The notes under the pieces were generated by a model. The model searched no databases. It was not told the DNA's origin and saw nothing but the letters and a program-made list of their open reading frames with translations. A stretch of DNA of 64,000 bases from Candidatus Parcubacteria bacterium. Its GTDB lineage: Bacteria; Patescibacteriota; Minisyncoccia; JAHIHE01; JAGLIN01. Positions 1 through 64,000 of this stretch are shown here, one piece after another (the first letter of the stretch is position 1; every line of letters starts with the position of its first letter). Made by a program: the position numbers and the translations under genes. The stretch lies in contig JAGLXN010000007.1 in assembly GCA_023132875.1 (NCBI GenBank), positions 1,262 through 65,261 of the forward strand, read 5' to 3'.

Positions 1-21
1 AGAAACTAAGAAGCTAATATC

Positions 22-155
22 CTTGGATTACGAAATTCTATTTTTAGTTATCTTCGCGTAAATATTAGTTTTATTAGTGTCTCCTATAATAAACACTAAT
101 TAAACTAATATTCACACTAAACAAACGAATCAATAAGAGTTTTGTAATTCAAAAT
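22..155. repeat. nested inverted-repeat element, subfamily A (left window end)
   Basis: About 85% identical to 63811..63950 in direct orientation. Confidence 0.8.
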
Positions 156-216
156 AATATACAATAAAAGTATACCAGATTAGTATACTTTTATCAATAT
201 TCATTAAACTAAAATT

Positions 217-2328
217 TTATTTTTTATCGCTTTCTCCAATAATCTCATCCGCGACATTTTTTGGAACTTCCTGATAATGATCAAATTCCATGCTGTAATT
301 CCCGCGGCCTTGCGTCATTGATCTGATCTGCGTGGCATAGCCAAACATTGAAGAAAGCGGGACCAACGCGTCAACGATTTTTGACTGCCCTCTTTCCCCC
401 ATATTTTCAATTTGTCCGCGTTTTGAACTTAGATCGCCTACGACATCGCCCATAAATTGTTCGGGGGTTATGGCTTCAACCTTCATAATTGGCTCAAGAA
501 TAACGGGTTTTGCGTTTTTAAAAGCTGCTTGAAAAGCGATTGAACCGGCGATCTTGAAAGCTGATTCAGATGAATCAACTTCGTGATAAGAACCATCATA
601 CAAAGTTGCTTTGACGTCTATAACCGGATGGCCGGAAATAACTCCCTTCGTAAGAACTTCTTCAATACCCTTCTGGGTTGGTTTTATATATTCCTGAGGG
701 ACTACTCCTCCTTTAATCTCGTCAACAAACTCAAAACCAGCTCCTCTTTCAAGCGGTTCAATTCTAATCCATACATGCCCATATTGTCCGCGTCCTCCGG
801 ACTGCCTGATATATTTGCCTTCAGCTTGAGCAGTATCTTTTATCGTTTCCCTATAAGCGACTCTCGGCTTTCCGATAGTTGCTTCAACTTTCATTTCACG
901 CAGCATTCTGTCAATTAAAACTTCCAAATGAAGCTCTCCCATTCCTGAAAGAATAGTTTGCCCCGTTTCCTCGTCAGTATGAACTCTGAAAGTCGGATCT
1001 TCATCGGAAAGTTTTTTAAGAGCCATTCCCATTTTTTCCTGATCGGCTTTCGTTTTAGGCTCAACAGCGATTGAAATAACCGGCTCCGGGAAAGTAATTT
1101 TTTCCAATATGATTGGATTTTTTTCATCGCACAAAGTGTTTCCGGTTGTAGTATCTTTTAGGCCGACAGTAGCCGCAATATCTCCCGCAAAAATTTCATT
1201 AACTTCTTCCCTGTGATTAGCATGCATTCTGAGGATTCTTCCGATTCTTTCCTTTTTGCCTGTAGTTGAATTTAGAACATAAGAACCTGCCTTAAGAAAT
1301 CCTGAATATACCCTAAAAAATGTTAATTGTCCGACAAAAGGATCAGTCGCGACCTTGAAAGCTAAGATTGAAAGAGGCTCATTATCATCCGCCTTTCTTT
1401 GATCTTCTTCTTCAGTTTTTATATTAATTCCCGTAATAGGAGGAATGTCAACTGGCGAAGGGAGATATTTTATAATAGCGTCAAGAATAAGCTGGACTCC
1501 TTTATTTTTCAAAGCCGTTCCTGTCATAACCGGAAAAATTTTATTATCAATTGTGGCGTTTCTTATTCCTTCTTCCAGCTCTTCTTCCGTAATTTCCTCG
1601 CTTGCAAGATATTTTTCCATCAGTTTATCATCATGCTCAACAATTTTTTCAACCATTTCAGCTCTCCAGTTTTCAACTTTTTCTTTCATTTCTTCCGGCA
1701 TTTCCTTTTCAACTACGGTTTCTCCGTGAACTCCGTCAAAATAATACGCTTTTCTATTTATCAGATCTATCACTCCTTCAAAATTTTCTTCCGCTCCGAT
1801 TGGAAGCTGGATAGCAACCGCGTTCTTGTTTAATCTTTCAATAATAGAATCAAATCCTTTATAAAAATCGGCTCCCGTTCTGTCCATTTTGTTTATAAAG
1901 CAAATTCTTGGAACATTGTATTTGTCAGCTTGATGCCAAACAGTCTCACTTTGAGATTCAACTCCGGCTACTCCGTCAAAAACAACGACTCCGCCATCAA
2001 GAACCCTTAAACTTCTTTCAACTTCCGCGGTAAAATCAACGTGTCCCGGAGTATCTATAATATTTATTTGATGTTCTTTCCAGAAACAAGTGGTTGCGGC
2101 GGATGTAATCGTTATTCCTCTTTCCTGTTCCTGTTCCATCCAGTCCATAGTAGCTTCTCCATTATGAACCTCGCCGATTTTATGGCTAATTCCGGTGTAA
2201 AACAAAATTCGCTCGGAAACTGTTGTTTTTCCAGCGTCTATGTGCGCAATAATTCCAATATTGCGGAATTTATCAATTGGGTGTTGTCTGGGCATAGGTT
2301 TTTTGTTAGTTATAAAGTTTCCGCCCAA
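217..2328 (-). CDS. fusA: translation elongation factor G
   Basis: 703 aa with the G-domain motifs [17 protein letters not shown] and NKMD; full-length EF-G architecture. Confidence 0.95.
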
Positions 2329-2458
2329 GGCGGATCAGCCATAGGCTGAAAAAGTTAAAAAGTTTAAAGTTTAAAGTTATTTTTTATTCCTACTACAAGC
2401 AACTCTGCTTACAATAGTAACATCCTATCATAAACTGCCTTTCTGTCAATAGAAATCA

Positions 2459-2484
2459 AGAAACGCAGCAATGCTGCGTTTCTA
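2459..2484. repeat. palindromic repeat GAAACGCAGCAATGCTGCGTTTC
   Basis: Perfect 11-bp arms. Lies between the Q-rich protein gene and fusA, and is followed by TTTTT on the plus strand. Confidence 0.9.
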
Positions 2485-2530
2485 CTTTTTGTAATATCAC
2501 AGTCTAAAATTTAGAAAAGATGATCTATCT

Positions 2531-3145
2531 CTATTTCTTTGCCATCCACCTGAACAGCCAGCCGAATAAGCTAATGCCTTGTTTTTCTTGATTTACTTCA
2601 TTTTCCAGCTCTGCTCCGATTTGTTCCATAATTTGAATTTGTTGAGTTAAAACTTCCGCGTCAGCGCTGTTTTCTAATTGCGCACGCAACCCTTTAAGTT
2701 CTTCTAGACGATTTTTGTGGTTTTCTGTACGATCTTCCACTTTTTTAAGCTCTTTGTAATTTGGACCTATAAAAAATTTAACGATCCCGCTTCTTTTCTT
2801 TGTAACTTCTAAGGCATTTTCTATTTCCTCTTGCTCTTGATTTTGATTTTGGGCGATTGTTCTAATCTGCTGTCCGATACTGGAATTTCTATTCGCGACT
2901 GCCAACATTTCTTGAACCATAGTAGCTACGCGACTGCGTCTTTGCTCTCCTTGGCTTTCTTGATTCTGATTTATCTGATTTTGAATCTTCTGGTCTTCTC
3001 CCTGATTTTGTACTGGTTCTTCATTTTTTTCTTTTGCTGGTTCTATATTCTTTTTCTCAGAAACATTTTGCGCTACGCACGGAAGAGCAAAAATTACCAG
3101 CATTAGCAAAGAGATACCGGTAATTCCAATTTTTAGTGTTTTCAT
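2531..3145 (-). CDS. secreted Q/E-rich coiled-coil protein (hypothetical)
   Basis: N-terminal signal peptide (MKTLKIGITGISLLMLVIFALPCVA) followed by a low-complexity Q/N/E-rich region. Confidence 0.5.
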   Translation of the reverse strand: MKTLKIGITGISLLMLVIFALPCVAQNVSEKKNIEPAKEKNEEPVQNQGEDQKIQNQINQNQESQGEQRRSRVATMVQEMLAVANRNSSIGQQIRTIAQNQNQEQEEIENALEVTKKRSGIVKFFIGPNYKELKKVEDRTENHKNRLEELKGLRAQLENSADAEVLTQQIQIMEQIGAELENEVNQEKQGISLFGWLFRWMAKK

Positions 3146-3276
3146 ACGCTTTTAAGTTAATGATTATTATAAATTATACTAAATTGTTAAATTGCTTTAT
3201 TGCTTTATTGTTGTTGTATCTATTATTACCTGTGCATTGTTTATATTATAAGAATGTAGAAGAATATTTTTTTAGT

Positions 3277-3402
3277 TGTCATTTCGAATCCCGATAGGGT
3301 GAGAAATCCGTGAACTATACTATACCAGAAACAAGAAAAGTTCAGATGAGACTTGTTTAGTTTATAGATCTCTCAATCGCTCTGCTCATTTCGAGATGAC
3401 AG
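3277..3402. repeat. MITE-like element (TGTCATTTCGAA / TTCGAGATGACA termini)
   Basis: 126 bp carrying an internal gaatcccgatagg that is the reverse complement of the gggattctatcg core in the other copies. Confidence 0.75.
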
Positions 3403-3628
3403 AATAAAGATATTTTTATTATTTCTTTACTTTATTTTTTGCTTTACAAGACTTGTTTTTCTTATCGGCGGAAATTTTAAAAACACTCGGCGTTCTAAAT
3501 CCGGTTTTTCCTTTTGCGCATTTTCTTGATGAATGTTTTTTCATAGGTTTATTTATAATAATAATTTGACTGCTCTTTTTTATTTAAAAACCTAAGAAGC
3601 TAAAAAGCTACGACCTAAAAAGCTAATC

Positions 3629-4600
3629 CTAATCCGCGAAATTCTGGATAAAGATCATTCCATATTCTCCTCCATCAATTACGCCAATACCTACTCTATG
3701 AAAAAAAGGATGAAGAATATTTTTTTTATGTCCCGAACTGTTCATAAGCCCTTGATGCGCGGAAGCTAGGTCTTTGGAAAGGGCAAGATTTTCGCCTGAA
3801 AAATTAAATTCAACACCGCCTTCTTTCATACGATCAGAAGGACCTTTTTCTTCAAGATTTATATGCGAAAAATATCCTTTGTTAAACATATCTATCCCGT
3901 GTTTTCTTGCTGTCTCTCTAGCTATTTCATCCGCAACAAGAGCTTTACGCCCAAACAAAACTCTTTCTTTGTTAATCAGTTCCAGCATATCATTTTCTAA
4001 TTTTTCATTGATGCTAAGATCAGAAACCGTAAAACCAAGATCTATTCTCTTCTCGTCTCCAGTTTCCACTGTTAAAAAATCCAGCTTATCCATTGTTACG
4101 CTAAGCGCGTCTCCAAATATATTATGCAGGCAATTATTTATTTTTATCGGATCTCCCGCGACAAAATCGCCGAAGGTTGAAGAATTAAATTCATTTTTTA
4201 AAAAGTATGGAAGAGAAAACGCGAAAGTTATGGACATCAGCAGAAAAACAACAACCGCGCTATAAGAAAATGAGGCAAATCCGCTTGCGATTCTTCTCTT
4301 TATTGATTTATTAATTATAAACAGCGAATCTGGAAGCGCTTTGCGAGAAGCCACCAAAAGTATAAATTTAATAATAAACATATTAAGAAAAAATCCCATA
4401 ATATTAGCGTATGCCGTTTCTATCGCAAAATTTTTCGTAAAAAAAGAAGCAGTATAGCTGTAAGTTAAAAAAGCAATAAACAAGGAAAATAAAAAACTTC
4501 CCATATTAACTACAATGGAATAAAAGCCTCTTTTAATCCCATCAGCAAAATGAATAATTAAAAAAAATATTATTATGAGATCTATCCAATTTCCAAGCAT
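3629..4600 (-). CDS. CvpA-like membrane domain fused to CAP/SCP (YkwD-like) domain protein
   Basis: N-terminus resembles colicin V production protein CvpA (MLGNWIDLIIIFFLI..GIKRGF). C-terminus carries the bacterial CAP-domain motif GHKKNIL..HRVGIGV. Confidence 0.55.
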   Translation of the reverse strand: MLGNWIDLIIIFFLIIHFADGIKRGFYSIVVNMGSFLFSLFIAFLTYSYTASFFTKNFAIETAYANIMGFFLNMFIIKFILLVASRKALPDSLFIINKSIKRRIASGFASFSYSAVVVFLLMSITFAFSLPYFLKNEFNSSTFGDFVAGDPIKINNCLHNIFGDALSVTMDKLDFLTVETGDEKRIDLGFTVSDLSINEKLENDMLELINKERVLFGRKALVADEIARETARKHGIDMFNKGYFSHINLEEKGPSDRMKEGGVEFNFSGENLALSKDLASAHQGLMNSSGHKKNILHPFFHRVGIGVIDGGEYGMIFIQNFAD

Positions 4601-4720
4601 GTAATCATTTTAACATTTTAACATATAAACATTTTAACATTAGAACTTCCTCGCTTTAACACGTTAATAAAAGTTTATGGATGTTAGAATGTTAGTATGT
4701 TAGAATGTTAGTACGTATAT

Positions 4721-6334
4721 CTATTTATACTTAAATCTATCAACAACCGCGTAAGCTATATTATCAGAATGATCTCCAATTCTTTCTAAATTTGTCAAAA
4801 TCTCAGTAAAATATTTTCCTTTCTCTAAAGAACATATTCCTTTATTCATTCTCTCTAAATGATTGCTATGAGATTTTTTTACTATTTCATCTACTTTATT
4901 TTCATGCTTTATAATTTCATAAGCAAGCTTTAAATTATCTTCTTCTAAAGATTTTATAACAAGATTTTGCATAATTTTTAATTTACCGAATATCGCAGTG
5001 AGTTCTCGGATCGCTTTCTCGGAAAATTCCATTCTGTCTTCTTTTATATCAACGAACAATTCAGAAACGGTTAAAACATGATCAGAAAGATGCTCTAAAT
5101 CAGTTGTAATGTGCATCAAGCTATAAAGCTTCATTAGATCTTTTTTATTAAGATTTTGCTGTGAAATCTGTGCTAGATATTCTGAGATTTTTCCTGTCAT
5201 TTCGTCCATTTCTTTCTCGTATTCTTCAACTTTTTTAAGCAAATCAGTTTTATTTTCAAAAAATATTAATTTTGATACTTCTAACATTTCATTTACAGTT
5301 TTTGCCATATCCACAACAGCACGATTAGCTTGTCCAAGAGCAACAGAGGGAGTATAAAGTAATTTTCTACTCAAATAGGAAAGCTTGGACTCTTCAGTCT
5401 TAATCTCCGGAGTATGTTTGTTTATAAATTTTGCTATAAAAGGAATAAACGGAAGAAATATTAAAGCGGTTATAATATTATACAGCGTATGCCCATTTGC
5501 TATTTGCCTTCCCATGTCATCTGAGGTAATGCTTGCTAAATAATCAAAGTATTTGAAAAACAATAAGAAAAATATAATTCCGAATATATTAAATAACAAA
5601 TGCATAATAGCAATGCTGGTCAAAAAACCTTTTCGCTTGAGACCCATATAAATAACTTTCAAGCTTGAACCAAGATTTACGCCCAAGATCATAAAAAGAG
5701 CCGTGCTGAGATCCACAATTTGCGTTGCTCCAAGCGCGACAATAATAACGGAAGTCGCGCTGCTGCTTTGCAGTAATAATGTAAGAAAAGCTAAAATAAA
5801 TATATAAGCAATTTTGACAGAACTAAACTGATTGATAAAATCAATAGCTATTTGATTATGGGAAACAGATTGCATTCCGTTAAAAACAAAATACATTCCC
5901 AGGAATAAAAAACTGAATCCGATAATAGCTTCCCCAATATTCTTTTTTATTTTACGGACAGCAAAAATGTGAATGAAGACTCCGACCGTTAAAATCGGCA
6001 AAGCATAAATTCCTATCTGAAAAGAAGCAAGCTGAGTTGTTATTGTGCTTCCAATATTAGCGCCAAGCATAGCGGAAACAGCTCCGCTATAACCCAAAAG
6101 ACCAGCACTCATAAATCCGATAAGCATTGTAATTGTAGTGCTGCTGCTTTGAATTACGGCTGTTATTCCCGTACCAATCGCTAATCCCTTTATTGGATTA
6201 TCATTCGTTTTTCTAAGCGTTTCTTCCAGCTTAAACCCCATGATTTTTTGTAAACTAACACCCAAAAGATGAATCCCATAAAGAAGAATGGCAAGCCCTC
6301 CTACTATTTCAAATATTGTTGTTAGTTCAAGCAT
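4721..6334 (-). CDS. Na+/phosphate cotransporter family protein with C-terminal PhoU-like domain
   Basis: Multi-TM N-terminal half with the GxxxxSSSxT repeats typical of NptA/YjbB. C-terminal helical PhoU-like region. Confidence 0.8.
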   Translation of the reverse strand: MLELTTIFEIVGGLAILLYGIHLLGVSLQKIMGFKLEETLRKTNDNPIKGLAIGTGITAVIQSSSTTITMLIGFMSAGLLGYSGAVSAMLGANIGSTITTQLASFQIGIYALPILTVGVFIHIFAVRKIKKNIGEAIIGFSFLFLGMYFVFNGMQSVSHNQIAIDFINQFSSVKIAYIFILAFLTLLLQSSSATSVIIVALGATQIVDLSTALFMILGVNLGSSLKVIYMGLKRKGFLTSIAIMHLLFNIFGIIFFLLFFKYFDYLASITSDDMGRQIANGHTLYNIITALIFLPFIPFIAKFINKHTPEIKTEESKLSYLSRKLLYTPSVALGQANRAVVDMAKTVNEMLEVSKLIFFENKTDLLKKVEEYEKEMDEMTGKISEYLAQISQQNLNKKDLMKLYSLMHITTDLEHLSDHVLTVSELFVDIKEDRMEFSEKAIRELTAIFGKLKIMQNLVIKSLEEDNLKLAYEIIKHENKVDEIVKKSHSNHLERMNKGICSLEKGKYFTEILTNLERIGDHSDNIAYAVVDRFKYK

Positions 6335-6342
6335 GGAATTAA

Positions 6343-6450
6343 ATTGTTAGATTGTTGAATTGTTGAATTGTTGAATTGTTGAATTGTTGAATTGTTGAAT
6401 TGTTGAATTGTTGAATTGTTGAATTGTTGAATTGTTGAATTGTTGAATTG
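6343..6450. repeat. perfect 8-bp tandem repeat (TTGAATTG)x~13, i.e. (CAATTCAA)n on the minus strand
   Basis: Read directly. It abuts the nptA-like start codon (6334, minus strand) and forms its 5' leader. It creates the spurious ORF 6322..6864. Confidence 0.95.
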
Positions 6451-6899
6451 TGCTATGCATATGTAACAATAGAACAATTTAACAATAGAGCAATATAATT
6501 TTATTTTAATACTTCTGTGTTTTATGTAAAGTGTATAAGTAGTTTTGTCTTCAGTAGTGTTGAACAGATCCTGATATCCATCAAGATAAACTCCGTATAT
6601 TTTCTGCTTGTTTATATGTTTAAATGTTAATATGTTAAAATGATTTATGGGGTTGACAAATTTTCTCAGTGTGATATAGTGTTTCGTGAAGTTGAATTTT
6701 GATATTTGATTAAAATGAGACTTCAAAAATAAAGAATCTATGCAATGCACCATGAGCTGTATGCAACTGCACAAAATGCAGTAGATCAAGGAGTAGTGAG
6801 AAGAAGCATGAAATCGGAAATAGCAGAAGTCGGAAAAGAAAAATATGATACCTTTGTAAGCCACTCAGGCCCCGCATTCCAGCTACACCGAAGATAACT

Positions 6900-7840
6900 G
6901 GTACCCAAGATCCCGGCATTTGATTAGCAACAATTTGAAAAAGTTGTTGCAGAGAGGTGAAAATGATTTGAAAATCGCCCTTTGAAAAGGGTAAGGTCCG
7001 TTTCGGCTTTGTTTGCTAGGAACAAGGGACCTCAAAAAAGACAAGAAAAAATTCCCGCTCTGAAGCGGAAAGACCTGCTCGATCTCGAGGCGTACACATT
7101 CTGGTTATCCAGAACTGCCCGAGAAGTTTGCCGGTCATGAGGAGCGATGGACTGCGCCAAGTTGCATGTAATGAAAGTAAGAATGAATGGCGACTCCATG
7201 TACGCTCCAGAAGAAAGGTATTCCCGCTGTCCCCTCGGAATATGAGGGACGAAGAAAAGATTAGTAAAGAAGAAATTTGTAATAGTGGGACATACTAAGA
7301 TCGGTGGGAGCTTTGTTGGCTACTAGTTCGGGAAGATCGTTTTACCCGAAAATAGCGCCATGACGAGACCGCTGGTCAAAAATTTAAGATAAGATGATTG
7401 GAATTTTGAAACATTTTCTGTATCTCTTTCTCAACTAGAATAGATATTATTTGCTCTCTCGACCTAAAGGATTGGCGGAGAAAAAAGAATAAGTAAACTG
7501 TTCTAAAGTCAAGAGAGATTTTGGCGCCAAGAGGAAATTTACAAAAAATTCGACACCCCCATTTCAATCACATGTGTTGAACAAAAATTAACTGGGCACC
7601 TGCCGCCCGAATACCAACGAGGAGATCTGCATGATTTTTAAAAAAATAAAATTCTAACAAACCGCTCCCTTTCTTTTAGGGAGCTAACGGAGCAGCGAAA
7701 AAGTCTGTAGGTAGCATATCAAGCTTTAAATGACTATGTCAGCCTACTACTTATTCTTCAAACCGGCACCAAGGCCTGTTTTTTTTGTTGTTTAAATTAT
7801 TTAGAGGTGATGGGCACCTTGAGGATGCCCGTCACCAAAA
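6900..7840. ncRNA. GC-rich (~45-50%) ORF-free region, candidate structured RNA gene(s) of unknown class
   Basis: The 940 bp have no ORF longer than 70 codons in any frame. GC is markedly above the ~30% genomic background, and the region has many local stems (e.g. aggtcc...ggacct at ~6995-7040). I could not match tmRNA, RNase P, SRP or rRNA signatures by eye. Confidence 0.35.
7803..7838 (-). terminator. stem-loop immediately downstream of tgt
   Basis: ggtgatgggcacc..ggatgcccgtcacc gives an 11-bp stem with one G:U, 4 bp past the tgt stop. No clean U-tract, so terminator function is uncertain. Confidence 0.3.
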
Positions 7841-7841
7841 A

Positions 7842-8996
7842 CTACACCGACTTTCTAATCCTCTTCATCATCTCTAAATAAAAATAAATATTATGAATGC
7901 TTGCTAATCGCAGAGCGAGAAGTTCGCCGGAAACAAATAAATGCCTTAAATACGCGCGGGAATAATTTTGACAAGTGAAGCATCCACAATTTTTGTCAAT
8001 TGGTTTTTTGTCATTTTTAAATTTCTCATTTGTGATATGAATGATTTCATAGAATCGCGACGATGTCGGAGTTCCCTTCGGGAGATTCCGACAAGGCGAG
8101 AAATTTTCACTTTTAGACTTAAACTTATATATCGTTCCATGCCGCGCGTTTCTTGTTGGAATAACGCAATCAAACATATCAATCCCCCTTGAGACAGCGT
8201 CGACAATTTCTTCTGGTTTTCCTACTCCCATCAGATATCTGGGCTTATCTTCCGGTAAAAACGGAATTGTCCAATCAACAACTTGAAACATTTTTTTACT
8301 TGACTCCCCTACTGAAACTCCTCCAATCGCGTATCCATTAAAGCCGATTTTAACCAACTGTTTTGCCGATTCTTCTCTGAAATTTTTATAAATTCCGCCC
8401 TGAACTATCCCAAATAATAATGACTTATTTTTGCCAAGTGCCTTATTTTTTTTGTCAAAATATATCTTGCATCTCTCCGCCCATCTTGTTGTTAGTTCTA
8501 AGGACTCTTTAATATATTTTTTACTCGCTGGATACGGCGCGCATTCATCAAGAACCATTATAATATCGCTTCCTAAATTCTGCTGAATCTCAATTGATTT
8601 TTCGGGAGTTAGTAAATGAGAAGAGCCGTCAATATGAGATTTGAATTCCGCTCCTTCTTCGGAAATTTTCCTCATTTTTGCCAGTGAAAAAACCTGATAG
8701 CCCCCGCTATCTGTTAGAATTGGACCGCTCCAATTCATAAATCTATGAAGCCCGCCAAGTTTTTTAATTAGCTTATCAGACGGCCTCAAATATAGATGAT
8801 AAGTATTGCCAAGAATAATCCGCGCGCCGATTTTTTTCATCTCAATGCTATCCAATGATTTCACGCTTCCGCAAGTCGCAATCGGCATAAAACACGGGGT
8901 CTTGATGATCCCGTGTTTTGTTTTTATTTCTCCTAGCCGAACGCTGGATCTTTTTGATTTTTTTATTATTTTGAAAGACATATAATCTAAATCCAA
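7842..8996 (-). CDS. tgt: queuine tRNA-ribosyltransferase
   Basis: Full-length Tgt similarity with the C-terminal Zn site CGCFTCQNYSRAYLRHL. Confidence 0.9.
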   Translation of the reverse strand: MDLDYMSFKIIKKSKRSSVRLGEIKTKHGIIKTPCFMPIATCGSVKSLDSIEMKKIGARIILGNTYHLYLRPSDKLIKKLGGLHRFMNWSGPILTDSGGYQVFSLAKMRKISEEGAEFKSHIDGSSHLLTPEKSIEIQQNLGSDIIMVLDECAPYPASKKYIKESLELTTRWAERCKIYFDKKNKALGKNKSLLFGIVQGGIYKNFREESAKQLVKIGFNGYAIGGVSVGESSKKMFQVVDWTIPFLPEDKPRYLMGVGKPEEIVDAVSRGIDMFDCVIPTRNARHGTIYKFKSKSENFSPCRNLPKGTPTSSRFYEIIHITNEKFKNDKKPIDKNCGCFTCQNYSRAYLRHLFVSGELLALRLASIHNIYFYLEMMKRIRKSV

Positions 8997-9167
8997 ATTG
9001 CAAAATTCAAATTATTCCAAATAAAATCCAAAGCTCAAATAATAAATTCATTAAGCCCGTAACTACGCGCGAAGAGTTTAGTTGCGGGATTGCTTCGTCA
9101 TTCCGTTACGCTATCGCTTCACTTCATTCCTCGCAATGACAGTAAAATTTACACAATTAATCGCGCT

Positions 9168-11249
9168 CTATTCCTCATTCTCTAATCCCAGTATTACAAT
9201 CCCCTCTTTTATTCCAATACTATAATCATCAGGAAGCTCAGTTGTAAGTTCGCTTTCAAAAGTAATGATTTCTTTATTTACAAACTCATCATAACCGGTA
9301 GCTTTCACTTCGTTCATAATTTTCATAATTTTTCCAACATCATAATCTTTTGGCTTGATGCTAATTTGAAACACAACTTCCTTAACAGGAGAAGTAATTC
9401 CCGTATTAGCGTCAAGCTTCGGTAGTTCCCAAATCACTTCTCTTGTTTTGGTATTATAAAAGAAATTTTCTTCTTTTATCTGATTTTCTCTTTCTTTACT
9501 ATTATCTTCACCGCTTTGATTATTTTCCAAACTATCATTCATCTCCATAATAGTATTGGCATTATTTTCAGTTATAGATTTATTTTCTTCTGTTTCTTCT
9601 TCGGGAGTAAACGCTCCGTTTGTTTGATCTCCTAGTAACACTTTTCCATCTGATTTTATATAATTTCCTGTCCAACTTACTCCTTCTGGCAAAATTGAAA
9701 CAATTCGAACATCGTTTATATCATTAAATAAACTACTCAGATTCCAATGTATCAAATAATTTGTTTCTTTGCCCGCTTCTGGAGGAATAAATCCCGTATT
9801 TTCTATTCTGCCATCATCATTGAAATATCCCTTGACTCGAACAAATAAAGAAGCTCTAAATTTGGTATCGCTTTCGTTTGAAACAATTATCTTTTCAATA
9901 TTTACAGAGCCAGAATTAAAATTAAAACTGCTTATCGTAGTTTTATTATTAATCGTAAAATTTTTGGCTTTTAATTTTTCAATTTCAATATAATCTTTAG
10001 CTTTTATTTTAAAGCTGACTTCTTCCTCTTCTCCGGGGCCAAAAGACGCTAGCTTTGGAACATTAAAAGCGCTCCATGTTATTTTGTTTGATTTTTTATT
10101 ATAAGAGCCGTTAACAATATCAAGCGAATTAAAATCAATTTCTCCTTCAAGCTCGCTGTTCACTACAAGACCTTTTATCGCTTCGTCGCTTATATTTTTA
10201 AATTTTATCGTATATTCCAGCTCTTCTCCCTTAGTCGCATAATATTCCTCTAGTCCATTAACAAGCTGCTTTATCGTTATTGGAATTTCCTTTACTTTTA
10301 CTGTGGCAATCTTATTTATATATTCAAACATATCTATATTATTTTCAGAAGCGCTTAACATAACTTTAATTTCTTTTTCCTTGTTTTCATTAGCGACAAT
10401 ATTTCCTTTTATAATAAATTTTCCTTCTGATTTTGGAGCTACATTCTCAATGCTCCAGTTTAGCAAACCGTCTTTTTTTTCACTAGGTTCCGGCTCAGAA
10501 AATTTATATTCAAATTCTTCCGGCAATCGCGCTTTTATATTTATAAGCTTGAATTCCCTATCGCTTATATTCTTGTAATTAATTGCATATTCAATTTCAC
10601 TTCCGTTAATTATATCTTCTGGAAACTGGATGGACAGTTCAAAGGGAACTGCTGTAATTTTTATTTCTGCTTTGCTATACTCGTCTGCTGATTCAAATTC
10701 ATAATTAAAGTTTTTAGGAGTATAAGAGATCTTTGAATTAAAATTATATTCTTTATTCAGCTCTCCCGTGACTTTTCCAAACAGTTTTATATTTCCAGAC
10801 TCTCCGGCTGGAATATTTTCTAAATTCCAGGTAAGCACCGTTTCCTCTGTTTTGACTTCCTTGTCGCTTGATATGAATAAAAATTCCGCGGGAATAAAAA
10901 GACTAATTCTTGCGTTTCTCAAACTAACACTGGTATTATTTTCATATTTTATATCAAAAACTATTTCCTCTCCGCTTGCTATTTTGTTTAAAGTCTCAAC
11001 GCTAACTTTAACTTTTGTTTCATCAAAAGATTGTTTTCCTTTCATACGCGTAAAATAAAACAGCGATGAAACAGCTATTATAATTAACAATACAACCGTT
11101 AAAATCGCTTTTTTGTTTTTTAAAATATTTTTCTTATTATTTTTTCCAAAATTAAGATCATCTGGCTGCTTTAAATCATTCGTCTTTTCTTCAGACAAGT
11201 AATTCTTTATATTTTCATCCGTATGCTCATTTATTACGTTTTGAGGCAT
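9168..11249 (-). CDS. membrane-anchored surface protein with repeated DUF11-like beta domains
   Basis: One N-terminal TM helix, then several ~110-aa repeats with the LTWNLENIPAGESGNIKL / LNWSIENVAPKSEGKF pattern typical of DUF11 conserved-repeat domains. Confidence 0.5.
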   Translation of the reverse strand: MPQNVINEHTDENIKNYLSEEKTNDLKQPDDLNFGKNNKKNILKNKKAILTVVLLIIIAVSSLFYFTRMKGKQSFDETKVKVSVETLNKIASGEEIVFDIKYENNTSVSLRNARISLFIPAEFLFISSDKEVKTEETVLTWNLENIPAGESGNIKLFGKVTGELNKEYNFNSKISYTPKNFNYEFESADEYSKAEIKITAVPFELSIQFPEDIINGSEIEYAINYKNISDREFKLINIKARLPEEFEYKFSEPEPSEKKDGLLNWSIENVAPKSEGKFIIKGNIVANENKEKEIKVMLSASENNIDMFEYINKIATVKVKEIPITIKQLVNGLEEYYATKGEELEYTIKFKNISDEAIKGLVVNSELEGEIDFNSLDIVNGSYNKKSNKITWSAFNVPKLASFGPGEEEEVSFKIKAKDYIEIEKLKAKNFTINNKTTISSFNFNSGSVNIEKIIVSNESDTKFRASLFVRVKGYFNDDGRIENTGFIPPEAGKETNYLIHWNLSSLFNDINDVRIVSILPEGVSWTGNYIKSDGKVLLGDQTNGAFTPEEETEENKSITENNANTIMEMNDSLENNQSGEDNSKERENQIKEENFFYNTKTREVIWELPKLDANTGITSPVKEVVFQISIKPKDYDVGKIMKIMNEVKATGYDEFVNKEIITFESELTTELPDDYSIGIKEGIVILGLENEE

Positions 11250-11345
11250 ATTTTTAGATTATTATAAAATTTCATTTCATGCTTATATTATACAATGATT
11301 AAGTGATTTGAGTCAAAAAAAATTTTATTCCTTTCTTAATACGCG

Positions 11346-11372
11346 TAGAGACGCAGCAATGCTGCGTCTCTA
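11346..11372. repeat. palindromic repeat AGAGACGCAGCAATGCTGCGTCTCT
   Basis: A variant of the same family with the same gcagcaatgctgc loop. Confidence 0.9.
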
Positions 11373-11459
11373 CTAATATATAACAAAATTTTGTCTGCAA
11401 AAATCGTAAAGATTATTACAAATAGAAAAGGACAGATAGTAATTATATCATTTGACATA

Positions 11460-11760
11460 ATACTTCTGCCCCGACCTTATGAAAAAGGTCAATTTATTCG
11501 CCTCCTTGTCCATGGAGGCATTTCAGTTCTCGAACATCACTAATCTCCTCCTTGAAATAGGCGTCTCCCTACTTGCTGGAGACAAAAGATCTGGTTGGTT
11601 TCCGCTCACGCCAGCTAACGATCATGGTTCAATATCGCGTACTCGACTGGCCGGAGTCGTCCCTACTACTGACACTGCTTTTATTCCTGGATCTTTTGAC
11701 ATAGGTCTTCACACTCTTTATTAGCAATGCCTTCCAGACCATCTTGCAAAAGATAGTCGA
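11460..11760. ncRNA. GC-rich ORF-poor 300-bp region upstream of atpB, candidate ncRNA or leader
   Basis: About 47% GC against the AT-rich background. The only ORF (11479..11724) is compositionally atypical for this genome. Confidence 0.3.
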
Positions 11761-11896
11761 CATTACTAAATTATAATATTATAAATATTTTATTATGTCA
11801 AACTTAAAAAATTTCAAACTATTGACATTTATTGAAAAATCGTTTAGAATTGGTCTGTTGTAGAAGACTTTAATCTTAATTTTAAACAGACAAAGA

Positions 11897-12649
11897 ATGC
11901 ATGTTTCAATCACTCCGGAAATTATAACAAACATACTTGGAATTCCAATTTCAAATACTCTTATAGCCTCTCTGATAGCTACTGTAATTTTAGTGATAAT
12001 CGCGTATTTTGCTACAAGAGACATGAAAGAGGTCCCGACCGGCATACAAAATCTATTTGAAACAATTATAGAAGCGCTTTTAAATATGGTTGATAGCGTT
12101 ACTGGAGACAAAAAACAGACTTATCAATTTTTTCCGTTAGTCGCGACAATTTTTATTTTTATAATCCTATCTAACTGGCTGGGTCTTGTTCCGGGATTCG
12201 GATCGTTAGGATTTTATGAAACCGCGAAAGAGGGCATGCATGGAAATGGGCATGCTGTTTTTGTTCCCCTGCTTAGATCCGCAAACAGCGATCTGAATAC
12301 AACGCTCGCGCTGGCTATTGTTTCAGTTCTGGCAACTCAGATCTTTGGAATTATAGCTCTGGGAATTTTTAAATACGGCAAGAAATTTATAAATTTCAGT
12401 TCGCCTATAACTTTTTTTGTAGGCATACTGGAACTTATAAGCGAAGTGGCAAAAATGGTTTCATTTTCATTCAGGCTTTTTGGAAATGTTTTTGCTGGAG
12501 AAGTCCTTTTGGTCGTAATAATGACGCTCGCGCCATTTATAGCGCCTCTGCCATTTTTCGGACTTGAACTTTTTGTAGGATTTATCCAAGCTCTTGTGTT
12601 TGCAATGCTAACCCTCGTTTTTCTAAAAATGGCAGTTACAGCGCATTGA
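11897..12649 (+). CDS. atpB: F0F1 ATP synthase subunit a
   Basis: Polytopic membrane protein with the conserved subunit-a C-terminus (R in the LSFRLFGN motif). First gene of the atp cluster. Confidence 0.85.
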   Translation: MHVSITPEIITNILGIPISNTLIASLIATVILVIIAYFATRDMKEVPTGIQNLFETIIEALLNMVDSVTGDKKQTYQFFPLVATIFIFIILSNWLGLVPGFGSLGFYETAKEGMHGNGHAVFVPLLRSANSDLNTTLALAIVSVLATQIFGIIALGIFKYGKKFINFSSPITFFVGILELISEVAKMVSFSFRLFGNVFAGEVLLVVIMTLAPFIAPLPFFGLELFVGFIQALVFAMLTLVFLKMAVTAH

Positions 12650-12776
12650 TCATATTAACATACTAACATTCTAACATATTAACATAATGAAACATCAAAA
12701 ATCATTCAATGTGGAACTACTGGTGTAAAAATCTTGTTAGAATGTTAAAATGTTAGTATGTTAGTATGATTTATAA

Positions 12777-13031
<255 letters not shown>

Positions 13032-13190
13032 TAATCATTCAGTCAAAAGAGAATTAATTCTCTTTTGAAGTGTGTTTATTAAATTATTAGCATTAGAGCT
13101 CACATGTTTGTTCGCTATTATTTCCGCGTATACGGAAATAACAAAGATTACTTTTGACTTTGTAACTTTATAAACTTTTAACTTACTTCT

Positions 13191-13685
13191 ATGTCAGAAA
13201 TATTTTCAAAATTAGGATTAGATTATAAACTAATCATCGCTCAAGCAGTTAATTTTGTCTTGCTTCTTATAATCTTACAACGGCTCGCCTATAAGCCGGT
13301 TTTGAAAATGCTCAATGACAGAACTGAAAAAATTGATAAAAGCCTTAAACAAGCAAAAAAGATTGAAGAAAAGTTGAAAAATACTGAAGAAATTAAATTA
13401 GCTGAAATTAAAAAAGCAAAAGAAGAACATCAGAAAATTATAAAAGAAGCGCAAGAAATCGCGGAAAGAAAATCACAAGAAACAATTGAAAAAACCAGAG
13501 TAAAAACGCAGGAAATCGTAGAAAATGCAAAAATAGAAATAACAGCCGGAAAAGAAAAGTCAGTCAAAGAAGCAAGAAAAGAAATCGCAGATATTTCTAT
13601 TCAAATCGCTAAAAAAATCATTGGAGATAATCTAAATGAAAAAGAGCAGAAAGAAATAGCGAATGATATTTTGAGAAAGATATAA
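13191..13685 (+). CDS. atpF: F0F1 ATP synthase subunit b
   Basis: N-terminal TM helix plus a long charged coiled coil, sitting between atpE and atpH. Confidence 0.8.
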   Translation: MSEIFSKLGLDYKLIIAQAVNFVLLLIILQRLAYKPVLKMLNDRTEKIDKSLKQAKKIEEKLKNTEEIKLAEIKKAKEEHQKIIKEAQEIAERKSQETIEKTRVKTQEIVENAKIEITAGKEKSVKEARKEIADISIQIAKKIIGDNLNEKEQKEIANDILRKI

Positions 13686-13785
13686 TTGAATTGTTACATT
13701 GTCAAATTGTCAAATTGTCATCGCATCTATAAATCTTTTATTGCCTAACAATTTAGCAATATAACAATTTAACAATGTAGTTTAT

Positions 13786-14172
13786 ATGAAAATAACCCCA
13801 AAACAATACGCTATAAGCCTGTATGAAACAACAAAAAATGTTGATGGGTTTGAGATTGAAAAAAGAATAAAAAACTTTGTTGATATTTTGAAAAAAAATA
13901 ACGATTTGTCGCTAGTAGACAAAATAGTAGATGAATATAATAAACATCACAGAAATCAAAGAAATATTTCCAGAATTGAAATCACCAGTAGTAATAAATT
14001 AAATCCAGAAATTTTAAATAAGATCATTCAGAAATTCAAAAAACAAATTGAAATTGAAGAAAAGATTGATAAGTCTTTAATAGGAGGAATGGTTATAAAA
14101 ATAGATAATAGCCTCTTAATTGATGGAAGTGTTAAAAGGAAATTGGAAGATTTGAAGAAGAATTTGATGTAA
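13786..14172 (+). CDS. atpH: F0F1 ATP synthase subunit delta (OSCP), short form
   Basis: 128 aa in the operon position between b and alpha. Weak OSCP-like features only. Confidence 0.6.
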   Translation: MKITPKQYAISLYETTKNVDGFEIEKRIKNFVDILKKNNDLSLVDKIVDEYNKHHRNQRNISRIEITSSNKLNPEILNKIIQKFKKQIEIEEKIDKSLIGGMVIKIDNSLLIDGSVKRKLEDLKKNLM

Positions 14173-14291
14173 AGTTTTGATTAGTGAATTTTTGAATGCT
14201 ATTACATTGTTGCATTGTTAAATTGCTAAATTGTTATGCGTGGCATAGCAATACAGCAATTTAACAATTTAACAATTTAACAATTTAAATT

Positions 14292-15791
14292 ATGAACAGC
14301 CACATTATAGAAACTTTAAAACAACAAATAGCGCAGACTAAATTAGAGACTCAAGTTGAAAAAATCGGTAAAGTAGTAAAAATTGCCGACGGAGTCGCGG
14401 CTTTAAACGGCCTGACTGATGTTATGAGCGGCGAGCTGCTTGAATTTCCAAATGAAATTTTTGGCGTTGCTTTAAATCTGGAAGAAGACAGCATAGGAGC
14501 CATGATTCTTGGCAATTACCTCAAAATCAAAGAAGGAGATACTGTAAAAAGCACGGGGAGAATCCTTGAAGTTCCTGTTGGACAGCAAATGGTTGGAAGA
14601 GTTGTTAATGCTTTAGGCCAGGCAATAGACGGGAAAGAAGAAATTGAAACTGATCAATTCTATCCTGTAGAAAAAATTGCCCCGGGAGTCATCACAAGAA
14701 AATCAGTTGACGCCCCGCTTCAAACAGGGATTAAGGCGATTGACTCAATGATTCCAATCGGAAGAGGACAAAGAGAATTAATAATTGGAGACAGGCAAAC
14801 AGGAAAAACTGCCATTGCTATTGATGCAATTATCAACCAGAAAGGAAAAGATGTTATATGCATATATGTAGCTATCGGACAAAAAGAATCTAAAGTCGCG
14901 AAAATTGTTGCCAAGCTTGAGGAAAGCGGAGCAATGGAACATACAATTGTGGTTCTTGCCGGAGCCTCCGATCCAGCTTCTATGTCATACATAGCTCCTT
15001 ACACTGGATGCACGATAGGCGAGTATTTTATGGATCAAGGAAAAGACGCAATGATCGTATATGACGATTTAAGCAAGCATGCATGGGCATATAGGCAAAT
15101 TTCTCTTATTTTAAAAAGGCCGCCGGGAAGAGAAGCTTATCCTGGAGATATTTTCTATCTGCATTCCAGGCTTCTTGAAAGAGCGGCAAAACGCGATGAG
15201 AAATATGGCGGAGGGTCATTAACCGCACTGCCTATTATTGAAACTCAGGCCGGAGATGTTAGCGCCTACATTCCAACTAATGTTATTTCAATCACAGACG
15301 GGCAAATCTTTCTTGAAACAGACTTATTTTATCAAGGAATAAGGCCTGCTGTTAATCCAGGTATTTCAGTTTCGCGCGTTGGATCTTCGGCTCAAACAAA
15401 AGCAATGAAGAAAGTTGCGGGAAAACTGCGGCTTGAACTTGCGCAATTCAGAGAATTAGCCGCCTTTGCTCAGTTTTCAAGCGATCTTGACAAAGAAACA
15501 AAACAAAGGATTGAGCGAGGAAAAAGACTTACCGAAGTCTTGAAACAAGATCAATATGTTCCCATGGAAACAGAAGAACAGGTTGTTATTATTTTCGCTA
15601 CAATTAACGGATTTTTGGATAATGTTGAAATTGAAAAAGTAAAGAATTTCGAAAAAGAACTTCTTGAACGCTTGAGAGAGAAAAATAAAGATATTCTTGA
15701 TAAAATTGCCGAAGAAAAAGATATTTCGGAAGAAACGGATAAAAAATTAAAGGAAATTATTGAAGAGTTTAAGAAAAGATTCTCAGCATGA
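14292..15791 (+). CDS. atpA: F0F1 ATP synthase subunit alpha
   Basis: P-loop [15 protein letters not shown] and overall alpha-subunit similarity. Confidence 0.95.
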
Positions 15792-16037
15792 TAATACTGT
15801 CTTTATAAAAAATGAATTAAATCATTCTATTGCTTTATTGTTGTATTGTTAAATTGTCAACTCTAATCAATTTTAATCTTAGCTAAAATAAAAAACTTCT
15901 CACGGAAGAACGGAATAGTCATGTTTTAAAAGAACTGCAAAAACTACCCAAAAAAAAATCAACTAGCTCATAAAGTTTACCAACGATAAATTGACAATGT
16001 AACAATAGAGCAATAGAGCAATTTAACAATAGAATTT

Positions 16038-16955
16038 ATGCAGTCAACACAACAAATTAGAAGACAAATCCAGTCAACAAAAAACACCTCGCAAATAACA
16101 AAAGCGATGGAAATGGTTGCTGCTTCAAAAATGAAAAAAAGTCAGGAGGCGGCTTTATTAGCTAGGCCTTACGCGGAAGCTGCTTTAAGTTTATTGGAAA
16201 ATGTCAGCGAATCAGTTGAACCGCGAAAACATATTTTATTGGAAAATAGAGAAAAGAAAAATGTCTGTCTTTTTGTTGTTACTTCCGATAAAGGATTGTG
16301 CGGCGGGTTGAATAGCGGTGTTATTAAAAAGGCTTTGCAAATAATCAGAAAAAATGAAAGCGAGGGCAGAAAAATTAGTATTGTCGCTATTGGAAAAAAG
16401 GCGGAAAACTATTTTAAGAGAACAAAAAACGATGTTATCGCAGTTTTTAACGGCATCGGTGATTCAGTGGAATTGCGTGAAACGCTTCCTATTTCAAAAT
16501 TACTGATTAACGATTTTAGAGATAAAAAATTTGATAAAGTAATTGCAGTTTACACAAACTTTATTTCTACTTTAAAACAAGATTCTAGAGCTAAAACTAT
16601 TTTACCAGTTACCAGAAGAAGTTTGGAAGAAACAATAGAAGAAATAGATGATTTAGCCATTAAAAATGGTGAAAACGGTAACGAAAATAATGGCATGGAA
16701 TATAAATTTGAACCATCACCTAGTGAAGTTTTATGCAAACTGCTTCCTAATCTGATTGAAATACAGTCTTATCACATTATTCTTGAATCAAACGCTTCAG
16801 AACATAGCGCCAGAATGGTTGCGATGAAAAGCGCGACTGACAGCGCATTGGAAATGCTTGATGATTTGAATTTATTATATAATTATACAAGACAGCAAAA
16901 AATTACTCAAGAAATAAGTGAAATTTCAGCAGGAGTGGCGGCGCAGGAGAATTAG
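16038..16955 (+). CDS. atpG: F0F1 ATP synthase subunit gamma
   Basis: 305 aa with the conserved gamma N-terminus (IRRQIQSTKNTSQITKAMEMVAASKMKK) and C-terminal helix. Confidence 0.9.
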   Translation: MQSTQQIRRQIQSTKNTSQITKAMEMVAASKMKKSQEAALLARPYAEAALSLLENVSESVEPRKHILLENREKKNVCLFVVTSDKGLCGGLNSGVIKKALQIIRKNESEGRKISIVAIGKKAENYFKRTKNDVIAVFNGIGDSVELRETLPISKLLINDFRDKKFDKVIAVYTNFISTLKQDSRAKTILPVTRRSLEETIEEIDDLAIKNGENGNENNGMEYKFEPSPSEVLCKLLPNLIEIQSYHIILESNASEHSARMVAMKSATDSALEMLDDLNLLYNYTRQQKITQEISEISAGVAAQEN

Positions 16956-17111
16956 TTAAAAGTTTATAAAGTTATAAAGTTCATAAAGTTGGTGAATTAA
17001 TAACTTTTTACTTTATAAACTTTATAACTTTAGATTAAATACGCACATTGAAAATTTAGAGATTGAGTTTTGGAAAAATACAAAAAATGATTCAAAAAAA
17101 TGGAGGATTGA

Positions 17112-17360
17112 TTGAAAATGGAACATGACATAATAATACTAATAATATTACCGATAACACTAACGCCACTAGATAATATTAGTATTAAAAAAATAGAAAT
17201 AACAGAAAAAGAAATAGAGTCTTTGAAATTCAAATACGGCCCCTATTCTTTTTACATTAACTTAGGAACATACATCGTTTATGGAATTAAATCAGGAGAA
17301 ATAAAAGAAATGGGTAAACTTATCGTTTCGGAAGACGGCAATTTAGAAATAGAAGAATAA
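17112..17360 (+). CDS. hypothetical small protein inserted between atpG and atpD
   Basis: 82-aa ORF with a hydrophobic N-terminus and no recognisable family. Coding status is uncertain. Confidence 0.3.
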   Translation: MKMEHDIIILIILPITLTPLDNISIKKIEITEKEIESLKFKYGPYSFYINLGTYIVYGIKSGEIKEMGKLIVSEDGNLEIEE

Positions 17361-17411
17361 AGTATTCTATTTCTTATTTTTCCAAACCCCAATTTTTGAA
17401 AAATATAAATT

Positions 17412-17479
17412 CTGGAGTTCAGGTTTTAACCTGTAAATGTCATCCTGAGCTTGTCGAAGGCTTACACTCTTAAAGAGTG
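17412..17479. repeat. hairpin element in the atpG-atpD spacer carrying a MITE-terminus-like motif
   Basis: Perfect 10-bp inverted repeat ctggagttca/tgaactccag encloses aaatgtcatcctgagcttgtcgaagg and an inner cactctt/aagagtg hairpin. Confidence 0.7.
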
Positions 17480-17515
17480 AACTCCAGAAATATTGTTAAA
17501 ATGTTTAAATGTTAA

Positions 17516-18907
<1,392 letters not shown>

Positions 18908-18943
18908 GATTATATTGCTGTATTGCTGTATTGTTACCAGCTG

Positions 18944-19037
18944 GCTCCATTGTGGCGGAGCCCTGTGGAGCCTTATGCAAATCGGGGAAAAGTTTGCTAA
19001 AGTCACAAAAGGCTCCAGTCAGGAGACTGGAGCCAAC
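18944..19037. repeat. cluster of GC-rich GGCTCC-stem hairpins
   Basis: ggctccattgtggcggagcc and ggctccagtcaggagactggagccaac. The latter is near-identical to the copy at 23056..23082. Confidence 0.8.
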
Positions 19038-19199
19038 GAATAAACCAACAGATAAAACAAAAAACAGCTCTTTCAAAAACTGTTTTTCTGAACTTTGAAA
19101 TTTAATTTCCTTTTTTTCATTCCATAATATTATCATTCTGAATTTATTTCAGAATTCTCTACTTACTACAATAAACGAACCTAACTAATAAAAAATAAG

Positions 19200-19493
19200 T
19201 CAGCTATTGCTGACTCGTTGAAAGATGAACATGGTATTTATAGGCTCATAGATTATTTCTAAATCCTTTCCTTTTTTATTTTCAGAAGTAAAATAATTTT
19301 CTTTTACTTTTAAAAAGTGCATTGTAGAAAGTTTATAACCAGCCGTCCCAAAGTGTCTTATAACATGCTCTATATCTGCAAATATTTCTTCTTTTGTTTC
19401 AAAACCATCATCAACTATCGCAGATAGATGTATTCCACCTTTTTCTTTTTTTAAACTTGCATGCACAGAAATAGTTTGTATTTCTTCTTTCAA
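19200..19493 (-). CDS. hypothetical 97-aa protein, antisense within the atp gene cluster
   Basis: Intact ORF on the opposite strand between atpD and atpC. No family recognised. Confidence 0.4.
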   Translation of the reverse strand: MKEEIQTISVHASLKKEKGGIHLSAIVDDGFETKEEIFADIEHVIRHFGTAGYKLSTMHFLKVKENYFTSENKKGKDLEIIYEPINTMFIFQRVSNS

Positions 19494-19547
19494 AATTTTT
19501 CCTCCTCAATATCTTTATTTAATAATAATACTATATTAATTAAACTT

Positions 19548-19970
19548 ATGTCAACATCTAAAATAAACCTCCAAATCATAACCCCAGAAAAAATCGCCTA
19601 TAAAGATAAAGCAGATCAGATCACTTTGCCAACGGAAGACGGCGAAATAACCGTGATGGCAAATCATATTCCGCTGATTAGCACGATGAAGCACGGAGAA
19701 TTGATTATCAAAAACGACGGAAAAGAAATTCCGATGGCTGTTTGCAATGGCTTTATTGAAGTCAGAGGAAATTGTATTATTATCATGACCGATATTGCCG
19801 AACGAGTGGAAGAAATTGATGAACAAAAAGCGGAAGAAGCAAAGAAAAAAGCAAAAGATTTGTTAAAAGAAAAAGACAGGATGTCTGATGTCGCGTTTGC
19901 GGACGCGACAGCGTTGTTAGAAAAGTCTTTGGCGAGGATTAGAGTGGCGAGGAAAAGGGAGAGAAGGTAA
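19548..19970 (+). CDS. atpC: F0F1 ATP synthase subunit epsilon
   Basis: MSTSKINLQIITPEK..ITVMANHIPLI..NGFIEV is a typical epsilon beta-sandwich plus C-terminal helix. Start moved to the ATG at 19548. Confidence 0.85.
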   Translation: MSTSKINLQIITPEKIAYKDKADQITLPTEDGEITVMANHIPLISTMKHGELIIKNDGKEIPMAVCNGFIEVRGNCIIIMTDIAERVEEIDEQKAEEAKKKAKDLLKEKDRMSDVAFADATALLEKSLARIRVARKRERR

Positions 19971-20207
19971 AAATTGAATTATGAATCAGGAATAATGAAT
20001 TGGGAATTATAAATTTAGTTTGCCGATTTCATAGCAATGATAGCCCCGTGGAACCTAAATGCAGAACTGTACAGGTCAGACCATCTAATAACCGGAATTT
20101 ACCCTTCAGGGTTTCAAAAACCGCTGTAAATACAGAAATAAAATCCTAAAGGATAAATTCCATTAACAAAAATTATTGTTAATCTGTATAAAACCAGCAA
20201 AGTGTTT

Positions 20208-20252
20208 AAATTCAAAATTCATTATTCTAAATTCTAATATAATGAATATTCA
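20208..20252. repeat. 45-bp segment spanning the prmC start codon that is repeated inverted at 21780..21824
   Basis: aaattcaaaattcattattctaaattctaatataATGaatattca versus the reverse complement of 21780..21824, 44/45 identical. Confidence 0.9.
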
Positions 20253-21204
20253 CCAATCCCTCAAAATTTCCACCAATAAACTTAAATTACAAAACATTCC
20301 TTCCGCCGACCTTGATGCGGAAGTTTTGTTATTGGAAGCGTTAAATAGAAGTAGATATAAAAAATTAGACAAAAGCTGGTTGTATATAAATGATAATTAC
20401 GAATTAAACAAAAACGAAGAAAAATTATTTAATAGTTTTATAAATCAAAGATTAAAAAACAAGCCAGTTGCTTATATAATAAATAGAAAAGAATTTTATG
20501 GCTACGATTTTTATGTTGACGAAAATGTTCTGATCCCCCGCCCTGAAACAGAATTCATTGTTGAAGAAGTTTTGAAAATTTTAAACCCCCTTAGCCCCCC
20601 CATTCGGCTATCGCTCGGAGCAGGCTCTTATCAGAGGGAAAATAGCGATTTCACTCTAATTGACATTGGAACTGGTTCGGGTTGCATAATAATAAGCGTT
20701 TTAAATGAGCTTGCAAAAAGAAAAGGAGATGATGTTGTAGAAAACGCTTACGCAAATGATATTTCTTTAAAAGCAATCAAAATCGCAAAACGCAACGCAA
20801 ATAAATATAACTTGAACAAAAAAATAAAATTTGTCGCAAATGATTTTGAAAAATTTTTAAATAAAAAAAATATTTATAACTCCGACGAACTTGTCATTAC
20901 AGCTAATCTTCCATATATAAAAAATGATGATTACAAAAATCTTTCTAAAAATATAAAAAAGTACGAACCCAAGATTGCGCTTGCAGCGGGAAAAGACGGA
21001 CTCGTCTATATAGAAAAATTAGTTGATTCTGTATTAAAAATCAAGAAAAAATACAAGCAAAAAATATATGTTCTTATTGAAGCAGATCCAAATCAAATGA
21101 GTAAAATAACTGCTATAATAAACAAAAAATCAGCTAACGCGCGTATTAAAATAATTAAAGATTTGAGCGGAAAAAAAAGAATTGCCGTATTGTCATATTG
21201 CTAA
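20242..21204 (+). CDS. prmC: release factor glutamine N5-methyltransferase PrmC/HemK
   Basis: LIPRPETE, the SAM motif IDIGTGSGC, and the NPPY-equivalent NLPY. Start placed at the MNIHQSL ATG (20242); the ORF-track N-terminal extension reads through the leader repeats. Carries a GC-rich ~23-aa insertion at ~20585-20655. Confidence 0.8.
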   Translation: MNIHQSLKISTNKLKLQNIPSADLDAEVLLLEALNRSRYKKLDKSWLYINDNYELNKNEEKLFNSFINQRLKNKPVAYIINRKEFYGYDFYVDENVLIPRPETEFIVEEVLKILNPLSPPIRLSLGAGSYQRENSDFTLIDIGTGSGCIIISVLNELAKRKGDDVVENAYANDISLKAIKIAKRNANKYNLNKKIKFVANDFEKFLNKKNIYNSDELVITANLPYIKNDDYKNLSKNIKKYEPKIALAAGKDGLVYIEKLVDSVLKIKKKYKQKIYVLIEADPNQMSKITAIINKKSANARIKIIKDLSGKKRIAVLSYC

Positions 21205-21267
21205 ATTGTTATATTATTATTGCGTTATGCATAACAATTTGACAATAGAGCAATTCAACAATTTAAA

Positions 21268-21306
21268 TAAATCTAAAACACGGCTTCAACCGTGTTTTAG
21301 ATTTGC
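21268..21306. terminator. bidirectional intrinsic terminator hairpin
   Basis: Perfect stem atctaaaacacgg/ccgtgttttagat with loop cttcaa, A/T-rich on both sides. Lies between convergent prmC and the histone-like gene. Confidence 0.6.
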
Positions 21307-21312
21307 AAAATA

Positions 21313-21522
21313 TTACTTTCTCTTTCTAGCTGGTTTTCTTTTAGCAACTTTTCTTTTGGCTGGTTTTCTTTTAGCAACTTTTCTTTTGGCTGGTTTTCTT
21401 TTAGCAGTTTTTTTGACGACTCTTTTCTTAGCTGGTTTTTTTGCAACTTTTCTTTTAACAACTTTCCTTTTTGCGGGTTTTTTAGCAACTTTTCTTTTGG
21501 CTGGTTTTCTTTTTGTAACCAC
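21313..21522 (-). CDS. lysine/alanine-rich histone H1-like basic repeat protein
   Basis: GTG start 7 nt after a strong SD (AGAGGAGGTGGAG). Tandem PAKRKVAKK repeats are encoded by 27-bp DNA repeats. The overlapping plus-strand ORF 21182..21553 is the repeat shadow. Confidence 0.65.
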   Translation of the reverse strand: MVTKRKPAKRKVAKKPAKRKVVKRKVAKKPAKKRVVKKTAKRKPAKRKVAKRKPAKRKVAKRKPARKRK

Positions 21523-21779
21523 GAAACTCCACCTCCTCTCTATATTAAGTTAGCACAAATTAAATTCCAATAATAAAAATAATGCGTTATATTTTTATCA
21601 AATGTGTTAAAAGTTCATTCAAAGATTTAATTTTTATTTTATACCTTAAAAAAATTTTAAACCTTTTCTACTTTAATTATATATTAAAAAAAATAATTTA
21701 CAATACCTTGTCAATAGTTAGGTGTCCTACATCTAGAATTTTTTTTCCTAATTTTTTTGTGGAAATTTTAAAAACTTGT

Positions 21780-21824
21780 TGAATATTCATTGTATTAGAA
21801 TTTAGAATAATGAATTTTGAATTT
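21780..21824. repeat. inverted copy of the prmC promoter/5' end
   Basis: 44/45 identity to 20208..20252 in reverse complement. The minus strand then encodes a 32-aa ORF MNIQQVFKISTKKLGKKILDVGHLTIDKVL that resembles the PrmC N-terminus MNIHQSLKISTNKLKLQNIP. Confidence 0.85.
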
Positions 21825-22164
21825 AAATATTCTACTAATCTCATTGCCATGTATAATTGTGAAATTTTAGGTTTTGTAAAACTTAATATGTTCTCAATTT
21901 CTTAGAATAGCATAAAATCAACAAATCAAACTTATATTCCCCATTCATTATTCTTGATTCGTAATTCGTAATTCAATTTTTATCTCCTCTTCCTTGCCAC
22001 CCTAATTTTTGTTAATATTCTTTCAGCAATATCGATTATAATAATAAGCCACTGCTTATTATCTGTTTTTTGCCTAAAGCTTGCTATTATTAGATGCTTA
22101 TGTTAATATCATTAGTAGGATCTTTAACAATTTAATTAAAAAGAAAGGAGGTGACAAATATAAT

Positions 22165-22815
22165 ATGGAAAGCGAAATTGAAATAACAGATACTGATACA
22201 AAAGGATGGTTTGAAAAAATAAAAAACTGGAGTTATGAAAACTGGCAAACTATTTTAGTAGTATTAATTGTACTTATTGTCGGAATTAGCGCCTATAATT
22301 ACAACCAACAAAATAATGATAATTTAAATCCTGCTATTATTGTTGATGACGATAAATCTAGCGAAAATGACAAAGAAAATGAAATTGAAAATAATAATAC
22401 CGAAGAAAGCGACCAAGAAGCTGTAGCGGAAAATAAAGATCAAGAAGAAGCGGCTCAAGAGGATAATAAAACAGAACTTAACAAAAATACAAACAAAGAA
22501 AAAATTGAGAAAGTTTCTTCAAGCTCAGATGATTATGGAAAAACATATACAGTTTCAGCTAATAGCGGAGAAGGAATTACTCATTTATCAAGAAGAGCGT
22601 TGGAAATATACATACAAGAAACTGCAAATGGCTCTGATTTAACTAAAGAACAAAAAATATACGCAGAGGATTATATTCAAAATAGAACTGGAAATGAAAA
22701 AATAAATATTGGGCATCAAGAAACTTTTTCAGAAAGTTTAATAAAAGACGCTATTTCAAACGCTAATAACTTATCAGAAAAGTCACTTAAAAATCTTACA
22801 AAATACATAAAATAA
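22165..22815 (+). CDS. hypothetical membrane protein with acidic low-complexity region
   Basis: Strong SD (AAGGAGGTGAC) 8 nt before ATG 22165, so the start is reassigned from 22081. One TM helix and a D/E/N-rich linker. Confidence 0.5.
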   Translation: MESEIEITDTDTKGWFEKIKNWSYENWQTILVVLIVLIVGISAYNYNQQNNDNLNPAIIVDDDKSSENDKENEIENNNTEESDQEAVAENKDQEEAAQEDNKTELNKNTNKEKIEKVSSSSDDYGKTYTVSANSGEGITHLSRRALEIYIQETANGSDLTKEQKIYAEDYIQNRTGNEKINIGHQETFSESLIKDAISNANNLSEKSLKNLTKYIK

Positions 22816-22844
22816 AAAACGCATTTATTTCAAAAATTATTAAC

Positions 22845-22876
22845 ACATTAAATAAAAAGAGGCTGGAATTATTCCA
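22845..22876 (+). terminator. intrinsic terminator
   Basis: aaaagaggctggaat/attccagcctctttt is a 13-bp perfect stem followed by T-rich sequence, 30 bp after the stop at 22815. Confidence 0.7.
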
Positions 22877-22941
22877 GCCTCTTTTGTTAGCTATAAATAC
22901 AAATAAACTCGCTTATATGATGGTAATATTCTAAATTTTTC

Positions 22942-22967
22942 TGTCATTCTGAATTTATTTCAGAATC
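22942..22967. repeat. short hairpin repeat tgtcattctgaatttatttcagaatc
   Basis: Second copy at 19133..19157. Shares its terminus with the MITE-like family. Confidence 0.8.
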
Positions 22968-22990
22968 TATTGGCTAAAGTCTCTTGACCA

Positions 22991-23017
22991 TAGAAACGCA
23001 GCAGTGCTGCGTTTCTA
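22991..23017. repeat. palindromic repeat GAAACGCAGCA(A/G)TGCTGCGTTTC
   Basis: Near-identical copies at 2459..2484 and 11346..11372. Confidence 0.9.
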
Positions 23018-23055
23018 CAACACATGATTTCAGAAGATTTTCTTAATTCACAACA

Positions 23056-23082
23056 GGCTCCACACAGGAGCATGGAGCCAAC
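23056..23082. repeat. GGCTCC-stem hairpin repeat
   Basis: ggctccacacaggagcatggagccaac matches the 19011..19037 copy. Confidence 0.8.
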
Positions 23083-23101
23083 AGGTAACGCGCTATTTTC
23101 T

Positions 23102-24523
23102 TTATTTATCCAAACTATTCAACTCCTCTTCATATAAATTGGCGTAAAGCATGACTTTATTTGGATAAAAGAATAATCCTTTTGTTCTCCAACTTCTTCC
23201 TCCTAAATATCTGCCAGCTGCCTCATATTCAGAATTATAATCTCCTCCAATAACTCCTGGAATATCTGAAACCTTGACTGCCATAGCAGCCATAGCGTCT
23301 GTCAAATTCCAAGGATTAGGAGGATAGTGTCTTGTAACACTACTTACTCTGCTTTCATACGCAAGCCAAGTTGAAGGTATAAATTGAGCAGGACCCATAG
23401 CGCCGCCACATCCATAAGTAGGCTCTTTTGAAACCCTAACTGACATTGGATCCAAGTTTAATCTATCCACAATTGAAAAAAACGCATTCTTCTCTGTTTC
23501 GGCTCTTTTTATATAATGTGCTTTTCTTAATGGATAAATTTTTGATAATCTCATATAGCATCCATACATATCATCTTCCCAATTACCGCTTCCCGTGTTT
23601 TTCCCAAGATTAGATTCAACTTTCAATATTCCCAACAAATAAGCAGGACGAACTCCTATGGCTGACCCTATAAGTTTTGCTGCTGAAAAAGCATCATCAA
23701 TTTCTATTTTTTGCCCCAAGCTTTGCAAGTCATATAACTGAGCTCTAAGCGATGGAAGAATGTTTTTATTTTCTGCCAATAATTGCTGGAATTGTTTTTC
23801 TTCTCCTTTTGTAATATCTAAAAGTTCATTGTTTTGAATTTTTAATTCAGACAAAGATTCATTTTGATATGCTCTTATTTGAATTAATTGCCCCTTCTCT
23901 TCTTGCTGTTCTGTAAGCTCTTCACTTCTCAAATCAAGCTCTTCTTTCTGATTTTTTAAATTAACTATTGTTTTAAACACCTCATTTTTAACAGATTCCA
24001 TAGCATCAACTTTATTGAAAAAATCAGAGAAACTATCTTCCGTCATAAGTATTTCCAAAATAGAATTTTGTTCATAAACATATAATAATTTAAAGAGATC
24101 TTTTAAATTCTTTCTATATGCTTCCTTTTTTATTTCTCCTTCTTCTATTTTTTCCTTAATTTCATCCATTTCCATATCAGATTCTTCAATAGCCAGCCGT
24201 GTCTCTTTTACTTCTAATTCATTTTTATATATCTTATTATTGTATATTGAAATTTCTCTTTTAAAAGTTCTTGCTTTTTGTTGAACTTCTTTAAGCTCCG
24301 TATTAACTTTTTTTATTTCTTCTTCCACTTTTTTTATTTCTTCTTTCAACTCTTCTTTTTTATTATTAACTTCTTCTACATTTATTTCTTCCCTTTCCTC
24401 TTCTACAGATTTAACTATTTCTACTAAAAATACAAAAGATAATAAAAACAAAATAAACAAACCACATAACAAAATTGTTTTGTGGCTGTTTATAATAAAA
24501 CTATTTTTATGTGTTGAATTCAT
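23102..24523 (-). CDS. membrane-anchored coiled-coil protein with C-terminal MltB-like lytic transglycosylase domain
   Basis: N-terminal TM helix, ~250 aa of E/K-rich coiled coil, and a C-terminal GAMGPAQFIPSTW motif as in family-3 lytic transglycosylases (MltB/Slt35). Confidence 0.55.
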   Translation of the reverse strand: MNSTHKNSFIINSHKTILLCGLFILFLLSFVFLVEIVKSVEEEREEINVEEVNNKKEELKEEIKKVEEEIKKVNTELKEVQQKARTFKREISIYNNKIYKNELEVKETRLAIEESDMEMDEIKEKIEEGEIKKEAYRKNLKDLFKLLYVYEQNSILEILMTEDSFSDFFNKVDAMESVKNEVFKTIVNLKNQKEELDLRSEELTEQQEEKGQLIQIRAYQNESLSELKIQNNELLDITKGEEKQFQQLLAENKNILPSLRAQLYDLQSLGQKIEIDDAFSAAKLIGSAIGVRPAYLLGILKVESNLGKNTGSGNWEDDMYGCYMRLSKIYPLRKAHYIKRAETEKNAFFSIVDRLNLDPMSVRVSKEPTYGCGGAMGPAQFIPSTWLAYESRVSSVTRHYPPNPWNLTDAMAAMAVKVSDIPGVIGGDYNSEYEAAGRYLGGRSWRTKGLFFYPNKVMLYANLYEEELNSLDK

Positions 24524-24541
24524 AAAACTTGCAAAAGTTTT

Positions 24542-24701
24542 TAGGGCGCGAGTAAAAATAACATTTTCAAGTTCGCTCAGATTTGTGCCAGATTGGTTTG
24601 AAAAAATTGAAGTATATTGATATATATTGAGAGTTCTTTCAAACTAAGATGGCGTGAAGCTGAGATGAAATTGTGGAGGTTACTTTTACTCGCGCCCTTA
24701 T
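24542..24701. repeat. 160-bp element bounded by 21-bp terminal inverted repeats
   Basis: tagggcgcgagtaaaaataac ... gttacttttactcgcgcccta with 20/21 complementary. The element is GC-richer than its surroundings. Confidence 0.7.
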
Positions 24702-24719
24702 ATAGATAATTTTATTTTT

Positions 24720-25448
24720 TTATTTTTTTTCTTCTTCCTTTCCGCTTTTTCCGGATTCACCTTTTTTCTCTTCTTTTCCATCTTTGCTTTCCTTGTCTTT
24801 TTCGCTTTCTTCCTCCTTTTCTTCAGCGCCTTCAATTCCTTCAATATTTTCTTCAACTTTCTCTTCAAGATCTTCTAATTCTTTTTCAGTTCTTGGAGCA
24901 GCAACGGTTACAACAACAACTCCTGGGGCTGAGATAATTTCAATTTCATTAGAAATTTTTAAATCCTTAACTCTGATAATATCATCTATATTATTAAGCT
25001 TAGAAAGATCAACTTCTATATCATGAATAAGATCTCCAGGCAGACACTTGATTTCAAAAATATCATGGCTCTTAATTAAAACACCGCCTTCATTTTTAAC
25101 AGCAGGAGATTCTCCTATAAACTTAATAGGAACCTTGGCAACTATTTTTTTGTCCATTCTAACTTGATATAGATCAAAATGGATAACCTTATCAGTAACA
25201 GGATCTGTCTGATAATCATTTATAACGACCTTTCCTATATCCTTGCCGTCAATACTAAGATCTATCAAAGTGCTTTCACCCGCCTTGCTAAACACTTTCT
25301 TAAAATCCGCTTCATTAATTTTTATACATTTATTTTCCTTTTTATTTCCATAAACAATTCCGGGAACATTTCCTTGTCTTCTAAGTTTATTTGCTTTTTT
25401 TTCTTTTAGCTCTCTTACTTGAGCAGAAATTGCTAGTGTTTCCATATC
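24720..25448 (-). CDS. rplY: 50S ribosomal protein L25 / general stress protein Ctc
   Basis: METLAISAQVRE..KLRRQGNVPGIVYG N-terminus is typical of L25/Ctc, with a C-terminal acidic/K-rich tail. Start placed at the internal ATG (M17 of the ORF-track ORF). Confidence 0.8.
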   Translation of the reverse strand, partial: DMETLAISAQVRELKEKKANKLRRQGNVPGIVYGNKKENKCIKINEADFKKVFSKAGESTLIDLSIDGKDIGKVVINDYQTDPVTDKVIHFDLYQVRMDKKIVAKVPIKFIGESPAVKNEGGVLIKSHDIFEIKCLPGDLIHDIEVDLSKLNNIDDIIRVKDLKISNEIEIISAPGVVVVTVAAPRTEKELEDLEEKVEENIEGIEGAEEKEEESEKDKESKDGKEEKKGESGKSGKEEEKK

Positions 25449-25474
25449 TTTATAAATTATAAAATTTAAACTTC

Positions 25475-25560
25475 GTTTATTTAGTGTAAACATTAGTTTT
25501 TTTGGTGTTTTCTGTAGAAGACACTAATAAAACTAATATTTACACTAAGAAAACTAAAAC
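25475..25560. repeat. nested inverted-repeat element (tagtgta..attagtt / aactaatatt..cacta family)
   Basis: ttagtgtaaacattagttttt..gacactaataaaactaatatttacactaa. Related copies at 22..155, 37471..37560 and 63811..63950. Confidence 0.8.
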
Positions 25561-25563
25561 TGA

Positions 25564-25863
25564 TCATTTATTCTCCAAAAATTTATGCATTTCTAAAACA
25601 TCATCGTATTCAACGCAACTTTTCTCTATTTTATCAAGATCATCTTCCATAAAATCAGATATCATACTGATAGAAGTTATTCCCATAGCGCCTGCCATAA
25701 TTACCATCATCATGGAACCTTTGCATTTTTGACAATTTAGATAAAGAGTTATAACCCCGTCTTTACTGTCAATTACTTTTATGTTGTTTTTATCATACTT
25801 AAAATCGCACATCGGACATTTTGTTACTATCTGCATACTCGAAATTGGATTAAATTTTGACAT
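25564..25863 (-). CDS. small zinc-ribbon protein (hypothetical)
   Basis: CPMCD..x19..CQKCKG 4-Cys ribbon followed by a hydrophobic segment. Confidence 0.45.
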   Translation of the reverse strand: MSKFNPISSMQIVTKCPMCDFKYDKNNIKVIDSKDGVITLYLNCQKCKGSMMMVIMAGAMGITSISMISDFMEDDLDKIEKSCVEYDDVLEMHKFLENK

Positions 25864-26254
25864 ATTTTTGTTTTGTTTTAAGTTATTTTAAGCTTAAATT
25901 TAATAATTTAAACTACTACACAATATAACTTATGTTAATATATAATAGCTATTATGTCAAGATAAAGACATTTTAACATATGAACATACTAACATTTTAA
26001 CAAGAATTTTTATTTAGTTTTTTGAAATATGATAATTTAAATTATGTTAAAATGTTTAAATGTTACTATGTTAAAATGATTTTGGTATTGACGAAAAATC
26101 AATTTAAATATATAATTAAAAAATCGTTTCTAGTCACGGAAGACTAGGTTTTGCAAAAACCTAAGTAAGAGGAGAAAAACTAAAAACTACAATAAAGTCT
26201 TCTGCTGATTGAACTAAAACAACTAAAACAAAAATAAAAAAACAAAACCGGGAT

Positions 26255-26300
26255 AAACCCGTGTTTTTGTTTGGCTAATATTATTATTTCATTACTAAGG
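26255..26300 (-). terminator. intrinsic terminator of the Mur ligase gene
   Basis: Minus strand reads acacgggtttatcccggtttt followed by gtttttttatttttg. Confidence 0.5.
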
Positions 26301-26312
26301 TTTTGTATAATA

Positions 26313-27608
26313 CTACATTGTCTTTTTTCTTAGCACTTCCCTTGCTATTTCCCTATCATCCCACGGAATTTTATCTTCGCCACAAATCATAAATTGCTCC
26401 GCGCCTTTGCCGGTTATCATAACCAAATCATCTCTTTTGGCCATATTTATGGCTTTTTCTATAGCCTCTTTTCTGTCTGATATTCTAAATAAATTTTTAT
26501 TTAATTCTTTATTTTTAATTCCAGACATAACTTGATCCATAATATCTTCTGGATCTTCACTATAAGGATCTTCATTAGTCACAATTACAATATCAGCAAA
26601 CTCATCAGCAATAGCGCCTGCTTTTGATCTATAGGTTTTGTCCCTATCTCCTGTTCCGCCTAAAACTGCAATTATTTTGTTTTTTACACATGGCTTAATT
26701 ACTTTATAAACTTTCTTCAAAGAATCCGGCGAATGAGCGTAATCAACCATAACTTTAAAGTTTTGTCCTTCATCAATTTTTTCCAGCCTACCGGGAATAT
26801 TTTCTATGGATTCCAATGCCTTTTTAATCGCAATCGGTTTTATATTCTCTGCTAAGCCAACTGACGCTGCCGCTAAAGAATTATAAATATTAAACTCGCC
26901 GATAAGCGATGATCTTACAGCCATCTGCCCTTTATTAGTTTTAATATTAAATTCTGTTTCTTTTTCTCTTAAAACCATATCCGTTGCTATGACCAATTTT
27001 ATATTATTTATTTCTTTATATCCTTTTAAGCTAAAAGCATATTTTTCCACTTCTTCAAACTCTAGAAAACTTTTCAAATCTTCATCATCGTAATTAATAA
27101 TAAGATTTTCCAAGTTTTTCGTAAGCAAAGCATTATGAGAATTTTTATAGTTTTTATAGGTCTTATGATAATCAAGATGATCGCTCATCATATTCGTTAA
27201 AACAACGGTTTTATATGGAACCCCCAAGTGCCTATATTGGACAAGCCCGTGAGAAGAAATTTCAACAATTATGAAATCACATTTTTCTTTCACCGCTTTT
27301 GCTAAAAACTTTTGAAAGTAAAATGGCGACGTTGTGGTAAGTTTCACATCATTAAGCCATTTTTTCTCACCTATTTGAAAATTAGCGGTAGAAAGCATCG
27401 CGACTTTATGCCCGCCTTCTTCCAAAATTTTCGCGATCATATTAACGGTTGTCGTTTTACCCTTAGTTCCAGCAACTCCAATAGCTCTTATCTTCTTTCC
27501 TGGAAAACCATAAACAAGAGATGCTAAAACCGCTCTAAACTTATGAGTAAGCAAAATAAAATTATAAGGAATAACTTTTCTTAGAATTTGTTTAAATTTG
27601 TATAGCAT
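26313..27608 (-). CDS. Mur ligase family protein (MurE-like, short N-terminus)
   Basis: P-loop GVAGTKGKTTT, DYAHSPDS, and a C-terminal ITGKGAEQFMICGEDKIPWDDREIAR that resembles the MurE C-terminus. Confidence 0.65.
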   Translation of the reverse strand: MLYKFKQILRKVIPYNFILLTHKFRAVLASLVYGFPGKKIRAIGVAGTKGKTTTVNMIAKILEEGGHKVAMLSTANFQIGEKKWLNDVKLTTTSPFYFQKFLAKAVKEKCDFIIVEISSHGLVQYRHLGVPYKTVVLTNMMSDHLDYHKTYKNYKNSHNALLTKNLENLIINYDDEDLKSFLEFEEVEKYAFSLKGYKEINNIKLVIATDMVLREKETEFNIKTNKGQMAVRSSLIGEFNIYNSLAAASVGLAENIKPIAIKKALESIENIPGRLEKIDEGQNFKVMVDYAHSPDSLKKVYKVIKPCVKNKIIAVLGGTGDRDKTYRSKAGAIADEFADIVIVTNEDPYSEDPEDIMDQVMSGIKNKELNKNLFRISDRKEAIEKAINMAKRDDLVMITGKGAEQFMICGEDKIPWDDREIAREVLRKKTM

Positions 27609-27654
27609 GAAGATAATTTTAATAAAATAATATTTAATTTAACAATATAACAAT

Positions 27655-30396
27655 TTATTTATCTACTTTTTTAAGTATAAACAAATATTTTATGCCTTCG
27701 ATCAACACTAGTTCTACCGCGCAAACAAACGCAATTAATGACCAGTCATATAAATCAAGCGATACTGTTTGCAATACTTTCTGCAAAAAAGGATGATAAA
27801 TCGCTGCCAGCTGGAAAGAAAAGCCAAGAAGAACCGCGACAATTAAATACTTGTTTGAGAAAATGTTTTTCGCGAAAATTGAATGCCGTAAAGAACGAAT
27901 GGAAAAAACATAAATTAGAGAATCAATGGCAAGAATTGAGAAAGCAATGGTGCTTGCTCTTTGAAATTCGCCAGTCACATCAAGAACATACCAAAACACT
28001 GCCAAAGATAAAACTCCGCTAACGACACTAATAGCTATGATTAATGTCTTGATTTCAAAATTTAATAAAGGTTCATTCTTTTTGCGAGGAGGTTCTTTCA
28101 TAATATTAGGCTCCTTAGGCTCCAGTGTCAAAGCAACATCCGGAAATCCGTCCGTCACAAGATTTATCCATAAGATCTGAGCGGCGGCCAAAGGAATAGG
28201 AAGTCCGATTATAAGACTTCCGGCAATAACTATAACTTCGCTAAAGCTGTCAGAAACAAGATATAAAATAACTTTTCTTATATTTTCATATATAACTCTC
28301 CCCTGCTCAACGGCAGTTATAATGGTTTTAAAATTATTATCCAAAAGAACAATATCAGCCGTTTCTTTAGCAACTTCAGTCCCGCTGCCAAGCGCGACCC
28401 CTATATCAGCTGATTTCAGCGCGGGAGCGTCATTTACTCCGTCTCCAGTCATCGCCACGACCTCTCCCTTGCTTTGCCATGCGTCAACAATTCTTGATTT
28501 ATGGTGAGGCGAAACTCTGGCATATATTTTTATTTTGCTAACAATGTTATTAAATTCTTTTGTGCTCATCTGATCTAATTTTTCTCCGTCTAAAATATTA
28601 TTATTATCAACTTTCATTCCAAGCTCATTAGCTATAGTTTTTGCGGTAAGACGATTATCTCCCGTTATCATAATAGTTCTTATGCCAGCTTCTTTAGCAA
28701 GCTTTATTGTATCTTTTGCTTCTTTCCTTAAGGGATCTTTAAGAGCGATAAGTCCGACAAATACAAGCTCGTTTATTATTTCATCCTCATTTCCCTCTTT
28801 AAATCTAGCGGATATATCATTTCTAACGCTGCGAAAAGCAACGCTTATAATCCTGAGTCCTTTTCTGCTTAAATCGTTCTGTTTTTTCTTGAGAAGCTTA
28901 ATGTCATCTTCTGTTATTTGTCTCTTTTCTCCTTCAATCAGAACATATTTTGATCTATTTATTATTTCTTCAGGAGCTCCTTTTACATACATTTTATAAT
29001 CATTTGAGCTTTCTTGATTTAGAGTTGCCATTAATTTTCTCTCTGAACTAAATGGTATTTCTTCAATTTTGACAAAATCTTTTTTGATTTTTTCCGGATT
29101 AAATCCCACATTTATTCCTGATTGCAACAAAGCCCTTTCGGTATAATCTCCATGAATTATCCATTTTTCCAATTCATCATTAGGATTTTCAATTACTGCG
29201 TTATTGCATATCATTCCTATTTTTATAGCAACCATATGATCTAATTTATGCTTTTCTTCTTCTATAACTTTAATGCGCTTATTTCCTTCTTTCGCTAAAG
29301 AAAATTCTGAGACCATAGTGATTATATGATCAACCTGCATTTTTCCTTCGGTAAGCGTTCCTGTTTTGTCCGTACAAATCACAGTCGTGCTTCCAAGAGT
29401 TTCTGCTGCGACCAATTTCCTGACCAAAGAGCCTTTTTTTAAAATTCTTTGCATTCCAATTGCTAAAATCACCGTAACGGCAACCAAAAGCCCTTCCGGT
29501 ATAGCGGCAACAGCAATTGCTACGGAAGTAACAAAAATGTCTTTAAGCTCAATTCCTCTAATTAACCCGATGACAGTAATGAAAACAACCATTACAAGTG
29601 TCAGCGTTCCAAACATCCTACTGAATTCAGCTAGTTTGATTTGTAAAGGAGTTTTCTCTTTTTCTGTTTCTTTTAATAGAAGCGCGATCTGTCCGAATTT
29701 TGTGTTAATGCCAGTTGAGCTCACAACCATTATTCCCCTTCCCCGGACCACAGAAGTTCCCATATACGCCATATTTTTTTTACTTTCAGAAATTCCTTTT
29801 TGGTCCAATATTTCAACAAGCTTGCTCACGGGAACAGATTCTCCAGTCAAACTTGATTCATCAATATCAAATTCGTGAATTTCCAAAATTCTTCCATCCG
29901 CGGGAACTCTATCACCAGCCCTTAAAACTACTATATCCCCTAAAACAATATCTGTAGAACTTATTTCTTTCTCAATCCCATTTCTTATAACATACGATTT
30001 ATGATCAATCATCTGTTTTAATTTCTCTAACGCGCGCTCAGCTTTTGTTTCTTGTATAAATCCGACAACAGCGTTAATTGCAACCGCAAAAAGAATAACT
30101 CCCATGTCTACAAGATTATTCCAAACAAAAGAAACAAGAGCCGCTATCAAAAGTATATAGACTAAAGGACTTTTAAATTGACTTATGACTATATCCAACT
30201 GTGTAAATTTCTCTTTTTGGGGAAGCTCATTCTTTCCATATTTTTTCAGCCTTTTTTCAGCCTCCTCTGCCGATAATCCAAATTTTGAAGATTTTAAACT
30301 ATGCAAAACTTCTTTTAAACTTAAACTATACCAATTTTCTTGCTTCATTTTTTTGTTTTTATGTGTATTATAAACTTTTCCCATTAAAAATATCAT
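27655..30396 (-). CDS. cation-transporting P-type ATPase (type IIA/IIB-like)
   Basis: DKTGTLT phosphorylation site, TGES, GDGVNDAPAL and 10 TM segments. Confidence 0.9.
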   Translation of the reverse strand: MIFLMGKVYNTHKNKKMKQENWYSLSLKEVLHSLKSSKFGLSAEEAEKRLKKYGKNELPQKEKFTQLDIVISQFKSPLVYILLIAALVSFVWNNLVDMGVILFAVAINAVVGFIQETKAERALEKLKQMIDHKSYVIRNGIEKEISSTDIVLGDIVVLRAGDRVPADGRILEIHEFDIDESSLTGESVPVSKLVEILDQKGISESKKNMAYMGTSVVRGRGIMVVSSTGINTKFGQIALLLKETEKEKTPLQIKLAEFSRMFGTLTLVMVVFITVIGLIRGIELKDIFVTSVAIAVAAIPEGLLVAVTVILAIGMQRILKKGSLVRKLVAAETLGSTTVICTDKTGTLTEGKMQVDHIITMVSEFSLAKEGNKRIKVIEEEKHKLDHMVAIKIGMICNNAVIENPNDELEKWIIHGDYTERALLQSGINVGFNPEKIKKDFVKIEEIPFSSERKLMATLNQESSNDYKMYVKGAPEEIINRSKYVLIEGEKRQITEDDIKLLKKKQNDLSRKGLRIISVAFRSVRNDISARFKEGNEDEIINELVFVGLIALKDPLRKEAKDTIKLAKEAGIRTIMITGDNRLTAKTIANELGMKVDNNNILDGEKLDQMSTKEFNNIVSKIKIYARVSPHHKSRIVDAWQSKGEVVAMTGDGVNDAPALKSADIGVALGSGTEVAKETADIVLLDNNFKTIITAVEQGRVIYENIRKVILYLVSDSFSEVIVIAGSLIIGLPIPLAAAQILWINLVTDGFPDVALTLEPKEPNIMKEPPRKKNEPLLNFEIKTLIIAISVVSGVLSLAVFWYVLDVTGEFQRASTIAFSILAIDSLIYVFSIRSLRHSIFAKNIFSNKYLIVAVLLGFSFQLAAIYHPFLQKVLQTVSLDLYDWSLIAFVCAVELVLIEGIKYLFILKKVDK

Positions 30397-30401
30397 AGCG
30401 C

Positions 30402-32672
30402 TTATTTTTTCCCTGTTTTGTCCAGATTCAATGAAATAATTTTTGATACGCCATCATCGTGCATTGTAACTCCATACAGAACTCCCGCTTGCTGCATCAT
30501 TTCCCGATTGTGAGTTATCATAATAAATTGAGTTTTTGAAGAAATATCTTTTATGATATCAGACAAATGAGCAGAATTTGCTTCATCAAGCGCTGCGTCA
30601 ATTTCGTCAAGAACTGAAAAAGGAGGAGGATTGTTAGAAATAATCGCAAATAAAATCGCAATTGAAGCAAGCGCTCTTTCACCTCCTGAAAGCATATCTA
30701 AACTGCTTATTTTTTTTCCCGGAGGAACCGCGTTAATTTCAATACCGGCAATTCTTTGCTGCTGTTCAATTTCTCCTATTGATTTTTCGCAGTTCTCTTC
30801 GTCTTCAGTATTTTCTTCTTCCTTTTCCTTAAGCACTGAATATTTTATAGACAAACCGGCTTTTCCGCCTCCAAAAATAATTTTGAAATATCTATCAAAC
30901 TCTTCATTAATTTTTTTAAAAGAACTCTTGAATATTTTCTCAATTTTTTCATCAAGCTCTTTTATTACTTCTCTTAACGAATTAGAAGCTTTTAAAAGAT
31001 CTTCTGATTGAGTTGAGAGAAATTCAAATCTGCTTTGAGTTTCCTCATATTCTTCAACTATAAGAGGATCAATTCCTCCGATTTGTTCAAGCTGGAATTT
31101 TAGTTTTCTAATTTTCGACCTGCATTCTTCCTGATTAAAATATTTTCCTTCTTGAATCTGCTCAATTTTTCCATCCTGAAGATTATCTATAAATTCATCA
31201 TTTTTAAACTCATCTTTGATTTCATTCAATAAATCCTCCTTGCGAACTTCAAATTTTGCCAGCTCAATATTTGTTTGATTTAAGTTGTCTTTAAATTTGT
31301 TTATTTCATCTTGTTTTATCTGCAATTCTTTTTCCAGTCTAAAAAATATTTGCCTTTTGTCCTGTTCTTTTTTATTAAGTTCATAAATTCTATTTTTAAT
31401 CTGATCATATTCTTTGTTATACTCATGAATTTTATCTAAAGTTACAGCCTCATCAGCTTTTAATTTTTTGAGATTATTATAATCAAATTTAGTTTTATTA
31501 TCAGACTGGCTTACCTTTCCTTCTTCAACTTCTTTTAAAAGATTCGCTACATTATTTTTTACTTTAATTCCCTCTTCGCGAATTGATTTAATATATTCTA
31601 AACTGCTTAGATTTTCTATCATACTAAGAAACTTACTGTATATAGAAATTATGCTAGAAAGTTTTTCTTTGACATATCCTAAATTTATAGGCAGATATTC
31701 TACGCTCTTTAGTTTTTCTTCTTTCTCTTTTTCGATTTGAATCCTGCCTTCTATTATAGAAAGGTTTTTTTGAAAATCATTTATAATCTCCTGCAAAGAA
31801 TCCGCCTCCTTTTGAAAATCGGCAAATTCCGCGGAATAGGTATCGTTGTTATTTTCATTTTTAGACAAATTGTTTTTTATTTCAGCTATCTCTTTAGAAT
31901 ATTCTTCAATGCTTTTTTCCAATTTTCCTCTTTGTGAATAATATTTTTTGTTATTTTGATTAAGGTTAAACCAGATATTTGAGAACAGTTTTTCTTGTTC
32001 TGCTTTCAATCCTTGCTCCACTTCGCCCCTTTTTTGGGCTCTTGATGCCTGTCTCCTAAGGGAAACTAGCCTTGGCTCAATTTCATTCAACAGATCTATT
32101 ACCCTCTGTAAATTTCTTCTTGTTGCTTCAAGCTTATTTAAGGTTTGCTGTTTCTTTATTTGAAATCTGCGAACGCCTGTAGCTTCTTCAAAAATAACCA
32201 TTCTTTCTGCCGGCGTTGCTGATAAAATTGAATCAGCCATTCCCTGATTTATAACGCAATACCCCCTCTGGCTTACTCCCGATCTCGCGAGCAAATCAAT
32301 TATATCAGAAAGTCTAACACGGCTTTTATTTATTAAATACTCGCTATCCCCATTTCTAAAAAGCTTTCTGGTTATGATAACTTCTTCATAATCAATTGGA
32401 ATTTTCTTATCGCTATTGTCTAAAAACAAAGAAACGACAGCGGCGCTCATTTTTGCCTTTTTGTCGCTTCCAGTAAAAATAACATCCTCGCCTTTTTTCC
32501 CGCGCAAACTTTTCATACTTTGCTCGCCTAGCACCCATTTTACGGCATCGGCAATATTTGATTTTCCAGAACCATTTGGCCCGACTATAGCGGTAACACC
32601 ACTTGGAAAATCCAAAACAGTCTTATTGGCAAAAGACTTAAATCCAGTTGTTTCAAGTTTTTTTAGATACAT
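30402..32672 (-). CDS. smc: SMC-family chromosome segregation ATPase (short, 756 aa)
   Basis: SMC N-terminal Walker A (GPNGSGKSN) and C-terminal signature/Walker B (LSGGERALASIA..LDEIDAALD) with a coiled-coil middle. Much shorter than canonical ~1180 aa SMC. Confidence 0.7.
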   Translation of the reverse strand: MYLKKLETTGFKSFANKTVLDFPSGVTAIVGPNGSGKSNIADAVKWVLGEQSMKSLRGKKGEDVIFTGSDKKAKMSAAVVSLFLDNSDKKIPIDYEEVIITRKLFRNGDSEYLINKSRVRLSDIIDLLARSGVSQRGYCVINQGMADSILSATPAERMVIFEEATGVRRFQIKKQQTLNKLEATRRNLQRVIDLLNEIEPRLVSLRRQASRAQKRGEVEQGLKAEQEKLFSNIWFNLNQNNKKYYSQRGKLEKSIEEYSKEIAEIKNNLSKNENNNDTYSAEFADFQKEADSLQEIINDFQKNLSIIEGRIQIEKEKEEKLKSVEYLPINLGYVKEKLSSIISIYSKFLSMIENLSSLEYIKSIREEGIKVKNNVANLLKEVEEGKVSQSDNKTKFDYNNLKKLKADEAVTLDKIHEYNKEYDQIKNRIYELNKKEQDKRQIFFRLEKELQIKQDEINKFKDNLNQTNIELAKFEVRKEDLLNEIKDEFKNDEFIDNLQDGKIEQIQEGKYFNQEECRSKIRKLKFQLEQIGGIDPLIVEEYEETQSRFEFLSTQSEDLLKASNSLREVIKELDEKIEKIFKSSFKKINEEFDRYFKIIFGGGKAGLSIKYSVLKEKEEENTEDEENCEKSIGEIEQQQRIAGIEINAVPPGKKISSLDMLSGGERALASIAILFAIISNNPPPFSVLDEIDAALDEANSAHLSDIIKDISSKTQFIMITHNREMMQQAGVLYGVTMHDDGVSKIISLNLDKTGKK

Positions 32673-32895
32673 TAAAAATAAGTTAAAAGTTCAAAGTTAT
32701 AAAGTTATACGAAAGTGAAATGCCTAATTTGAATTCTTATTGTTTTACAAATGTTTTTTTATTGTCAAATTGTCGAATTGCCAAAAACAAGTAAAACGCG
32801 TGACAATTTGACAGTTTGACACTGTGTTGATTCTTATTTATATTATCAATGAAATTAAGACTCAGGATACTTCACTTTTATACCAACCTTAGCCC

Positions 32896-33969
32896 CTATA
32901 ATTCCAACACTTTTACCAACTGCTTAATCATTGAAACTACAACAGGCGGCGCCATCAAACTATGAGATAAAATTCCATCTTCGTTAGAGATCGTCCATGG
33001 TTTTTCAATAATTTTTACTTTTTCATTTTTTTCATCCCATTCATAGCTATATTCAGGCGTAAGTTCATAATTATCAACGCAATCCTCCGTATCCTTTACG
33101 GGAACCGTATTCCTTAATAAAACCTTTGGCATTCCGTGAAGCGAATACGCTTTTTCCATTAATTCTCCATCTAATTTCAATCTTTTTTTAATTGGTTCTA
33201 TGCCAAACTCATCGCCTTCTTTTCTAACCATTCTCACCTTCTGGCACTCAGGATTATCGCAAAGAAAGAAAAATTCTTTTTTTTCTTTGTCATATTTAAT
33301 ATTATCTTCTTTAACCGGCAATAGTTTTAAATTTCTCGGGGTATTGCATTTTGGGCAAATCAGCCGCCATTTAATTCTTTCATCAAGCACATTCTCTGGA
33401 ACATTGATTAGAATAAAAATATCCGCGTCATATCTATACCCGGCAAGATCCCTAAAAAACAAAGAATAAGAGATTTGATCAAGCCCCCTTGGAAAACCGT
33501 CTATAAAAAGAGTTTTCTTTTTAAGTTGGTCTATTTTTCTTTTAACAAGCGTCAGAACAAATTCTGTCGGCAAAAGAATTTTTGTATTTCTATCAGCAAA
33601 TGATCCTAAAACTTCGTCTATAGAAACAAATCCCCTGTAGTTTTTTCTCAAATATTTTTCTATTTCTTCTCTTTTATTTTTATCTTGCATTTCCTCTTCA
33701 ACTTCTCTGACCATATCCCCGATTGAAATATGCTTTATATATTCCTTTCCTATAACCTCGCTAAACATTTTTGAATAAGTCCCCTTCCCGGCATTTTTCT
33801 TTCCTAAAAGATAAGCGATAAAACTTCCATCTTTTTTGAAAAATGTTCTTAGCTTCTCAATTTCTTTTCCGGCTTTAGCCTCAAAATATTTTTCTCTCTC
33901 CGCTGGATCCGATAAATCAAACTTTTGATTAACTCCCTCCATTTTTGTCTTACAAATTGGAACTTCCAT
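32896..33969 (-). CDS. adenylate kinase family protein with C-terminal extension
   Basis: GKKNAGKGT P-loop, GDMVRE, LFIDGFPR, and the lid Zn motif RLICPKCN...CDNPEC. About 110 extra C-terminal residues. Confidence 0.55.
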   Translation of the reverse strand: MEVPICKTKMEGVNQKFDLSDPAEREKYFEAKAGKEIEKLRTFFKKDGSFIAYLLGKKNAGKGTYSKMFSEVIGKEYIKHISIGDMVREVEEEMQDKNKREEIEKYLRKNYRGFVSIDEVLGSFADRNTKILLPTEFVLTLVKRKIDQLKKKTLFIDGFPRGLDQISYSLFFRDLAGYRYDADIFILINVPENVLDERIKWRLICPKCNTPRNLKLLPVKEDNIKYDKEKKEFFFLCDNPECQKVRMVRKEGDEFGIEPIKKRLKLDGELMEKAYSLHGMPKVLLRNTVPVKDTEDCVDNYELTPEYSYEWDEKNEKVKIIEKPWTISNEDGILSHSLMAPPVVVSMIKQLVKVLEL

Positions 33970-34104
33970 ACTTTTTAAAATTATTTAATTATAGTATCTT
34001 TATATCATAATTTTCCAATTTTTGCAATTGAACGCGATATAATGAACGCGATATAAAATAATTACTAGATAAAAATCAAAAGCTCCTATTCAGCAATTCA
34101 AAAA

Positions 34105-34145
34105 CTATAACCTCTTTCTGACGACCGTCAGAAAGAGGTTATAGG
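34105..34145 (-). terminator. intrinsic terminator of the MBL-domain gene
   Basis: ctataacctctttctgacg/cgtcagaaagaggttatag is a ~19-bp stem followed by a T-run on the minus strand. Confidence 0.7.
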
Positions 34146-34172
34146 CGCTATTTTTGAAAAAACTAGAAATTT

Positions 34173-35078
34173 TTATTCAAAAATCACATCTCCCATCCTA
34201 TCTGTTCTGAAAATTTCAATGCTCATATTTCTCAAACGATTTAAAAGTTCTTTCGCGGGATGTCCATAATTGTTTTTACCAGAAGAAATAATTGCTTTTT
34301 CTGGCTTTACAGCTTTTAAAAATTCGTTTGAAGTCGCGTATTTGCTTCCATGATGCGATGCTTTTAAAATTTTTGATTCTACATTAATATTTTTATCAAG
34401 CAGTTCTTTTTCAACTGGAAAACCAGCGTCTCCAGTTAATAAATAAGAATTATTAAATTTGTCATCCTGTCCGCTAGCCGGCAGATTCAGGATCTTTTGA
34501 TTTTTATCGCCATTCTCTCCTACATTAGATAAATTTTTATTAATAACCAGTTTTAATACTATGGACGCGTCATTGCTATTTTTAACTTCTTTGCTTTCTA
34601 AGCTCTCAAAAGGATATAAAACAGCCATTTCTACATTTCCTGCTTTTATCCTCTGCCCGAACTGAGCGTATTTTACGGAAATATTTTTTTCTTTAATTAA
34701 TTTATCCCATTCTTTACAAATCGCTTTTTCACATTCTATGCCTGTTTCTAAAACCCGTCCTACTTCATAGTATTTTAAAACCTCAACCAACCCGCCCATA
34801 TGGTCTTTGTCTGGATGAGTCATAATTACAAGTTCAATTTTGCGGTCATAAAACGGCATATATTCTCCAAGTTTCTCTAAAATATTCTTTCCATCTCCTC
34901 CATCTATTAAAATCTGCATATCATTTCCAACATCTATTAACGCCGCATCTCCTTGTCCAACATCAAGAAAAATCACTCTTGGTGTTTGAATTGGTTTTTG
35001 CTGATAAAAAGCAACAACTGCGAGAATATTGAAGAGAAATAAAAATATTAGGATTATATAGAGATATTTTTTGGACAT
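34173..35078 (-). CDS. ComEC-type metallo-beta-lactamase domain protein (stand-alone, TM-anchored)
   Basis: VIFLDVGQGDAALID...HPDKDHMGG is the ComEC C-terminal MBL motif. It has its own N-terminal TM helix. Confidence 0.75.
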   Translation of the reverse strand: MSKKYLYIILIFLFLFNILAVVAFYQQKPIQTPRVIFLDVGQGDAALIDVGNDMQILIDGGDGKNILEKLGEYMPFYDRKIELVIMTHPDKDHMGGLVEVLKYYEVGRVLETGIECEKAICKEWDKLIKEKNISVKYAQFGQRIKAGNVEMAVLYPFESLESKEVKNSNDASIVLKLVINKNLSNVGENGDKNQKILNLPASGQDDKFNNSYLLTGDAGFPVEKELLDKNINVESKILKASHHGSKYATSNEFLKAVKPEKAIISSGKNNYGHPAKELLNRLRNMSIEIFRTDRMGDVIFE

Positions 35079-35112
35079 ATGATATTTCTATGTTATTTTA
35101 ATTAATAATTTT

Positions 35113-35682
35113 TTACAATTCAATTCCATCAACCAGCTCCTCATAATTTAAACTTGTATATTTCCAATTCTCTGGCAATTTATGTTTTTGAAAATTATAT
35201 ATTGTATAATGGTAATGGTTTTTAAAATCTTTCGCGTCTCTTATTATGTGGTCATAAAATGATTTTTGCCATTTGAATTTTGGGATTAAAGTTTGATTTT
35301 GTACGTGTTTTTGGATAAATTTGGTTTGATAATTTTTAATTAGATCCCGCATCCGAAGGCGACACGTCGACGTGTCGCCTTCGTTATGATTATTCATAAT
35401 AATATAATTTATATCCCTTGATATATTCTCTTTTAATGACCTCATTATTTTTGAAATATTAAATTCATTATTTGGATGAATCATTAAATTTAAATGATCA
35501 TAAATTATGCAAAACCCATATAATTTAAATTTCTTTACTTCTTTACATAATTTTAATTCTTCAACCAACAATTCGCAAAATATTAACTCTTTAAAATACG
35601 GAAAATTTTGAAATGTTTTTGTGACGATGAAATAAACATTATTATCTATAAAATCACGCTTTTGTGAATTGCGATGCTGCAT
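35113..35682 (-). mobile_element. REP-associated tyrosine transposase (RAYT / IS200-like Y1) family protein, HUH motif degenerate
   Basis: C-terminal KWQKSFYDHIIRD..NHYHYTIYN matches the RAYT WQ(R/K)x(Y/F)(Y/W)DHxIR...YIxxNP motif. The HUH position reads DHLNL. A REP-like palindrome lies inside the ORF. Confidence 0.55.
35352..35381. repeat. REP-like perfect palindrome cgaaggcgacacgtcgacgtgtcgccttcg
   Basis: 30-bp perfect palindrome, GC-rich, in frame within the RAYT gene. A related copy is at 62825..62851. Confidence 0.85.
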
Positions 35683-35686
35683 AATT

Positions 35687-37192
35687 TTATCTGAAATTAT
35701 TAATCTTTTTGTTAAAACTTATATATGCTTTTATCTGTGAATAATTAAATCCCAAAACCAAAACTGCATAATAAACAGCAATAAACAAAAAATTAAATTT
35801 CTCAAAACTAAAATATCCGAAATCAAGACTGGCAAACAATTTTATAATCTCAATTTGATAAGACAAAATCAGCCAGATTGGCCATGATAATATTTGCGCG
35901 ACGAACAAATTTACAAAACCAATAATAATAAGTAAAAGCCCTCCAAGCATAACGACCGGCACGAAAGGCAGAATTAGAACATTAGCAAAAACTGAAAACA
36001 AAGAAAAGCTTCCGAAACTGTTAATAATGATCGGCAGTGTTGCAATCTGCGCCGAAATGGTTATCAGAAACATTGTCTTGATCTTCAAACAATCGGGATA
36101 TTTTTTCAAATAAAAATCAAGTCTTGGATATATATAAATTATACCAAGCACTGCTAAAAATGAAAGCTGGAATCCGGTATCATATCGCAATAGATTCGGA
36201 TCATACAAAAGCATTAAAACTCCGGCAAAAACAACCGCGTTGCAGGCGCTATTAAGCCGTCCAACTTTTACCGCAAATAATATAAGCCCTCCCATTACAA
36301 ACGCACGTACTGCCGAAGATGGAAAACCGACGAGAGCGACAAAAAAAGCAATTCCTAAAATCGCAAAATAAAACGCGTAATTTCTTCTTAATCCAACAGC
36401 AAGCAATAGATACATAAATACGATCGATACGATCGTCATGTGAAGCCCTGAAATGGCTATAATGTGCCTTGTGCCGGTTTTATTGAAACTTTCCAGCGTC
36501 TTAGAGCTTATACTCGATTTTATCCCCAGTGTCATCGCGCTTACAATTCCTGCTTGCGGTTCTGGAAATATTTTTTTGATAATATTATTCGCGTATATTC
36601 TAAATTGTGAAATTTGAAAATTAATTCCCGCGTCATTTTTCTCCACTATTTCTATTTCTGGATAATACGCGATATAATAAATCCCTTTTGAGAAAAGATA
36701 ATCTCGGTAAGCAAAACCGTCAAAATCTTCTGGAATTTTTATCTTTCCCTTAAATCTAATTTTATCAGTAAAATTATATTCAGGATAGTGATCCGCGTAT
36801 ACAATAATTTTTCCATTAATATTACTGTTATTCTCAATATTCTTTATATTTTTAATCACTATTTTTTGCTTTTCATTTTTAATTTCTGGCGCTTGTAAAA
36901 TTTCTCCGCTTATTAGCGCTTCTTGATTATCTAAACTTTTTATTTCAGAAATCTTATTTTTGCTTAATTTTCCGCTTTCAATTCTTATAAAACCCAGTAA
37001 AATAAAAATGGCTAGCAATAATATTATTCTTGCATTTTTGTTATCCCGCAATAAAAAAACAAGCGAGATAAAAAATCCAGCTTCTAAAAATAAAATCCAA
37101 ATTTGAATTGAAAAATAAGAGCCTAAAAAAATCCCAGAAATAAACGCGGCACAAAACAACAAAAAATATTTTGACCTAGTCATTGATCTCAA
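35687..37192 (-). CDS. comEC: ComEC/Rec2 competence protein, membrane channel part
   Basis: DUF4131-like N-terminus plus the competence domain (HIIAISGLHMTIV...). It lacks the MBL domain, which is encoded separately downstream after the RAYT gene. Confidence 0.75.
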   Translation of the reverse strand: MRSMTRSKYFLLFCAAFISGIFLGSYFSIQIWILFLEAGFFISLVFLLRDNKNARIILLLAIFILLGFIRIESGKLSKNKISEIKSLDNQEALISGEILQAPEIKNEKQKIVIKNIKNIENNSNINGKIIVYADHYPEYNFTDKIRFKGKIKIPEDFDGFAYRDYLFSKGIYYIAYYPEIEIVEKNDAGINFQISQFRIYANNIIKKIFPEPQAGIVSAMTLGIKSSISSKTLESFNKTGTRHIIAISGLHMTIVSIVFMYLLLAVGLRRNYAFYFAILGIAFFVALVGFPSSAVRAFVMGGLILFAVKVGRLNSACNAVVFAGVLMLLYDPNLLRYDTGFQLSFLAVLGIIYIYPRLDFYLKKYPDCLKIKTMFLITISAQIATLPIIINSFGSFSLFSVFANVLILPFVPVVMLGGLLLIIIGFVNLFVAQILSWPIWLILSYQIEIIKLFASLDFGYFSFEKFNFLFIAVYYAVLVLGFNYSQIKAYISFNKKINNFR

Positions 37193-37445
37193 TTATTTTT
37201 TCCTTATTTTTCTCACCTTTAATAATACTAATTTTATTTTTACTAATATCTAATTCTTTAGATAATAATTTTATAAGCTCCGTGTTCGCTTTTCCATCAA
37301 CAGGAACAGCAGTAAGATAAATTTTAAAAAATGGCAATTCGTTGCCATTTTTATTTTTAAACCCAAGACCCGATTGATTTAAATTATCAATTCCTAAAAC
37401 TTCATTTTTTGAAGCTCTTGTTATAACTTTACATTTGAATTTCAT
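37176..37445 (-). CDS. yggU: YggU/DUF167 family protein
   Basis: VPVDGKANTELIKLLSKELDISKNKISIIKGEKNKEK matches UPF0235. Confidence 0.7.
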   Translation of the reverse strand: MKFKCKVITRASKNEVLGIDNLNQSGLGFKNKNGNELPFFKIYLTAVPVDGKANTELIKLLSKELDISKNKISIIKGEKNKEKIIEIND

Positions 37446-37470
37446 CTTTTTAAAATTGTAACTTTTAAAA

Positions 37471-37560
37471 TTAGTTTACTTAGTGTAATTATTAGTTGTT
37501 CTAGTGTTTTATCTATAAAACACTAAAGAAACTAACGCTCACACTAAAAAAACTAAAACG
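37471..37560. repeat. nested inverted-repeat element, subfamily B
   Basis: ttagtttacttagtgtaattattagtt...cactaaagaaactaacgctcacactaaaaaaactaaaacg. Its tail matches the 25475..25560 copy. Confidence 0.75.
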
Positions 37561-37576
37561 CAATCTACAACAAATC

Positions 37577-38299
37577 TCAATCCAACACCACTACATTTTT
37601 ACAATATTTCTTTAACTTCTTAGACATTTTTTCTAGTTCTTCTTTTTCGTAAGGTTTTACATTTTCAAAACTATTGTGTAAAGTTTTTTCTGATCTGAAA
37701 TTCTGGATTGAATAACGAAATAATTTTGGAAAAATATTTTTACTAATTCTATTTATCCAATTTATCATCTCATCAAAATCTTCCTGATTGACATATCCAG
37801 GCACAACCGTTGTTCGAAGTTCTAATTTACTTTCACTGTCTGTAATCAAGCTTATACTTTTTTCTATATTTTCTATAATATCATCTTTTTTCGTCATAGT
37901 CTTATATTTTTCCGGAGTTGTTTTTATGTCTATTGCCCAATAATCAACCAAATTATCCTTTACCAAATCAGAAACAACGCTAAAATGAGATCCATTAGTA
38001 TCAACTTTCACCAAAAATCTCATCTCTTTTATTTTTTTTATAAATTCTTTCAAACCAAGCTGTAAAGTCGGCTCTCCACCCGTAATACAAACTCCATCCA
38101 AGTCCCCTTTTCTTAATTCTAAAAATTCTAATATTTCTTTCTCCTTTATTTTATTTTCATAATCAATTAATTTTACATCCACCAATTCAGGATTATGACA
38201 AAACGGACAACGAAAATTACATCCCATAGTAAAAACAACCGCGGCAATTCTCCCCGGATAATCTAACATTGTAAATTTTTGAAATCCACCGATAAACAT
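37577..38299 (-). CDS. nrdG: anaerobic ribonucleoside-triphosphate reductase activating protein
   Basis: Radical-SAM CNFRCPFCHN, GGEP, and size typical of NrdG. Confidence 0.85.
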   Translation of the reverse strand: MFIGGFQKFTMLDYPGRIAAVVFTMGCNFRCPFCHNPELVDVKLIDYENKIKEKEILEFLELRKGDLDGVCITGGEPTLQLGLKEFIKKIKEMRFLVKVDTNGSHFSVVSDLVKDNLVDYWAIDIKTTPEKYKTMTKKDDIIENIEKSISLITDSESKLELRTTVVPGYVNQEDFDEMINWINRISKNIFPKLFRYSIQNFRSEKTLHNSFENVKPYEKEELEKMSKKLKKYCKNVVVLD

Positions 38300-38318
38300 A
38301 CAGCAAATTAATCATATT

Positions 38319-38420
38319 TATTTATTCGTGATTCGTGTTTATTCGTTTCACACTTGTATAAATTCGTTTTGGAACAAATTTATACGAATTGATTACGAAT
38401 TTTCACGAATCACGAATTAA
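38319..38420. repeat. imperfect ~100-bp inverted repeat built from ATTCGTG units
   Basis: tattcgtgattcgtgtttattcgtttcacacttgtataaattcgt ... acgaatttatacgaattgattacgaattttcacgaatcacgaat. It fills the whole nrdD-nrdG spacer. Confidence 0.8.
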
Positions 38421-38438
38421 ACGATTATTAGTGTTTAT

Positions 38439-40175
38439 TTATATCGCCGCTGTAATGATATCAGGATACTTTGCAACATCTTTTTTTGCCAGCCTGTATG
38501 AAGTTCCTTCTCCCGGAGTTGCTTCAAGATTATAAAGTCCTCCTGTTTCTTTCTGATATTCTATAATCCTGTCGCGCATAAATTCTAAAACTTCTTGGGC
38601 AAATTTGTTGCCTTTCTTAGTAGTAATATCCGTCTTTGGTCCGAGAAAATTCTGTAAAGATTCGTTCATTCCTATAATTCCAATAGTTGAGAAATGATTG
38701 CTCCAATATTCCCCTCTTTGAAGTTTTATATTAGCGAGAAAATGTTTTGAATATGGATATAAGCCTTTTTCCGTAAAATTTTCAAGGGTTTTCCTTTTGA
38801 TTTCCAAACTTTCTTTCGCAAGATCCATAACCCTTTCTAAATTATCATAGAAATTTTTCTTGCTTTTAGCTAAATATCCAATTCTTGGCAAGTTAATTGT
38901 TACAACTCCTATAGAGCCGGTAAGCGGATAAGCTCCAAATAATCCTCCTCCTCGCTTATAAAGCTCTCTATTATCAAGACGCAATCTACAGCACATTGAT
39001 CTGGCGTCTTCCGGCTTCATATCGCTATTCACATAATTTGCAAAATATGGAATACCATATTTTGCAGTCATTTCCCAAATCGGTTCAAGATCTGGATCAT
39101 CCCAATTGAAATCGTCTGTTATATTATATGTTGGAATGGGAAAAGTAAAAACTCTTCCAGAAGCGTCTCCTTCTAGCATAATTTCAGCAAAAGCTTTGTT
39201 CAAAAGGCTTATTTCGTTTGTAAAGTCTTTATATTGTTCTTTTTGAGGAACTCCGCCAATCATAACAGCTTCGTCCGCAAGAGTTGAAGGGACCGTCAAA
39301 TCCATAGTTATGTTTGTAAATGGTGTTTGAAATCCGACTCGCGTTGGAACATTCATATTAAATACAAATTCCTGAATGGCTTGCTTTATGTCACGATAAG
39401 CAAGCTGGTCGTATCTGATAAAAGGAGCAAGAAGAGTGTCAAAATTTGAAAAAGCCTGAGCGCCAGCAGCTTCTCCTTGAAGCGTATAGAAAAAATTTAC
39501 AATTTGCCCTAGCGCTGATTTAAAATGTTTTGGGGCTTTGCTCTCGCTCTTCCCGCTAACTCCTCCAAATCCTTGAGAAATTAAATCTTTTAAATCCCAC
39601 CCGCAGCAATAAACCGCGAGAAGTCCAAGATCGTGAATATGAAAATCACCTTTATTATATGCTTCTCTTATTTCTGGCGGATAAATTTTTTCAATCCAAT
39701 ATTTTGAAGTTATTACATTGGCTATATAATTATTCAAACCTTGCAATGAATAGGACATATTGCTATTTTCTTTGACCTGCCAATCAATTTCTTTTAAATA
39801 GTCATCAACAAGATCCACTGATTTTTTTAGAACATCATGGCTTTCTCTTAAAAGCCTATGCTGTTCCCTGTATATTATATAAGCTTTTGCCGTATCAATA
39901 TAATTTTCCCTAATCAAAAAGTTTTCAACAATATCTTGCACTTCTTCAACGGTAGGAATTTCCGCTTTTATTTTTCCTCCGCCATTCCTAACAGTAAATC
40001 TTTTATTTATTTCACAATCTACTTTCTTCGCCAATTCCTGCGCGTTGCGTTTATTTCCCTCGCCAGTAGCAGTTAACGCTTTATAAACCGCCTTAACAAC
40101 TTTGCCCTTTTCAAATTTCACAACCCTGCCATCTCTTTTTCTGATTTGTTTCACTTTTATTTTTTTTGAATTCAT
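38439..40175 (-). pseudogene. nrdD: class III anaerobic ribonucleotide reductase NrdD, C-terminally truncated (no Zn-ribbon/glycyl-radical domain)
   Basis: ATP-cone N-terminus and the finger-loop SMCCRLRLD are present. The ORF stops after ...YRLAKKDVAKYPDIITAAI at 578 aa, and no C-terminal C4 zinc ribbon or RVxGY glycine-radical motif follows. The downstream 140 bp is repeat DNA. Confidence 0.6.
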
Positions 40176-40379
40176 TATATCTTCTCATTAATATGTTTAA
40201 AATAAAGCCTTAATCTATTACTTAAGTCAAACAAAAAACTGCCTTAAAACTGCCGTATTACTTCTATCATACAATAACAATTTAGCAATTTAGCAATTTA
40301 GCAATTTAAACATCCAGAAATTTCATAAATCTTCTTATCAAAAAATCTATTCTTTGCAAGACTTAATTTTTAATGTCAA

Positions 40380-41588
40380 CTATTTGTCTTTTTTCATTTT
40401 TTTTCTGATAAACGCCGGAACATCATATTCATCACCAGCATCTATAGAATTTATTTTTGATGAAAATATATTATCATCTCGTTTGATCTCAGAATTAATT
40501 TCCTTAAACTCTCTTTTACTTGTTTCTTTTGGTTTAGTTTCTTCGTCATTACTATCTTCTTCTTTTTTTAATATATTTTCTAAATCATTTATTCTCCCAA
40601 TATTATCGCTTACAGAATCTTTTTTATTAGACTGTCCTTCAAAACCAGTTGCGATTACCGTAACCTTAATATCTCCCTTTTTTAAATTTTCATCTGTAAT
40701 AGCGCCAAATATAACTTTTGCCTCATCGTCAATAAATTCCGTTATAACATTCGCGGCCTCGCTTACTTCCATCATTGTTAAATCAGCTCCGCCACTAACA
40801 TTAAACAAAACACCATTTGCGCCGTCGATAGACAATTCTAAGAGAGGGCTATTAATTGCTTGCTTGGCCGCTTCAGCCGCCCTATTCTCACCAGACGCTT
40901 TTCCAATGCCCATCAATGAAGAACCTGTATTTTGCATAATAGATTTCACATCGGCAAAATCCACATTTACAATTCCTGGAAGAGTTATTAAATCTGAAAT
41001 TCCCTGTACGCCTTGCCTTAATATATCATCCGCGATTTTAAACGAATCCAGCAATAAAGTTTTCTTTTCTATTACCTGAAGTATTTTATCATTGGGAATA
41101 GTTATAATTGTATCAACTTGATTCCTTAAATTCTCCAGACCCTCTTCGGCAATTCTCCTTCTTTGAATTCCTTCAAACATAAATGGCTTGGTTACAACCG
41201 CGACAGTAAGAGCACCAGCTTCCTTAGCGGCTTCTGCAATAATTGGCGCGGCTCCAGTCCCCGTTCCTCCTCCGAGTCCGCAAGTTATAAAAACCATATC
41301 TGTATTCTTTAAAACATCCTGAATTTCATCTTTATTCTCTTCTGCCGCCTGTCTTCCTATATCAGCATTCATTCCAGCGCCAAGCCCTCTAGTTAAATTT
41401 TTCCCAATGTGGATTTTTTCCGTAGATCTGCAATGATGAAGATCTTGAGAATCCGTATTTATGCCAATAAACTCAACCCCGCTCAATCCCTCTTCAATCA
41501 TTCTGCTTATAACATGATTACCGCTACCGCCAACGCCAACTACCTTAATCCTGGCAAATGTCTCAAATTCCGGTTTAATTTCTTTCAT
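40380..41588 (-). CDS. ftsZ: cell division protein FtsZ
   Basis: GVGGSGNH and the tubulin signature GGGTGTG. Confidence 0.95.
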
Positions 41589-41720
41589 ATATTTAAATTT
41601 TAGATTGTTATACTATTATATTGCTAAATTGTTACATTGCTATACTGCTATAATAGCTTTTTTTGAAAATTTAGGCAAATCTATTTGGAATTATGAATCA
41701 GGAGTTATGAATTAAAAATA

Positions 41721-42110
41721 TTATAATTTCTTTTCCATCAAAACAGAAGTTTTCTTATCTTGTATTATTTTATATCCTAATCTTTGATATAATTTTTTAG
41801 CTGGATTACTTTTAAAAACAGTAAGTTGAATTTTACTTATATTTTTTTGAAACGCTTTTTTTTTCAATTAATTTCATTAAATAAGTTCCTACTCCTTTGC
41901 CCTTCATTAATCCAGAAACTTGCATATTCTCAAAATAAAAAAGTTTGGGTTCTGTAGCAAAATTGGTAATCTTGCAACATTGCTTTCCGAATAGTTAAAT
42001 TTAATTTGCCAACTTTTATTTTCATAATTAAACTATATTATCTTCCTTCTCGCCAAATCTGGAATAATTTTATTTTTCACAATCGGAGAAATCTCCACCA
42101 AATCACTCAT
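41721..42110 (-). pseudogene. GNAT N-acetyltransferase pseudogene (frameshifted)
   Basis: Minus-strand pieces MSDLVEISPIVKNKIIPDLA..(stop)..QVSGLMKGKGVGTYLMKLIEKKAF..KIQLTVFKSNPAKKLYQRLGYKII sit in different frames and are joined at A-homopolymers. They parallel the intact GNAT at 44726..45196. Confidence 0.6.
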
Positions 42111-42252
42111 ATTTTTTGCACATCCTATCTAATGTTTTACTTATTGAGTCCAGTTTTTTAATAAAACCCCTAAATTGATCTCTTAAATCTATTAAAATAG
42201 CTAAAACTTCCTCTTCGGTATATTTTTTCTTTTGCTTTATTATCTTTCTCAT
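42103..42252 (-). CDS. 49-aa ORF overlapping the GNAT pseudogene start (possible antitoxin-like partner)
   Basis: MRKIIKQKKKYTEEEVLAILIDLRDQFRGFIKKLDSISKTLDRMCKKYE. Its stop overlaps the GNAT ATG in ATGAGTGA. No SD. Coding status is unproven. Confidence 0.25.
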   Translation of the reverse strand: MRKIIKQKKKYTEEEVLAILIDLRDQFRGFIKKLDSISKTLDRMCKKYE

Positions 42253-42309
42253 CTCTAAAAATAAAACTAATTTAAAAAATGCTTAATACTTACTACTAAC
42301 TACCTCTTC

Positions 42310-43563
42310 TTACGGCAAAAAAGTTTTAAAAATCTTTCTCACTTTTTGCCCAACTCCGCCCAACGATGGCAGTTTAAATTTTCCGCCGCTAGAGGAAAAA
42401 ACTCCGTTTTCATCAGCTTCCCACATAATAAGCCCCATCACCGTAGCAAATGAAGGATCATCAACCCTATCAATTATTCCATTTAACTCAATAGGAAAAC
42501 CGACTTGCGCCGGCAGTCTAAGAGTTTCTTTCGCCATAGCAACAATTCCAGGCATTTTAGCGCCGCCACCGGTTATAACAGCTCCTGCCGGAAGCATGCC
42601 GCTTCTGTCAATTTTTTTAAGCTCTTTGTCTACCATTACAAATATTTCTTCAACTCTCGCTTCAATAATTTCTGCAATATACTTTCTGGTAAAAACTCCT
42701 TCTTCGTTTTTGTCAATCTGAGAAAGATCTATCTTATCTTTCTTGCTTATTTCCGCGGTAAGCACTGTACCGTACTCAAGTTTTATTTTTTCAGCAACAT
42801 CGATTGAGGTTCTGAGCCCTATAGCAATGTCATTCGTAATATGTCCTGCTCCGATCGGAATAACAGTTGAATGCAATATATTACCATCTTCAAAAACAGA
42901 AATTCCAGTCGTGCCTTTTCCAATATCAATTACAACCACGCCTAATTCTCTTTGGCGCTTTAACAAAACCGCTTTCGCGGCGGCAAGAGGAGAAAAAACC
43001 AAATCATCTATATCAATTCCGCAGCGCTGTATGCATTTATATAAATTTTTTATAAATGGAACTGACCCTTCGACCACTAAGGCATTTACTTCTAACCGCA
43101 CGCCATTCATTCCTATTGGATCTTTTATTTGTTCTTGTCCGTCAATCGTATAACTGCACGGAATCACATCAATTATTTCCTTATTATTTGGCATTGATAT
43201 TGCTTGTGAAGCAATAATAACTCTGTTTATGTCTTCCTCACTGATTTCTCCATCTGCCCTTGAAACAGCAACAACGCCTTTGGAAAATTGAGAACATATA
43301 TGATTTCCATTTATACTCACGAACGCATGTTCAACTGGGATTCCTGCTGTTCTTTCTGCTAATTCCTTTGATTTAGTTATTGCATTGATAGTTTCTTCAA
43401 TATCAACAACAACTCCATTATTAATCCCAAATGAAGGAGCCGTTCCAACTCCTAAAATTAGAGGCTTTGACTCTTCTCCCTGTTTCTGAGAAATAACAGT
43501 TCGAACAGCGCTAGCCCCAATATCAATTCCTATTAAAATATCTCCTCTTGACATAGAATTCAT
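42310..43563 (-). CDS. ftsA: cell division protein FtsA
   Basis: Actin-fold ATPase with DIGASAVR and FtsA-specific regions. Located immediately upstream of ftsZ. Confidence 0.9.
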   Translation of the reverse strand: MNSMSRGDILIGIDIGASAVRTVISQKQGEESKPLILGVGTAPSFGINNGVVVDIEETINAITKSKELAERTAGIPVEHAFVSINGNHICSQFSKGVVAVSRADGEISEEDINRVIIASQAISMPNNKEIIDVIPCSYTIDGQEQIKDPIGMNGVRLEVNALVVEGSVPFIKNLYKCIQRCGIDIDDLVFSPLAAAKAVLLKRQRELGVVVIDIGKGTTGISVFEDGNILHSTVIPIGAGHITNDIAIGLRTSIDVAEKIKLEYGTVLTAEISKKDKIDLSQIDKNEEGVFTRKYIAEIIEARVEEIFVMVDKELKKIDRSGMLPAGAVITGGGAKMPGIVAMAKETLRLPAQVGFPIELNGIIDRVDDPSFATVMGLIMWEADENGVFSSSGGKFKLPSLGGVGQKVRKIFKTFLP

Positions 43564-43777
43564 CTTAACATTTTAACATATTAACATTTTAACATAATTT
43601 ACACTAAAATTTCTGCCAAATATTTTGACGAATTATAATATTACTAAACTATCTAAATATCTTTACATTTTATACTTTCAAAAAGCCAAACAAAAAATCT
43701 TGTTAAAATGTTAAAATGTTAAAATGTTAGCATGATACTTATATTATAATACATTTTTAAAAAATAAAAAAGCCCTT

Positions 43778-44155
43778 TTAAAAACATTGTGTAATACTCT
43801 TAAAATGAGGCCAAAAAATCAATAAACCAACAAAAAAGGCTCCTAGAGATGCCGCTAGAACTGCCGAAGCCATCATATCTTTTACTGTCTTTGCGTAAGG
43901 ATGAACTCTTGGCTGTAAAATATCCATAATTCTCTCAAAGATTGAATTAATAATTTCCAATACTAAAACAAGAGTAACCATCATAATTAAAACAACTATT
44001 TCCCATATCTTAAGATCAAACAATAATATTAAAATAAAAACAGTAATAGAAAATACAATCTGGATTTTAAAATTTTGTTCCCGAAAAACACACTTAAATC
44101 CCCTGATTGCGTGCGAAAAACTTCTGGCAAGTTTTTTAAAACTAAATACTGTCAT
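43778..44155 (-). CDS. dgkA: diacylglycerol kinase / undecaprenol kinase family protein
   Basis: 125-aa three-TM protein with the DAGK_prokar pattern (E..NSAIE-like EIINSIFERI). Confidence 0.75.
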   Translation of the reverse strand: MTVFSFKKLARSFSHAIRGFKCVFREQNFKIQIVFSITVFILILLFDLKIWEIVVLIMMVTLVLVLEIINSIFERIMDILQPRVHPYAKTVKDMMASAVLAASLGAFFVGLLIFWPHFKSITQCF

Positions 44156-44281
44156 ACATATTAAATTGTTAAACTGCCAAATTGTTAAACTGCCATGCCA
44201 TATATAACAATACAGTAATTTAACAATGTAGCAATGTGATTTTTATTAAAAACGCCAATCCATAAATTTCCAAATAAAAAT

Positions 44282-44710
44282 CTACAAAACTGTTAATATC
44301 TTTTTTTCTAAAATCTTCATCTCCGAATTTTCATAATTCCCCTTATGATCATATCCTAACAAATGCAAAATTCCATGAATTAATAAAATTGCCAATTCTT
44401 TTTTTGTTAAATGCTTTTTCTGTTTCGCTTGCCTAACAGCCTGTGGATAACAAATAAAAACCTCGCCTAAATAAATAATCTTATCAGGCAAACCCACAAA
44501 CTCTTCATTCCCAAAAGACAACACATCTGTTATTTTGTCTATCTTCCGATATTTCTTATTTAAAGATTTTATTCTTTTCTCTCCAGTTATCACCAAACTT
44601 ATTTCCACTGGTTTTTTAAATTTAGCGACCTCCAAAGTTCTCTCAGCGATTTCATTTAGATATTTTTGATTGAGTTTATTTTTGGTAAAGTTTTTAATTG
44701 GAAGAGACAT
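44282..44710 (-). CDS. ybeY: rRNA maturation endoribonuclease YbeY
   Basis: HGILHLLGYDH zinc-binding motif and size. Confidence 0.9.
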   Translation of the reverse strand: MSLPIKNFTKNKLNQKYLNEIAERTLEVAKFKKPVEISLVITGEKRIKSLNKKYRKIDKITDVLSFGNEEFVGLPDKIIYLGEVFICYPQAVRQAKQKKHLTKKELAILLIHGILHLLGYDHKGNYENSEMKILEKKILTVL

Positions 44711-44725
44711 AAATTAATAACTATA

Positions 44726-45196
44726 CTATTGAATCTCTATTTTTTTTGACATATAAACATCATGATGATTTTGATGTTGTTTAACTTTATCTATTTTATA
44801 TCCAAATTTTTTATAATATTCAGGTATTTTTTTCTCTTGAGCACAATCAAGTTTTATTTTAGCTATCCCCTTTTTCTTAGCTATTACTTCAACTTGTTTT
44901 ATCAGTGATGTGCCAATACCTTTATTTCTATGTGTTTTCAAAACTGCTAACTTATAAAAATATAAACTATTTTTTTCAAAAAATTTATATCTGACAGCGC
45001 CAACTATTCTATCATTAAAAATAGCAACAATTATAAAAACTTCTTTTTTAGAAAAACTACTTTTAATATTATCAGGCTCGTATGATTTGGTAATTAATGT
45101 ATCTTCTTTGTAGGGAATTTTATAAGCAAGCTTGGTAATATATTTTATTCTAAGTAGCTCATTTAATTTAGCATGTCTAATTGAAAATTTTATCAT
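44726..45196 (-). CDS. GNAT family N-acetyltransferase
   Basis: The segment GAVRYKFFEKNSLYFYKLAVLKTHRNKGIGTSLIK has the acetyl-CoA motif A pattern R/Q-x-x-G-x-G/A. Confidence 0.8.
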   Translation of the reverse strand: MIKFSIRHAKLNELLRIKYITKLAYKIPYKEDTLITKSYEPDNIKSSFSKKEVFIIVAIFNDRIVGAVRYKFFEKNSLYFYKLAVLKTHRNKGIGTSLIKQVEVIAKKKGIAKIKLDCAQEKKIPEYYKKFGYKIDKVKQHQNHHDVYMSKKIEIQ

Positions 45197-45243
45197 TGAA
45201 AATCAATTACCAACCCAAGGCTGGTCCGCCTCAGGCGGAAAAA

Positions 45244-45687
45244 TCATTTTAACTTTTCCTTCACAATCCTCCCAACCAAACCCCCATCCGCCTTATTCCC
45301 AACTTCCTTCATAACCACTCCCATTACTCTACCAAAATCAGAAGCGCCAACCGCTTCTGATTTACTAATAACATCAATAACTATTTTTCTTATTTCATCC
45401 TCACTCATCTGCTCTGGCACATATTTTTCCAAAATTTTCAGCTCCTTTTCTTCTTGAATAACTAAATCTTCACGATTGCCTTTTTTATATTGTTCAATTG
45501 AATCTTTATGACTCTTGATATTTTTTTTAATAATTTTTACAATATCATCATCTAACAGCTCCTTCTTGCTGTCTATTTCTAAATTCTTAAAATCAGAATT
45601 TAGCACCCTTAAAACACCGCGAGTTATGTTATCACCGCTTTTCATCGCGTCCTTGAGATCGTTCTTAATTTTACCTCTTAGATTCAT
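45244..45687 (-). CDS. GatB/YqeY domain protein
   Basis: Matches over the full length to the YqeY-like family. Confidence 0.8.
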   Translation of the reverse strand: MNLRGKIKNDLKDAMKSGDNITRGVLRVLNSDFKNLEIDSKKELLDDDIVKIIKKNIKSHKDSIEQYKKGNREDLVIQEEKELKILEKYVPEQMSEDEIRKIVIDVISKSEAVGASDFGRVMGVVMKEVGNKADGGLVGRIVKEKLK

Positions 45688-45721
45688 TGCTTATTTTTAA
45701 TCATAAAGTAATGACCGCATA

Positions 45722-45964
45722 TTAATATCTTGATTGCGTTCTAAAATCTTCTTCAAGCTTTCCAAGTTTCCTGAGTTTTTCTTTCTCGCTTGTAATCTCT
45801 TTTCTTCTTAACGCGCTCTTTCTTCTTTCTGTCCTGCTTAGATTTTTGTCTTTAAATCTTGAACTTCTTGCCTGCAAAAGCAGTCCGCTTTGCTGAACTT
45901 TTTTTGAAAAGCGCCTCAAAAGGCTTCCAATGCTTTCATTGTCTTTTTTCTTTACTTCTATCAT
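45722..45964 (-). CDS. rpsU: 30S ribosomal protein S21
   Basis: The segment IGSLLRRFSKKVQQSGLL...RRKEI is S21-like. Confidence 0.85.
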   Translation of the reverse strand: MIEVKKKDNESIGSLLRRFSKKVQQSGLLLQARSSRFKDKNLSRTERRKSALRRKEITSEKEKLRKLGKLEEDFRTQSRY

Positions 45965-46023
45965 TTTTTCACCTCTAACTTTCTATTAAATTTAAGTTTA
46001 AATTAAAAAAACTAGCTGAAACT

Positions 46024-46051
46024 AGTATAACACAGAATCAAGATTTGACAA
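46024..46051 (-). promoter_or_regulatory. sigma-70-type promoter for rpsU
   Basis: Minus strand reads TTGTCA-16nt-TGtTATACT, an extended -10, about 55 nt upstream of the rpsU ATG. Confidence 0.4.
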
Positions 46052-46166
46052 GCAGGCTTTCCTACATTTTGGTATCATCTTACAATTGGAAAATACTGCA
46101 AAAAGTAATGTGTAACGCAAAACGTATAACAATCTTATATCATAATTTTACGTTACACGTTACACG

Positions 46167-46520
46167 TTATACGTTATATGCTCCTCCTAAAAGATGTAAA
46201 TGAATATGATCCACTTCTTGCCCGCCTCCTTTTCCAACTCTTATAAGAAGCCTATATCCCTTATTTGAAATTTCTAAATCTTCGGCAATTTTTTTAGCGG
46301 CCATTATCAATTTCCCCATCAGCAAAACATCATTGTCATTCGCGTCAACAATAGATATAATGTGTTTTTTAGGAATCACAAGCACATGTACTGGAGCAAT
46401 TGGTTTTACATCCTTAAATGCAATTACATCTTCATTTTCAAAAACAATATCAGCAGGAATTTCTTTTTTTATAATTTTACAGAAAATACAAGCCATAATT
46501 TTAAGGTTTATGTATTTCAA
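46167..46520 (-). CDS. HIT family hydrolase
   Basis: Histidine triad HIHLHLLGG. The true start is probably MACIFCKII (ATG at 46496). Confidence 0.85.
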   Translation of the reverse strand: MKYINLKIMACIFCKIIKKEIPADIVFENEDVIAFKDVKPIAPVHVLVIPKKHIISIVDANDNDVLLMGKLIMAAKKIAEDLEISNKGYRLLIRVGKGGGQEVDHIHLHLLGGAYNV

Positions 46521-46701
46521 TTATTTTAAACTTAATTTTACAATTAACTTTTCTAAGTAATCTCTCAAATTGTTACATTGTTCTATTGCTAAATTGTTAT
46601 GCATAGCATAGCAATCCAATAACTGCAATATGATAATGTAATCTTACTGAATATATGCCGTGCATAACAATTTGACAATTTAGCAATTTAGCAATTTATT
46701 T

Positions 46702-48078
46702 TTATTTCTTTAATCTCTTCTTAACTTCCGCAACAACACTTTCCATCACAACAACTTCCTGCATCCCGCTCTCCATATCTCTAATAATAACAGTGTTATC
46801 TATCGCTTCCTTTTGTCCGATAATCAAGGCAATTTTCGAATTCGATCTATTTGCCATTCTTAGTTGAGATTTTATACTGCCGCGTCCAAGAGATTCACCA
46901 ACTATAATATTATTATCTATTAGATTATCAAAAAGCTTTAAAATCTTTTTTCTTGCCATATTTCCCAATTGCACAAGAAAAACATCTTTATTTATTTTTC
47001 GCTCCAAATGAAATCCATTTTGCAATAAACGCTCTACCGCTCTTTCAACTCCAAATGAAAATCCAATAGCGAAAGTATCCTCTCCTCCCAAAATTTGGAC
47101 GAGATCGTCATATCTTCCTCCGCCGCCTAATGAAGATTGCGCACCCTCAGCATTGCTTTCCCATACCTCAAAAACAGTTTTTGTATAATAATCAAGACCG
47201 CGAACAAGGCTAGAGTTCAAAACATAAGAAATTTCAAGTTCGTCCAAAAACTCCAGAACATTTTTGAAGTGATCATGGCACTCTTCGCAAAGATGATCAA
47301 TAATTTGCGGAGCCGCTGAAGCAACCTGCATACATTTCTCTTCTTTGCAGTCCAAAAGACGCAATGGATTATCAGTTAATCTTCTTTTACAGTCCATACA
47401 TAATTTATTTATTTTCATTTCATAATAATCAGTCAAAAGCTTTTTGTAGGCTGGCCGGCATTCACTGCAACCAATGCTATTAATTTGAATAGTTGTGTTT
47501 TTTATACCAATCTTCTGAAAAATTTTCCATGCTAAATATATGATCTGCGCGTCAATTGCGGGACACTCATCTCCGAAAATTTCAAAGCCAAACTGATGAT
47601 GCTGCCTATATCTCCCTGCTTGCGGCTTTTCATAGCGAAACATCGGGCCTTCATAATAAAGCTTTACTGGCTGAGACCATTTACTCATTCCATTTTCAAT
47701 ATAAGCTCTGACAACACCGGCAGTTCCTTCCGGCCGCAAAGAAACCTTATCACCTCCTCGTGTTTCAAAAGAAAACATTTCTTTTTCTACTATATCAGTA
47801 ATTTGCCCTACGCCTCTATGAAACAATTCAGTGTGCTCTAAAATAGGAGTTTCAATCCTCCCAAATCCAAAATCGCCGCACAATTTCCTGCCGTTTTCTA
47901 ACACGTGATTCCAGATAAGCTGTTCTGGCGGTAAAATATCTTTCATGCCCTTAATCGTTTGAATCGGAGTCAATTTTTTTCTTCTTCTTTTTATTTCTTT
48001 TTTATCCTGTTTTTTTACTCGAGGCATAATTTTAAGTTGAAAGTTTATAAAGTTTGTAAAGTCAAAAGTTTGGTCCAA
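46702..48078 (-). CDS. hisS: histidine--tRNA ligase
   Basis: Class II motifs (FRYEKPQAGRYRQHHQFGFEIFG), a HisRS-specific region and the C-terminal anticodon-binding domain. The likely true start is MPRVKK (ATG at 48027); the upstream codons are translated leader repeats. Confidence 0.9.
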   Translation of the reverse strand: MDQTFDFTNFINFQLKIMPRVKKQDKKEIKRRRKKLTPIQTIKGMKDILPPEQLIWNHVLENGRKLCGDFGFGRIETPILEHTELFHRGVGQITDIVEKEMFSFETRGGDKVSLRPEGTAGVVRAYIENGMSKWSQPVKLYYEGPMFRYEKPQAGRYRQHHQFGFEIFGDECPAIDAQIIYLAWKIFQKIGIKNTTIQINSIGCSECRPAYKKLLTDYYEMKINKLCMDCKRRLTDNPLRLLDCKEEKCMQVASAAPQIIDHLCEECHDHFKNVLEFLDELEISYVLNSSLVRGLDYYTKTVFEVWESNAEGAQSSLGGGGRYDDLVQILGGEDTFAIGFSFGVERAVERLLQNGFHLERKINKDVFLVQLGNMARKKILKLFDNLIDNNIIVGESLGRGSIKSQLRMANRSNSKIALIIGQKEAIDNTVIIRDMESGMQEVVVMESVVAEVKKRLKK

Positions 48079-48202
48079 TTTTAATCCTAACTAATATAGT
48101 TTTAATTTCTAATTTCTAATTTTCATTAAATTTTCAATAAAACAATTTCTAAATAATTAATCTAAATAATTTATTAAAAATTCAGACATTAGAAATTGAA
48201 AA

Positions 48203-48742
48203 TTACGAGCTGATAAGGCTTTCTGTAAACTCATCTATTTTCTGTATGCTTTCGGGATCGTTTTCAATATCTTGAGGACCCTCTCCAACCAAATACAAAT
48301 CGCCAATAAGAGACATTTCTGTCCAATCAACCGCTAACTCAATGCTTTTAATTGAATTTTTAATTGTATTTGGCTTATCAGTTCCGCCAACAACTACCGC
48401 CACTACTTTTTTATTCCTTAACTTTTTATTCGTGTAGAATGGATTAAGCCTATCAATAAAATTCTTCATCATTCCGGAAACATTACTAAAATAATTCGGA
48501 CTGCCAAGAATTATAAGATCGGCTTCTTTAAGCTTGGGATATATTATCTGCATATCATCTCTTATATTACACTCACCGGTAAAATCACAATTTAAACACC
48601 CATTACAAAATTCAATTCTTTTCTCCCGCAATAAAACAAGCTCTGTTCTTGCTCCTAATTCTTCAGCTTTAGTTAAAATTCTTTTCAAAATAAACTCGGT
48701 GTTTCCTCTGCGAGGGCTCCCGCAGATAGCAACAATTTTCAT
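48203..48742 (-). CDS. NADPH-dependent FMN reductase / iron-sulfur flavoprotein family
   Basis: Flavodoxin-like MKIVAICGSPRRGNT and the CNGCLNCDFTGEC cluster. Confidence 0.7.
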   Translation of the reverse strand: MKIVAICGSPRRGNTEFILKRILTKAEELGARTELVLLREKRIEFCNGCLNCDFTGECNIRDDMQIIYPKLKEADLIILGSPNYFSNVSGMMKNFIDRLNPFYTNKKLRNKKVVAVVVGGTDKPNTIKNSIKSIELAVDWTEMSLIGDLYLVGEGPQDIENDPESIQKIDEFTESLISS

Positions 48743-48838
48743 AGATTTGAATTTAGAATTTAGAATTTAGAATCTGGAGTTAGTGCTTCAGTACGAATTC
48801 ATATCCATTTTTTCACATTAAAGAGGCTGCCCTAAATT

Positions 48839-49450
48839 CTAGATTCTATATTCCACTCCCTCAAATACGGAAAAATCTCCAAATGGCCATGCTCTAATCC
48901 ATGCACGGCCTACAATAAAATGCTCTCCAAGAACTCCCCAGACGCGGGAATCCGCACTGGCTGTTCTGTTGTCTCCTAAAACATAATATTCATCGTTTTT
49001 TAATTCTTTGACATAACTTCCGGTTGTTTGCATTTCGGATGAAATATATGTTTCGTCAAGCTTGAAACCGCTTGGATTTTCAGCGTTAAATATGGTTATT
49101 CTATTATTCATAATTTCTACTTTTTCTCCCGGGAGAGCAATTATTCTCTTTATATAAAATTCTTTTGGATTATTTGGATAATGGAAAATAATGACATCGC
49201 CGCGCTTTGGATCTTCAAATCTATAGCTAAGTTCATCAATTATCAAATAATCACCGTCATGAAAATTAGGCTCCATACTTTTCCCGCTAACAAAAAACGG
49301 CTGCATAACAAAAGACCTAATCCCAACAATAACAATCAAGCTTATAATCACCACTTTTATTGTTTCAAAAGAAAAATCTTTTAACTCCGAAGTAAATGAT
49401 CTATTATTATTTTTCGAATCGCTGTTTTCTATGATATTATTTTCTGACAT
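48839..49450 (-). CDS. lepB: signal peptidase I
   Basis: GKSMEPNF catalytic-serine box, KRIIALPGE, and GDNRTASADSR. Confidence 0.9.
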   Translation of the reverse strand: MSENNIIENSDSKNNNRSFTSELKDFSFETIKVVIISLIVIVGIRSFVMQPFFVSGKSMEPNFHDGDYLIIDELSYRFEDPKRGDVIIFHYPNNPKEFYIKRIIALPGEKVEIMNNRITIFNAENPSGFKLDETYISSEMQTTGSYVKELKNDEYYVLGDNRTASADSRVWGVLGEHFIVGRAWIRAWPFGDFSVFEGVEYRI

Positions 49451-49543
49451 TTATTTACTAAAATTAAATTTAAAATTCTCAGCAATAACTTCAGAATACA
49501 ACTTTTAGAGTTATAAGTCAACATTATACATTAAATCATAATT

Positions 49544-49597
49544 TGTCATTCTGAAACAAATTCAGAGCTTGTCCTGAATTTAGTTCAGGGATGACAG
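49544..49597. repeat. short MITE-family variant (two back-to-back hairpins)
   Basis: The sequence is ttgtcattctgaaacaaattcagag cttgtcctgaatttagttcagggatgacag. Confidence 0.7.
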
Positions 49598-49894
49598 AAA
49601 TTTAATATTTTAAAAAATAGACATCACTAATTATTTATTATAAAATAAAATCAGAATTTATATATTTTAATTTATTTATACTGTTATAGAAGTATCCTAG
49701 ATTTTAATTTCATTAATAATAAAAATAAAAATCAATATATTGTCAAACTGTTAAATTGTTAAATTGTCACGCATTTTACTTGTCTTTGACAATTTGGCAA
49801 TTTAACAATAAAAAAACATTTATAAAACAATAAAAATTTAAATTAGGTACTTCGGTTTTATGCAAACCTTAATCAACAATCCATAAATATAATA

Positions 49895-51199
49895 ATGCTT
49901 AAACTAATTTTAAAATTATTTATATTTGCATTTCTAATTTTGGCAATTTTTGTTGCGGCTTTTTCCTACGAAATATTTTCAGCTGGACAAAAAATATTTT
50001 CAGCTGGACAAGAACAAAGTTCAATAATAAAGCAATTTGGAGAATTAGTTTTTAATCCAACAAAAGAGCTAAGAGGAGAAGAAAATAACAGAATTAATAT
50101 TCTATTTTTAGGAGTCGGAGGAGAGGGTCATAGCGGCGGCGAACTTACGGATACGATTATGATTGCCAGCATCAAACCGCAAGAAAAAGAAGCCGCTCTT
50201 CTTTCGTTTCCAAGAGATATGTATGTTCAGATACCAGAAACTAATATAAATACCAAAATAAACGCGATCAAAATTTTTGGAGACAGAAGCGCGGAAAAAA
50301 ATGGAATTGACTTGATAAAAAAAGTGGCAAACGAGATTTCAGGACTTGATATTCATTATTATATACAATTAGATTTTCAAGGATTTATAAAAATTATTGA
50401 TGACTTGGACGGCATAGATGTTTATTTGGAAACTGGCATAAACGATCCCACATATCCAAATTTTAACCGCGGATATGACCCTTTTTATATTGCGCAAGGA
50501 TGGCATCACTTAGATGGCGCGACTGCATTGAAGGTTGCCCGTTCAAGGCATAGTAAAATGGGAGATTTTGACCGTATCAAAAGACAGCAAGCCGTAATTA
50601 AATCCGCAAAACAAAAAATGTTTGAAAAATATACAAAGTTTGACATTATAGCTTTCAAAAATATATTGAATTCTTTGAGCGACAATATGAAAACAGATAT
50701 TCAACTCAAAGAACTTCCGCGATTTTATAAAATTGCGAAAGAAATAAAAAATCACAAAATTACCGCGCAAACCATAGACACAAAAACATATTTGAATCGC
50801 ACTCATGTAGGAATGGGATATACCTTACAAGCAAAAGATAGTAGTTATGAAAAAATAAAAAATCTGAGCGAAAATATATTTGACATTGAAATTTCACAAG
50901 AGAGAATGGAACTTATTCAAAAAGAAGACGCCAATATTGAAATCAAGAATGGCACCGGCACGCTGGATCTTGCAAACAAAGTAGCGCGAGATTTGGAAGA
51001 ATTAGGCTATAGAATTATAAATTCTACTAATATAGATCTGCCCGAATTTTCCGGTGTTCAGATTTATGATAATTCAGAAAATTTAAAACCGAACACTTTA
51101 GAATTTTTGAAAGAAAAGTTCAATGCTGTTATAATAGAGATGTCGGAAGATAATCTCAGTAAAGCAGATTTTGTGATTGTATTAGGAAAGGGATTTTAG
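49895..51199 (+). CDS. LytR-CpsA-Psr (LCP) family protein
   Basis: N-terminal TM helix, then LCP-core similarity across RINILFLGVGGEGHSGGELTDTIMIASI...SFPRD. Confidence 0.85.
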   Translation: MLKLILKLFIFAFLILAIFVAAFSYEIFSAGQKIFSAGQEQSSIIKQFGELVFNPTKELRGEENNRINILFLGVGGEGHSGGELTDTIMIASIKPQEKEAALLSFPRDMYVQIPETNINTKINAIKIFGDRSAEKNGIDLIKKVANEISGLDIHYYIQLDFQGFIKIIDDLDGIDVYLETGINDPTYPNFNRGYDPFYIAQGWHHLDGATALKVARSRHSKMGDFDRIKRQQAVIKSAKQKMFEKYTKFDIIAFKNILNSLSDNMKTDIQLKELPRFYKIAKEIKNHKITAQTIDTKTYLNRTHVGMGYTLQAKDSSYEKIKNLSENIFDIEISQERMELIQKEDANIEIKNGTGTLDLANKVARDLEELGYRIINSTNIDLPEFSGVQIYDNSENLKPNTLEFLKEKFNAVIIEMSEDNLSKADFVIVLGKGF

Positions 51200-51288
51200 A
51201 TCGTATAACGCACAACGTATAACCTGTAACCAAAAAATTATAAACAAATTGCGTTACACGTTATACATTATACGTTACACTTAAACAT

Positions 51289-51834
51289 ATGAAATTAATT
51301 ATCGGTCTTGGAAATCCAGGCGAAAAATATGAAAAAACCAGGCATAATGCCGGGTTTTTGGCAGTGAATAAAATAGCAGATAATTTCCAGTTTCCAGTTT
51401 CTAGTTTCAATTCTAAATTTAACGCTGAAATTTCTGAAGGTATAATTAATAACGAAAAAACTATTTTAGTTAAGCCAATGACTTTTATGAATAATTCCGG
51501 TCAGACAGTCAAAGCTGTTTTGGATTATTATAAAATTAATCCGGAAGATATAATTGTCATTCACGACGATTTAGATATTCCAATTGGAGAATATAAAATC
51601 TCAAAAAACAAAAACTCCGGCGGACATAAGGGAGTCCGGTCAATTATTGATTACTTAGGAACAAAAGATTTCACAAGAACTAGGATTGGAATTGGAGTTC
51701 AGGATTTATCCTGTAAAATTCCAACAGAAAAGTTTGTGCTAGAAAAGTTCAGTGGAAAGGAAATGGGAATTGTTGAGGAGGTGATTGAAAAAATTGTTAA
51801 TATGGAAATTAGAAAACTAGAAATTGGAAATTGA
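51289..51834 (+). CDS. pth: peptidyl-tRNA hydrolase
   Basis: MKLIIGLGNPGEKYEKTRHNAGF is the canonical Pth N-terminus. Confidence 0.9.
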   Translation: MKLIIGLGNPGEKYEKTRHNAGFLAVNKIADNFQFPVSSFNSKFNAEISEGIINNEKTILVKPMTFMNNSGQTVKAVLDYYKINPEDIIVIHDDLDIPIGEYKISKNKNSGGHKGVRSIIDYLGTKDFTRTRIGIGVQDLSCKIPTEKFVLEKFSGKEMGIVEEVIEKIVNMEIRKLEIGN

Positions 51835-51973
51835 CAAAAAAATCCAAAGCTCAAATTACCTCAAATTATTCCAAATCAAATCCAAAACCCAAAATCTAAA
51901 AAGATTCTTAAATCATTTGAAATTTAGATTTGATTTGGAATAATTTGAATTTTGAAATAATTTGGATTTATCG

Positions 51974-52098
51974 TCCACTATCCTGTTCACAAGCGCAGGA
52001 TCTAGATTTACGAGAAAAATAGACCATGACTTTAAGGCTAATAATACAACTAAGGAGGGATTGTTATATTTTCACCGCTCATAAACAGGATGGTGGAC
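51974..52098. repeat. 125-bp element bounded by 15-bp inverted repeats
   Basis: gtccactatcctgtt ... aacaggatggtggac with 14/15 complementary, lying upstream of dprA. Confidence 0.6.
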
Positions 52099-52191
52099 AG
52101 TAATTTTTGTTTTAAATAAACAAAAAACCTCCAGCTAAGACAAAATCAAACTTTTTAATTTAACTAAACAGCTTATCATATTTTAAAGAAT

Positions 52192-53289
52192 ATGTCAACC
52201 CCCGAACATAAGTATTACAACGCTTTCAATCTCATACCACAAATGGGACCAGCTAGGTTTAGCAAACTTTTTACTTACTTTGATACAATGGAAAATGCTT
52301 GGAGCGCAAGCGCGGGAGAATATAAAAAAGCGGGGCTGGAAGAAAAGGTAATAGAGAAAATTATTCAAGCAAAGAAAGAAACATCGCCAGAAAAAGAACT
52401 CGAAAAACTTGAAAAAGAAGACATAAAAATAGTAACTATAAAAGATGAGTTGTACCCGAAGCTTCTTGAAGAAATTCACTCTGCTCCGGCTTTGTTATAT
52501 TATAAGGGAGAAATAAAAAAAGATGAGTTTACGATTGCTATTGTCGGCTCAAGAAAATTTTCCACCTACGGGAGACAAGTTTGCTCGCAGTTCGCAAGAG
52601 AGCTGTCGCAAGCAGGACTTATAATTATAAGTGGAATGGCGCTTGGTATTGACGGCATCGCGCACAGAGAGTGCCTGAAACTGAAAAACAGAACTGTTGC
52701 AGTTTTGGGAGGCGGAATTAACACAAAGAGCATTTATCCTTCAAGCAACCATCAAGTCGCTGAGGAAATAGTTTCAAACGGCGGAGCAATTGTCAGTGAA
52801 TATCCAATTGGCACACCCCCGCTCAAACAACACTTTCCAGCTCGTAATAGAATTATAAGCGGTCTTTCGCTTGGTGTTTTGGTTGTCGAATCAGCCCAAT
52901 CTTCAGGCACACTCATTATTGCCAAATTCGCTCTTGAGCAAAATAGAGAAGTACTTGCCATTCCGGGAAGTATATATTCCATGACTTCTAAAGGCTCTAA
53001 TAATCTTATAAAACTTGGAGCAAAACTTGTCACAAAAACAGGAGATGTTCTAGAAGAGCTTAATCTTGAGTCTGCGATAGAAATAAAAAAAGCCCGAGAA
53101 ATAATTCCCGACAATGAGGAAGAAGCGCTAATTTTAGAAAATTTATCTCCTAACGAACCAATTCACATTGACCAGCTTGCAAAAACCATTAAAATAAATG
53201 TAACCGCCATTTCTAGTTTATTGACACTTATGGAGATAAAAGGTAAAGTCAAAAATATCGGAGGTATGAGGTATATTGTGACGAGTTGA
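52192..53289 (+). CDS. dprA: DNA processing protein DprA/Smf
   Basis: Rossmann-like DprA core (IAIVGSRKFSTYG...GMALGIDGIAH...GSLITA-like) and a C-terminal winged-helix domain. Confidence 0.9.
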   Translation: MSTPEHKYYNAFNLIPQMGPARFSKLFTYFDTMENAWSASAGEYKKAGLEEKVIEKIIQAKKETSPEKELEKLEKEDIKIVTIKDELYPKLLEEIHSAPALLYYKGEIKKDEFTIAIVGSRKFSTYGRQVCSQFARELSQAGLIIISGMALGIDGIAHRECLKLKNRTVAVLGGGINTKSIYPSSNHQVAEEIVSNGGAIVSEYPIGTPPLKQHFPARNRIISGLSLGVLVVESAQSSGTLIIAKFALEQNREVLAIPGSIYSMTSKGSNNLIKLGAKLVTKTGDVLEELNLESAIEIKKAREIIPDNEEEALILENLSPNEPIHIDQLAKTIKINVTAISSLLTLMEIKGKVKNIGGMRYIVTS

Positions 53290-53342
53290 AAGTTTGTAAA
53301 GTAAAAAGTTCGTAAAGTTGTAAAGTTGTAAACAACAGCGTC

Positions 53343-53460
53343 TGTCATCCTGAAAGAGTGGAACGACTGAAGGATCCCAAGTTTAATTTCGTATAGTGTA
53401 ATATTAAAGTTCTGAGTGTATAGTTACGGGATTCTATCGCCTTCGGCTTCAGAATGACAG
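53343..53460. repeat. MITE-like element with TIRs TGTCATCCTGAA / TTCAGAATGACA
   Basis: 118 bp with perfect 11-12 bp terminal inverted repeats and an internal gggattctatcgcc shared with the 60260..60380 copy. Confidence 0.8.
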
Positions 53461-53535
53461 ATTTAAATAATTTGAAAAATCGGCAAAATAAAAAAAGAGA
53501 CAATAAATTGTCTCTTGGCTTAGTGTCGTAAAAAG

Positions 53536-53721
53536 TTATTTATTATTTTCCTCCAACAATTTACATTCTTTGATTAATCTTCTTAGACTTGTTAACTTTT
53601 TCATTTTAGCTAATATAGCTGTATTTAGTTCATGACGAAGCTCTTCATCATCTTTTTTAAGCATCCCCTCAATTCTACTAATTCGTATTCTTTCTAGAAG
53701 AATTTTTCTTTCTTCAAGCAA
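53536..53721 (-). CDS. hypothetical small coiled-coil protein
   Basis: 61-aa charged ORF. The frame stays open ~60 codons further upstream to a strong SD (GAGGAGG), but no canonical start codon follows it. Confidence 0.3.
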   Translation of the reverse strand: MLEERKILLERIRISRIEGMLKKDDEELRHELNTAILAKMKKLTSLRRLIKECKLLEENNK

Positions 53722-53913
53722 GACAAGAACAGCACTGAAATCTCTTTTATCTAAAGATTCATTGAATCTCTCCCATGAAAAATTTTTAAATTTTTTCCCA
53801 TCTAGGGTAGAAAATTCTCTAGTAATATTTTCCCTAAATGTTTCTATTTCGTTTTCGTCTGTTATTTTTATAACCTCCTCGTTTAATAAACATGCTAAAC
53901 TAAAAACATATTC

Positions 53914-56199
53914 ATGTCAACCTCAAAAATCAAAAAACTCATCATTGTGGAATCTCCCACAAAAGCGAAAACTATCACGAAATTTTTAGGCAATGAATAT
54001 ATTATCAGGTCTTCTTTCGGCCATCTTCGCGATCTGCCGAAAAGCAAATTGGGAGTTGATACGGAAAATAATTTTAAACCGGAATATGTTATAAATCCAA
54101 AAAGCAAAAAACAGGCCGCTGAATTGAAAAAGTATGCCAAAGAGTGTGATGAGATTATATTGGCATCTGATGAGGACCGCGAGGGAGAAGCGATTGCCTG
54201 GCATTTAGCTCAATTATTGAATCTTGAAGGATTTGGAACTGGAAAAAAAGAAAAGAAATATAAAAGAATTGTTTTTCACGAGATCACAAAAAAAGCTATT
54301 TTAAACGCCTTAGATAATCCAAGAAGTATAGACATGAACTTGGTTGACGCGCAGCAAGCCAGAAGAATTCTAGACCGACTCGTGGGATACAAGCTATCCC
54401 CTCTTCTCTGGAAAAAAATTCGCTACGGGCTTTCAGCAGGACGAGTTCAGTCTGTTGCAGTTCGTTTAATTGTTGAGAGAGAAGAAGAAATAAATAAATT
54501 TAATCCAGAAGAATATTGGTTAATTGAAGCAATGGTTCGACAGGTTCACTATGACAAAAAATGTCACCCTGAGCTTGTCGAAGGGTTTAATGCTAGATTG
54601 ATTAAAATTGATGGAAAATCAATCGGAAAACTAGGTGTTAAAACTAAAAAAGAGGCTGAAAAAATTAAGCAAGATCTTGAAAAGGTAAAATATGAAATTG
54701 AAAAAATAACGAAGAAAGAAACAAAGAAAAATCCTGTTCCGCCATTTACAACCAGCACCTTACAGCAAGCTTCTAGCAATAAATTCGGCTATAGCGCCAA
54801 ACAAACAATGATGATCGCTCAACAGCTCTATGAGGGAATTAATCTTGGCTCAAGGGGTTCAAGCGGTTTAATAACCTATATGAGAACTGACTCTTTAAGC
54901 TTGAGTAAAAGTTCGCTTGAATCAGCTGAAAATTATATTAAAAATAAGTTTGGAAATAAATATGCCGAAAGAAGATTCTTCAAAACAAAAAGCAAAGGCG
55001 CGCAAGAAGCGCATGAAGCTATTCGTCCGACAAACCCAGAAATTGATCCGGAAAGTATTAAAGAATTTTTAGACAACAAACAATTTAAAATTTATGAATT
55101 GATCTGGCAAAGAATGGTAGCATCTCAAATGGCAAGCGCGATTGTGGATTCAACTATCATTGATATTTTAGCCGAAAGCAAAAAGGAGTTCAACTCCGAA
55201 GCTTCAGGGTTGAACTCCTTTTTGTTGCGCGCCACTGGGTCAACAATAAAATTTAAAGGATTTTTAAAAGTATATCCAATAAAATCAGAAGAAATCATCT
55301 TGCCGAAACTGACAGAAAAAGAGAAATTAGATCTTATAAAAATTGTCAGCGAACAGCATTTCACCCAGCCTCCGGCAAGATTTAATGAAGCAAGTTTAAT
55401 CAAAGTTCTCGAAGAGCTTGGAATCGGACGACCATCAACATACGCTCCGACTATCAGCACTATTCAAGACAGGGGCTATATTAAAAAAATTGAAAAAAGG
55501 CTTCATCCGCAAGAAATCGGCATTTTAGTAAATAAACTTTTAGTTGAACACTTTCCAAAAATTGTAAATGTTAAGTTTACGGCAAAAATGGAAGAGGATT
55601 TAGACAAAGTAGCAGAAAATAAAAAAAATTGGGTTGTAATATTAAAAGATTTTTATAAACCATTTAAAACAAATCTTATGCAAAAAGAAAAAGAAATTGA
55701 TAAAAAAGAGTTGACCGAAGAAGCAACTGATAAGGTGTGTGAAAAATGCGGAAAGCCAATGATAATAAAAATGGGACGCTTCGGAAAATTTATGGCATGC
55801 AGCAATTATCCAGACTGTAAAAATACAAAACAGCTGGATGATAAAGGAGAGATAGAAGAGCCTGAAATTACTAATGAAATCTGCGAAAAATGCGGAAAGC
55901 CAATGGTATTTAAAATTGGACGCTATGGAAAGTTTTTGGGCTGCTCCGGCTACCCAAACTGCAAAAATATAAAACCGATAGTGAAATCTACCGGAGTTCA
56001 ATGCCCAGAGTGCGGCAAGGGCGAAATTGTTGAGAAAAAATCAAAAGCCGGCCGAGTATTCTTCGCCTGTAGCGGATACCCAAACTGCAAATACGCGATG
56101 TGGAATAAACCGACTGGAGAAAAGTGTCCAAAATGCGGCAACCTAATAGTTTACGCAAAAAATGACAGCGTGGCTTGTTCAAACAAGGAGTGCAAATAA
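53914..56199 (+). CDS. topA: DNA topoisomerase I
   Basis: TOPRIM (VESPTKAKTI), catalytic domains, and three C-terminal CxxC...CxxC zinc ribbons. Confidence 0.95.
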   Translation: MSTSKIKKLIIVESPTKAKTITKFLGNEYIIRSSFGHLRDLPKSKLGVDTENNFKPEYVINPKSKKQAAELKKYAKECDEIILASDEDREGEAIAWHLAQLLNLEGFGTGKKEKKYKRIVFHEITKKAILNALDNPRSIDMNLVDAQQARRILDRLVGYKLSPLLWKKIRYGLSAGRVQSVAVRLIVEREEEINKFNPEEYWLIEAMVRQVHYDKKCHPELVEGFNARLIKIDGKSIGKLGVKTKKEAEKIKQDLEKVKYEIEKITKKETKKNPVPPFTTSTLQQASSNKFGYSAKQTMMIAQQLYEGINLGSRGSSGLITYMRTDSLSLSKSSLESAENYIKNKFGNKYAERRFFKTKSKGAQEAHEAIRPTNPEIDPESIKEFLDNKQFKIYELIWQRMVASQMASAIVDSTIIDILAESKKEFNSEASGLNSFLLRATGSTIKFKGFLKVYPIKSEEIILPKLTEKEKLDLIKIVSEQHFTQPPARFNEASLIKVLEELGIGRPSTYAPTISTIQDRGYIKKIEKRLHPQEIGILVNKLLVEHFPKIVNVKFTAKMEEDLDKVAENKKNWVVILKDFYKPFKTNLMQKEKEIDKKELTEEATDKVCEKCGKPMIIKMGRFGKFMACSNYPDCKNTKQLDDKGEIEEPEITNEICEKCGKPMVFKIGRYGKFLGCSGYPNCKNIKPIVKSTGVQCPECGKGEIVEKKSKAGRVFFACSGYPNCKYAMWNKPTGEKCPKCGNLIVYAKNDSVACSNKECK

Positions 56200-56239
56200 A
56201 TGCATAAATTATAAAATTTTAACAAACTAAAATAACATT

Positions 56240-56806
56240 ATGAAAAAAATAAAAATAGGGGTTTCGGGAGATGTTGGCAGTTTTTCAGAGCAAGCCACGA
56301 ATGAATACGCCAGAAAAAACGGAATTAAAAACTATGAAATTAAGTGCCTTATTTCCGTAGAAAAAGTACTCACTGAACTTGACAAAAAGAAAATAGATCT
56401 TGGAATTTTTCCTATTGAAAATTCAAATGGCGGGATTGTGATTGAAAGCGTAAATGCAATCAGCAAGCATATTTTTAAAATAAAAAATATTTTTGAAATC
56501 CCGGTAATTCATTGTTTGTTGACAAAACCCGGTATTGAAAAAGAGGATATAAAAAATATAGCTTCTCATGATCAAGCTTTAAAGCAATGCAAAATGTATT
56601 TAAAAAGAAAATGGACAGAAACTCAATTGCAGGAAACTAAAGATACAGCAAAATCAGCAAAAGATCTTTCAGAAGGAAAATTATCTGAAGACACCGCGGT
56701 CCTCGCTCCTGAAAGCTGCGCCACTTTATACGGCCTTATCGTTATGGAAAAAGGAATCCAGGATTTAAAATTTAATTTCACGAATTTTTTGGCAGTGGAG
56801 AAGTAG
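56240..56806 (+). CDS. prephenate dehydratase (PDT) catalytic-domain protein without ACT domain, paralog 1
   Basis: The IGVSGDVGSFSEQA, FPIENSNGG and SHDQALKQC segments follow the PDT-domain pattern. The catalytic TRF motif reads FTNF. 188 aa, so there is no room for the regulatory ACT domain. Confidence 0.7.
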   Translation: MKKIKIGVSGDVGSFSEQATNEYARKNGIKNYEIKCLISVEKVLTELDKKKIDLGIFPIENSNGGIVIESVNAISKHIFKIKNIFEIPVIHCLLTKPGIEKEDIKNIASHDQALKQCKMYLKRKWTETQLQETKDTAKSAKDLSEGKLSEDTAVLAPESCATLYGLIVMEKGIQDLKFNFTNFLAVEK

Positions 56807-56882
56807 GAATATATTATAAAATCTTATTTAAAAATTAAACTATGTAAATAAAAAAATAGAGAGTGAAGTTTCACTCTCATTT

Positions 56883-57710
56883 TTAAATTGTCTCTGCTTT
56901 TGGATAAGATCCTAAAACAACTATCTCTTTCACTTTACTAATTACTTCTGTTAACGCATTTTTGAAATTTTCATCATCACAATGACCATCTGCATCAACA
57001 AAGAATGTCCGAGAACTCGATATCTCTTCTGCAGGAAGAGACGAAAGCATTGTCATATTTATTTTGTTCTTTGTAAATATGTGCAAAACTTTTTCTAAGG
57101 AACCAGCCTTATCCTCTACCTTAAAGAATAATGTTGTTTTATCTTTTCCCGTAGGTTTTGTTTTATTTTTATTTAAGAGCATAAATCTTGTTATATTATC
57201 TCCTTGATCATTTATATCTCTTTCTATAATCGCAATATTAAATTCCTTTGAAGCTTCTTCAGAGCCAATCGCTGCAATTGACTTATCCTTTGTTTTTGAA
57301 GCCAACTCAACGGCTTCTGCCGTGCTATTAGTTATTTTTATACAAATATCATTTAATCCTCCTAAATATCCAATACACTGCATAATCCCCTGCGAATGAG
57401 AATAAACAACTTTAACATCTTCTATCTTGCCATAACCAACAAGACACTGTTGAATTTTAAGATATAGTTCTCTAATACCGTAAAATGGCTTCATCAATTG
57501 TAGTTCTTTTAGCACATCAATAACTGCCTTTCCTGTTGAATTTGATATAGGAACAACAATTTCATCTACTTCATTATTTTTAAAAGCCTCAATCAAACTT
57601 TTAAAGTCTGAATGAAACACTATTTTAGTTTCATTGTATTTCTTTGCAAACTTAATAGTAGCAACATGAGAAAAGGTCGCTGCTGGACCTAAGCATCCGA
57701 TTGTTATCAT
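56883..57710 (-). CDS. pheA: prephenate dehydratase (PDT + ACT domains)
   Basis: GPAATFSH, NITRFMLL (TRF motif) and ACT-domain ESRP-equivalent LSSLPAEEI are present. Start reassigned to MITIG (ATG at 57710), which sits 9 nt after AAGGAGG. Confidence 0.75.
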   Translation of the reverse strand: MITIGCLGPAATFSHVATIKFAKKYNETKIVFHSDFKSLIEAFKNNEVDEIVVPISNSTGKAVIDVLKELQLMKPFYGIRELYLKIQQCLVGYGKIEDVKVVYSHSQGIMQCIGYLGGLNDICIKITNSTAEAVELASKTKDKSIAAIGSEEASKEFNIAIIERDINDQGDNITRFMLLNKNKTKPTGKDKTTLFFKVEDKAGSLEKVLHIFTKNKINMTMLSSLPAEEISSSRTFFVDADGHCDDENFKNALTEVISKVKEIVVLGSYPKAETI

Positions 57711-57744
57711 CTTATGATTCCTCCTTATATTGTAAATGTGCAGA

Positions 57745-57820
57745 ATGTCCTGGGTAAGATTTGAACTCACGACTCCATGCTTTTCACACAGACTCTATGC
57801 CAAACTAAGACACTAGGGCT
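57745..57820 (-). other. tRNA-like fragment (T-arm plus 3' acceptor half), possible tRNA pseudogene or integration-site remnant
   Basis: Minus strand reads gtgag-TTCAAAT-cttac followed by ccaggac, i.e. a T-stem-loop plus a 7-nt 3' acceptor strand. The matching 5' acceptor strand (gccctag) pairs at only 5/7, and the anticodon loop is non-canonical. Confidence 0.3.
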
Positions 57821-58169
57821 TTTTATTTTTATTTTTGTCCATTCAAGTGAACTTCTTTTTTGAATCCACCCTCTAAAATTTCAATAACTCTTGAAACCCT
57901 AAAGGGTAAATTCCATTTATTATAATTTTAAACATCAAAAAAACCATCTTTGCGATGGGCCATTATGAGAAATATTATACTAAAACAACAACCTATCGCA
58001 TATGACGGCTAAAAAAGCTAAAAAAGAAAAATTGGCTGTTTTTTGTATAATTCATAAAATTTTCAACTTATAAACATAATATAGCATACATAAAAAATAT
58101 GTCAATATTTTTGTGACTATTTCACATTTTTATGATAAAATAAGCTTATAAGCATTAAATCCATCAAAA

Positions 58170-58736
58170 ATGAAAAAACTAAAAATAGGAGTCTCAGGCA
58201 ATGTTGGCAGTTTTTCAGAAGAGGCCGCCAATTATTATTGCCACAATAATAATATAAAAAATTATGAAATTCAGTATTTAATAAGCGTCAAGAACACAAT
58301 GGAAGCCCTAAAAAAGGGCGAGATAGACAAGGGCATTTTTCCAATTGAAAATTCAAATGGAGGCATCGTTCATGAAGCGATTTATGCTATGAGCGAATAT
58401 GTTTTTGATATTGAAAATATATTTGAGATTGACGTTAAGCACTGCTTGCTTGCAAAACCGGGAACAAAAGCAAACGACATAAAAAAAATAGCTTCCCATC
58501 CGCAGGCGCTCAAACAATGCAGAATGTATTTGAAGAAAAAATGGGGGAATCTTCAATTACAGGAATATTCTGACACAGCTGACGCGGCAAAAGACTTGCG
58601 TGAAGGAAAAATTCCCCCCGACACCGGAGTAATCGCTTGTAAAAAATGCGCAAAATTATATGAATTGAACCTGCTTGAAGAAGGAATACAAGATTTGAAA
58701 TTCAACTTCACGACATTTATAACGGCGACTATGTAA
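58170..58736 (+). CDS. prephenate dehydratase (PDT) catalytic-domain protein without ACT domain, paralog 2
   Basis: About 55% identical to 56240..56806. The catalytic motif reads FTTF. Confidence 0.7.
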   Translation: MKKLKIGVSGNVGSFSEEAANYYCHNNNIKNYEIQYLISVKNTMEALKKGEIDKGIFPIENSNGGIVHEAIYAMSEYVFDIENIFEIDVKHCLLAKPGTKANDIKKIASHPQALKQCRMYLKKKWGNLQLQEYSDTADAAKDLREGKIPPDTGVIACKKCAKLYELNLLEEGIQDLKFNFTTFITATM

Positions 58737-58789
58737 AGACGCATGCGCAAAATATTAAATTGATATTTTAAATTTTTCTTTAATAAAAA

Positions 58790-58825
58790 AATTAAGGAGA
58801 TGAAACAGTCCATCTCCTTTTAAAC
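58790..58825 (-). terminator. intrinsic terminator (shared by convergent genes)
   Basis: aaggagatg/catctcctt is a 9-bp stem with loop aaacagtc, followed by T-run on the minus strand. Confidence 0.55.
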
Positions 58826-58831
58826 TTATAA

Positions 58832-58930
58832 CTATTCTTGTTTGTTTGTGTCATCTATTGACTCACACTTTTCAAGTGATTCAACAAGACCATTAACAGT
58901 CTTTTCTCCAGCTTCAAATGCAAATGGCAT
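58832..58930 (-). CDS. 32-aa acidic small protein
   Basis: Strong SD GGAGGAGGG 8 nt upstream of the ATG, and a terminator hairpin immediately downstream. Sequence MPFAFEAGEKTVNGLVESLEKCESIDDTNKQE. Confidence 0.45.
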   Translation of the reverse strand: MPFAFEAGEKTVNGLVESLEKCESIDDTNKQE

Positions 58931-59509
58931 TTATTTTTCCCTCCTCCATCTTTTTAAAAAATTGCACAAAATAATATTGGTTTCCATACCCAAGGATCTG
59001 TCTTGAGCTTTTGTTTCACATTCCATTATGATAAATGAAATTTATTAATTGCGCCGTCCCCTCTCAGGACAAATTCTATCTATAATTTCGTTATAAACAA
59101 AATTTGTCCTGAGAAGATGATACTTTTATTTTTGCTATAAAAAAGCCTACCTATTGCGTAGGTTGCTTTTAATTTGGTCTCTTCTCTATTCTTTATTTTT
59201 AACCAGATTAAAAGCAAACTACCTAATTAGTAGGCTAATCACTTTCACAGTATAAGCAGTAACAACTCTGCTAATTGCAGCACCATAAGTCTCCATAAAA
59301 GTTTTTTACTTTATTACTAAACAGTAGACTTGTTGCGTAATTAATTTCGTAGCGTCCGCCCTGAGCGGATGAGACAAATTTTTCAAACAATTCTTGAGGT
59401 TTAGCCTAAGCTAAGCTGAAGAAATTTTTGGAAAATTTGACCAAAATATGGAAATTGCAGTAGGAACTAATTACGTGACAAGTCTAATATAGCAGGTTTA
59501 AAGAATTTG

Positions 59510-60229
59510 TCAATTTTCTTTATAAATATCAAATTTATATCCGAATTTATTTTTTTTATCCTTTCCTAAAAGCGCCCAGTGAAGTCCGGTGCCAATTCCT
59601 TGAGCCGCGACTTTTAAATGCCCCTCTTTTTCAAAACGCCGGGGAGAAACTTGAATTTTAACGCTTTTTAACACTTTAAATTTTATTTTGAACAATTTAG
59701 ATCTAATCGCCCTTTGAACATAGTCTGAATCTTCTCCTAAGGTAATTCTTTCGTCAAAACCATTTATTTTATTATGTAAATTTTTTTTGATAAAAATACA
59801 CCACCCTCCGGCAAAAGGGGTAAGAGAATACTGAAATAGCTCCATCAGCCGGTTCCAAAAGTCAAAATAAAGTTTGTCCATTTTTTTTCCATGTAAATAT
59901 ATTAGAGGAGCCGCAACATCAAGTTTTCTTTCTTTAAATTCCTTAATTGCTTTTTTTAAGAAATTTCTAGTTTTTAACTCTGTATCGGCGTCTAGAAACA
60001 ACAAATCATCTCCTTTGGCAAATTTTACTCCCTGATTTCTCGCTTTTCCCGGCAATCCGCCTTTTACTATTTTACAGCCATATCTTCCAGCGATTTTCTT
60101 AGTTTTATCTTTAGAATTATTGTCAGCCACAATAATTTCATAATCTTTAAAAGTCTGCCTTTTAATGCTTCTAAGAAGTTTTGGCAAATACTTTTCTTCG
60201 TTTTTTGCGGGAATGATAATTGATAACAT
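59510..60229 (-). CDS. family 2 glycosyltransferase
   Basis: GT-A fold N-terminus (MLSIIIPAKNEE) with a DxD-like motif (FLDADTE). Confidence 0.8.
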   Translation of the reverse strand: MLSIIIPAKNEEKYLPKLLRSIKRQTFKDYEIIVADNNSKDKTKKIAGRYGCKIVKGGLPGKARNQGVKFAKGDDLLFLDADTELKTRNFLKKAIKEFKERKLDVAAPLIYLHGKKMDKLYFDFWNRLMELFQYSLTPFAGGWCIFIKKNLHNKINGFDERITLGEDSDYVQRAIRSKLFKIKFKVLKSVKIQVSPRRFEKEGHLKVAAQGIGTGLHWALLGKDKKNKFGYKFDIYKEN

Positions 60230-60259
60230 AATTTTAATTGTTATATTGTTATATCAAAT

Positions 60260-60380
60260 TGTCATCCTAGAGTGTAGTGAAACAGAACGATAGGATCTCG
60301 AGTTTAGCATTATAAAATTTTATTCCATGGTTTTGTGCGCGTAGTTTCGGGATTCTATCGCTATCGCTCTAGAATGACAG
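60260..60380. repeat. MITE-like element with TIRs TGTCATCCTAGAG / CTCTAGAATGACA
   Basis: 121 bp carrying internal cgataggatctcg and tttcgggattctatcgc motifs shared with 53343..53460 and 3277..3402. Confidence 0.8.
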
Positions 60381-60465
60381 TATAATATAGCATGTCAGTT
60401 TTGAATTTGTAATTTAATTATTATTTTGGATTTGTAATTTGTTTATTGATTGAAAACTACATTTT

Positions 60466-61611
60466 CTATTTCAACGATTTATATAACTCAACCACTTTCT
60501 CCACCCACGGCTCTATGGAAAATCTTTTTGAATTTATTTTTGCCCGCGCGGACATTTTCTCTTTCAAGCTTTTATCACCCACAATTTTTAAAACACTTTC
60601 AGAAAATTCATCTTCTGATTTGGAAGTTAAAAAACCGTCTTCGCCGCTTCTAACTATGTCTTCAATCCCACTAGCCTTAATCGCAACAACTGGATTGCCT
60701 GCCGCCATCGCCTCAACCGCCACAAGCCCTTGTGTTTCTGTCAAAGACGCAAAAATAAAAATATCACTTGCTTGGTAAAGTCCTACAATTTCCGACCTGT
60801 CTACAAGTCCAGCGAAAATAATACTATTTTTAATCCCAAATTCTTCTGCCATTTTTTCCAAATCTTTCCTAACTGCTCCATCGCCAACTATAAGAAATCT
60901 CACATTATTCCGCTTTTGCCTAATTTTAGCAAACGATCTTACTAAAAATTCCAAATTCTTTTCTTCTGTAAGCCTGCAAGCGGTAATAAGCATAATGTCA
61001 TCCGGCTTAACTTGATATTTTTCCCTTATTCCATCTCTTTGTCCGGTATCTTTCTTAAAATTATCAATATTAATTCCGCTTGGTATAATGCTTATCGGCG
61101 CCTTAATTTCATGGTTAATTAATAATTTTTTTATTGCTGTAGATGGAGCTATAATATTATTGCATTGATTTGAATATTTTGTTGTTATTTTCCTTATATA
61201 TTTTCTTGAAATGGATTCAGGAATCAATGGCACATAATGATTATAATCCTCGTATTTGATATGATACGTAAAAACCAAAGGAATATTTAATTTCTTTGAA
61301 AATTTCAATGCTTCATCTCCTAAAGAATAAGGCTGATGGGAATGAATGATATCCAAATTTAATTTTTCTATTACTTCTCGCGCTTTAGAAAAAAACGGCA
61401 AGGGAATCACGTAAAAATAACCGCCATAATTAAAACGGAAACTTTTATATCGAAAAATATTCTTATTTTCATCTTTATAATTTGGATATTCAGGGGCAAA
61501 AACAAAAGTTTCATGCCCCGCCCTTTTAAGCCCCTTGCAAAGATTAATGACAGAAGTTTCCATTCCTCCTTTTGAGGGAGTGTAATAATTTATAAACATT
61601 CCTATTTTCAT
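60466..61611 (-). CDS. family 4 glycosyltransferase
   Basis: GT-B fold with the C-terminal ETQGLVAVEAMAAGNPVVA motif. Confidence 0.8.
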   Translation of the reverse strand: MKIGMFINYYTPSKGGMETSVINLCKGLKRAGHETFVFAPEYPNYKDENKNIFRYKSFRFNYGGYFYVIPLPFFSKAREVIEKLNLDIIHSHQPYSLGDEALKFSKKLNIPLVFTYHIKYEDYNHYVPLIPESISRKYIRKITTKYSNQCNNIIAPSTAIKKLLINHEIKAPISIIPSGINIDNFKKDTGQRDGIREKYQVKPDDIMLITACRLTEEKNLEFLVRSFAKIRQKRNNVRFLIVGDGAVRKDLEKMAEEFGIKNSIIFAGLVDRSEIVGLYQASDIFIFASLTETQGLVAVEAMAAGNPVVAIKASGIEDIVRSGEDGFLTSKSEDEFSESVLKIVGDKSLKEKMSARAKINSKRFSIEPWVEKVVELYKSLK

Positions 61612-62765
61612 AATTTGTGTTTATTTATTATAAAATTAAAAAATTTTATCGTTTTTTCAACTTGATTTTTAATATCTAATTTTTCTCTGCTTATCTTTTG
61701 AGAATTAAAAGAAAATTTATCAAGAACGGGCTTATTTCGCAAAAGATATATTATTTTTTTAGAAAAATCTTCAGTATTTTCACTTACCAAAAAACCGTTA
61801 TATCCGTCAATTACAATCTCTTTAAAGGGCTCGTCATAAACTGCAACTACTGGCAATCCGCTTGCAATTGCTTCATAAATAACAAGGCCTTGTGTTTCAG
61901 TTAAGGAAGAAAAAGCAAAAACATCAGCGCTATTGTACGCCTTGATAACATCTCTTCTCTTTAAAACGCCTGTGAAAACAACGCTTCCGCTTATATCTAA
62001 AGAAGAACATAATTTCTTAAGATTATCAACCTCATTGCCAGAACCTATAATAAATAATTTTACGTTTTCTACTTTTTCTTTTATTAATTTAAAAGATCTA
62101 ACGACAAATTGAATATTCTTTTCTTTGGCGATTCTGCCGACATATAGTATTATATTTTCTTTTTTGCTTAGATTGTATTTTTCTGAAAGCCATTTGTCTT
62201 TTTTCCCTTTAAATTCTTCTAAATCAAAACTTGTTGGAATTATTTCTATCGGTTTTTTAACCTGCAATTCTAATAAATATTTTTTTATTTTATCTGACGG
62301 AGTTATAATGCCATCACAATGGTTACAGAATATTCCAATTAATTTATTAACAGATGTTTTTGGAGATTCAAAGCCACCAAATATATAATGAAGATATTCA
62401 GAATACATTGTATGATTCATATATATAATTGGAATATTTTTAATTTTTGCAAACATCTGCGCTAGAAGACCTCCTATGCCAAAAGGATTTTGTGAATACA
62501 CAACATCAAGCTTCAATTTTTTTAAAGGAACAATGTTTTTAACAGAAACAGGTAATGTCACTCTATAATTTTTTTCAAATGGAAATTGAAAAGATTTAAA
62601 TCTAAATTCAGTAAATTTTGGTTTTTGTTTTTCTTTTCCAGATTCCGGAGCAAAAATATAAATCTGGTGTCCCTGTCTTTTTGCTTCTTTAGCAAAACTC
62701 TGAATGTATGTCACAACGCCATTCACCTGTGGAGTATATGTTTCTGTAAATATTCCAATTTTCAT
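61608..62765 (-). CDS. family 4 glycosyltransferase
   Basis: Has ETQGLVIYEAIASGLPVVA. Overlaps the previous GT4 gene by 4 bp, suggesting an operon. Confidence 0.8.
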   Translation of the reverse strand: MKIGIFTETYTPQVNGVVTYIQSFAKEAKRQGHQIYIFAPESGKEKQKPKFTEFRFKSFQFPFEKNYRVTLPVSVKNIVPLKKLKLDVVYSQNPFGIGGLLAQMFAKIKNIPIIYMNHTMYSEYLHYIFGGFESPKTSVNKLIGIFCNHCDGIITPSDKIKKYLLELQVKKPIEIIPTSFDLEEFKGKKDKWLSEKYNLSKKENIILYVGRIAKEKNIQFVVRSFKLIKEKVENVKLFIIGSGNEVDNLKKLCSSLDISGSVVFTGVLKRRDVIKAYNSADVFAFSSLTETQGLVIYEAIASGLPVVAVYDEPFKEIVIDGYNGFLVSENTEDFSKKIIYLLRNKPVLDKFSFNSQKISREKLDIKNQVEKTIKFFNFIINKHKL

Positions 62766-62824
62766 TTATTTCTATGTTTTATCAAGCTGTAATAAAAACT
62801 ATCCAATTTTTAAATTTAGTTTAC

Positions 62825-62851
62825 AGGCAACACATCGACGTGTCGCCTTCG
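62825..62851. repeat. REP-like palindrome copy
   Basis: aggcaacacatcgacgtgtcgccttcg is related to the palindrome inside the RAYT gene. Confidence 0.75.
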
Positions 62852-62893
62852 ATTAGCATAAATATTCAAATTCTTTAGCGATAAATTAATTAT

Positions 62894-63796
62894 TTAATAA
62901 TACTTTATTTCCAATTCGGAAAATTTCAAATCTAAATCTATATCAATTCTCTTAGTTACATCTTCGTAATTTGGGCTAACATATTCTTTAAAACCCCTGT
63001 CTAATCCTAACTCTTTAAAATTATCAGTTACTAAAAATTTGTTTAAAGATATTTTAACTCCTATTTCCTTGGGAATGAGTATGCTTAATTTAGAACCAAC
63101 AGAATTAATTCTTAATTTTTCAATAGTATCGTTCAGTATTATTTCATTTGAACTAATCTTAGTATCCAATATAAAATCTGAAACAGAAAGGTTGGATATA
63201 TTGAATTTATTTTTGCTCGCGTAAGTTTTTATTTTTATTTTAGACGGAATATTTCTGCCAATTCTTATATCCCACGTGCGACTGCTATCCCATGGGCTAA
63301 AAACATATTCACTTAACGAATTGCCAGAAATTTCATAAAGATCTTCCTTCTCAAATTCTTTAAAATTCAATTCAGGGACAATTCCTTTAGGAACAAATAA
63401 ATCCCCGCTAATTGAATTATTTTGAGCGTCAGTTATAAATAGCTCTCCTAAAGAAAATTTTACATTAAAATCCGCTATTTTTCCATCAGATGAAAAATCC
63501 TGATTTATTTTAAATATCTCTATTTGTCTTTGATGAAAAAGGTCACCGTCCTGAGAAACAAATATAATTCCAATTACAGAGCTTACTACAATAATAGGAG
63601 AAAGCAACTTTAAAAAAGAAAATTTAGTTCTCTTGAATATGATCTCAATTCCAATAACCACAAAAAATAACGGCCATAACTTTAAAAACTGAAAAATTAT
63701 ATTGATTTTAACAAAACCAAGCGAAATCCATAAAAAAACAAAGCCAAAAAGAAGGACATATAAACCATTTGATATTCTTTCTATGTGTGTTTTCAT
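62894..63796 (-). CDS. hypothetical membrane protein
   Basis: Two or three N-terminal TM helices followed by a beta-rich extracytoplasmic region. Confidence 0.4.
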   Translation of the reverse strand: MKTHIERISNGLYVLLFGFVFLWISLGFVKINIIFQFLKLWPLFFVVIGIEIIFKRTKFSFLKLLSPIIVVSSVIGIIFVSQDGDLFHQRQIEIFKINQDFSSDGKIADFNVKFSLGELFITDAQNNSISGDLFVPKGIVPELNFKEFEKEDLYEISGNSLSEYVFSPWDSSRTWDIRIGRNIPSKIKIKTYASKNKFNISNLSVSDFILDTKISSNEIILNDTIEKLRINSVGSKLSILIPKEIGVKISLNKFLVTDNFKELGLDRGFKEYVSPNYEDVTKRIDIDLDLKFSELEIKYY

Positions 63797-63810
63797 GTTT
63801 TATATTACAT

Positions 63811-63950
63811 TGGATTACGAAATTCTATTTTTAGTTATCTTCGCGTGAATATTAGTTCAATTAGCGTTTATTATAGGAAACATTAATAAAACTAATATTC
63901 ACGCTAAACAAACAAATTATAAGAGTTTTGTAATTTAAAAATATTAACAA
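63811..63950. repeat. nested inverted-repeat element, subfamily A (right window end)
   Basis: ggattacgaaattctatttttagttatcttcgcgt(a/g)aatattagtt... is shared with the first 150 bp of the window. Confidence 0.8.
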
Positions 63951-64000
63951 ATAATGTTTTTATTTTATAGTTATATTATAACATAGAAATGATAATAAAT

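Follow-up and report, generated by a model that had tools for sequence, protein, structure and literature searches.

The gene of the anaerobic ribonucleotide reductase, nrdD, probably underwent gene fission in this Parcubacteria genome (candidate phyla radiation), and a large fragment (NrdD-N) and a small one (NrdD-C), encoded far apart on the same scaffold, would together form a functional two-chain class III enzyme. We estimate the probability of this reading at roughly 0.8. Class III ribonucleotide reductases (RNRs) are described as homodimers, in which active site and glycyl radical reside on one and the same chain, and the enzyme encoded here appears to be the first natural two-piece member of the class. 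The gene of the large fragment and that of the activase, nrdG, are located in the window, i.e. the whole stretch of 64,000 nucleotides that was analysed (32.7% GC). Their positions, together with those of the motifs and palindromes discussed below, are collected in Table 1.

Table 1. Features of the nrdD-N/nrdG region (coordinates are positions in the window)
Feature	Position	Strand	Description
nrdD-N	38439..40175	-	class III ribonucleotide reductase N-terminal fragment, 578 aa; ATP-cone, barrel core and finger loop
ATP-cone of nrdD-N, aa 10-107	39855..40148	-	Pfam PF03477, E = 4e-17
SMCCRLRLD, aa 393-401 of nrdD-N	38973..38999	-	Cys-Cys finger-loop motif; motif position
nrdG, 240 aa	37577..38299	-	radical-SAM activase; TIGR02495 NrdG2; Pfam Radical_SAM and Fer4_12
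Imperfect palindrome, 48-nt arms, ATTCGTG units	38321..38420	.	nrdD-N/nrdG spacer
Long palindrome, 42-nt arms, TTAGTGT units	37471..37556	.	just downstream of nrdG; same class of intergenic hairpin

NrdD-N ends with ...KYPDIITAAI, followed by a TAA stop codon. We compared it with profiles and solved structures of the family. The Pfam NRDD domain was matched by aa 136-575 (E = 6.5e-144) over profile positions 1-435 of 562 only; NCBIfam NF006126 was covered from position 2 to 551 of 684 (870 bits for a cut-off of 548 bits) and TIGR02487 from 1 to 451 of 581. In the structural comparison, the fragment aligned to residues 100-511 of the 651 of T. maritima NrdD. Absent are about 130 C-terminal residues, a stretch with the final strands of the barrel, the Zn ribbon and the glycyl-radical loop (RVxGY). 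The original prediction had described an NrdD deprived of its Zn-ribbon and glycyl-radical C-terminus, still equipped with the ATP-cone and the finger loop and accompanied by an intact nrdG, and each of these points was borne out. The finger-loop motif SMCCRLRLD is invariant among full-length relatives (alignment columns S398-D406). The nrdG gene, 139 bp downstream of nrdD-N, encodes a protein with the cluster motif CNFRCPFC (CxxxCxxC) at aa 27-34, which scored 203 bits on the NrdG2 model against a cut-off of 131 bits.

No full-length NrdD was seen in the 64-kb window. Searches of the window for a detached C-terminus, either by regular expression for RVxG[FYW] in a plausible open reading frame or by tblastn with the C-termini of two full-length proteins, returned chance matches only.

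An nrdD of this kind could be a truncated pseudogene, the 3′ end of which was lost by a deletion, perhaps mediated by repeats, and the remnant of which is decaying. This had been proposed at the outset, and the ~130 missing residues next to a repeat-rich spacer would agree with it. A search of a protein collection with NrdD-N gave 72 distinct homologues (P0001-P0072) with 78-100% identity, the first of which (P0001, MCK4591909.1) is identical to the window's protein. Every one of them stops at ...PDIITA or a few residues from it; discounting inteins and differences in the called N-terminus (P0017, P0057, P0065), they measure 573-585 aa. In five (P0012, P0025, P0033, P0042 and P0046), an intein of ~320 aa interrupts the chain between VGFQ and TPFT, with an unchanged end point; P0156 carries an intein at a second site, and inteins are common in the NrdD of this lineage. 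Pairwise dN/dS of nrdD-N ranged from 0.027 to 0.047 (0.03-0.05 in round figures) at dS of 0.7 to >2. Because over 70 homologues, the most distant of them 78% identical, keep the truncation point, because dN/dS is ~0.04 and because the copies bearing inteins, which are in frame, end alike, nrdD-N is not a pseudogene. Against a decaying remnant speak also the presence and conservation of the missing part elsewhere in the same genome, as described below, and the absence of the repeat from relatives with the same truncation. We consider this explanation extremely improbable.

Nor is nrdD-N a product of mis-assembly. Long palindromes can break assemblies, and a collapse at the palindrome of the spacer, the other artefact initially considered, would have cut a normal full-length gene short at its 3′ end. 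On the contrary, a 3,056-bp contig of the independent Logan assembly of SRR13892600 agreed with the window at every base of nrdD-N, the spacer and nrdG. The homologues come from many metagenomes and assemblers, with the synteny ftsA, ftsZ, nrdD-N, nrdG kept. Moreover, the same protein end occurs in relatives with different spacers, including one of 21 bp, and the C-terminal part was assembled in a different, conserved gene context. Since the independent assembly is identical and the same architecture recurs in many other metagenomes, the chance of such an artefact is negligible.

The spacer between nrdD-N and nrdG (139 bp) was correctly recognised from the start as an imperfect ATTCGTG inverted repeat without coding potential. 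Its two arms (38321-38368 and 38373-38420) are 75% complementary, it contains ATTCGTGATTCGTG and its reverse complement, and stop codons occur throughout all six frames. As RNA, the palindrome folds with -44 kcal/mol (z = -7.5 vs shuffles). The connection first drawn between this palindrome and the truncation did not survive comparison with relatives. The palindrome was not kept in L091, L093, L097 and L106. In relatives with NrdD-N 94%, 92% and 84% identical, the spacers (158, 196 and 97 bp, respectively) are unrelated, two of them holding ordinary hairpins with a GC stem and a T run, and only 21 bp separate nrdD-N from nrdG in the deepest member of the clade. Because it is absent from relatives with the same truncation, the palindrome is, by this comparison, evidently unrelated to the split of nrdD. 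A deletion scar and a conserved regulatory RNA were both ruled out as its nature, as it is not kept in close relatives.

Hairpins of this class are numerous in the window: at least 15 palindromes have arms of at least 22 nt, and 13 of the 15 are intergenic, ~20% of the window being non-coding. Most are located just past a stop codon. They belong to a few families built of short units (TTAGTGT, AAATTGYTA, AACATAT..., TAAAGTTA and ATTCGTG); the ATTCGTG type has one other, partial copy in the window, and one of the window's families was also found 3′ of nrdD-C in a relative (L100). None of the window palindromes was recognised by Rfam. At the nrdD-N and nrdD-C loci, Rfam gave sub-threshold noise only, with no intron, riboswitch or known RNA, and scans for promoter and terminator consensus sequences produced counts not above those of shuffles in this AT-rich DNA. 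An open reading frame 2 kb downstream of nrdG (35113-35682) matched the model of REP-associated tyrosine transposases with 74.3 bits, below the cut-off of 80 bits. With moderate confidence, we regard the ATTCGTG hairpin as a fast-evolving, lineage-specific intergenic hairpin of REP-like or terminator-like type.

To retrieve the missing part we used as query the last 143 aa of P0073 (724 aa), the closest full-length relative, which is 75% identical over the N part. This query matched many proteins of ~130-160 aa with 70-81% identity. In total, 166 short proteins were retrieved, with 87 complete cluster representatives of 129-165 aa. The complete proteins follow one layout: a Met, a leader rich in Lys (25%) with a median length of 17 aa, the sequence (P/H)(F/Y)YTNS(S/T)QLPVG..., Cys/His Zn ligands and RVVGY. 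Separately, a library-wide phmmer search with P0139 listed short NrdD-C-like proteins in more distant lineages (e.g. P0313, P0332), which are either real splits or gene-call fragments.

The NrdD-C of the window's own genome, P0270 (156 aa, NCBI MCK4591836.1), is annotated as ‘hypothetical protein KAT63_00170’. It was traced to the window's scaffold via cluster membership and then confirmed on it (ZHAN22-2_SAMN18200500_METAG-scaffold_1, 831,018 bp). In scaffold coordinates, nrdD-N occupies 332,391-334,127 and nrdD-C 798,915-799,385; the latter is flanked by prfB and ftsE/ftsX and lies on the opposite strand. The distance is ~465 kb; should the scaffold be circular and closed, the path in the other direction would measure ~366 kb. 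The accessions of both halves belong to one block (MCK4591909 and MCK4591836), and a second genome shows the same pairing (P0007/P0283, MCK4799536 and MCK4799483). The two genes are not co-transcribed. A search for a common operator gave AAATTG/CAATTT 8-mer repeats upstream of both halves, which are unspecific, as these units recur in numerous further intergenic stretches of the window.

P0270 starts with MTKKTTKEK and carries Cys97, Cys110, Cys113 and Cys119 as well as the RVVGY motif with Gly127. Pfam assigned it to NRDD only, with no homology to the Gly_radical domain of the pyruvate formate-lyase (PFL) type. Like nrdD-N, the nrdD-C genes are under strong purifying selection: the median dN/dS was 0.045 and the maximum 0.13. 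Among its possibilities, the original prediction had named a glycyl-radical domain supplied in trans and had suggested looking for a stand-alone small glycyl-radical protein elsewhere in the genome; P0270, on the same scaffold, is such a protein. It extends further than the radical domain. In T. maritima NrdD, the final strand of the barrel is followed by the Zn ribbon and then by the C-terminal radical-glycine loop, and this loop dips into the barrel, where it meets the finger loop (PMC4493059). NrdD-C begins ~75 residues ahead of the first Zn ligand and therefore carries the last beta-alpha-beta elements of the barrel too. As judged by alignment, NrdD-C is the true C-terminal third of NrdD, with the last barrel strands and the Zn ribbon, and more than a glycyl-radical domain.

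The two pieces tile the full-length protein on NF006126 (NrdD-N 2-551, P0270 550-683), on TIGR02487 (1-451 and 452-579), on Pfam NRDD (1-435 and 420-562) and on T. maritima NrdD (residues 100-511 and 518-644). Together they cover a full-length NrdD with neither gap nor overlap. The fission site corresponds to a short variable linker between ...YPDIITA and PYYTNS. The split was positioned by alignment to the solved T. maritima structure and the published domain description; an AlphaFold2 model of full-length P0073, computed with 27 close homologues, was too poor for this mapping (mean pLDDT 50, pTM 0.37).

Two genes could nevertheless yield one chain, if their products were rejoined covalently by a split intein (protein trans-splicing) or if their transcripts were trans-spliced, and the frequency of inteins in the NrdD of this lineage lends some appeal to the idea. 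At the C-end of N and the N-end of C, however, no intein or Hint domain was detected, the Pfam matches being the ATP-cone and NRDD only. The termini are ...IITAAI and MTKKTTKEK, with a stop codon of its own on N and an ATG of its own on C, and no Rfam intron or other RNA family lies beside either gene. A single-chain NrdD restored in this way is thus highly unlikely.

The reading that we prefer, a two-chain enzyme, would rely on non-covalent complementation of barrel fragments to give an (N-C)2 enzyme. NrdD-N would bind substrate and effectors and carry the thiyl cysteine, and NrdD-C would complete the barrel and carry Gly127. As NrdD-C brings the last barrel elements, we infer that the two chains must associate intimately. 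NrdG would install the glycyl radical at Gly127 of NrdD-C, and the finger-loop cysteine of NrdD-N would then receive it from there, just as happens within the single-chain enzyme. NrdD-C would be obligatory in this scheme, because the NrdD-N core has no glycyl-radical domain of its own.

Alternatively, the fragments may no longer cooperate, and one or both may serve separate functions (N might, for example, be a regulator that binds nucleotides, and C might carry the radical for a different enzyme); their genes are, after all, far apart and in different operon contexts. We find this unlikely. The finger-loop Cys-Cys pair, the Zn ligands and RVVGY are all retained across both pieces, and N is still a neighbour of nrdG, for whose product no substrate is known other than the Gly located on the C piece. 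In addition, the N and C phylogenies are congruent, and the barrel strands of C make sense only within the barrel of N (PMC4493059).

This congruence was observed in neighbour-joining/distance trees, built without support values. In the N tree, the remote-split clade (P0001-P0072) was monophyletic and sister to the full-length P0073/L022, the nearest full-length relatives, which share 75-76% identity in the N portion and 74-81% in the C portion. A second clade of truncated proteins (P0075-P0091 and P0108), with tails of 34-66 aa after LEATP, branched apart, and all other relatives were full-length. In the C tree, the remote-split C genes were again sister to the C-terminus of P0073/L022. The C tree thus mirrors the N tree, and the halves therefore co-evolved vertically.

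Two gene arrangements were found. In the second truncated clade the split is in place: L103/L104 and L026 have the order ftsA, ftsZ, nrdD-N (608 aa), a gap of ~110-160 bp, nrdD-C (145 aa) and nrdG; L105 has the same order plus a 533-aa open reading frame before nrdG. In the window's clade, nrdD-C always follows prfB, and ftsE and ftsX come next wherever the contig extends. The context prfB, nrdD-C, ftsE, ftsX was present in L100, in the loci of P0139 (L003-L010) and in 10 of the 12 GTDB representative genomes, the contigs of the remaining two (L015 and L021) ending at nrdD-C. No nrdD-N or nrdG lies within 10 kb of nrdD-C in this clade (L100, L003-L010 and the GTDB representatives). The constant context, without nrdD-N or nrdG nearby, points to a single move of nrdD-C to the prfB-ftsEX locus. 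As for the linker, either it was split twice, or it was split once and then re-fused in P0073/L022. Two independent splits of the same linker in Parcubacteria, if true, would argue for selection.

Whether detachment is of advantage is a more speculative matter. It is possible, if rather doubtful, that NrdD-C is adaptive as an exchangeable ‘radical cartridge’, replaceable after oxygen cleavage at Gly127, with a link between dNTPs and division. Synthesis of NrdD-C, its activation by NrdG and its replacement would then not depend on the 578-aa core, and NrdD-C would represent the obligate class III counterpart of GrcA. Likewise, if true, the location of nrdD-C by ftsE/ftsX and of the core by ftsA/ftsZ would couple the supply of dNTPs to cell division.

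That a conserved two-chain version recurs in numerous genomes of Parcubacteria, with its genes arranged in two ways, suggests that a separate polypeptide can provide the radical domain and the last strands of the barrel in trans. It would offer a ready-made system for an open question on glycyl-radical enzymes (GREs), namely how a buried Gly loop leaves the barrel for the activase and then returns. On the practical side, nrdD-C is annotated as a hypothetical protein and nrdD-N looks truncated, so that automated metabolic reconstructions may wrongly score the RNR as defective.

Compared with canonical NrdD-NrdG systems (T4 1H78, T. maritima 4COI and Prevotella copri 8P23), the domains, the motifs and the activase are the same, whereas the chain is interrupted between the equivalents of T. 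maritima residues 511 and 518 and the C part is remote. An interrupted RNR of class Ia is reportedly found in Aeromonas phage Aeh1, where, according to Friedrich and colleagues in 2007, the mobE homing endonuclease splits NrdA into nrdA-a and nrdA-b; these adjacent ORFs are said to give products that reassemble non-covalently into an active enzyme. The Aeh1 case differs in being viral, of class I and caused by an inserted mobile endonuclease, whereas no endonuclease was seen at either junction here. Phylogenetic and structural surveys across RNRs mention the split class II enzyme and no split class III (PMC9669993, PMC9531940), and our targeted full-text searches of the literature found no split or truncated NrdD or class III RNR. 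What is new, as far as sequences can tell, is that NrdD has been split in nature, with the putative radical-bearing module on a small, remotely encoded subunit, and that this form is widespread in one lineage of Parcubacteria.

The split class II RNR NrdJa/NrdJb is known from Pseudomonas aeruginosa and other Proteobacteria (Crona et al. 2015, PMC4520616). As for NrdD here, the RNR is cut at one specific site into a large catalytic and a small C-terminal polypeptide, and the small piece includes a C-terminal module containing a Zn finger. Both NrdJ chains are required and form a dimer of heterodimers (PMC4520616), while the (N-C)2 assembly proposed for NrdD is deduced from sequence. NrdJ belongs to the B12-dependent class and NrdD to the glycyl-radical class; NrdJb serves thiol exchange only, whereas NrdD-C would contribute the radical cofactor and barrel strands. 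The genes nrdJa and nrdJb are adjacent in one operon, unlike nrdD-N and nrdD-C in this genome, ~465 kb apart and on opposite strands; an adjacency of the nrdJa/nrdJb kind is present in the sister clade (L026, L103, L104 and L105). With NrdD, split RNRs in cellular organisms would extend beyond NrdJa/NrdJb.

GrcA/YfiD, the autonomous glycyl-radical ‘spare part’ of pyruvate formate-lyase (PMC8683613; review PMC13450708), had been invoked at first as the model of a domain provided in trans, and the analogy holds in part. Like GrcA, NrdD-C is proposed to be a small separate glycyl-radical protein, activated by a radical-SAM enzyme and serving a large core in trans. The analogy fails in that GrcA coexists with full-length PFL and replaces an oxygen-cleaved domain, whereas the NrdD-N core has no such domain of its own and P0270, the true C-terminal third of NrdD by alignment, would be obligatory. 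NrdD-C is also homologous to NrdD and not to PFL's Gly_radical domain, and it is larger than GrcA owing to the barrel strands and the Zn ribbon. A review of June 2026 names the formate lyases as the only GRE class with known spare-part proteins (PMC13450708); with NrdD-C, the ‘spare part’ idea may extend beyond them.

Cell-division genes adjoin both halves of the split nrdD. The order ftsA, ftsZ, nrdD-N (the large-fragment gene), nrdG was kept across the clade, as was prfB, nrdD-C (the small-fragment gene), ftsE, ftsX at the remote locus, L100. In one relative split in place, L105, a 533-aa ORF without any Pfam match lies between nrdD-C and nrdG. We also observed tandem 8-nt units upstream of nrdD-N and of nrdD-C; since this unit type recurs in other intergenic regions, it is probably not specific to the split-gene halves.

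In two GTDB genomes (L012 and L018) nrdD-C was present in tandem duplicate, the copies in L018 being separated by a partial ftsE copy. This doubling could be a genuine duplication or an assembly artefact. Among close NrdD-N homologues, an intein of ~320 aa was found at VGFQ|TPFT (equivalent to window ~39310) in P0012, P0025, P0033, P0042 and P0046 of the remote-split clade and in P0108 of the second truncated clade, and none in the window copy; P0156 carries a second intein site before TSYRL. The short NrdD-C-like proteins P0313, P0332 and P0308 may represent additional independent splits. Separately, a thioredoxin/NrdH-like CPNC domain is fused to the distant NrdD C-termini of P0312 and P0324.

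The long window palindromes, 13 of 15 of them intergenic and most immediately preceded by stop codons, are imperfect, with arms of 22-48 nt composed of repeated short units. They sort into a few sequence families: TTAGTGT, AAATTGYTA, AACATAT/TTTTAACAT and TAAAGTTA. The AACATAT type was also found 3′ to nrdD-C, whose locus belongs to the window's own scaffold. Directly downstream of comEC, the window carries an ORF whose match to NCBIfam NF047646 scored 74.3 bits, below the cut-off of 80 bits, and whose Pfam Y1_Tnp match was weak. Its product, resembling REP-associated tyrosine transposases, could mobilise these intergenic palindromes.

Coordinates of the features at the window and related loci
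Feature	Locus	Position	Strand
Long imperfect palindromes	window	44-129, 14202-14288, 16952-17038, 21180-21263, 25472-25557, 25964-26083, 37471-37556, 44162-44230, 51861-51948, 59062-59236, 63826-63921	
AACATAT-type palindrome	L100	10472-10618	
CAATTTAG x3.5, upstream of nrdD-N	window	40268-40310	
CAATTTCC-like tandem units, upstream of nrdD-C	L100	9920-9965	
Transposase-like ORF, 189 aa	window	35113-35682	-
Cell-division gene neighbourhood of nrdD-N	window	40380-43563	
Cell-division gene neighbourhood of nrdD-C	L100	8901-12324	
nrdD-C copies	L012	10001-10462, 10590-11051	
nrdD-C copies	L018	10001-10411, 10867-11277	
533-aa ORF	L105	6196-7797

Follow-up and report, generated by a model that had tools for sequence, protein, structure and literature searches.

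TGTC-tagged, REP-like stem-loops in a Parcubacteria genome resemble the CGTC/TGTC REPs and the Neisseria NTS repeats

We analyzed a 64-kb stretch of Parcubacteria DNA, hereafter the window, which belongs to an 831,018-bp scaffold in an ENA metagenome assembly (ERZ23498665), and found a population of short stem-loops that carry an unpaired TGTC tag. Our preferred reading, to which we give a probability of roughly two in three, is that this is a Patescibacteria population of REP-like repeats within the CGTC/TGTC REP superfamily, akin to the NTS/SRM repeats of Neisseria and presumably recognized in trans by a nuclease of the Ssn type. The original prediction for this DNA had described the longest copies as a MITE-like family with shorter hairpin derivatives. 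Most of the predicted positions were borne out, and the way in which the elements are built and classified was not.

Results

Long copies consist of two inverted, tagged hairpins

The repeat unit is a stem-loop of ~30–40 nt, with an unpaired TGTC tag, a 5–8-bp stem that opens with an A-T and then a T-A pair, a loop that begins and ends with GA (canonically GAGCGNAGCGA), and a tail of the form CYN. Each long copy combines two such units, inverted relative to each other, with a fast-evolving, AT-rich spacer. All repeats of the window are listed in Table 1.

Table 1. Repeat units and one context gene in the window (GC content 32.7%), with covariance model E-values and fold z-scores
Position	Strand	Feature	Context	Model E	Fold z
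3277–3401	-	Head-to-head dimer, opposite orientation		0.048 and 0.033 (two ends)
9083–9146	-	Doubtful, highly diverged unit TGTC-ATTGC-(39-nt loop)-GCAAT-CCC	Permissive tag-plus-stem scan only	No match (9096–9146)	-0.23 (9096–9146)
17436–17465	+	Single decayed unit TGTC-ATCCT-GAGCTTGTCGA-AGGcT	Upstream of atpD	0.09	-5.0 (larger hairpin, ~17410–17489)
19129–19161	+	Hairpin like 22940, degenerate tag TATC	atpD-atpC gap, between two small minus-strand ORFs	2.2	-3.5
22940–22971	+	Single unit TGTC-ATTCTGAA-TTTAT-TTCAGAAT-CTA	Between convergent genes	6.4e-5	-3.2
34458–34498	+	In-frame unit TGTC-ATCCTG-(18-nt loop)-CAGGAT-CTT	Within ComEC-type MBL gene 34173–35078 (minus strand)	1.7e-3
35113–35682	-	RAYT-like Y1 (IS200-type) gene	Between ComEC N-terminal part and MBL gene; context only
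49544–49596	-	Tight head-to-head dimer	Divergent promoter region	0.83	-5.58
53343–53459	+	Head-to-head dimer, tags outside	Between dprA stop codon and small minus-strand ORF	3.7e-5 (53341–53380, +); 1.1e-3 (53426–53461, -)
54536–54585	+	In-frame insert, tags inward, TTCGACAGGTTCACTATGACA-AAAAA-TGTCACCCTGAGCTTGTCGAAGGG	topA	0.08
60260–60379	+	Head-to-head dimer	Between GT4 stop and GT2 start	4.5e-3 and 9.3e-4 (two ends)	-6.65 (RNA fold, -46.3 kcal/mol)

In the dimer at 53343, the left unit reads TGTC-ATCCT-(GA..19 nt..GA)-AGGAT-CCC and the right unit, on the minus strand, TGTC-ATTCT-(15-nt loop)-AGAAT-CCC, with ~45 nt of AT-rich spacer separating them. The units of the 60260 dimer have ATCCTA/TAGGAT and ATTCTA/TAGAAT stems, and its right-hand loop, GAGCGATAGCGA, is near-canonical. 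In the 3277 dimer, the T:A-type unit (ATTTC/GAAAT) lies on the plus strand at 3275–3312 and the C:G-type unit (ATCTC/GAGAT) on the minus strand at 3363–3403; a dimer with ATCTC/GAGAT resembling this copy is present in the related genome L126 at ~10185–10330. The fourth dimer, at 49544, is more compact, with two 6-bp hairpins (TCTGAA/TTCAGA and CCTGAA/TTCAGG) set only GCTTGT (6 nt) apart and TGTCAT...ATGACA on the outside. The tags are outside in all four dimers, three of which have spacers of ~45–60 nt.

The original prediction gave three full copies of 118–126 bp. Their positions and shared ends stand, but the true lengths are 117–125 nt, with ends at 3401, 53459 and 60379, and a G comes directly after each copy. 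All three begin and end with TGTCAT...ATGACA and have a GGGATTCTATCG-type segment on the right, while their middles are diverged (mean column identity over the three copies, 72%). The GGGATTCTATCG segment had been taken for a separate internal core; it corresponds to the right-hand unit's tail plus stem.

A covariance model from other phyla recovers the window units

Our covariance model, R1, was built from 69 units from other phyla and none from the window. It matched eight window units at E<0.05, and two more, those in topA and in the atp operon, at E<0.1. The units form a genuine dispersed, non-coding repeat family, and to this extent the original prediction is supported. In addition, TGTCATCCTGA with up to two mismatches occurs 22 times in the window, against 10.7 ± 3.6 times in shuffled sequence, and none of 100 shuffles reached 22. 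A crude scan for the tag plus a 5-bp stem was non-discriminating (14 matches against ~8.5 in controls), and the covariance model was used instead. Rfam had no match on the elements or the window (gathering threshold and E<=5), nor on 18 loci with canonical copies (gathering threshold); its output held only tRNAs and chance miRNA-like matches on unrelated AT-rich hairpins.

All eight units with E<0.05 open with TGTC. The stems found in the window are ATCCT/AGGAT, ATTCT/AGAAT, ATCTC/GAGAT, ATTTC/GAAAT, ATTCTGAA/TTCAGAAT and ATCCTG/CAGGAT. The tails are CCC (three times), CTA (twice), CTC, CCG and CTT, so that the leading C is kept and the rest is variable; the canonical tail is CTN. Units in the window dimers have 5–6-bp stems and GA...GA loops of 12–21 nt, and canonical units from other organisms consist of 5 bp, a tandem G.A, 2 bp and a GNA loop.

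Several features of the stems indicate which structure is maintained. In all three long copies, base pair 3 is C:G at one end and T:A at the other, and stem positions 4–5 vary jointly between copies (CT, CTA, TC). Because the two ends differ in this way, each local hairpin is perfect, whereas a long end-to-end helix would acquire C.A and G.T mismatches. The long helix was excluded as the selected structure on this ground. Among the matches listed from other genomes, in which the inner arms were left free, the left inner arm was AGGAT in 100 of 137 and AGAAT in 5, and the right inner arm was ATTCT in 90 of 137 and ATCCT in 7; the outer half of this C/T asymmetry is fixed by the search pattern. 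Across the 69 units from other organisms, the inner (apical) stem covaries (GC in 45, AU in 15, CG in 3) and pairs 7–39 and 8–38 are invariant AU and UA. The tagged local hairpins are under structural constraint.

Single and short units differ in quality

The model matched a unit at 22940–22971 where a hairpin derivative had been predicted at 22942–22967. This hairpin has an 8-bp stem and a 5-nt loop, and a second, identical 31-nt copy lies just beyond the window (L001:21401, or ~65314 in window coordinates). Near-identical hairpins are found in MAGs of Saccharibacteria (L102) and Gastranaerophilales (L005). TGTCATTCTGAATTTATTTCAGAATC is present in both the source genome and the Saccharibacteria MAG, with a C:G variant in the Gastranaerophilales MAG.

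The remaining predicted derivatives fared unevenly. The one at 49544–49597 folds well (z = -5.6), though its model score is weak. The one at 19133–19157 also has an 8-bp stem and a 5-nt loop; its good fold and the 23 nt that it has in common with the hairpin at 22942 speak for it, and its TATC tag and E of 2.2 against it. The one at 9096–9146 had no covariance model match and a fold no better than that of shuffled sequence, and it is at best a degenerate unit of the minus strand. The unit upstream of atpD is nested in the larger hairpin given in Table 1.

In-frame inserts in topA, a ComEC-type MBL gene and dprA

The original prediction had drawn attention to a 29/30 identity between the atpG-atpD spacer and topA. 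The match is real, but it extends over 27 nt, of which 26 are alike (AAATGTCA[T/C]CCTGAGCTTGTCGAAGG). The topA insert encodes ...VRQVHYDKKCHPELVEG. In codon alignments, topA has eight extra codons (TGTCACCCTGAGCTTGTCGAAGGG, 54562–54585) relative to L123 and six relative to L124. The corresponding CHPELVEG is missing from all TopA orthologs at 78–88% identity, and the insert from P0002–P0025, and we therefore regard the stretch as an insertion. Among TopA orthologs, only a 99% strain has a counterpart, CHSELVEG, and both solved TopA homologs are gapped there. The ortholog alignment thus bears out the proposal that this stretch is an in-frame remnant of the element. The alternative proposal, that topA was the source of the motif, is contradicted by the occurrence of the unit in many phyla.

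The left half of the insert (54536–54556) had been overlooked. It contains TTCGACAGGTTCACTATGACA, a decayed unit in the opposite orientation, which makes the whole topA insert a tags-inward dimer. A TopA ortholog at 72% identity (L125) has RPFDKLRVNS...HDKK at the insert position, corresponding to a reverse-oriented unit, and further orthologs have unrelated repeat-derived peptides in the same loop. The GAGCTTGTCGA loop of the topA unit was found again in L053 and L125.

Another unit that the prediction had missed lies within the MBL gene and reads KILNLPASGQDDK on the gene strand. The site is a turn of 2–4 residues in basal orthologs, and in other orthologs it is occupied by ILKQVQDD, ILRQAQDD, PFDKLRMT or ILNPPAGGQND. 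The TopA and MBL homologs are labeled Patescibacteria, Pacebacteria or Parcubacteria by their sources. A perfect unit is also present in frame near the N-terminus of DprA in L125. In-frame copies persist in loops of TopA and of the ComEC-type MBL domain where homologs have a gap or very few residues. Literature text searches for the DNA motif and the derived peptides (e.g., PELVEG, FDKLRVT, HPERSEGS) returned primer coincidences only, and a keyword search on CPR palindromic elements returned nothing relevant. The window encodes both ComEC and DprA.

Turnover between related genomes, and the MITE label

Orthologous sites differ between related genomes. The 53343 element is present in the 99% strain L122 and absent from L123 and L124, and the dprA-topA spacer measures 624 nt in the window versus 52 nt in L123. 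L124 has no 49544 dimer in its orthologous spacer. The 120-nt dimer that the window carries at the GT2-GT4 site has as its counterpart in L123, at exactly that place, a 38-nt perfect palindrome, TGTCATTCTGATCCGCCAGCTGGCGGATCAGAATGACA. The palindrome and the dimer have the same termini, so here the ends persisted and the interiors were replaced. Units are gained, lost or internally remodeled between related genomes. The prediction of a mobile family active in the lineage is upheld insofar as gain and loss occurred after the split of lineages with ~86% TopA identity, but the long copies themselves are old and diverged.

A classical MITE would have arisen by deletion from a DDE-type IS; recognition would be through its terminal inverted repeats, and insertion would create a target-site duplication. 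The long copies look the part, with TG...CA termini, inverted ends of 11–13 nt, a size of 117–125 nt and a capacity to fold as long hairpins; like Correia/NEMIS, RUP and Nezha, they are ~120 nt long, hairpin-forming and intergenic. However, target-site duplications are lacking at the copy boundaries of all four window dimers, and among the listed matches from other organisms none of 134 elements has one at k>=5, with k = 2–4 near chance. We dropped the DDE-MITE reading because of this. The ends are also not fixed but covary between copies (CCTGA/TCAGA, CCTAGAG/CTCTAGA, TTCGA/TCGAG). Every end self-folds, and single ends occur alone as autonomous tagged hairpins, unlike the ends of bacterial MITEs. 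Neither the window nor ~2 Mb of other loci yielded an IS carrying such terminal inverted repeats as a candidate parent. The 11–13-nt terminal inverted repeats are only apparent, being formed by the outer halves of two tagged units that each fold on themselves. The MITE label is therefore very improbable for these elements.

Related elements occur across phyla and in viral contigs

The element pattern TGTCATCCT-N85-115-AGAATGACA was run on species-representative genomes and returned at least 120 loci in ~20 phyla; many of the loci come from MAGs, and some taxon labels may be wrong. The hosts include Parcubacteria, Paceibacterota and Saccharibacteria as well as cultured Pedobacter, Tenacibaculum, Hymenobacter and Geosporobacter. 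Most of the matches listed were of the form TGTCATCCTGAGCGNAGCGAAGGATCT...AGATTCTTCGCTNCGCTCAGAATGACA. The canonical unit is also present in at least 120 IMG/VR contigs.

This distribution bears on a second explanation, that the units are host-selected RNA or DNA structures with no mobility of their own, serving as terminators, mRNA stabilizers, or processing or protein-binding sites and both arising and being remodeled in place. Such roles are credited to REPs by Di Nocera et al. (PMC3733652), several units (53343, 22940, L001:21401) adjoin the 3' ends of genes or separate convergent ones, and the GT2-GT4 site keeps its termini while its interior varies between genomes. However, independent local origin does not readily account for near-identical units in viral contigs and ~20 phyla. 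In addition, units occur in both orientations relative to transcription, one copy lies in a divergent promoter region (49544), in-frame copies sit inside three different genes, no U-tract comes after the hairpins, and no Rfam family matches them. We consider it unlikely that host selection without mobility accounts for the repeats.

Candidate partner enzymes

Single-domain GIY-YIG genes encoding proteins of ~92–100 aa were found 4–130 nt from the nearest unit at five loci among the matches listed (L027, L063, L080, L043 and L266), with units on both sides of the gene in L027, L063 and L266. The proteins score 60–66 bits against the Pfam GIY-YIG family. No GIY-YIG gene was found in the 64-kb window (by tblastn, and by Pfam on ten small ORFs) or in ~60 kb of related Patescibacteria loci. 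A scan of viral contigs with a GIY-YIG profile identified only one locus, already known from the repeat search.

A REP-associated tyrosine transposase (RAYT; Y1, HUH) is the other candidate. Under this explanation, the dimers would be REP doublets (REPINs) mobilized by an enzyme such as the product of the gene at 35113–35682. This gene scores 74.3 bits against NCBIfam REP_Tyr_transpos (cut-off 80) and 28 bits against Pfam Y1_Tnp (cut-off 23), and it lies 0.6 kb from an intragenic unit. An architecture of two inverted hairpins plus a spacer, with no target-site duplications, fits REPINs as described (PMC3116915, PMC3337134). RAYT-like genes also occur in 3 of 120 pattern loci among the matches listed, and an IS200 lies ~150 nt from a unit in the related L126. 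However, the tag is TGTC and not GTAG, the HUH motif of the window gene is degenerate (HLN), and the gene has no flanking units (gaps of 4 and 34 nt). No units were found in 23 homolog loci (98 kb) of this gene, and the RAYT-like genes at the three pattern loci (L036, L091, L115) are 0.9–1.9 kb from units and unflanked. For CGTC REPs, Di Nocera et al. found no association with RAYTs (PMC3733652). We rejected RAYT as the partner on the strength of the unflanked window gene, the unit-free homolog loci and the distances at the other loci; mobilization of the dimers as REPINs appears improbable.

Discussion

The closest counterparts of these repeats are the CGTC-tagged REPs. According to Di Nocera et al. 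(2013; PMC3733652), the unpaired tag of these REPs is CGTC, often TGTC, or CCTC, the stems open with AT and have 8–9 bp, the loops have 4–5 nt, and a short unpaired 3-nt tail has the consensus CCA. Most are head-to-head dimers with 20–100-bp spacers, heterodimers being frequent; intragenic copies occur, and a dedicated transposase is not known. The superfamily as delimited there takes in dRS3 of Neisseria and RPE-4 and RPE-6 of Rickettsia conorii. The window repeats have the same unpaired (C/T)GTC tag, the same A-T/T-A stem start and a short C-led tail. Their dimers are head-to-head, each pairing a C:G-type with a T:A-type unit. There are in-frame intragenic copies (in topA and the MBL gene, both absent from orthologs) and no flanking transposase. 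The hairpins at 22940 and 19129 have exactly the published dimensions. However, units of the long copies have 5–6-bp stems and 12–21-nt, GA-bounded loops, the tails are CCC, CTC or CTA and not CCA, and the host belongs to Patescibacteria, whereas that paper reported five other phyla. The likeness was judged at the level of the superfamily, by described features and not by subgroup (CGTC-1 to CGTC-4).

The NTS repeat of Neisseria (CGTCATTCCCGCG...GGGAATC) is the target of SsnA, a single-domain GIY-YIG nuclease of 94 aa, which binds and cuts it as ssDNA only and on one strand only (Nat Commun 2025, PMC11893778). Cutting is governed by the three bases that precede the stem, and binding by the C that follows it. 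The ssnA gene has repeats on both sides (NTS-ssnA-NTS), and Ssn homologs are spread across phyla; strand-specific cleavage of hairpins in ssDNA, not dsDNA or RNA, is published for the Neisseria and Wolbachia homologs only (PMC11893778). The present units share with NTS/SRM an HGTC tag, a stem starting W-Y and a C directly after the stem. A further likeness is that NTS/SRM hairpins are oriented by strand and scattered in hundreds of copies. Units of the present kind lie, in other phyla, 4–130 nt from ~94-aa genes classed as single-domain GIY-YIG by Pfam score, as in NTS-ssnA-NTS. However, the present window has no Ssn gene. In canonical units here, tandem G.A/A.G pairs interrupt the stem and the apical hairpin is of the GNA type, whereas the NTS/SRM stem is continuous and GC-rich. 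The SRM search sequence HGTCWYN(0-2)YYVSBRHN(0-5)WNVSBRGN(0-2)RNCYNB had no match in the window and none among 110 canonical units, so the present units are at least a distinct subtype.

Two further systems offer partial parallels. Rickettsia RPEs are described in PMC3733652 as palindromic repeats in frame in genes likely to encode functional proteins, as are the copies in TopA, the ComEC MBL domain and, in a relative, DprA. The phylum is a different one, and the inserts here, at 24–50 nt, are shorter than the longer insertions of the RPE-1 type. A further difference is that here the same two loops have been hit repeatedly, and by several unrelated repeat families. The REPIN/RAYT system of Bertels and Rainey (2011; PMC3116915) likewise features two inverted hairpins with a spacer, non-autonomy, absence of target-site duplications and long persistence at a site. 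It differs in its GTAG tag and in its single-copy RAYT flanked by REPs, whereas the tag here is TGTC and the RAYT-like gene of the window shows no association with units.

For the mobilization of the units we infer a mechanism of the Ssn type. The TGTC units may act and spread as single-stranded DNA hairpins, with a small, trans-acting nuclease of the single-domain GIY-YIG (Ssn) type recognizing them as specific ssDNA sites. Cleavage would then depend on the GTC tag, and binding on the C that follows the stem. Such a nuclease could be encoded elsewhere in the genome or have been lost, and it would be the likeliest agent of unit spread. The in-frame copies may be those that passed selection on reading frame and on position in a loop, an argument already made for RPEs.

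A broader proposal can be put forward only tentatively. The GA-interrupted TGTC hairpin (TGTCATYCTGAGCGNAGCGAAGRATC and variants) might be a pan-bacterial, partly virus-borne subtype that is associated with Ssn-type GIY-YIG nucleases and has reached Patescibacteria with their reduced genomes, where its copies would repeatedly end up as in-frame loop inserts in DNA-handling proteins. The inserts in TopA, the ComEC MBL nuclease and DprA could then tie a system of ssDNA nuclease and hairpins to natural transformation, as with SsnA/NTS in Neisseria. We regard this as rather unlikely.

On our preferred reading, as REP-like and NTS-like repeats, these elements correct a likely mis-annotation, being tagged ssDNA-type hairpin repeats rather than MITEs. 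The known range of CGTC/TGTC REP and NTS-like repeats would extend to Patescibacteria, to ~20 phyla and to viral contigs, and would include a common subtype that escapes the published SRM pattern yet adjoins small GIY-YIG nuclease genes. The novelty is modest and lies in the Patescibacteria host, the insertion hot spots in TopA, ComEC-MBL and DprA, and the subtype missed by the SRM pattern. TopA, the ComEC MBL domain and DprA, all essential or DNA-processing proteins, provide natural examples of loops in which repeat-derived peptides have become fixed, and such inserts explain the recurrent PELVEG, FDKLR and ILRQAQDD-type peptides in orthologs of TopA, MBL and DprA. Should the source genome prove to encode an Ssn nuclease that matches the units, hairpin repeats and DNA uptake would be linked, in a way open to testing, in a lineage that is uncultured.

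Orientation of TGTC Units and Form of Element Termini

In all six single TGTC units (REP-like stem-loops of about 30-40 nt), TGTC reads on the plus strand. Five lie in the window, at 17436, 19129, 22940, 34458 and 54560, and the sixth lies just outside it (L001:21401, approximately window position 65314). The minus strand carries about 71% of the coding sequence, and the GC skew of the plus strand is -0.12. This orientation may reflect a strand bias tied to replication; it proves nothing, given that n = 6 and that gene orientation is a confounder. In four loci from other organisms (L003, L044, L067 and L080), the element termini are sometimes tandemly reiterated, for example as three to four copies of TGTCATCCTGAGC plus 7-10 nt on the left or three copies of CTCAGAATGACA plus 10 nt on the right.

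RAYT-Like and IS200 Genes

The HUH motif of the RAYT-like Y1 gene, a candidate REP-associated transposase gene, reads HLN. No TGTC units were found near 23 metagenome homologs of this gene, and the gene contexts of those homologs differ from that in the window. A single TGTC unit was seen about 150 nt from the IS200 of the related genome.

Features of the window and of one related genome (L126). Positions are those of the window unless stated.
Feature	Position	Strand	Remarks
AT-rich long hairpins, 4 copies	23-167; 25451-25595 (reverse); 37450-37594; 63810-63954		
Direct-repeat family D2	21307-21526		15-nt period; AGCAACTTTTCTTTT / GGCTGGTTTTCTTTT
8-bp-period tandem repeat, type TTGAATTG	6323-6474		~17 copies
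Further 8-bp-period tandem repeats	4592-4717; 12650-12770; 13684-13795; 14191-14296; 43555-43744; 53290-53330		
RAYT-like Y1 (IS200-type) gene	35113-35682	-	Between ComEC membrane part (35687-37192) and separate MBL gene (34173-35078)
IS200, complete-looking	L126 16038-16636		136-aa Y1_Tnp; own end hairpins; related Patescibacteria genome GCA_034660995.1
Interruptions in atp operon	16956-17533; 18908-19547		
Small ORF	17112-17360	+	Between atpG and atpD, along with large hairpin
Two unannotated ORFs	18822-19136; 19200-19493	-	Between atpD and atpC
Two paralogous prephenate-dehydratase-domain genes	56240-56806; 58170-58736		
Third PDT-domain gene (ORF)	56883-57770	-	Flanked by the two paralogs

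Other Repeats and Gene Neighborhoods

A second palindromic family, unrelated to the TGTC units, is made up of long, AT-rich hairpins that measure about 90-145 nt and have the core ...CTTAGTGTAAATATTAGTTTTATTAGTGT...ACACTAATAAAACTAATATTCACACTAA... Its four copies share 60-80% identity, with z-scores of -4.4 to -5.2 when folded as DNA. Most window genes are flanked by tandem repeats with a period of 8 bp, of types that include TTGAATTG, ATGTTAAA and AATTTAAC, frequently as inverted blocks, one on each side of the gene. The 3' end of dprA bears the same repeat type in orthologous contigs.

The small ORFs in the atp operon gaps had no match in Pfam. The prephenate-dehydratase paralogs have 75% DNA identity over 106 nt, and a weak tRNA call (33 bits, 57746-57819) overlaps the 5' end of the third PDT ORF.

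The TopA Loop

Seven TopA orthologs (P0008, P0009, P0044, P0047, P0048, P0051 and P0052) have repeat-like peptides in the loop equivalent to window 54530-54590. These peptides, such as PPDKGGLGGV, PPLSKGVRGI, QITNKSQIQNSK and SAQGGPASGWQ, look derived from other repeat families. In TopA this loop is, in general, a hot spot where repeats insert in frame.

Follow-up and report, generated by a model that had tools for sequence, protein, structure and literature searches.

The 64-kb stretch of Parcubacteria DNA analyzed here, referred to as the window, carries a cluster of three genes with a prephenate dehydratase (PDT) domain. Our main reading, held with moderate confidence, is that the two outer genes, wA and wC, encode short dehydratases free of feedback inhibition, that the middle gene, pheA, is a separate gene under the control of an attenuator, and that the tRNA-like sequence next to it is the relic of a tRNA-Phe gene. 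Judged from their sequences, wA and wC represent two old paralogs of a short prephenate dehydratase that is distributed across the Patescibacteria, and most likely they act as unregulated prephenate or arogenate dehydratases, which would convert prephenate to phenylpyruvate, or arogenate to Phe, by decarboxylative dehydration. The cluster is mostly ordinary amino-acid biosynthesis, to which some new regulatory detail is added. The features of the locus are the following.

56240..56806, plus strand: wA, a single-domain PDT without ACT domain, A-type, motif NFTNF; 188 aa (MCK4591927.1, 'prephenate dehydratase'); Pfam PDT E = 2.8e-43.
56859..56878, both strands: bidirectional terminator-like hairpin between the convergent genes wA and pheA, with an 8-bp stem and T-runs on both strands.
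56883..57710, minus strand: pheA, PDT and ACT domains, TRF intact; 275 aa (MCK4591928.1, 'ACT domain-containing protein'); Pfam PDT E = 1.7e-43, ACT E = 8.9e-08.
57708..57726, minus strand: Shine-Dalgarno sequence (AAGGAGG) and initiation codon of pheA, identified by inspection of the sequence.
57746..57819, minus strand: located between the attenuator and pheA, a tRNA-Phe(GAA) gene in degenerate form and probably a pseudogene; Rfam tRNA, 33.1 bits.
57862..57914, minus strand: hairpin with a long stem (23 bp) that separates the attenuator from the tRNA-like sequence, from folding and from the relatives that keep this stretch.
57937..58010, minus strand: attenuator RNA, whose long stem extends over the final codons of the leader and which ends in a small hairpin, from a terminator scan and folding.
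57993..58055, minus strand: ORF of the leader peptide MNYTKNSQFFFFSFFSRHMR*, in which six of seven successive codons specify Phe.
58078..58105, minus strand: putative promoter of the leader/tRNA/pheA transcript, TTGACA-16-TATATT (TG-extended), which agrees with the consensus at 11 of 12 positions.
58170..58736, plus strand: wC, a single-domain PDT without ACT domain, C-type, motif NFTTF; 188 aa (MCK4591929.1, 'hypothetical protein'); Pfam PDT E = 5.4e-44.

The three PDT-domain reading frames reported in the initial annotation are all present at these coordinates, and each of them matches PF00800 with an E value around 1e-43 (148.3 bits for wA, 148.9 for pheA and 150.6 for wC, against a cut-off of 25.2). 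The ACT domain (PF01842) is matched by pheA alone among the three (32.2 bits, cut-off 27), and the NCBIfam equivalog model for PDT, NF008865, is not reached by any of them (wA 117.4, pheA 195.5, wC 122.2; cut-off 219). It had been noted correctly that the short copies depart systematically from canonical PheA by the absence of the ACT domain and of the Arg of the TRF motif; both are 188-aa proteins in which the Thr is kept and the Arg is lost (they read ...FNFTNF... in wA and ...FNFTTF... in wC, and DNITRF is found in pheA), and their C-termini end five residues beyond the TxF motif. Their mutual identity is 63% (118/186) instead of the approximately 55% given at first, and each of them is 25-27% identical to the neighboring pheA. 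The phylogeny does not support the view that they are aberrant pheA paralogs, since it places them in a different and deep ACT-less class; recent duplication of pheA was discarded on the basis of the low identity to pheA and of the separate deep clades. That one small genome should hold three dehydratase genes is a redundancy that speaks against the main reading.

The short family is large and under strong constraint, and the short ACT-less form is the standard PDT of Patescibacteria. There are 1849 protein clusters related to wC, the best 120 listed being 65-98% identical to it, and 44 alignment columns are invariant in the family. Both wA and wC are 87% identical to their orthologs in the related locus L005, as compared with 82% for TopA, and their conservation between genomes exceeds that of TopA and DprA. 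The possibility that they are decaying pseudo-enzymes was rejected, given that between genomes they are more conserved than TopA. In the A-type orthologs of nine relatives the residues T95, T133, T162, I167, M169 and N182 are invariant; the fixed differences of wA include Y133T beside the DTA motif and the Asn at position 182. The AlphaFold2 model of wC (pLDDT 94) has PDT structures as its best PDB matches (TM 0.84-0.89), followed by weaker Foldseek matches to LysR effector domains and solute-binding proteins.

By sequence comparison, the short family sits inside a deep ACT-less PDT class for which the loss of the Arg is a class trait. This Arg is absent in 132 of 135 ACT-less representatives, where it is replaced mostly by Thr or Ser (Asn in wA, Thr in wC), and it occupies this position of the TRF motif in 97% of the ACT-bearing pheA homologues. 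The ACT-less class keeps the Asn of ENS, SH.Q..QC, TA.AA, the catalytic Thr and the Asn located two residues before it; common to both PDT classes are N61, G65, V67, H110, Q112, Q116, C117, T136, N179, T181 and F183, and among these N179, T181 and F183 do not vary in 122 family members and are shared by the three proteins of the window. Mutation of the catalytic Thr abolishes activity (PMC11980547), and TRF has been regarded as a critical triad (PMC13217925). The substitutions that distinguish the ACT-less from the ACT-bearing class are H17E, S135D and the loss of Arg 182. In the literature searched we found no characterized enzyme of the ACT-less, Arg-less class, and nothing relevant on prephenate metabolism in CPR, Patescibacteria or Parcubacteria; the A. 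fulgidus fusion, which was considered as a precedent, does not qualify as ACT-less given that it carries an ACT domain (PMC1173090).

The genomic neighborhoods of the short PDT genes were analyzed in 79 loci. TyrA is directly downstream of the short PDT in 42 of them; in 18 of these 42 loci TyrA is of long size, and the three long TyrAs scanned are TyrA-CM_2 fusions. An aminotransferase comes next after TyrA in 32 loci, and chorismate mutase (CM) is directly upstream of the short PDT in 7, the operon order headed by the short PDT being PDT-PDH(-CM)-aminotransferase. When neighbors were clustered more loosely in the same loci, only TyrA (48) and the aminotransferase (41) were enriched, the next in frequency being TopA (10) and a 200-aa family without annotation (9), and these loci showed no enrichment of cupins, reductases or ligases of secondary-metabolite clusters. 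Fusions give the same partners, as 32 CM fusions and 20 TyrA fusions occur among the 135 ACT-less representatives. Under our main reading, wA and wC would act without feedback inhibition as the dehydratase of a post-chorismate module that also includes CM, the TyrA dehydrogenase and the aminotransferase.

The initial annotation had described the window as devoid of other aromatic amino-acid genes, and this was borne out: when nearly every ORF of 120 aa or more was scanned with Pfam, no further genes of the aromatic pathway came to light in the 64 kb, and none was revealed by tblastn searches of the window using CM, PDH, aminotransferase and shikimate enzymes of close relatives as queries. In comparison with the related locus L011, the TyrA gene that follows wC is deleted in the window, and the aminotransferase found upstream of pheA in L005 and L010 is absent. 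The lack of CM, TyrA and aminotransferase in the window, together with the missing Arg of TRF, are points against the main reading. The premise that reduced genomes rarely keep amino-acid biosynthesis was only partly right, given that in L011 a complete shikimate operon adjoins, at the corresponding locus, a wC homologue 87% identical to that of the window, with no ACT-type pheA in reach. The window's own 831-kb scaffold is not represented among the 120 matches listed for the AroA-AroC fusion protein of L011, which is only suggestive with regard to the shikimate pathway in this genome.

It is possible, although we put it forward tentatively, that the ACT-less, Arg-less class is formed by arogenate-preferring dehydratases, wA and/or wC among them, and that wA and wC split the two substrates between them. 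In such a route the aminotransferase would convert prephenate to arogenate, from which the dehydratase would produce Phe and TyrA would produce Tyr. The class-specific changes at positions 17, 135 and 182 give some support to this idea. According to the description of the GqqA structure, positions 17 and 135 belong to the N-terminal ends of helices directed towards the cleft of PDTs, where the acidic residues would suit the ammonium group of arogenate. The more acidic cleft brought about by E17 and D135 sits awkwardly with the dianionic prephenate, which is a further point against the main reading. The operon encodes exactly the four enzymes needed for the arogenate route, TYRAAT1_C is among the precomputed Pfam matches of the neighboring TyrA, and the changes fixed in wA (Y133T by the DTA motif, and N182) also point in this direction. 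However, plant arogenate dehydratases retain TRF (PMC13217925) and, because of this, arogenate specificity is not known to be marked by loss of the Arg; in addition, the 32 CM-PDT fusions suggest that prephenate, the product of CM, is used directly, and the NCBIfam scores of the neighboring TyrA and aminotransferase do not distinguish the prephenate route from the arogenate route. A stronger version, in which the whole class would be a dedicated dehydratase of arogenate (or of another amino-cyclohexadienyl compound) with distinct substrates for the A- and C-types, is doubtful; if true, it would enable Patescibacteria with reduced genomes to complete Phe and Tyr with cyclohexadienyl intermediates obtained from a host, without making these de novo.

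It is quite unlikely that wA and wC carry out a different chemistry on a cyclohexadienyl substrate, such as a BacA-like non-aromatizing decarboxylation, with products that are not destined to Phe. There is a precedent for this, since BacA was annotated as a prephenate dehydratase and yet it is a decarboxylase (PMC2797259). The short size of wA and wC, the absence of ACT, the departure from TRF and NCBIfam scores of 117-122 against 219 would agree with it, but the catalytic core of Thr, Asn and Phe does not vary, PDT is matched strongly in Pfam (1e-43), and the genes found beside the family in the 79 loci are TyrA, CM and aminotransferase, with no enrichment of secondary-metabolite partners. 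BacA is not known to carry the Thr of the N.T.F motif, which is retained in wA and wC.

Regarding the middle gene, the start of pheA is most likely the ATG at 57710, which gives the 275-aa product of the public gene calls; the GTG at 57770 of the mechanically derived ORF is disfavored because it implies an overlap with the tRNA-like sequence. The description of this gene as a canonical PheA holds for its PDT and ACT domains and its intact TRF, but not for other motifs, since ENS is changed to SNS (PISNS), SHPQ to SHSQ and the ESRP of the ACT domain to SSLP, nor for its NCBIfam score, which is below the cut-off. Close relatives of pheA are few: just 11 protein clusters reach 66% identity, and the next ones are CM-PDT-ACT proteins of other phyla, with 40% identity. 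It forms a long branch within the ACT-bearing half of the PDT tree, a metagenome scan returned a single locus, and in a comparison of two genomes pheA shows only 46% identity, against 79-87% for the flanking genes. It is a separate gene, confined to one small clade and probably acquired. Commonness is reversed in Patescibacteria, where the full-length ACT-bearing pheA is the rarer copy and the short PDT the usual one. The pheA slot, which is transcribed divergently from wC, holds cargo and is occupied by other genes in the relatives. The proposal of a duplicated or acquired island is consequently upheld in part, as the middle of the cluster resembles exchangeable cargo, with a clade-restricted pheA and variable slot contents, but wA and wC are not duplicates of pheA.

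Upstream of pheA, the ORF of the leader peptide has 20 codons, and none of the other short ATG-ORFs of the window, 386 in total with the leader, reaches 6 Phe within 7 residues. The leader and the terminator are conserved in 13 distinct copies from 12 genomes. The terminator, CCATCGCAAAGATGG followed by T7 (57937-57958), corresponds to the hairpin CCATC-GCAAA-GATGG; it was found by the terminator scan and is conserved in all the copies. Folding of the attenuator gives z = -5.0, and the long stem covers the final codons of the leader as well as the 5' arm of the terminator, which suggests alternative pairings as predicted from folding. In the consensus structure of 13 loci 18 pairs are nearly invariant, and covariation is seen in 1 of the 18, because the attenuator sequences are too invariant to give a covariation signal. 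The 23-bp hairpin is also found, with some paired changes, in the relatives that keep this stretch. No Rfam leader or riboswitch family was detected in 56700-59600 at E values up to 1, where only spurious microRNA-like hairpins were matched. In most loci with an identifiable cargo, the genes located after the attenuator are pheA, an aminotransferase, tRNA-Phe or a shikimate operon. From this arrangement it seems that a shortage of phenylalanine turns on pheA by way of the leader peptide: the leader with its Phe codons and the terminator would gate transcription of pheA, and when charged Phe-tRNA is scarce the ribosome would stall at FFFFSFF, the antiterminator would be freed and transcription would read through into pheA, as in classical attenuation.

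The tRNA-like element that had been noticed beside pheA is real, and it is a full-length sequence and not a short fragment, as it matches the whole Rfam tRNA model (RF00005) with 33.1 bits against a gathering score of 29. Its anticodon loop, GUGAAAA, gives the GAA anticodon of Phe, and mismatches are present at 2-71 and 6-67 of the acceptor stem, 13-22 of the D-stem and 28-42 of the anticodon stem; ARAGORN called no tRNA anywhere in the window. In the same slot, the relative L014 carries a bona fide tRNA-Phe (called by ARAGORN; 51.2 bits), and the relatives form a decay series of 51, 33 and 26 bits, followed by a copy without D-arm and then by absence. A T-box or a short attachment-site fragment was discarded given the full-length match and the orthology with the tRNA-Phe of L014, which for the same reason make a decaying tRNA gene the better fit; a regulatory tRNA mimic is disfavored by the graded decay. 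The sequence is a probable pseudogene, a decaying ortholog, as it would seem, of the tRNA-Phe gene placed under the same attenuator in the relative.

Decay of this kind could extend to the whole cluster, and the three genes could be leftovers of a pathway that is being lost, functionless or drifting for want of an upstream supply. The absence from the window of CM, TyrA and aminotransferase, counterparts of which are found in L011 (TyrA) and in L005 and L010 (aminotransferase), the decaying tRNA-Phe and the degenerate ENS and ESRP motifs of pheA are in agreement with this, but we consider it very unlikely in view of wA and wC, which are intact and more conserved with respect to L005 than TopA and DprA, and of a leader, terminator and promoter that are intact and nearly invariant. 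The remaining suggestion, that wA and wC have no catalytic activity and serve in ligand binding or regulation, has in its favor the periplasmic-binding-protein-like fold, the weaker Foldseek matches mentioned above and the loss of the 'catalytic triad' Arg, but it is extremely unlikely because the proteins belong to a deep PDT class, the known catalytic positions do not vary among hundreds of sequences, fusions join the domain to CM and TyrA enzymes, and the gene takes the dehydratase position, next to CM, PDH and aminotransferase, in pathway operons that hold no other dehydratase.

Several consequences follow. Across a whole class of PDT domains the loss of the Arg tracks the loss of ACT, which corrects the view of TRF as an indispensable triad, and the combination of E17, D135 and a residue other than Arg at 182 provides a sequence signature for an uncharacterized enzyme class whose members carry public labels as varied as 'prephenate dehydratase', 'hypothetical protein' and 'ACT domain-containing protein'. 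A compact post-chorismate module for Phe and Tyr is kept by many lineages of Patescibacteria. In one sublineage, leader-peptide attenuation would control Phe-related genes, including tRNA-Phe and, in one genome, a complete shikimate operon; we found no report of leader-peptide attenuation in Patescibacteria in the literature. These results refine the view of how auxotrophic Patescibacteria are, and do not overturn current understanding.

Compared with PheA (Chlorobium tepidum 2qmx, Brucella 6vh5 and the E. coli P-protein), wA and wC share the fold of the catalytic domain (TM 0.84-0.89), the Asn of ENS, SH.Q..QC, TA.AA and the Thr and Phe of N.T.F, and the short family has in common with it the pathway context of CM, TyrA and aminotransferase. 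In contrast, wA and wC have no ACT domain and hence no site for feedback by Phe, they carry Asn or Thr in place of the TRF Arg and E17 and D135 instead of His and Ser, and they belong to a deep clade separate from that of the ACT-bearing pheA. Prephenate decarboxylases of the BacA type are also short ACT-less PDT homologues, and BacA acts on prephenate (PMC2797259); nonetheless, BacA belongs to an antibiotic cluster with BacB and BacC, whereas the relatives of wA and wC are accompanied by TyrA, CM and aminotransferase. The tRNA-like sequence resembles the tRNA-Phe of L014 in its nearly identical T-arm, its GAA anticodon and its cloverleaf, and differs from it in the score (33 vs 51 bits), the mismatched stems and the lack of an ARAGORN call. 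Finally, the attenuator is similar to those of the pheL type, which precede the pheA and pheST operons of γ-Proteobacteria and for which 53 genes have been described in the gamma subdivision (PMC3082878): in both, an intrinsic terminator comes immediately after a short ORF that contains a series of Phe codons, and the element is located upstream of Phe-related genes; for the element of the window, folding also predicts an alternative pairing that extends over the end of this ORF, as in the pheL type. The element of the window differs in that it belongs to Patescibacteria and matches no Rfam leader family, in that its cargo varies from one genome to another (a tRNA-Phe gene, an aminotransferase, or a whole shikimate operon), and in the conserved 23-bp hairpin that lies 3' of the terminator.

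Three genes of the window encode proteins matched by the Pfam profile of the prephenate dehydratase domain (PDT, PF00800), each with an E value of about 1e-43, and only the product of the middle one also matches ACT, the phenylalanine-binding regulatory domain:

56240-56806, + strand: wA, 188 aa, PDT domain only
56883-57710, − strand: pheA, 275 aa, PDT and ACT domains, starting at the ATG used in public gene calls
58170-58736, + strand: wC, 188 aa, PDT domain only

The NCBI labels are 'prephenate dehydratase', 'ACT domain-containing protein' and 'hypothetical protein', respectively. The PDT domain of pheA is only 25-27% identical to wA and wC. The motif that includes the catalytic Thr (TRF in canonical enzymes) reads NITRF in pheA, NFTNF in wA and NFTTF in wC. 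The initial annotation, which described two copies lacking ACT with an altered TRF, is thus confirmed by the ORFs, the Pfam matches and these motifs; it was also right that the two short copies resemble each other, although their identity is 63% and not about 55%. As it stated, the window has no other aromatic-pathway genes, chorismate mutase (CM), prephenate dehydrogenase (TyrA) and aminotransferase included. The gene content is typical of Patescibacteria (CPR), i.e. ATP synthase, FtsZ/FtsA, NrdD, ComEC, DprA, TopA and glycosyltransferases. A 189-aa ORF adjoining comEC (35113-35682, − strand) gave a weak match (28 bits) to an IS200-like Y1 transposase.

The view that the short copies are aberrant found little support. 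An exhaustive HMMER search retrieved 8184 homologues, and the 150 closest representatives mostly lack ACT, being standalone proteins of about 190 aa, CM fusions or fusions to TyrA-type dehydrogenases. Among the 135 ACT-less representatives whose motif could be read, 132 lack the Arg of TRF, and three of the four ACT-bearing members of this closest set retain it; in the ACT-bearing homologues of pheA this position is Arg in 97%. Given that loss of the Arg tracks loss of ACT across the ACT-less class, the altered motif characterises the class and does not reflect decay at this locus. In a neighbour-joining tree the ACT-bearing TRF sequences form one half and the ACT-less non-Arg sequences the other; a tight CPR clade of the latter includes both wA and wC, and pheA forms a long branch within the former. 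Both classes share N61, G65, V67, H110, Q112, Q116, C117, T136, N179, T181 and F183 (wC numbering), and three positions separate them:

Position 17: Glu in the ACT-less class, His in the ACT-bearing class
Position 135: Asp in the ACT-less class, Ser in the ACT-bearing class
Position 182: Thr, Ser or other in the ACT-less class, Arg in the ACT-bearing class

TRF has been termed a critical triad in reviews (PMC13217925), and its Thr is indispensable according to mutagenesis (PMC11980547).

Short ACT-less PDT genes are the norm in Patescibacteria. A search with wC yielded 1849 related protein clusters; the best 120 share 65-98% identity, have lengths of about 190 aa and contain the PDT domain only, and nearly all the named clusters among them are labelled Patescibacteria. 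Across 122 family sequences the motifs GxxGSFSEEAA, FPIENSNGGIV.E, SH.QALKQC, DTA.AA and LKFNFT.F are essentially invariant, and the TRF-Arg position is occupied by Thr (108), Ser (10), Ala (3) or Asn (1). A scan of species-representative genomes found a relative in 259 of them; most of the best 79 loci bear labels of Patescibacteria lineages, and the MAG labels of the remainder are uninformative or conflicting. AlphaFold2 modelled wC with confidence (pLDDT 94), and the structures that match the model best are those of solved prephenate dehydratases (TM 0.84-0.89). Within this family, wA-like (A-type) genes were found in nine relatives besides the window, usually directly after topA and always with T95, T133, T162, I167, M169 and N182; the wC-like (C-type) genes, with TTF or TSF, are the widespread form and the first gene of the TyrA operon. 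It follows that the duplication is old and that both copies are maintained. In the related locus L005 the orthologs of wA and wC are both 87% identical to those of the window (TopA 82%, DprA 79%).

In 42 of the 79 loci the gene immediately downstream of the short PDT gene encodes a TyrA homologue, which is of long size in 18 of these; the three long proteins scanned are TyrA-CM_2 fusions. An aminotransferase comes next in 32/79 loci, and a standalone CM is directly upstream in 7/79. Unbiased clustering of all neighbouring ORFs of the 79 loci revealed no further enriched family, the next commonest being TopA (10 loci). These associations, in operons and in fusions, with enzymes producing or consuming prephenate are our main reason for taking wA and wC to be true cyclohexadienyl dehydratases. 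The different substrate proposed for them in the initial annotation is possible: the class-specific acidic residues E17 and D135 would favour arogenate, whereas the CM fusions would favour prephenate, and typing of the neighbouring genes did not discriminate between the two.

In L011, a locus with a wC homologue 87% identical, the short PDT and TyrA genes are divergent from a complete shikimate operon (AroD-AroE-AroK fusion, CM, AroA-AroC fusion, DeoC-type aldolase, DHQ synthase II, aspartate kinase and ASA dehydrogenase), and no ACT-type pheA is within reach. Among the proteins most similar to the AroA-AroC fusion (62-66%), those with names are labelled DPANN archaea, which suggests an archaeon-to-CPR transfer. 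Relative to L011, the TyrA gene after wC has been deleted in the window and the flanking non-coding DNA kept: 58951-59326 aligns over 379 nt, at 74% identity, with the L011 DNA between TyrA and GT2. Hairpins occur in this segment, among them a spurious microRNA-like Rfam match (59049-59125) and a terminator-like site (59144-59164). No L011-type AroA-AroC protein from the 831-kb scaffold of the window genome was among the matches listed, which is only suggestive of the absence of the shikimate pathway.

The unusual element of the locus is the ACT-bearing pheA rather than the short copies. Its relatives of at least 66% identity form only 11 protein clusters, beyond which the next matches are CM-PDT-ACT proteins of unrelated phyla, with 40% identity or less. 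It is 46% identical between the window and L005, amid flanking genes of 79-87%, which suggests replacement or very fast evolution. In this clade the ENS motif has lost its Glu, reading SNS in the window and ANS or KNS in relatives, and the ACT motif ESRP is gone as well (SSLP in the window, SSLP or similar in relatives P0272-P0281); judging from these motifs, feedback inhibition by Phe may have been lost, with attenuation in control instead. Upstream of pheA the following elements were found, in order:

58078-58105, − strand: strong promoter-like site
57993-58055, − strand: Phe-rich leader ORF MNYTKNSQFFFFSFFSRHMR, 20 codons
57937-58010, − strand: long stem over the last leader codons, ending in a small hairpin and then T7 (attenuator terminator)
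57862-57914, − strand: perfect, conserved 23-bp hairpin
Last before pheA: tRNA-like sequence, then the ribosome-binding site

The 23-bp hairpin has no T-run and shows some paired changes in relatives retaining the stretch. Leader and terminator hardly vary across the 13 copies found in 12 genomes, and the Phe run is present in every copy; because they are too invariant for covariation, we only infer the alternative pairings of the attenuator. No Rfam leader family matched the region. The cargo behind the leader varies: pheA in some genomes, an aminotransferase in L033, the shikimate operon in L011, and in L005 and L010, the closest relatives, a 57-aa ORF followed by an aminotransferase, then a second leader and lastly pheA. 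This conserved ORF (L005:9405-9578, − strand, and its L010 equivalent) has no Pfam match and is absent from the window. In L011 (538-9803; Candidatus Paceibacterota RS_7_61, JAGLOZ010000029.1) the operon behind the attenuator is of the archaeal ASA/DKFP type. In another relative, L023 (3586-4884, − strand), the cargo of this slot behind the leader is a 432-aa protein without Pfam match and an M20 peptidase.

The tRNA-like element that had been noticed beside pheA matches the tRNA model over its full length (33.1 bits), has the anticodon GAA, is mismatched at 2-71, 6-67, 13-22 and 28-42, and was not called by ARAGORN. At the corresponding position, flanked by its A-type and C-type genes, L014 has a bona fide, intact tRNA-Phe(GAA) of 51 bits directly behind the same leader and terminator (9522-9822, − strand), so that a tRNA gene is apparently controlled by its own amino acid through leader-peptide attenuation. 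Decay is graded among the relatives: the sequence scores 26 bits in L099, only a D-armless remnant persists in L091, L093 and L100, and nothing is left of it in L089, L096 and L098. The simplest reading of the window sequence is a decaying tRNA-Phe gene, which also lends support to an entry of pheA into a pre-existing unit of leader and tRNA-Phe.

Overall, the locus represents an uncharacterised but otherwise ordinary variant of Phe biosynthesis, a pathway that this lineage retains; the regulatory picture gains detail from the attenuator and from the tRNA relic. BacA is also a PDT homologue without ACT, yet it carries out a different chemistry (PMC2797259), and the genomic context of wA and wC is unlike that of BacA. 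The design of the leader fits classical ribosome-mediated attenuation as at pheL (PMC3082878).
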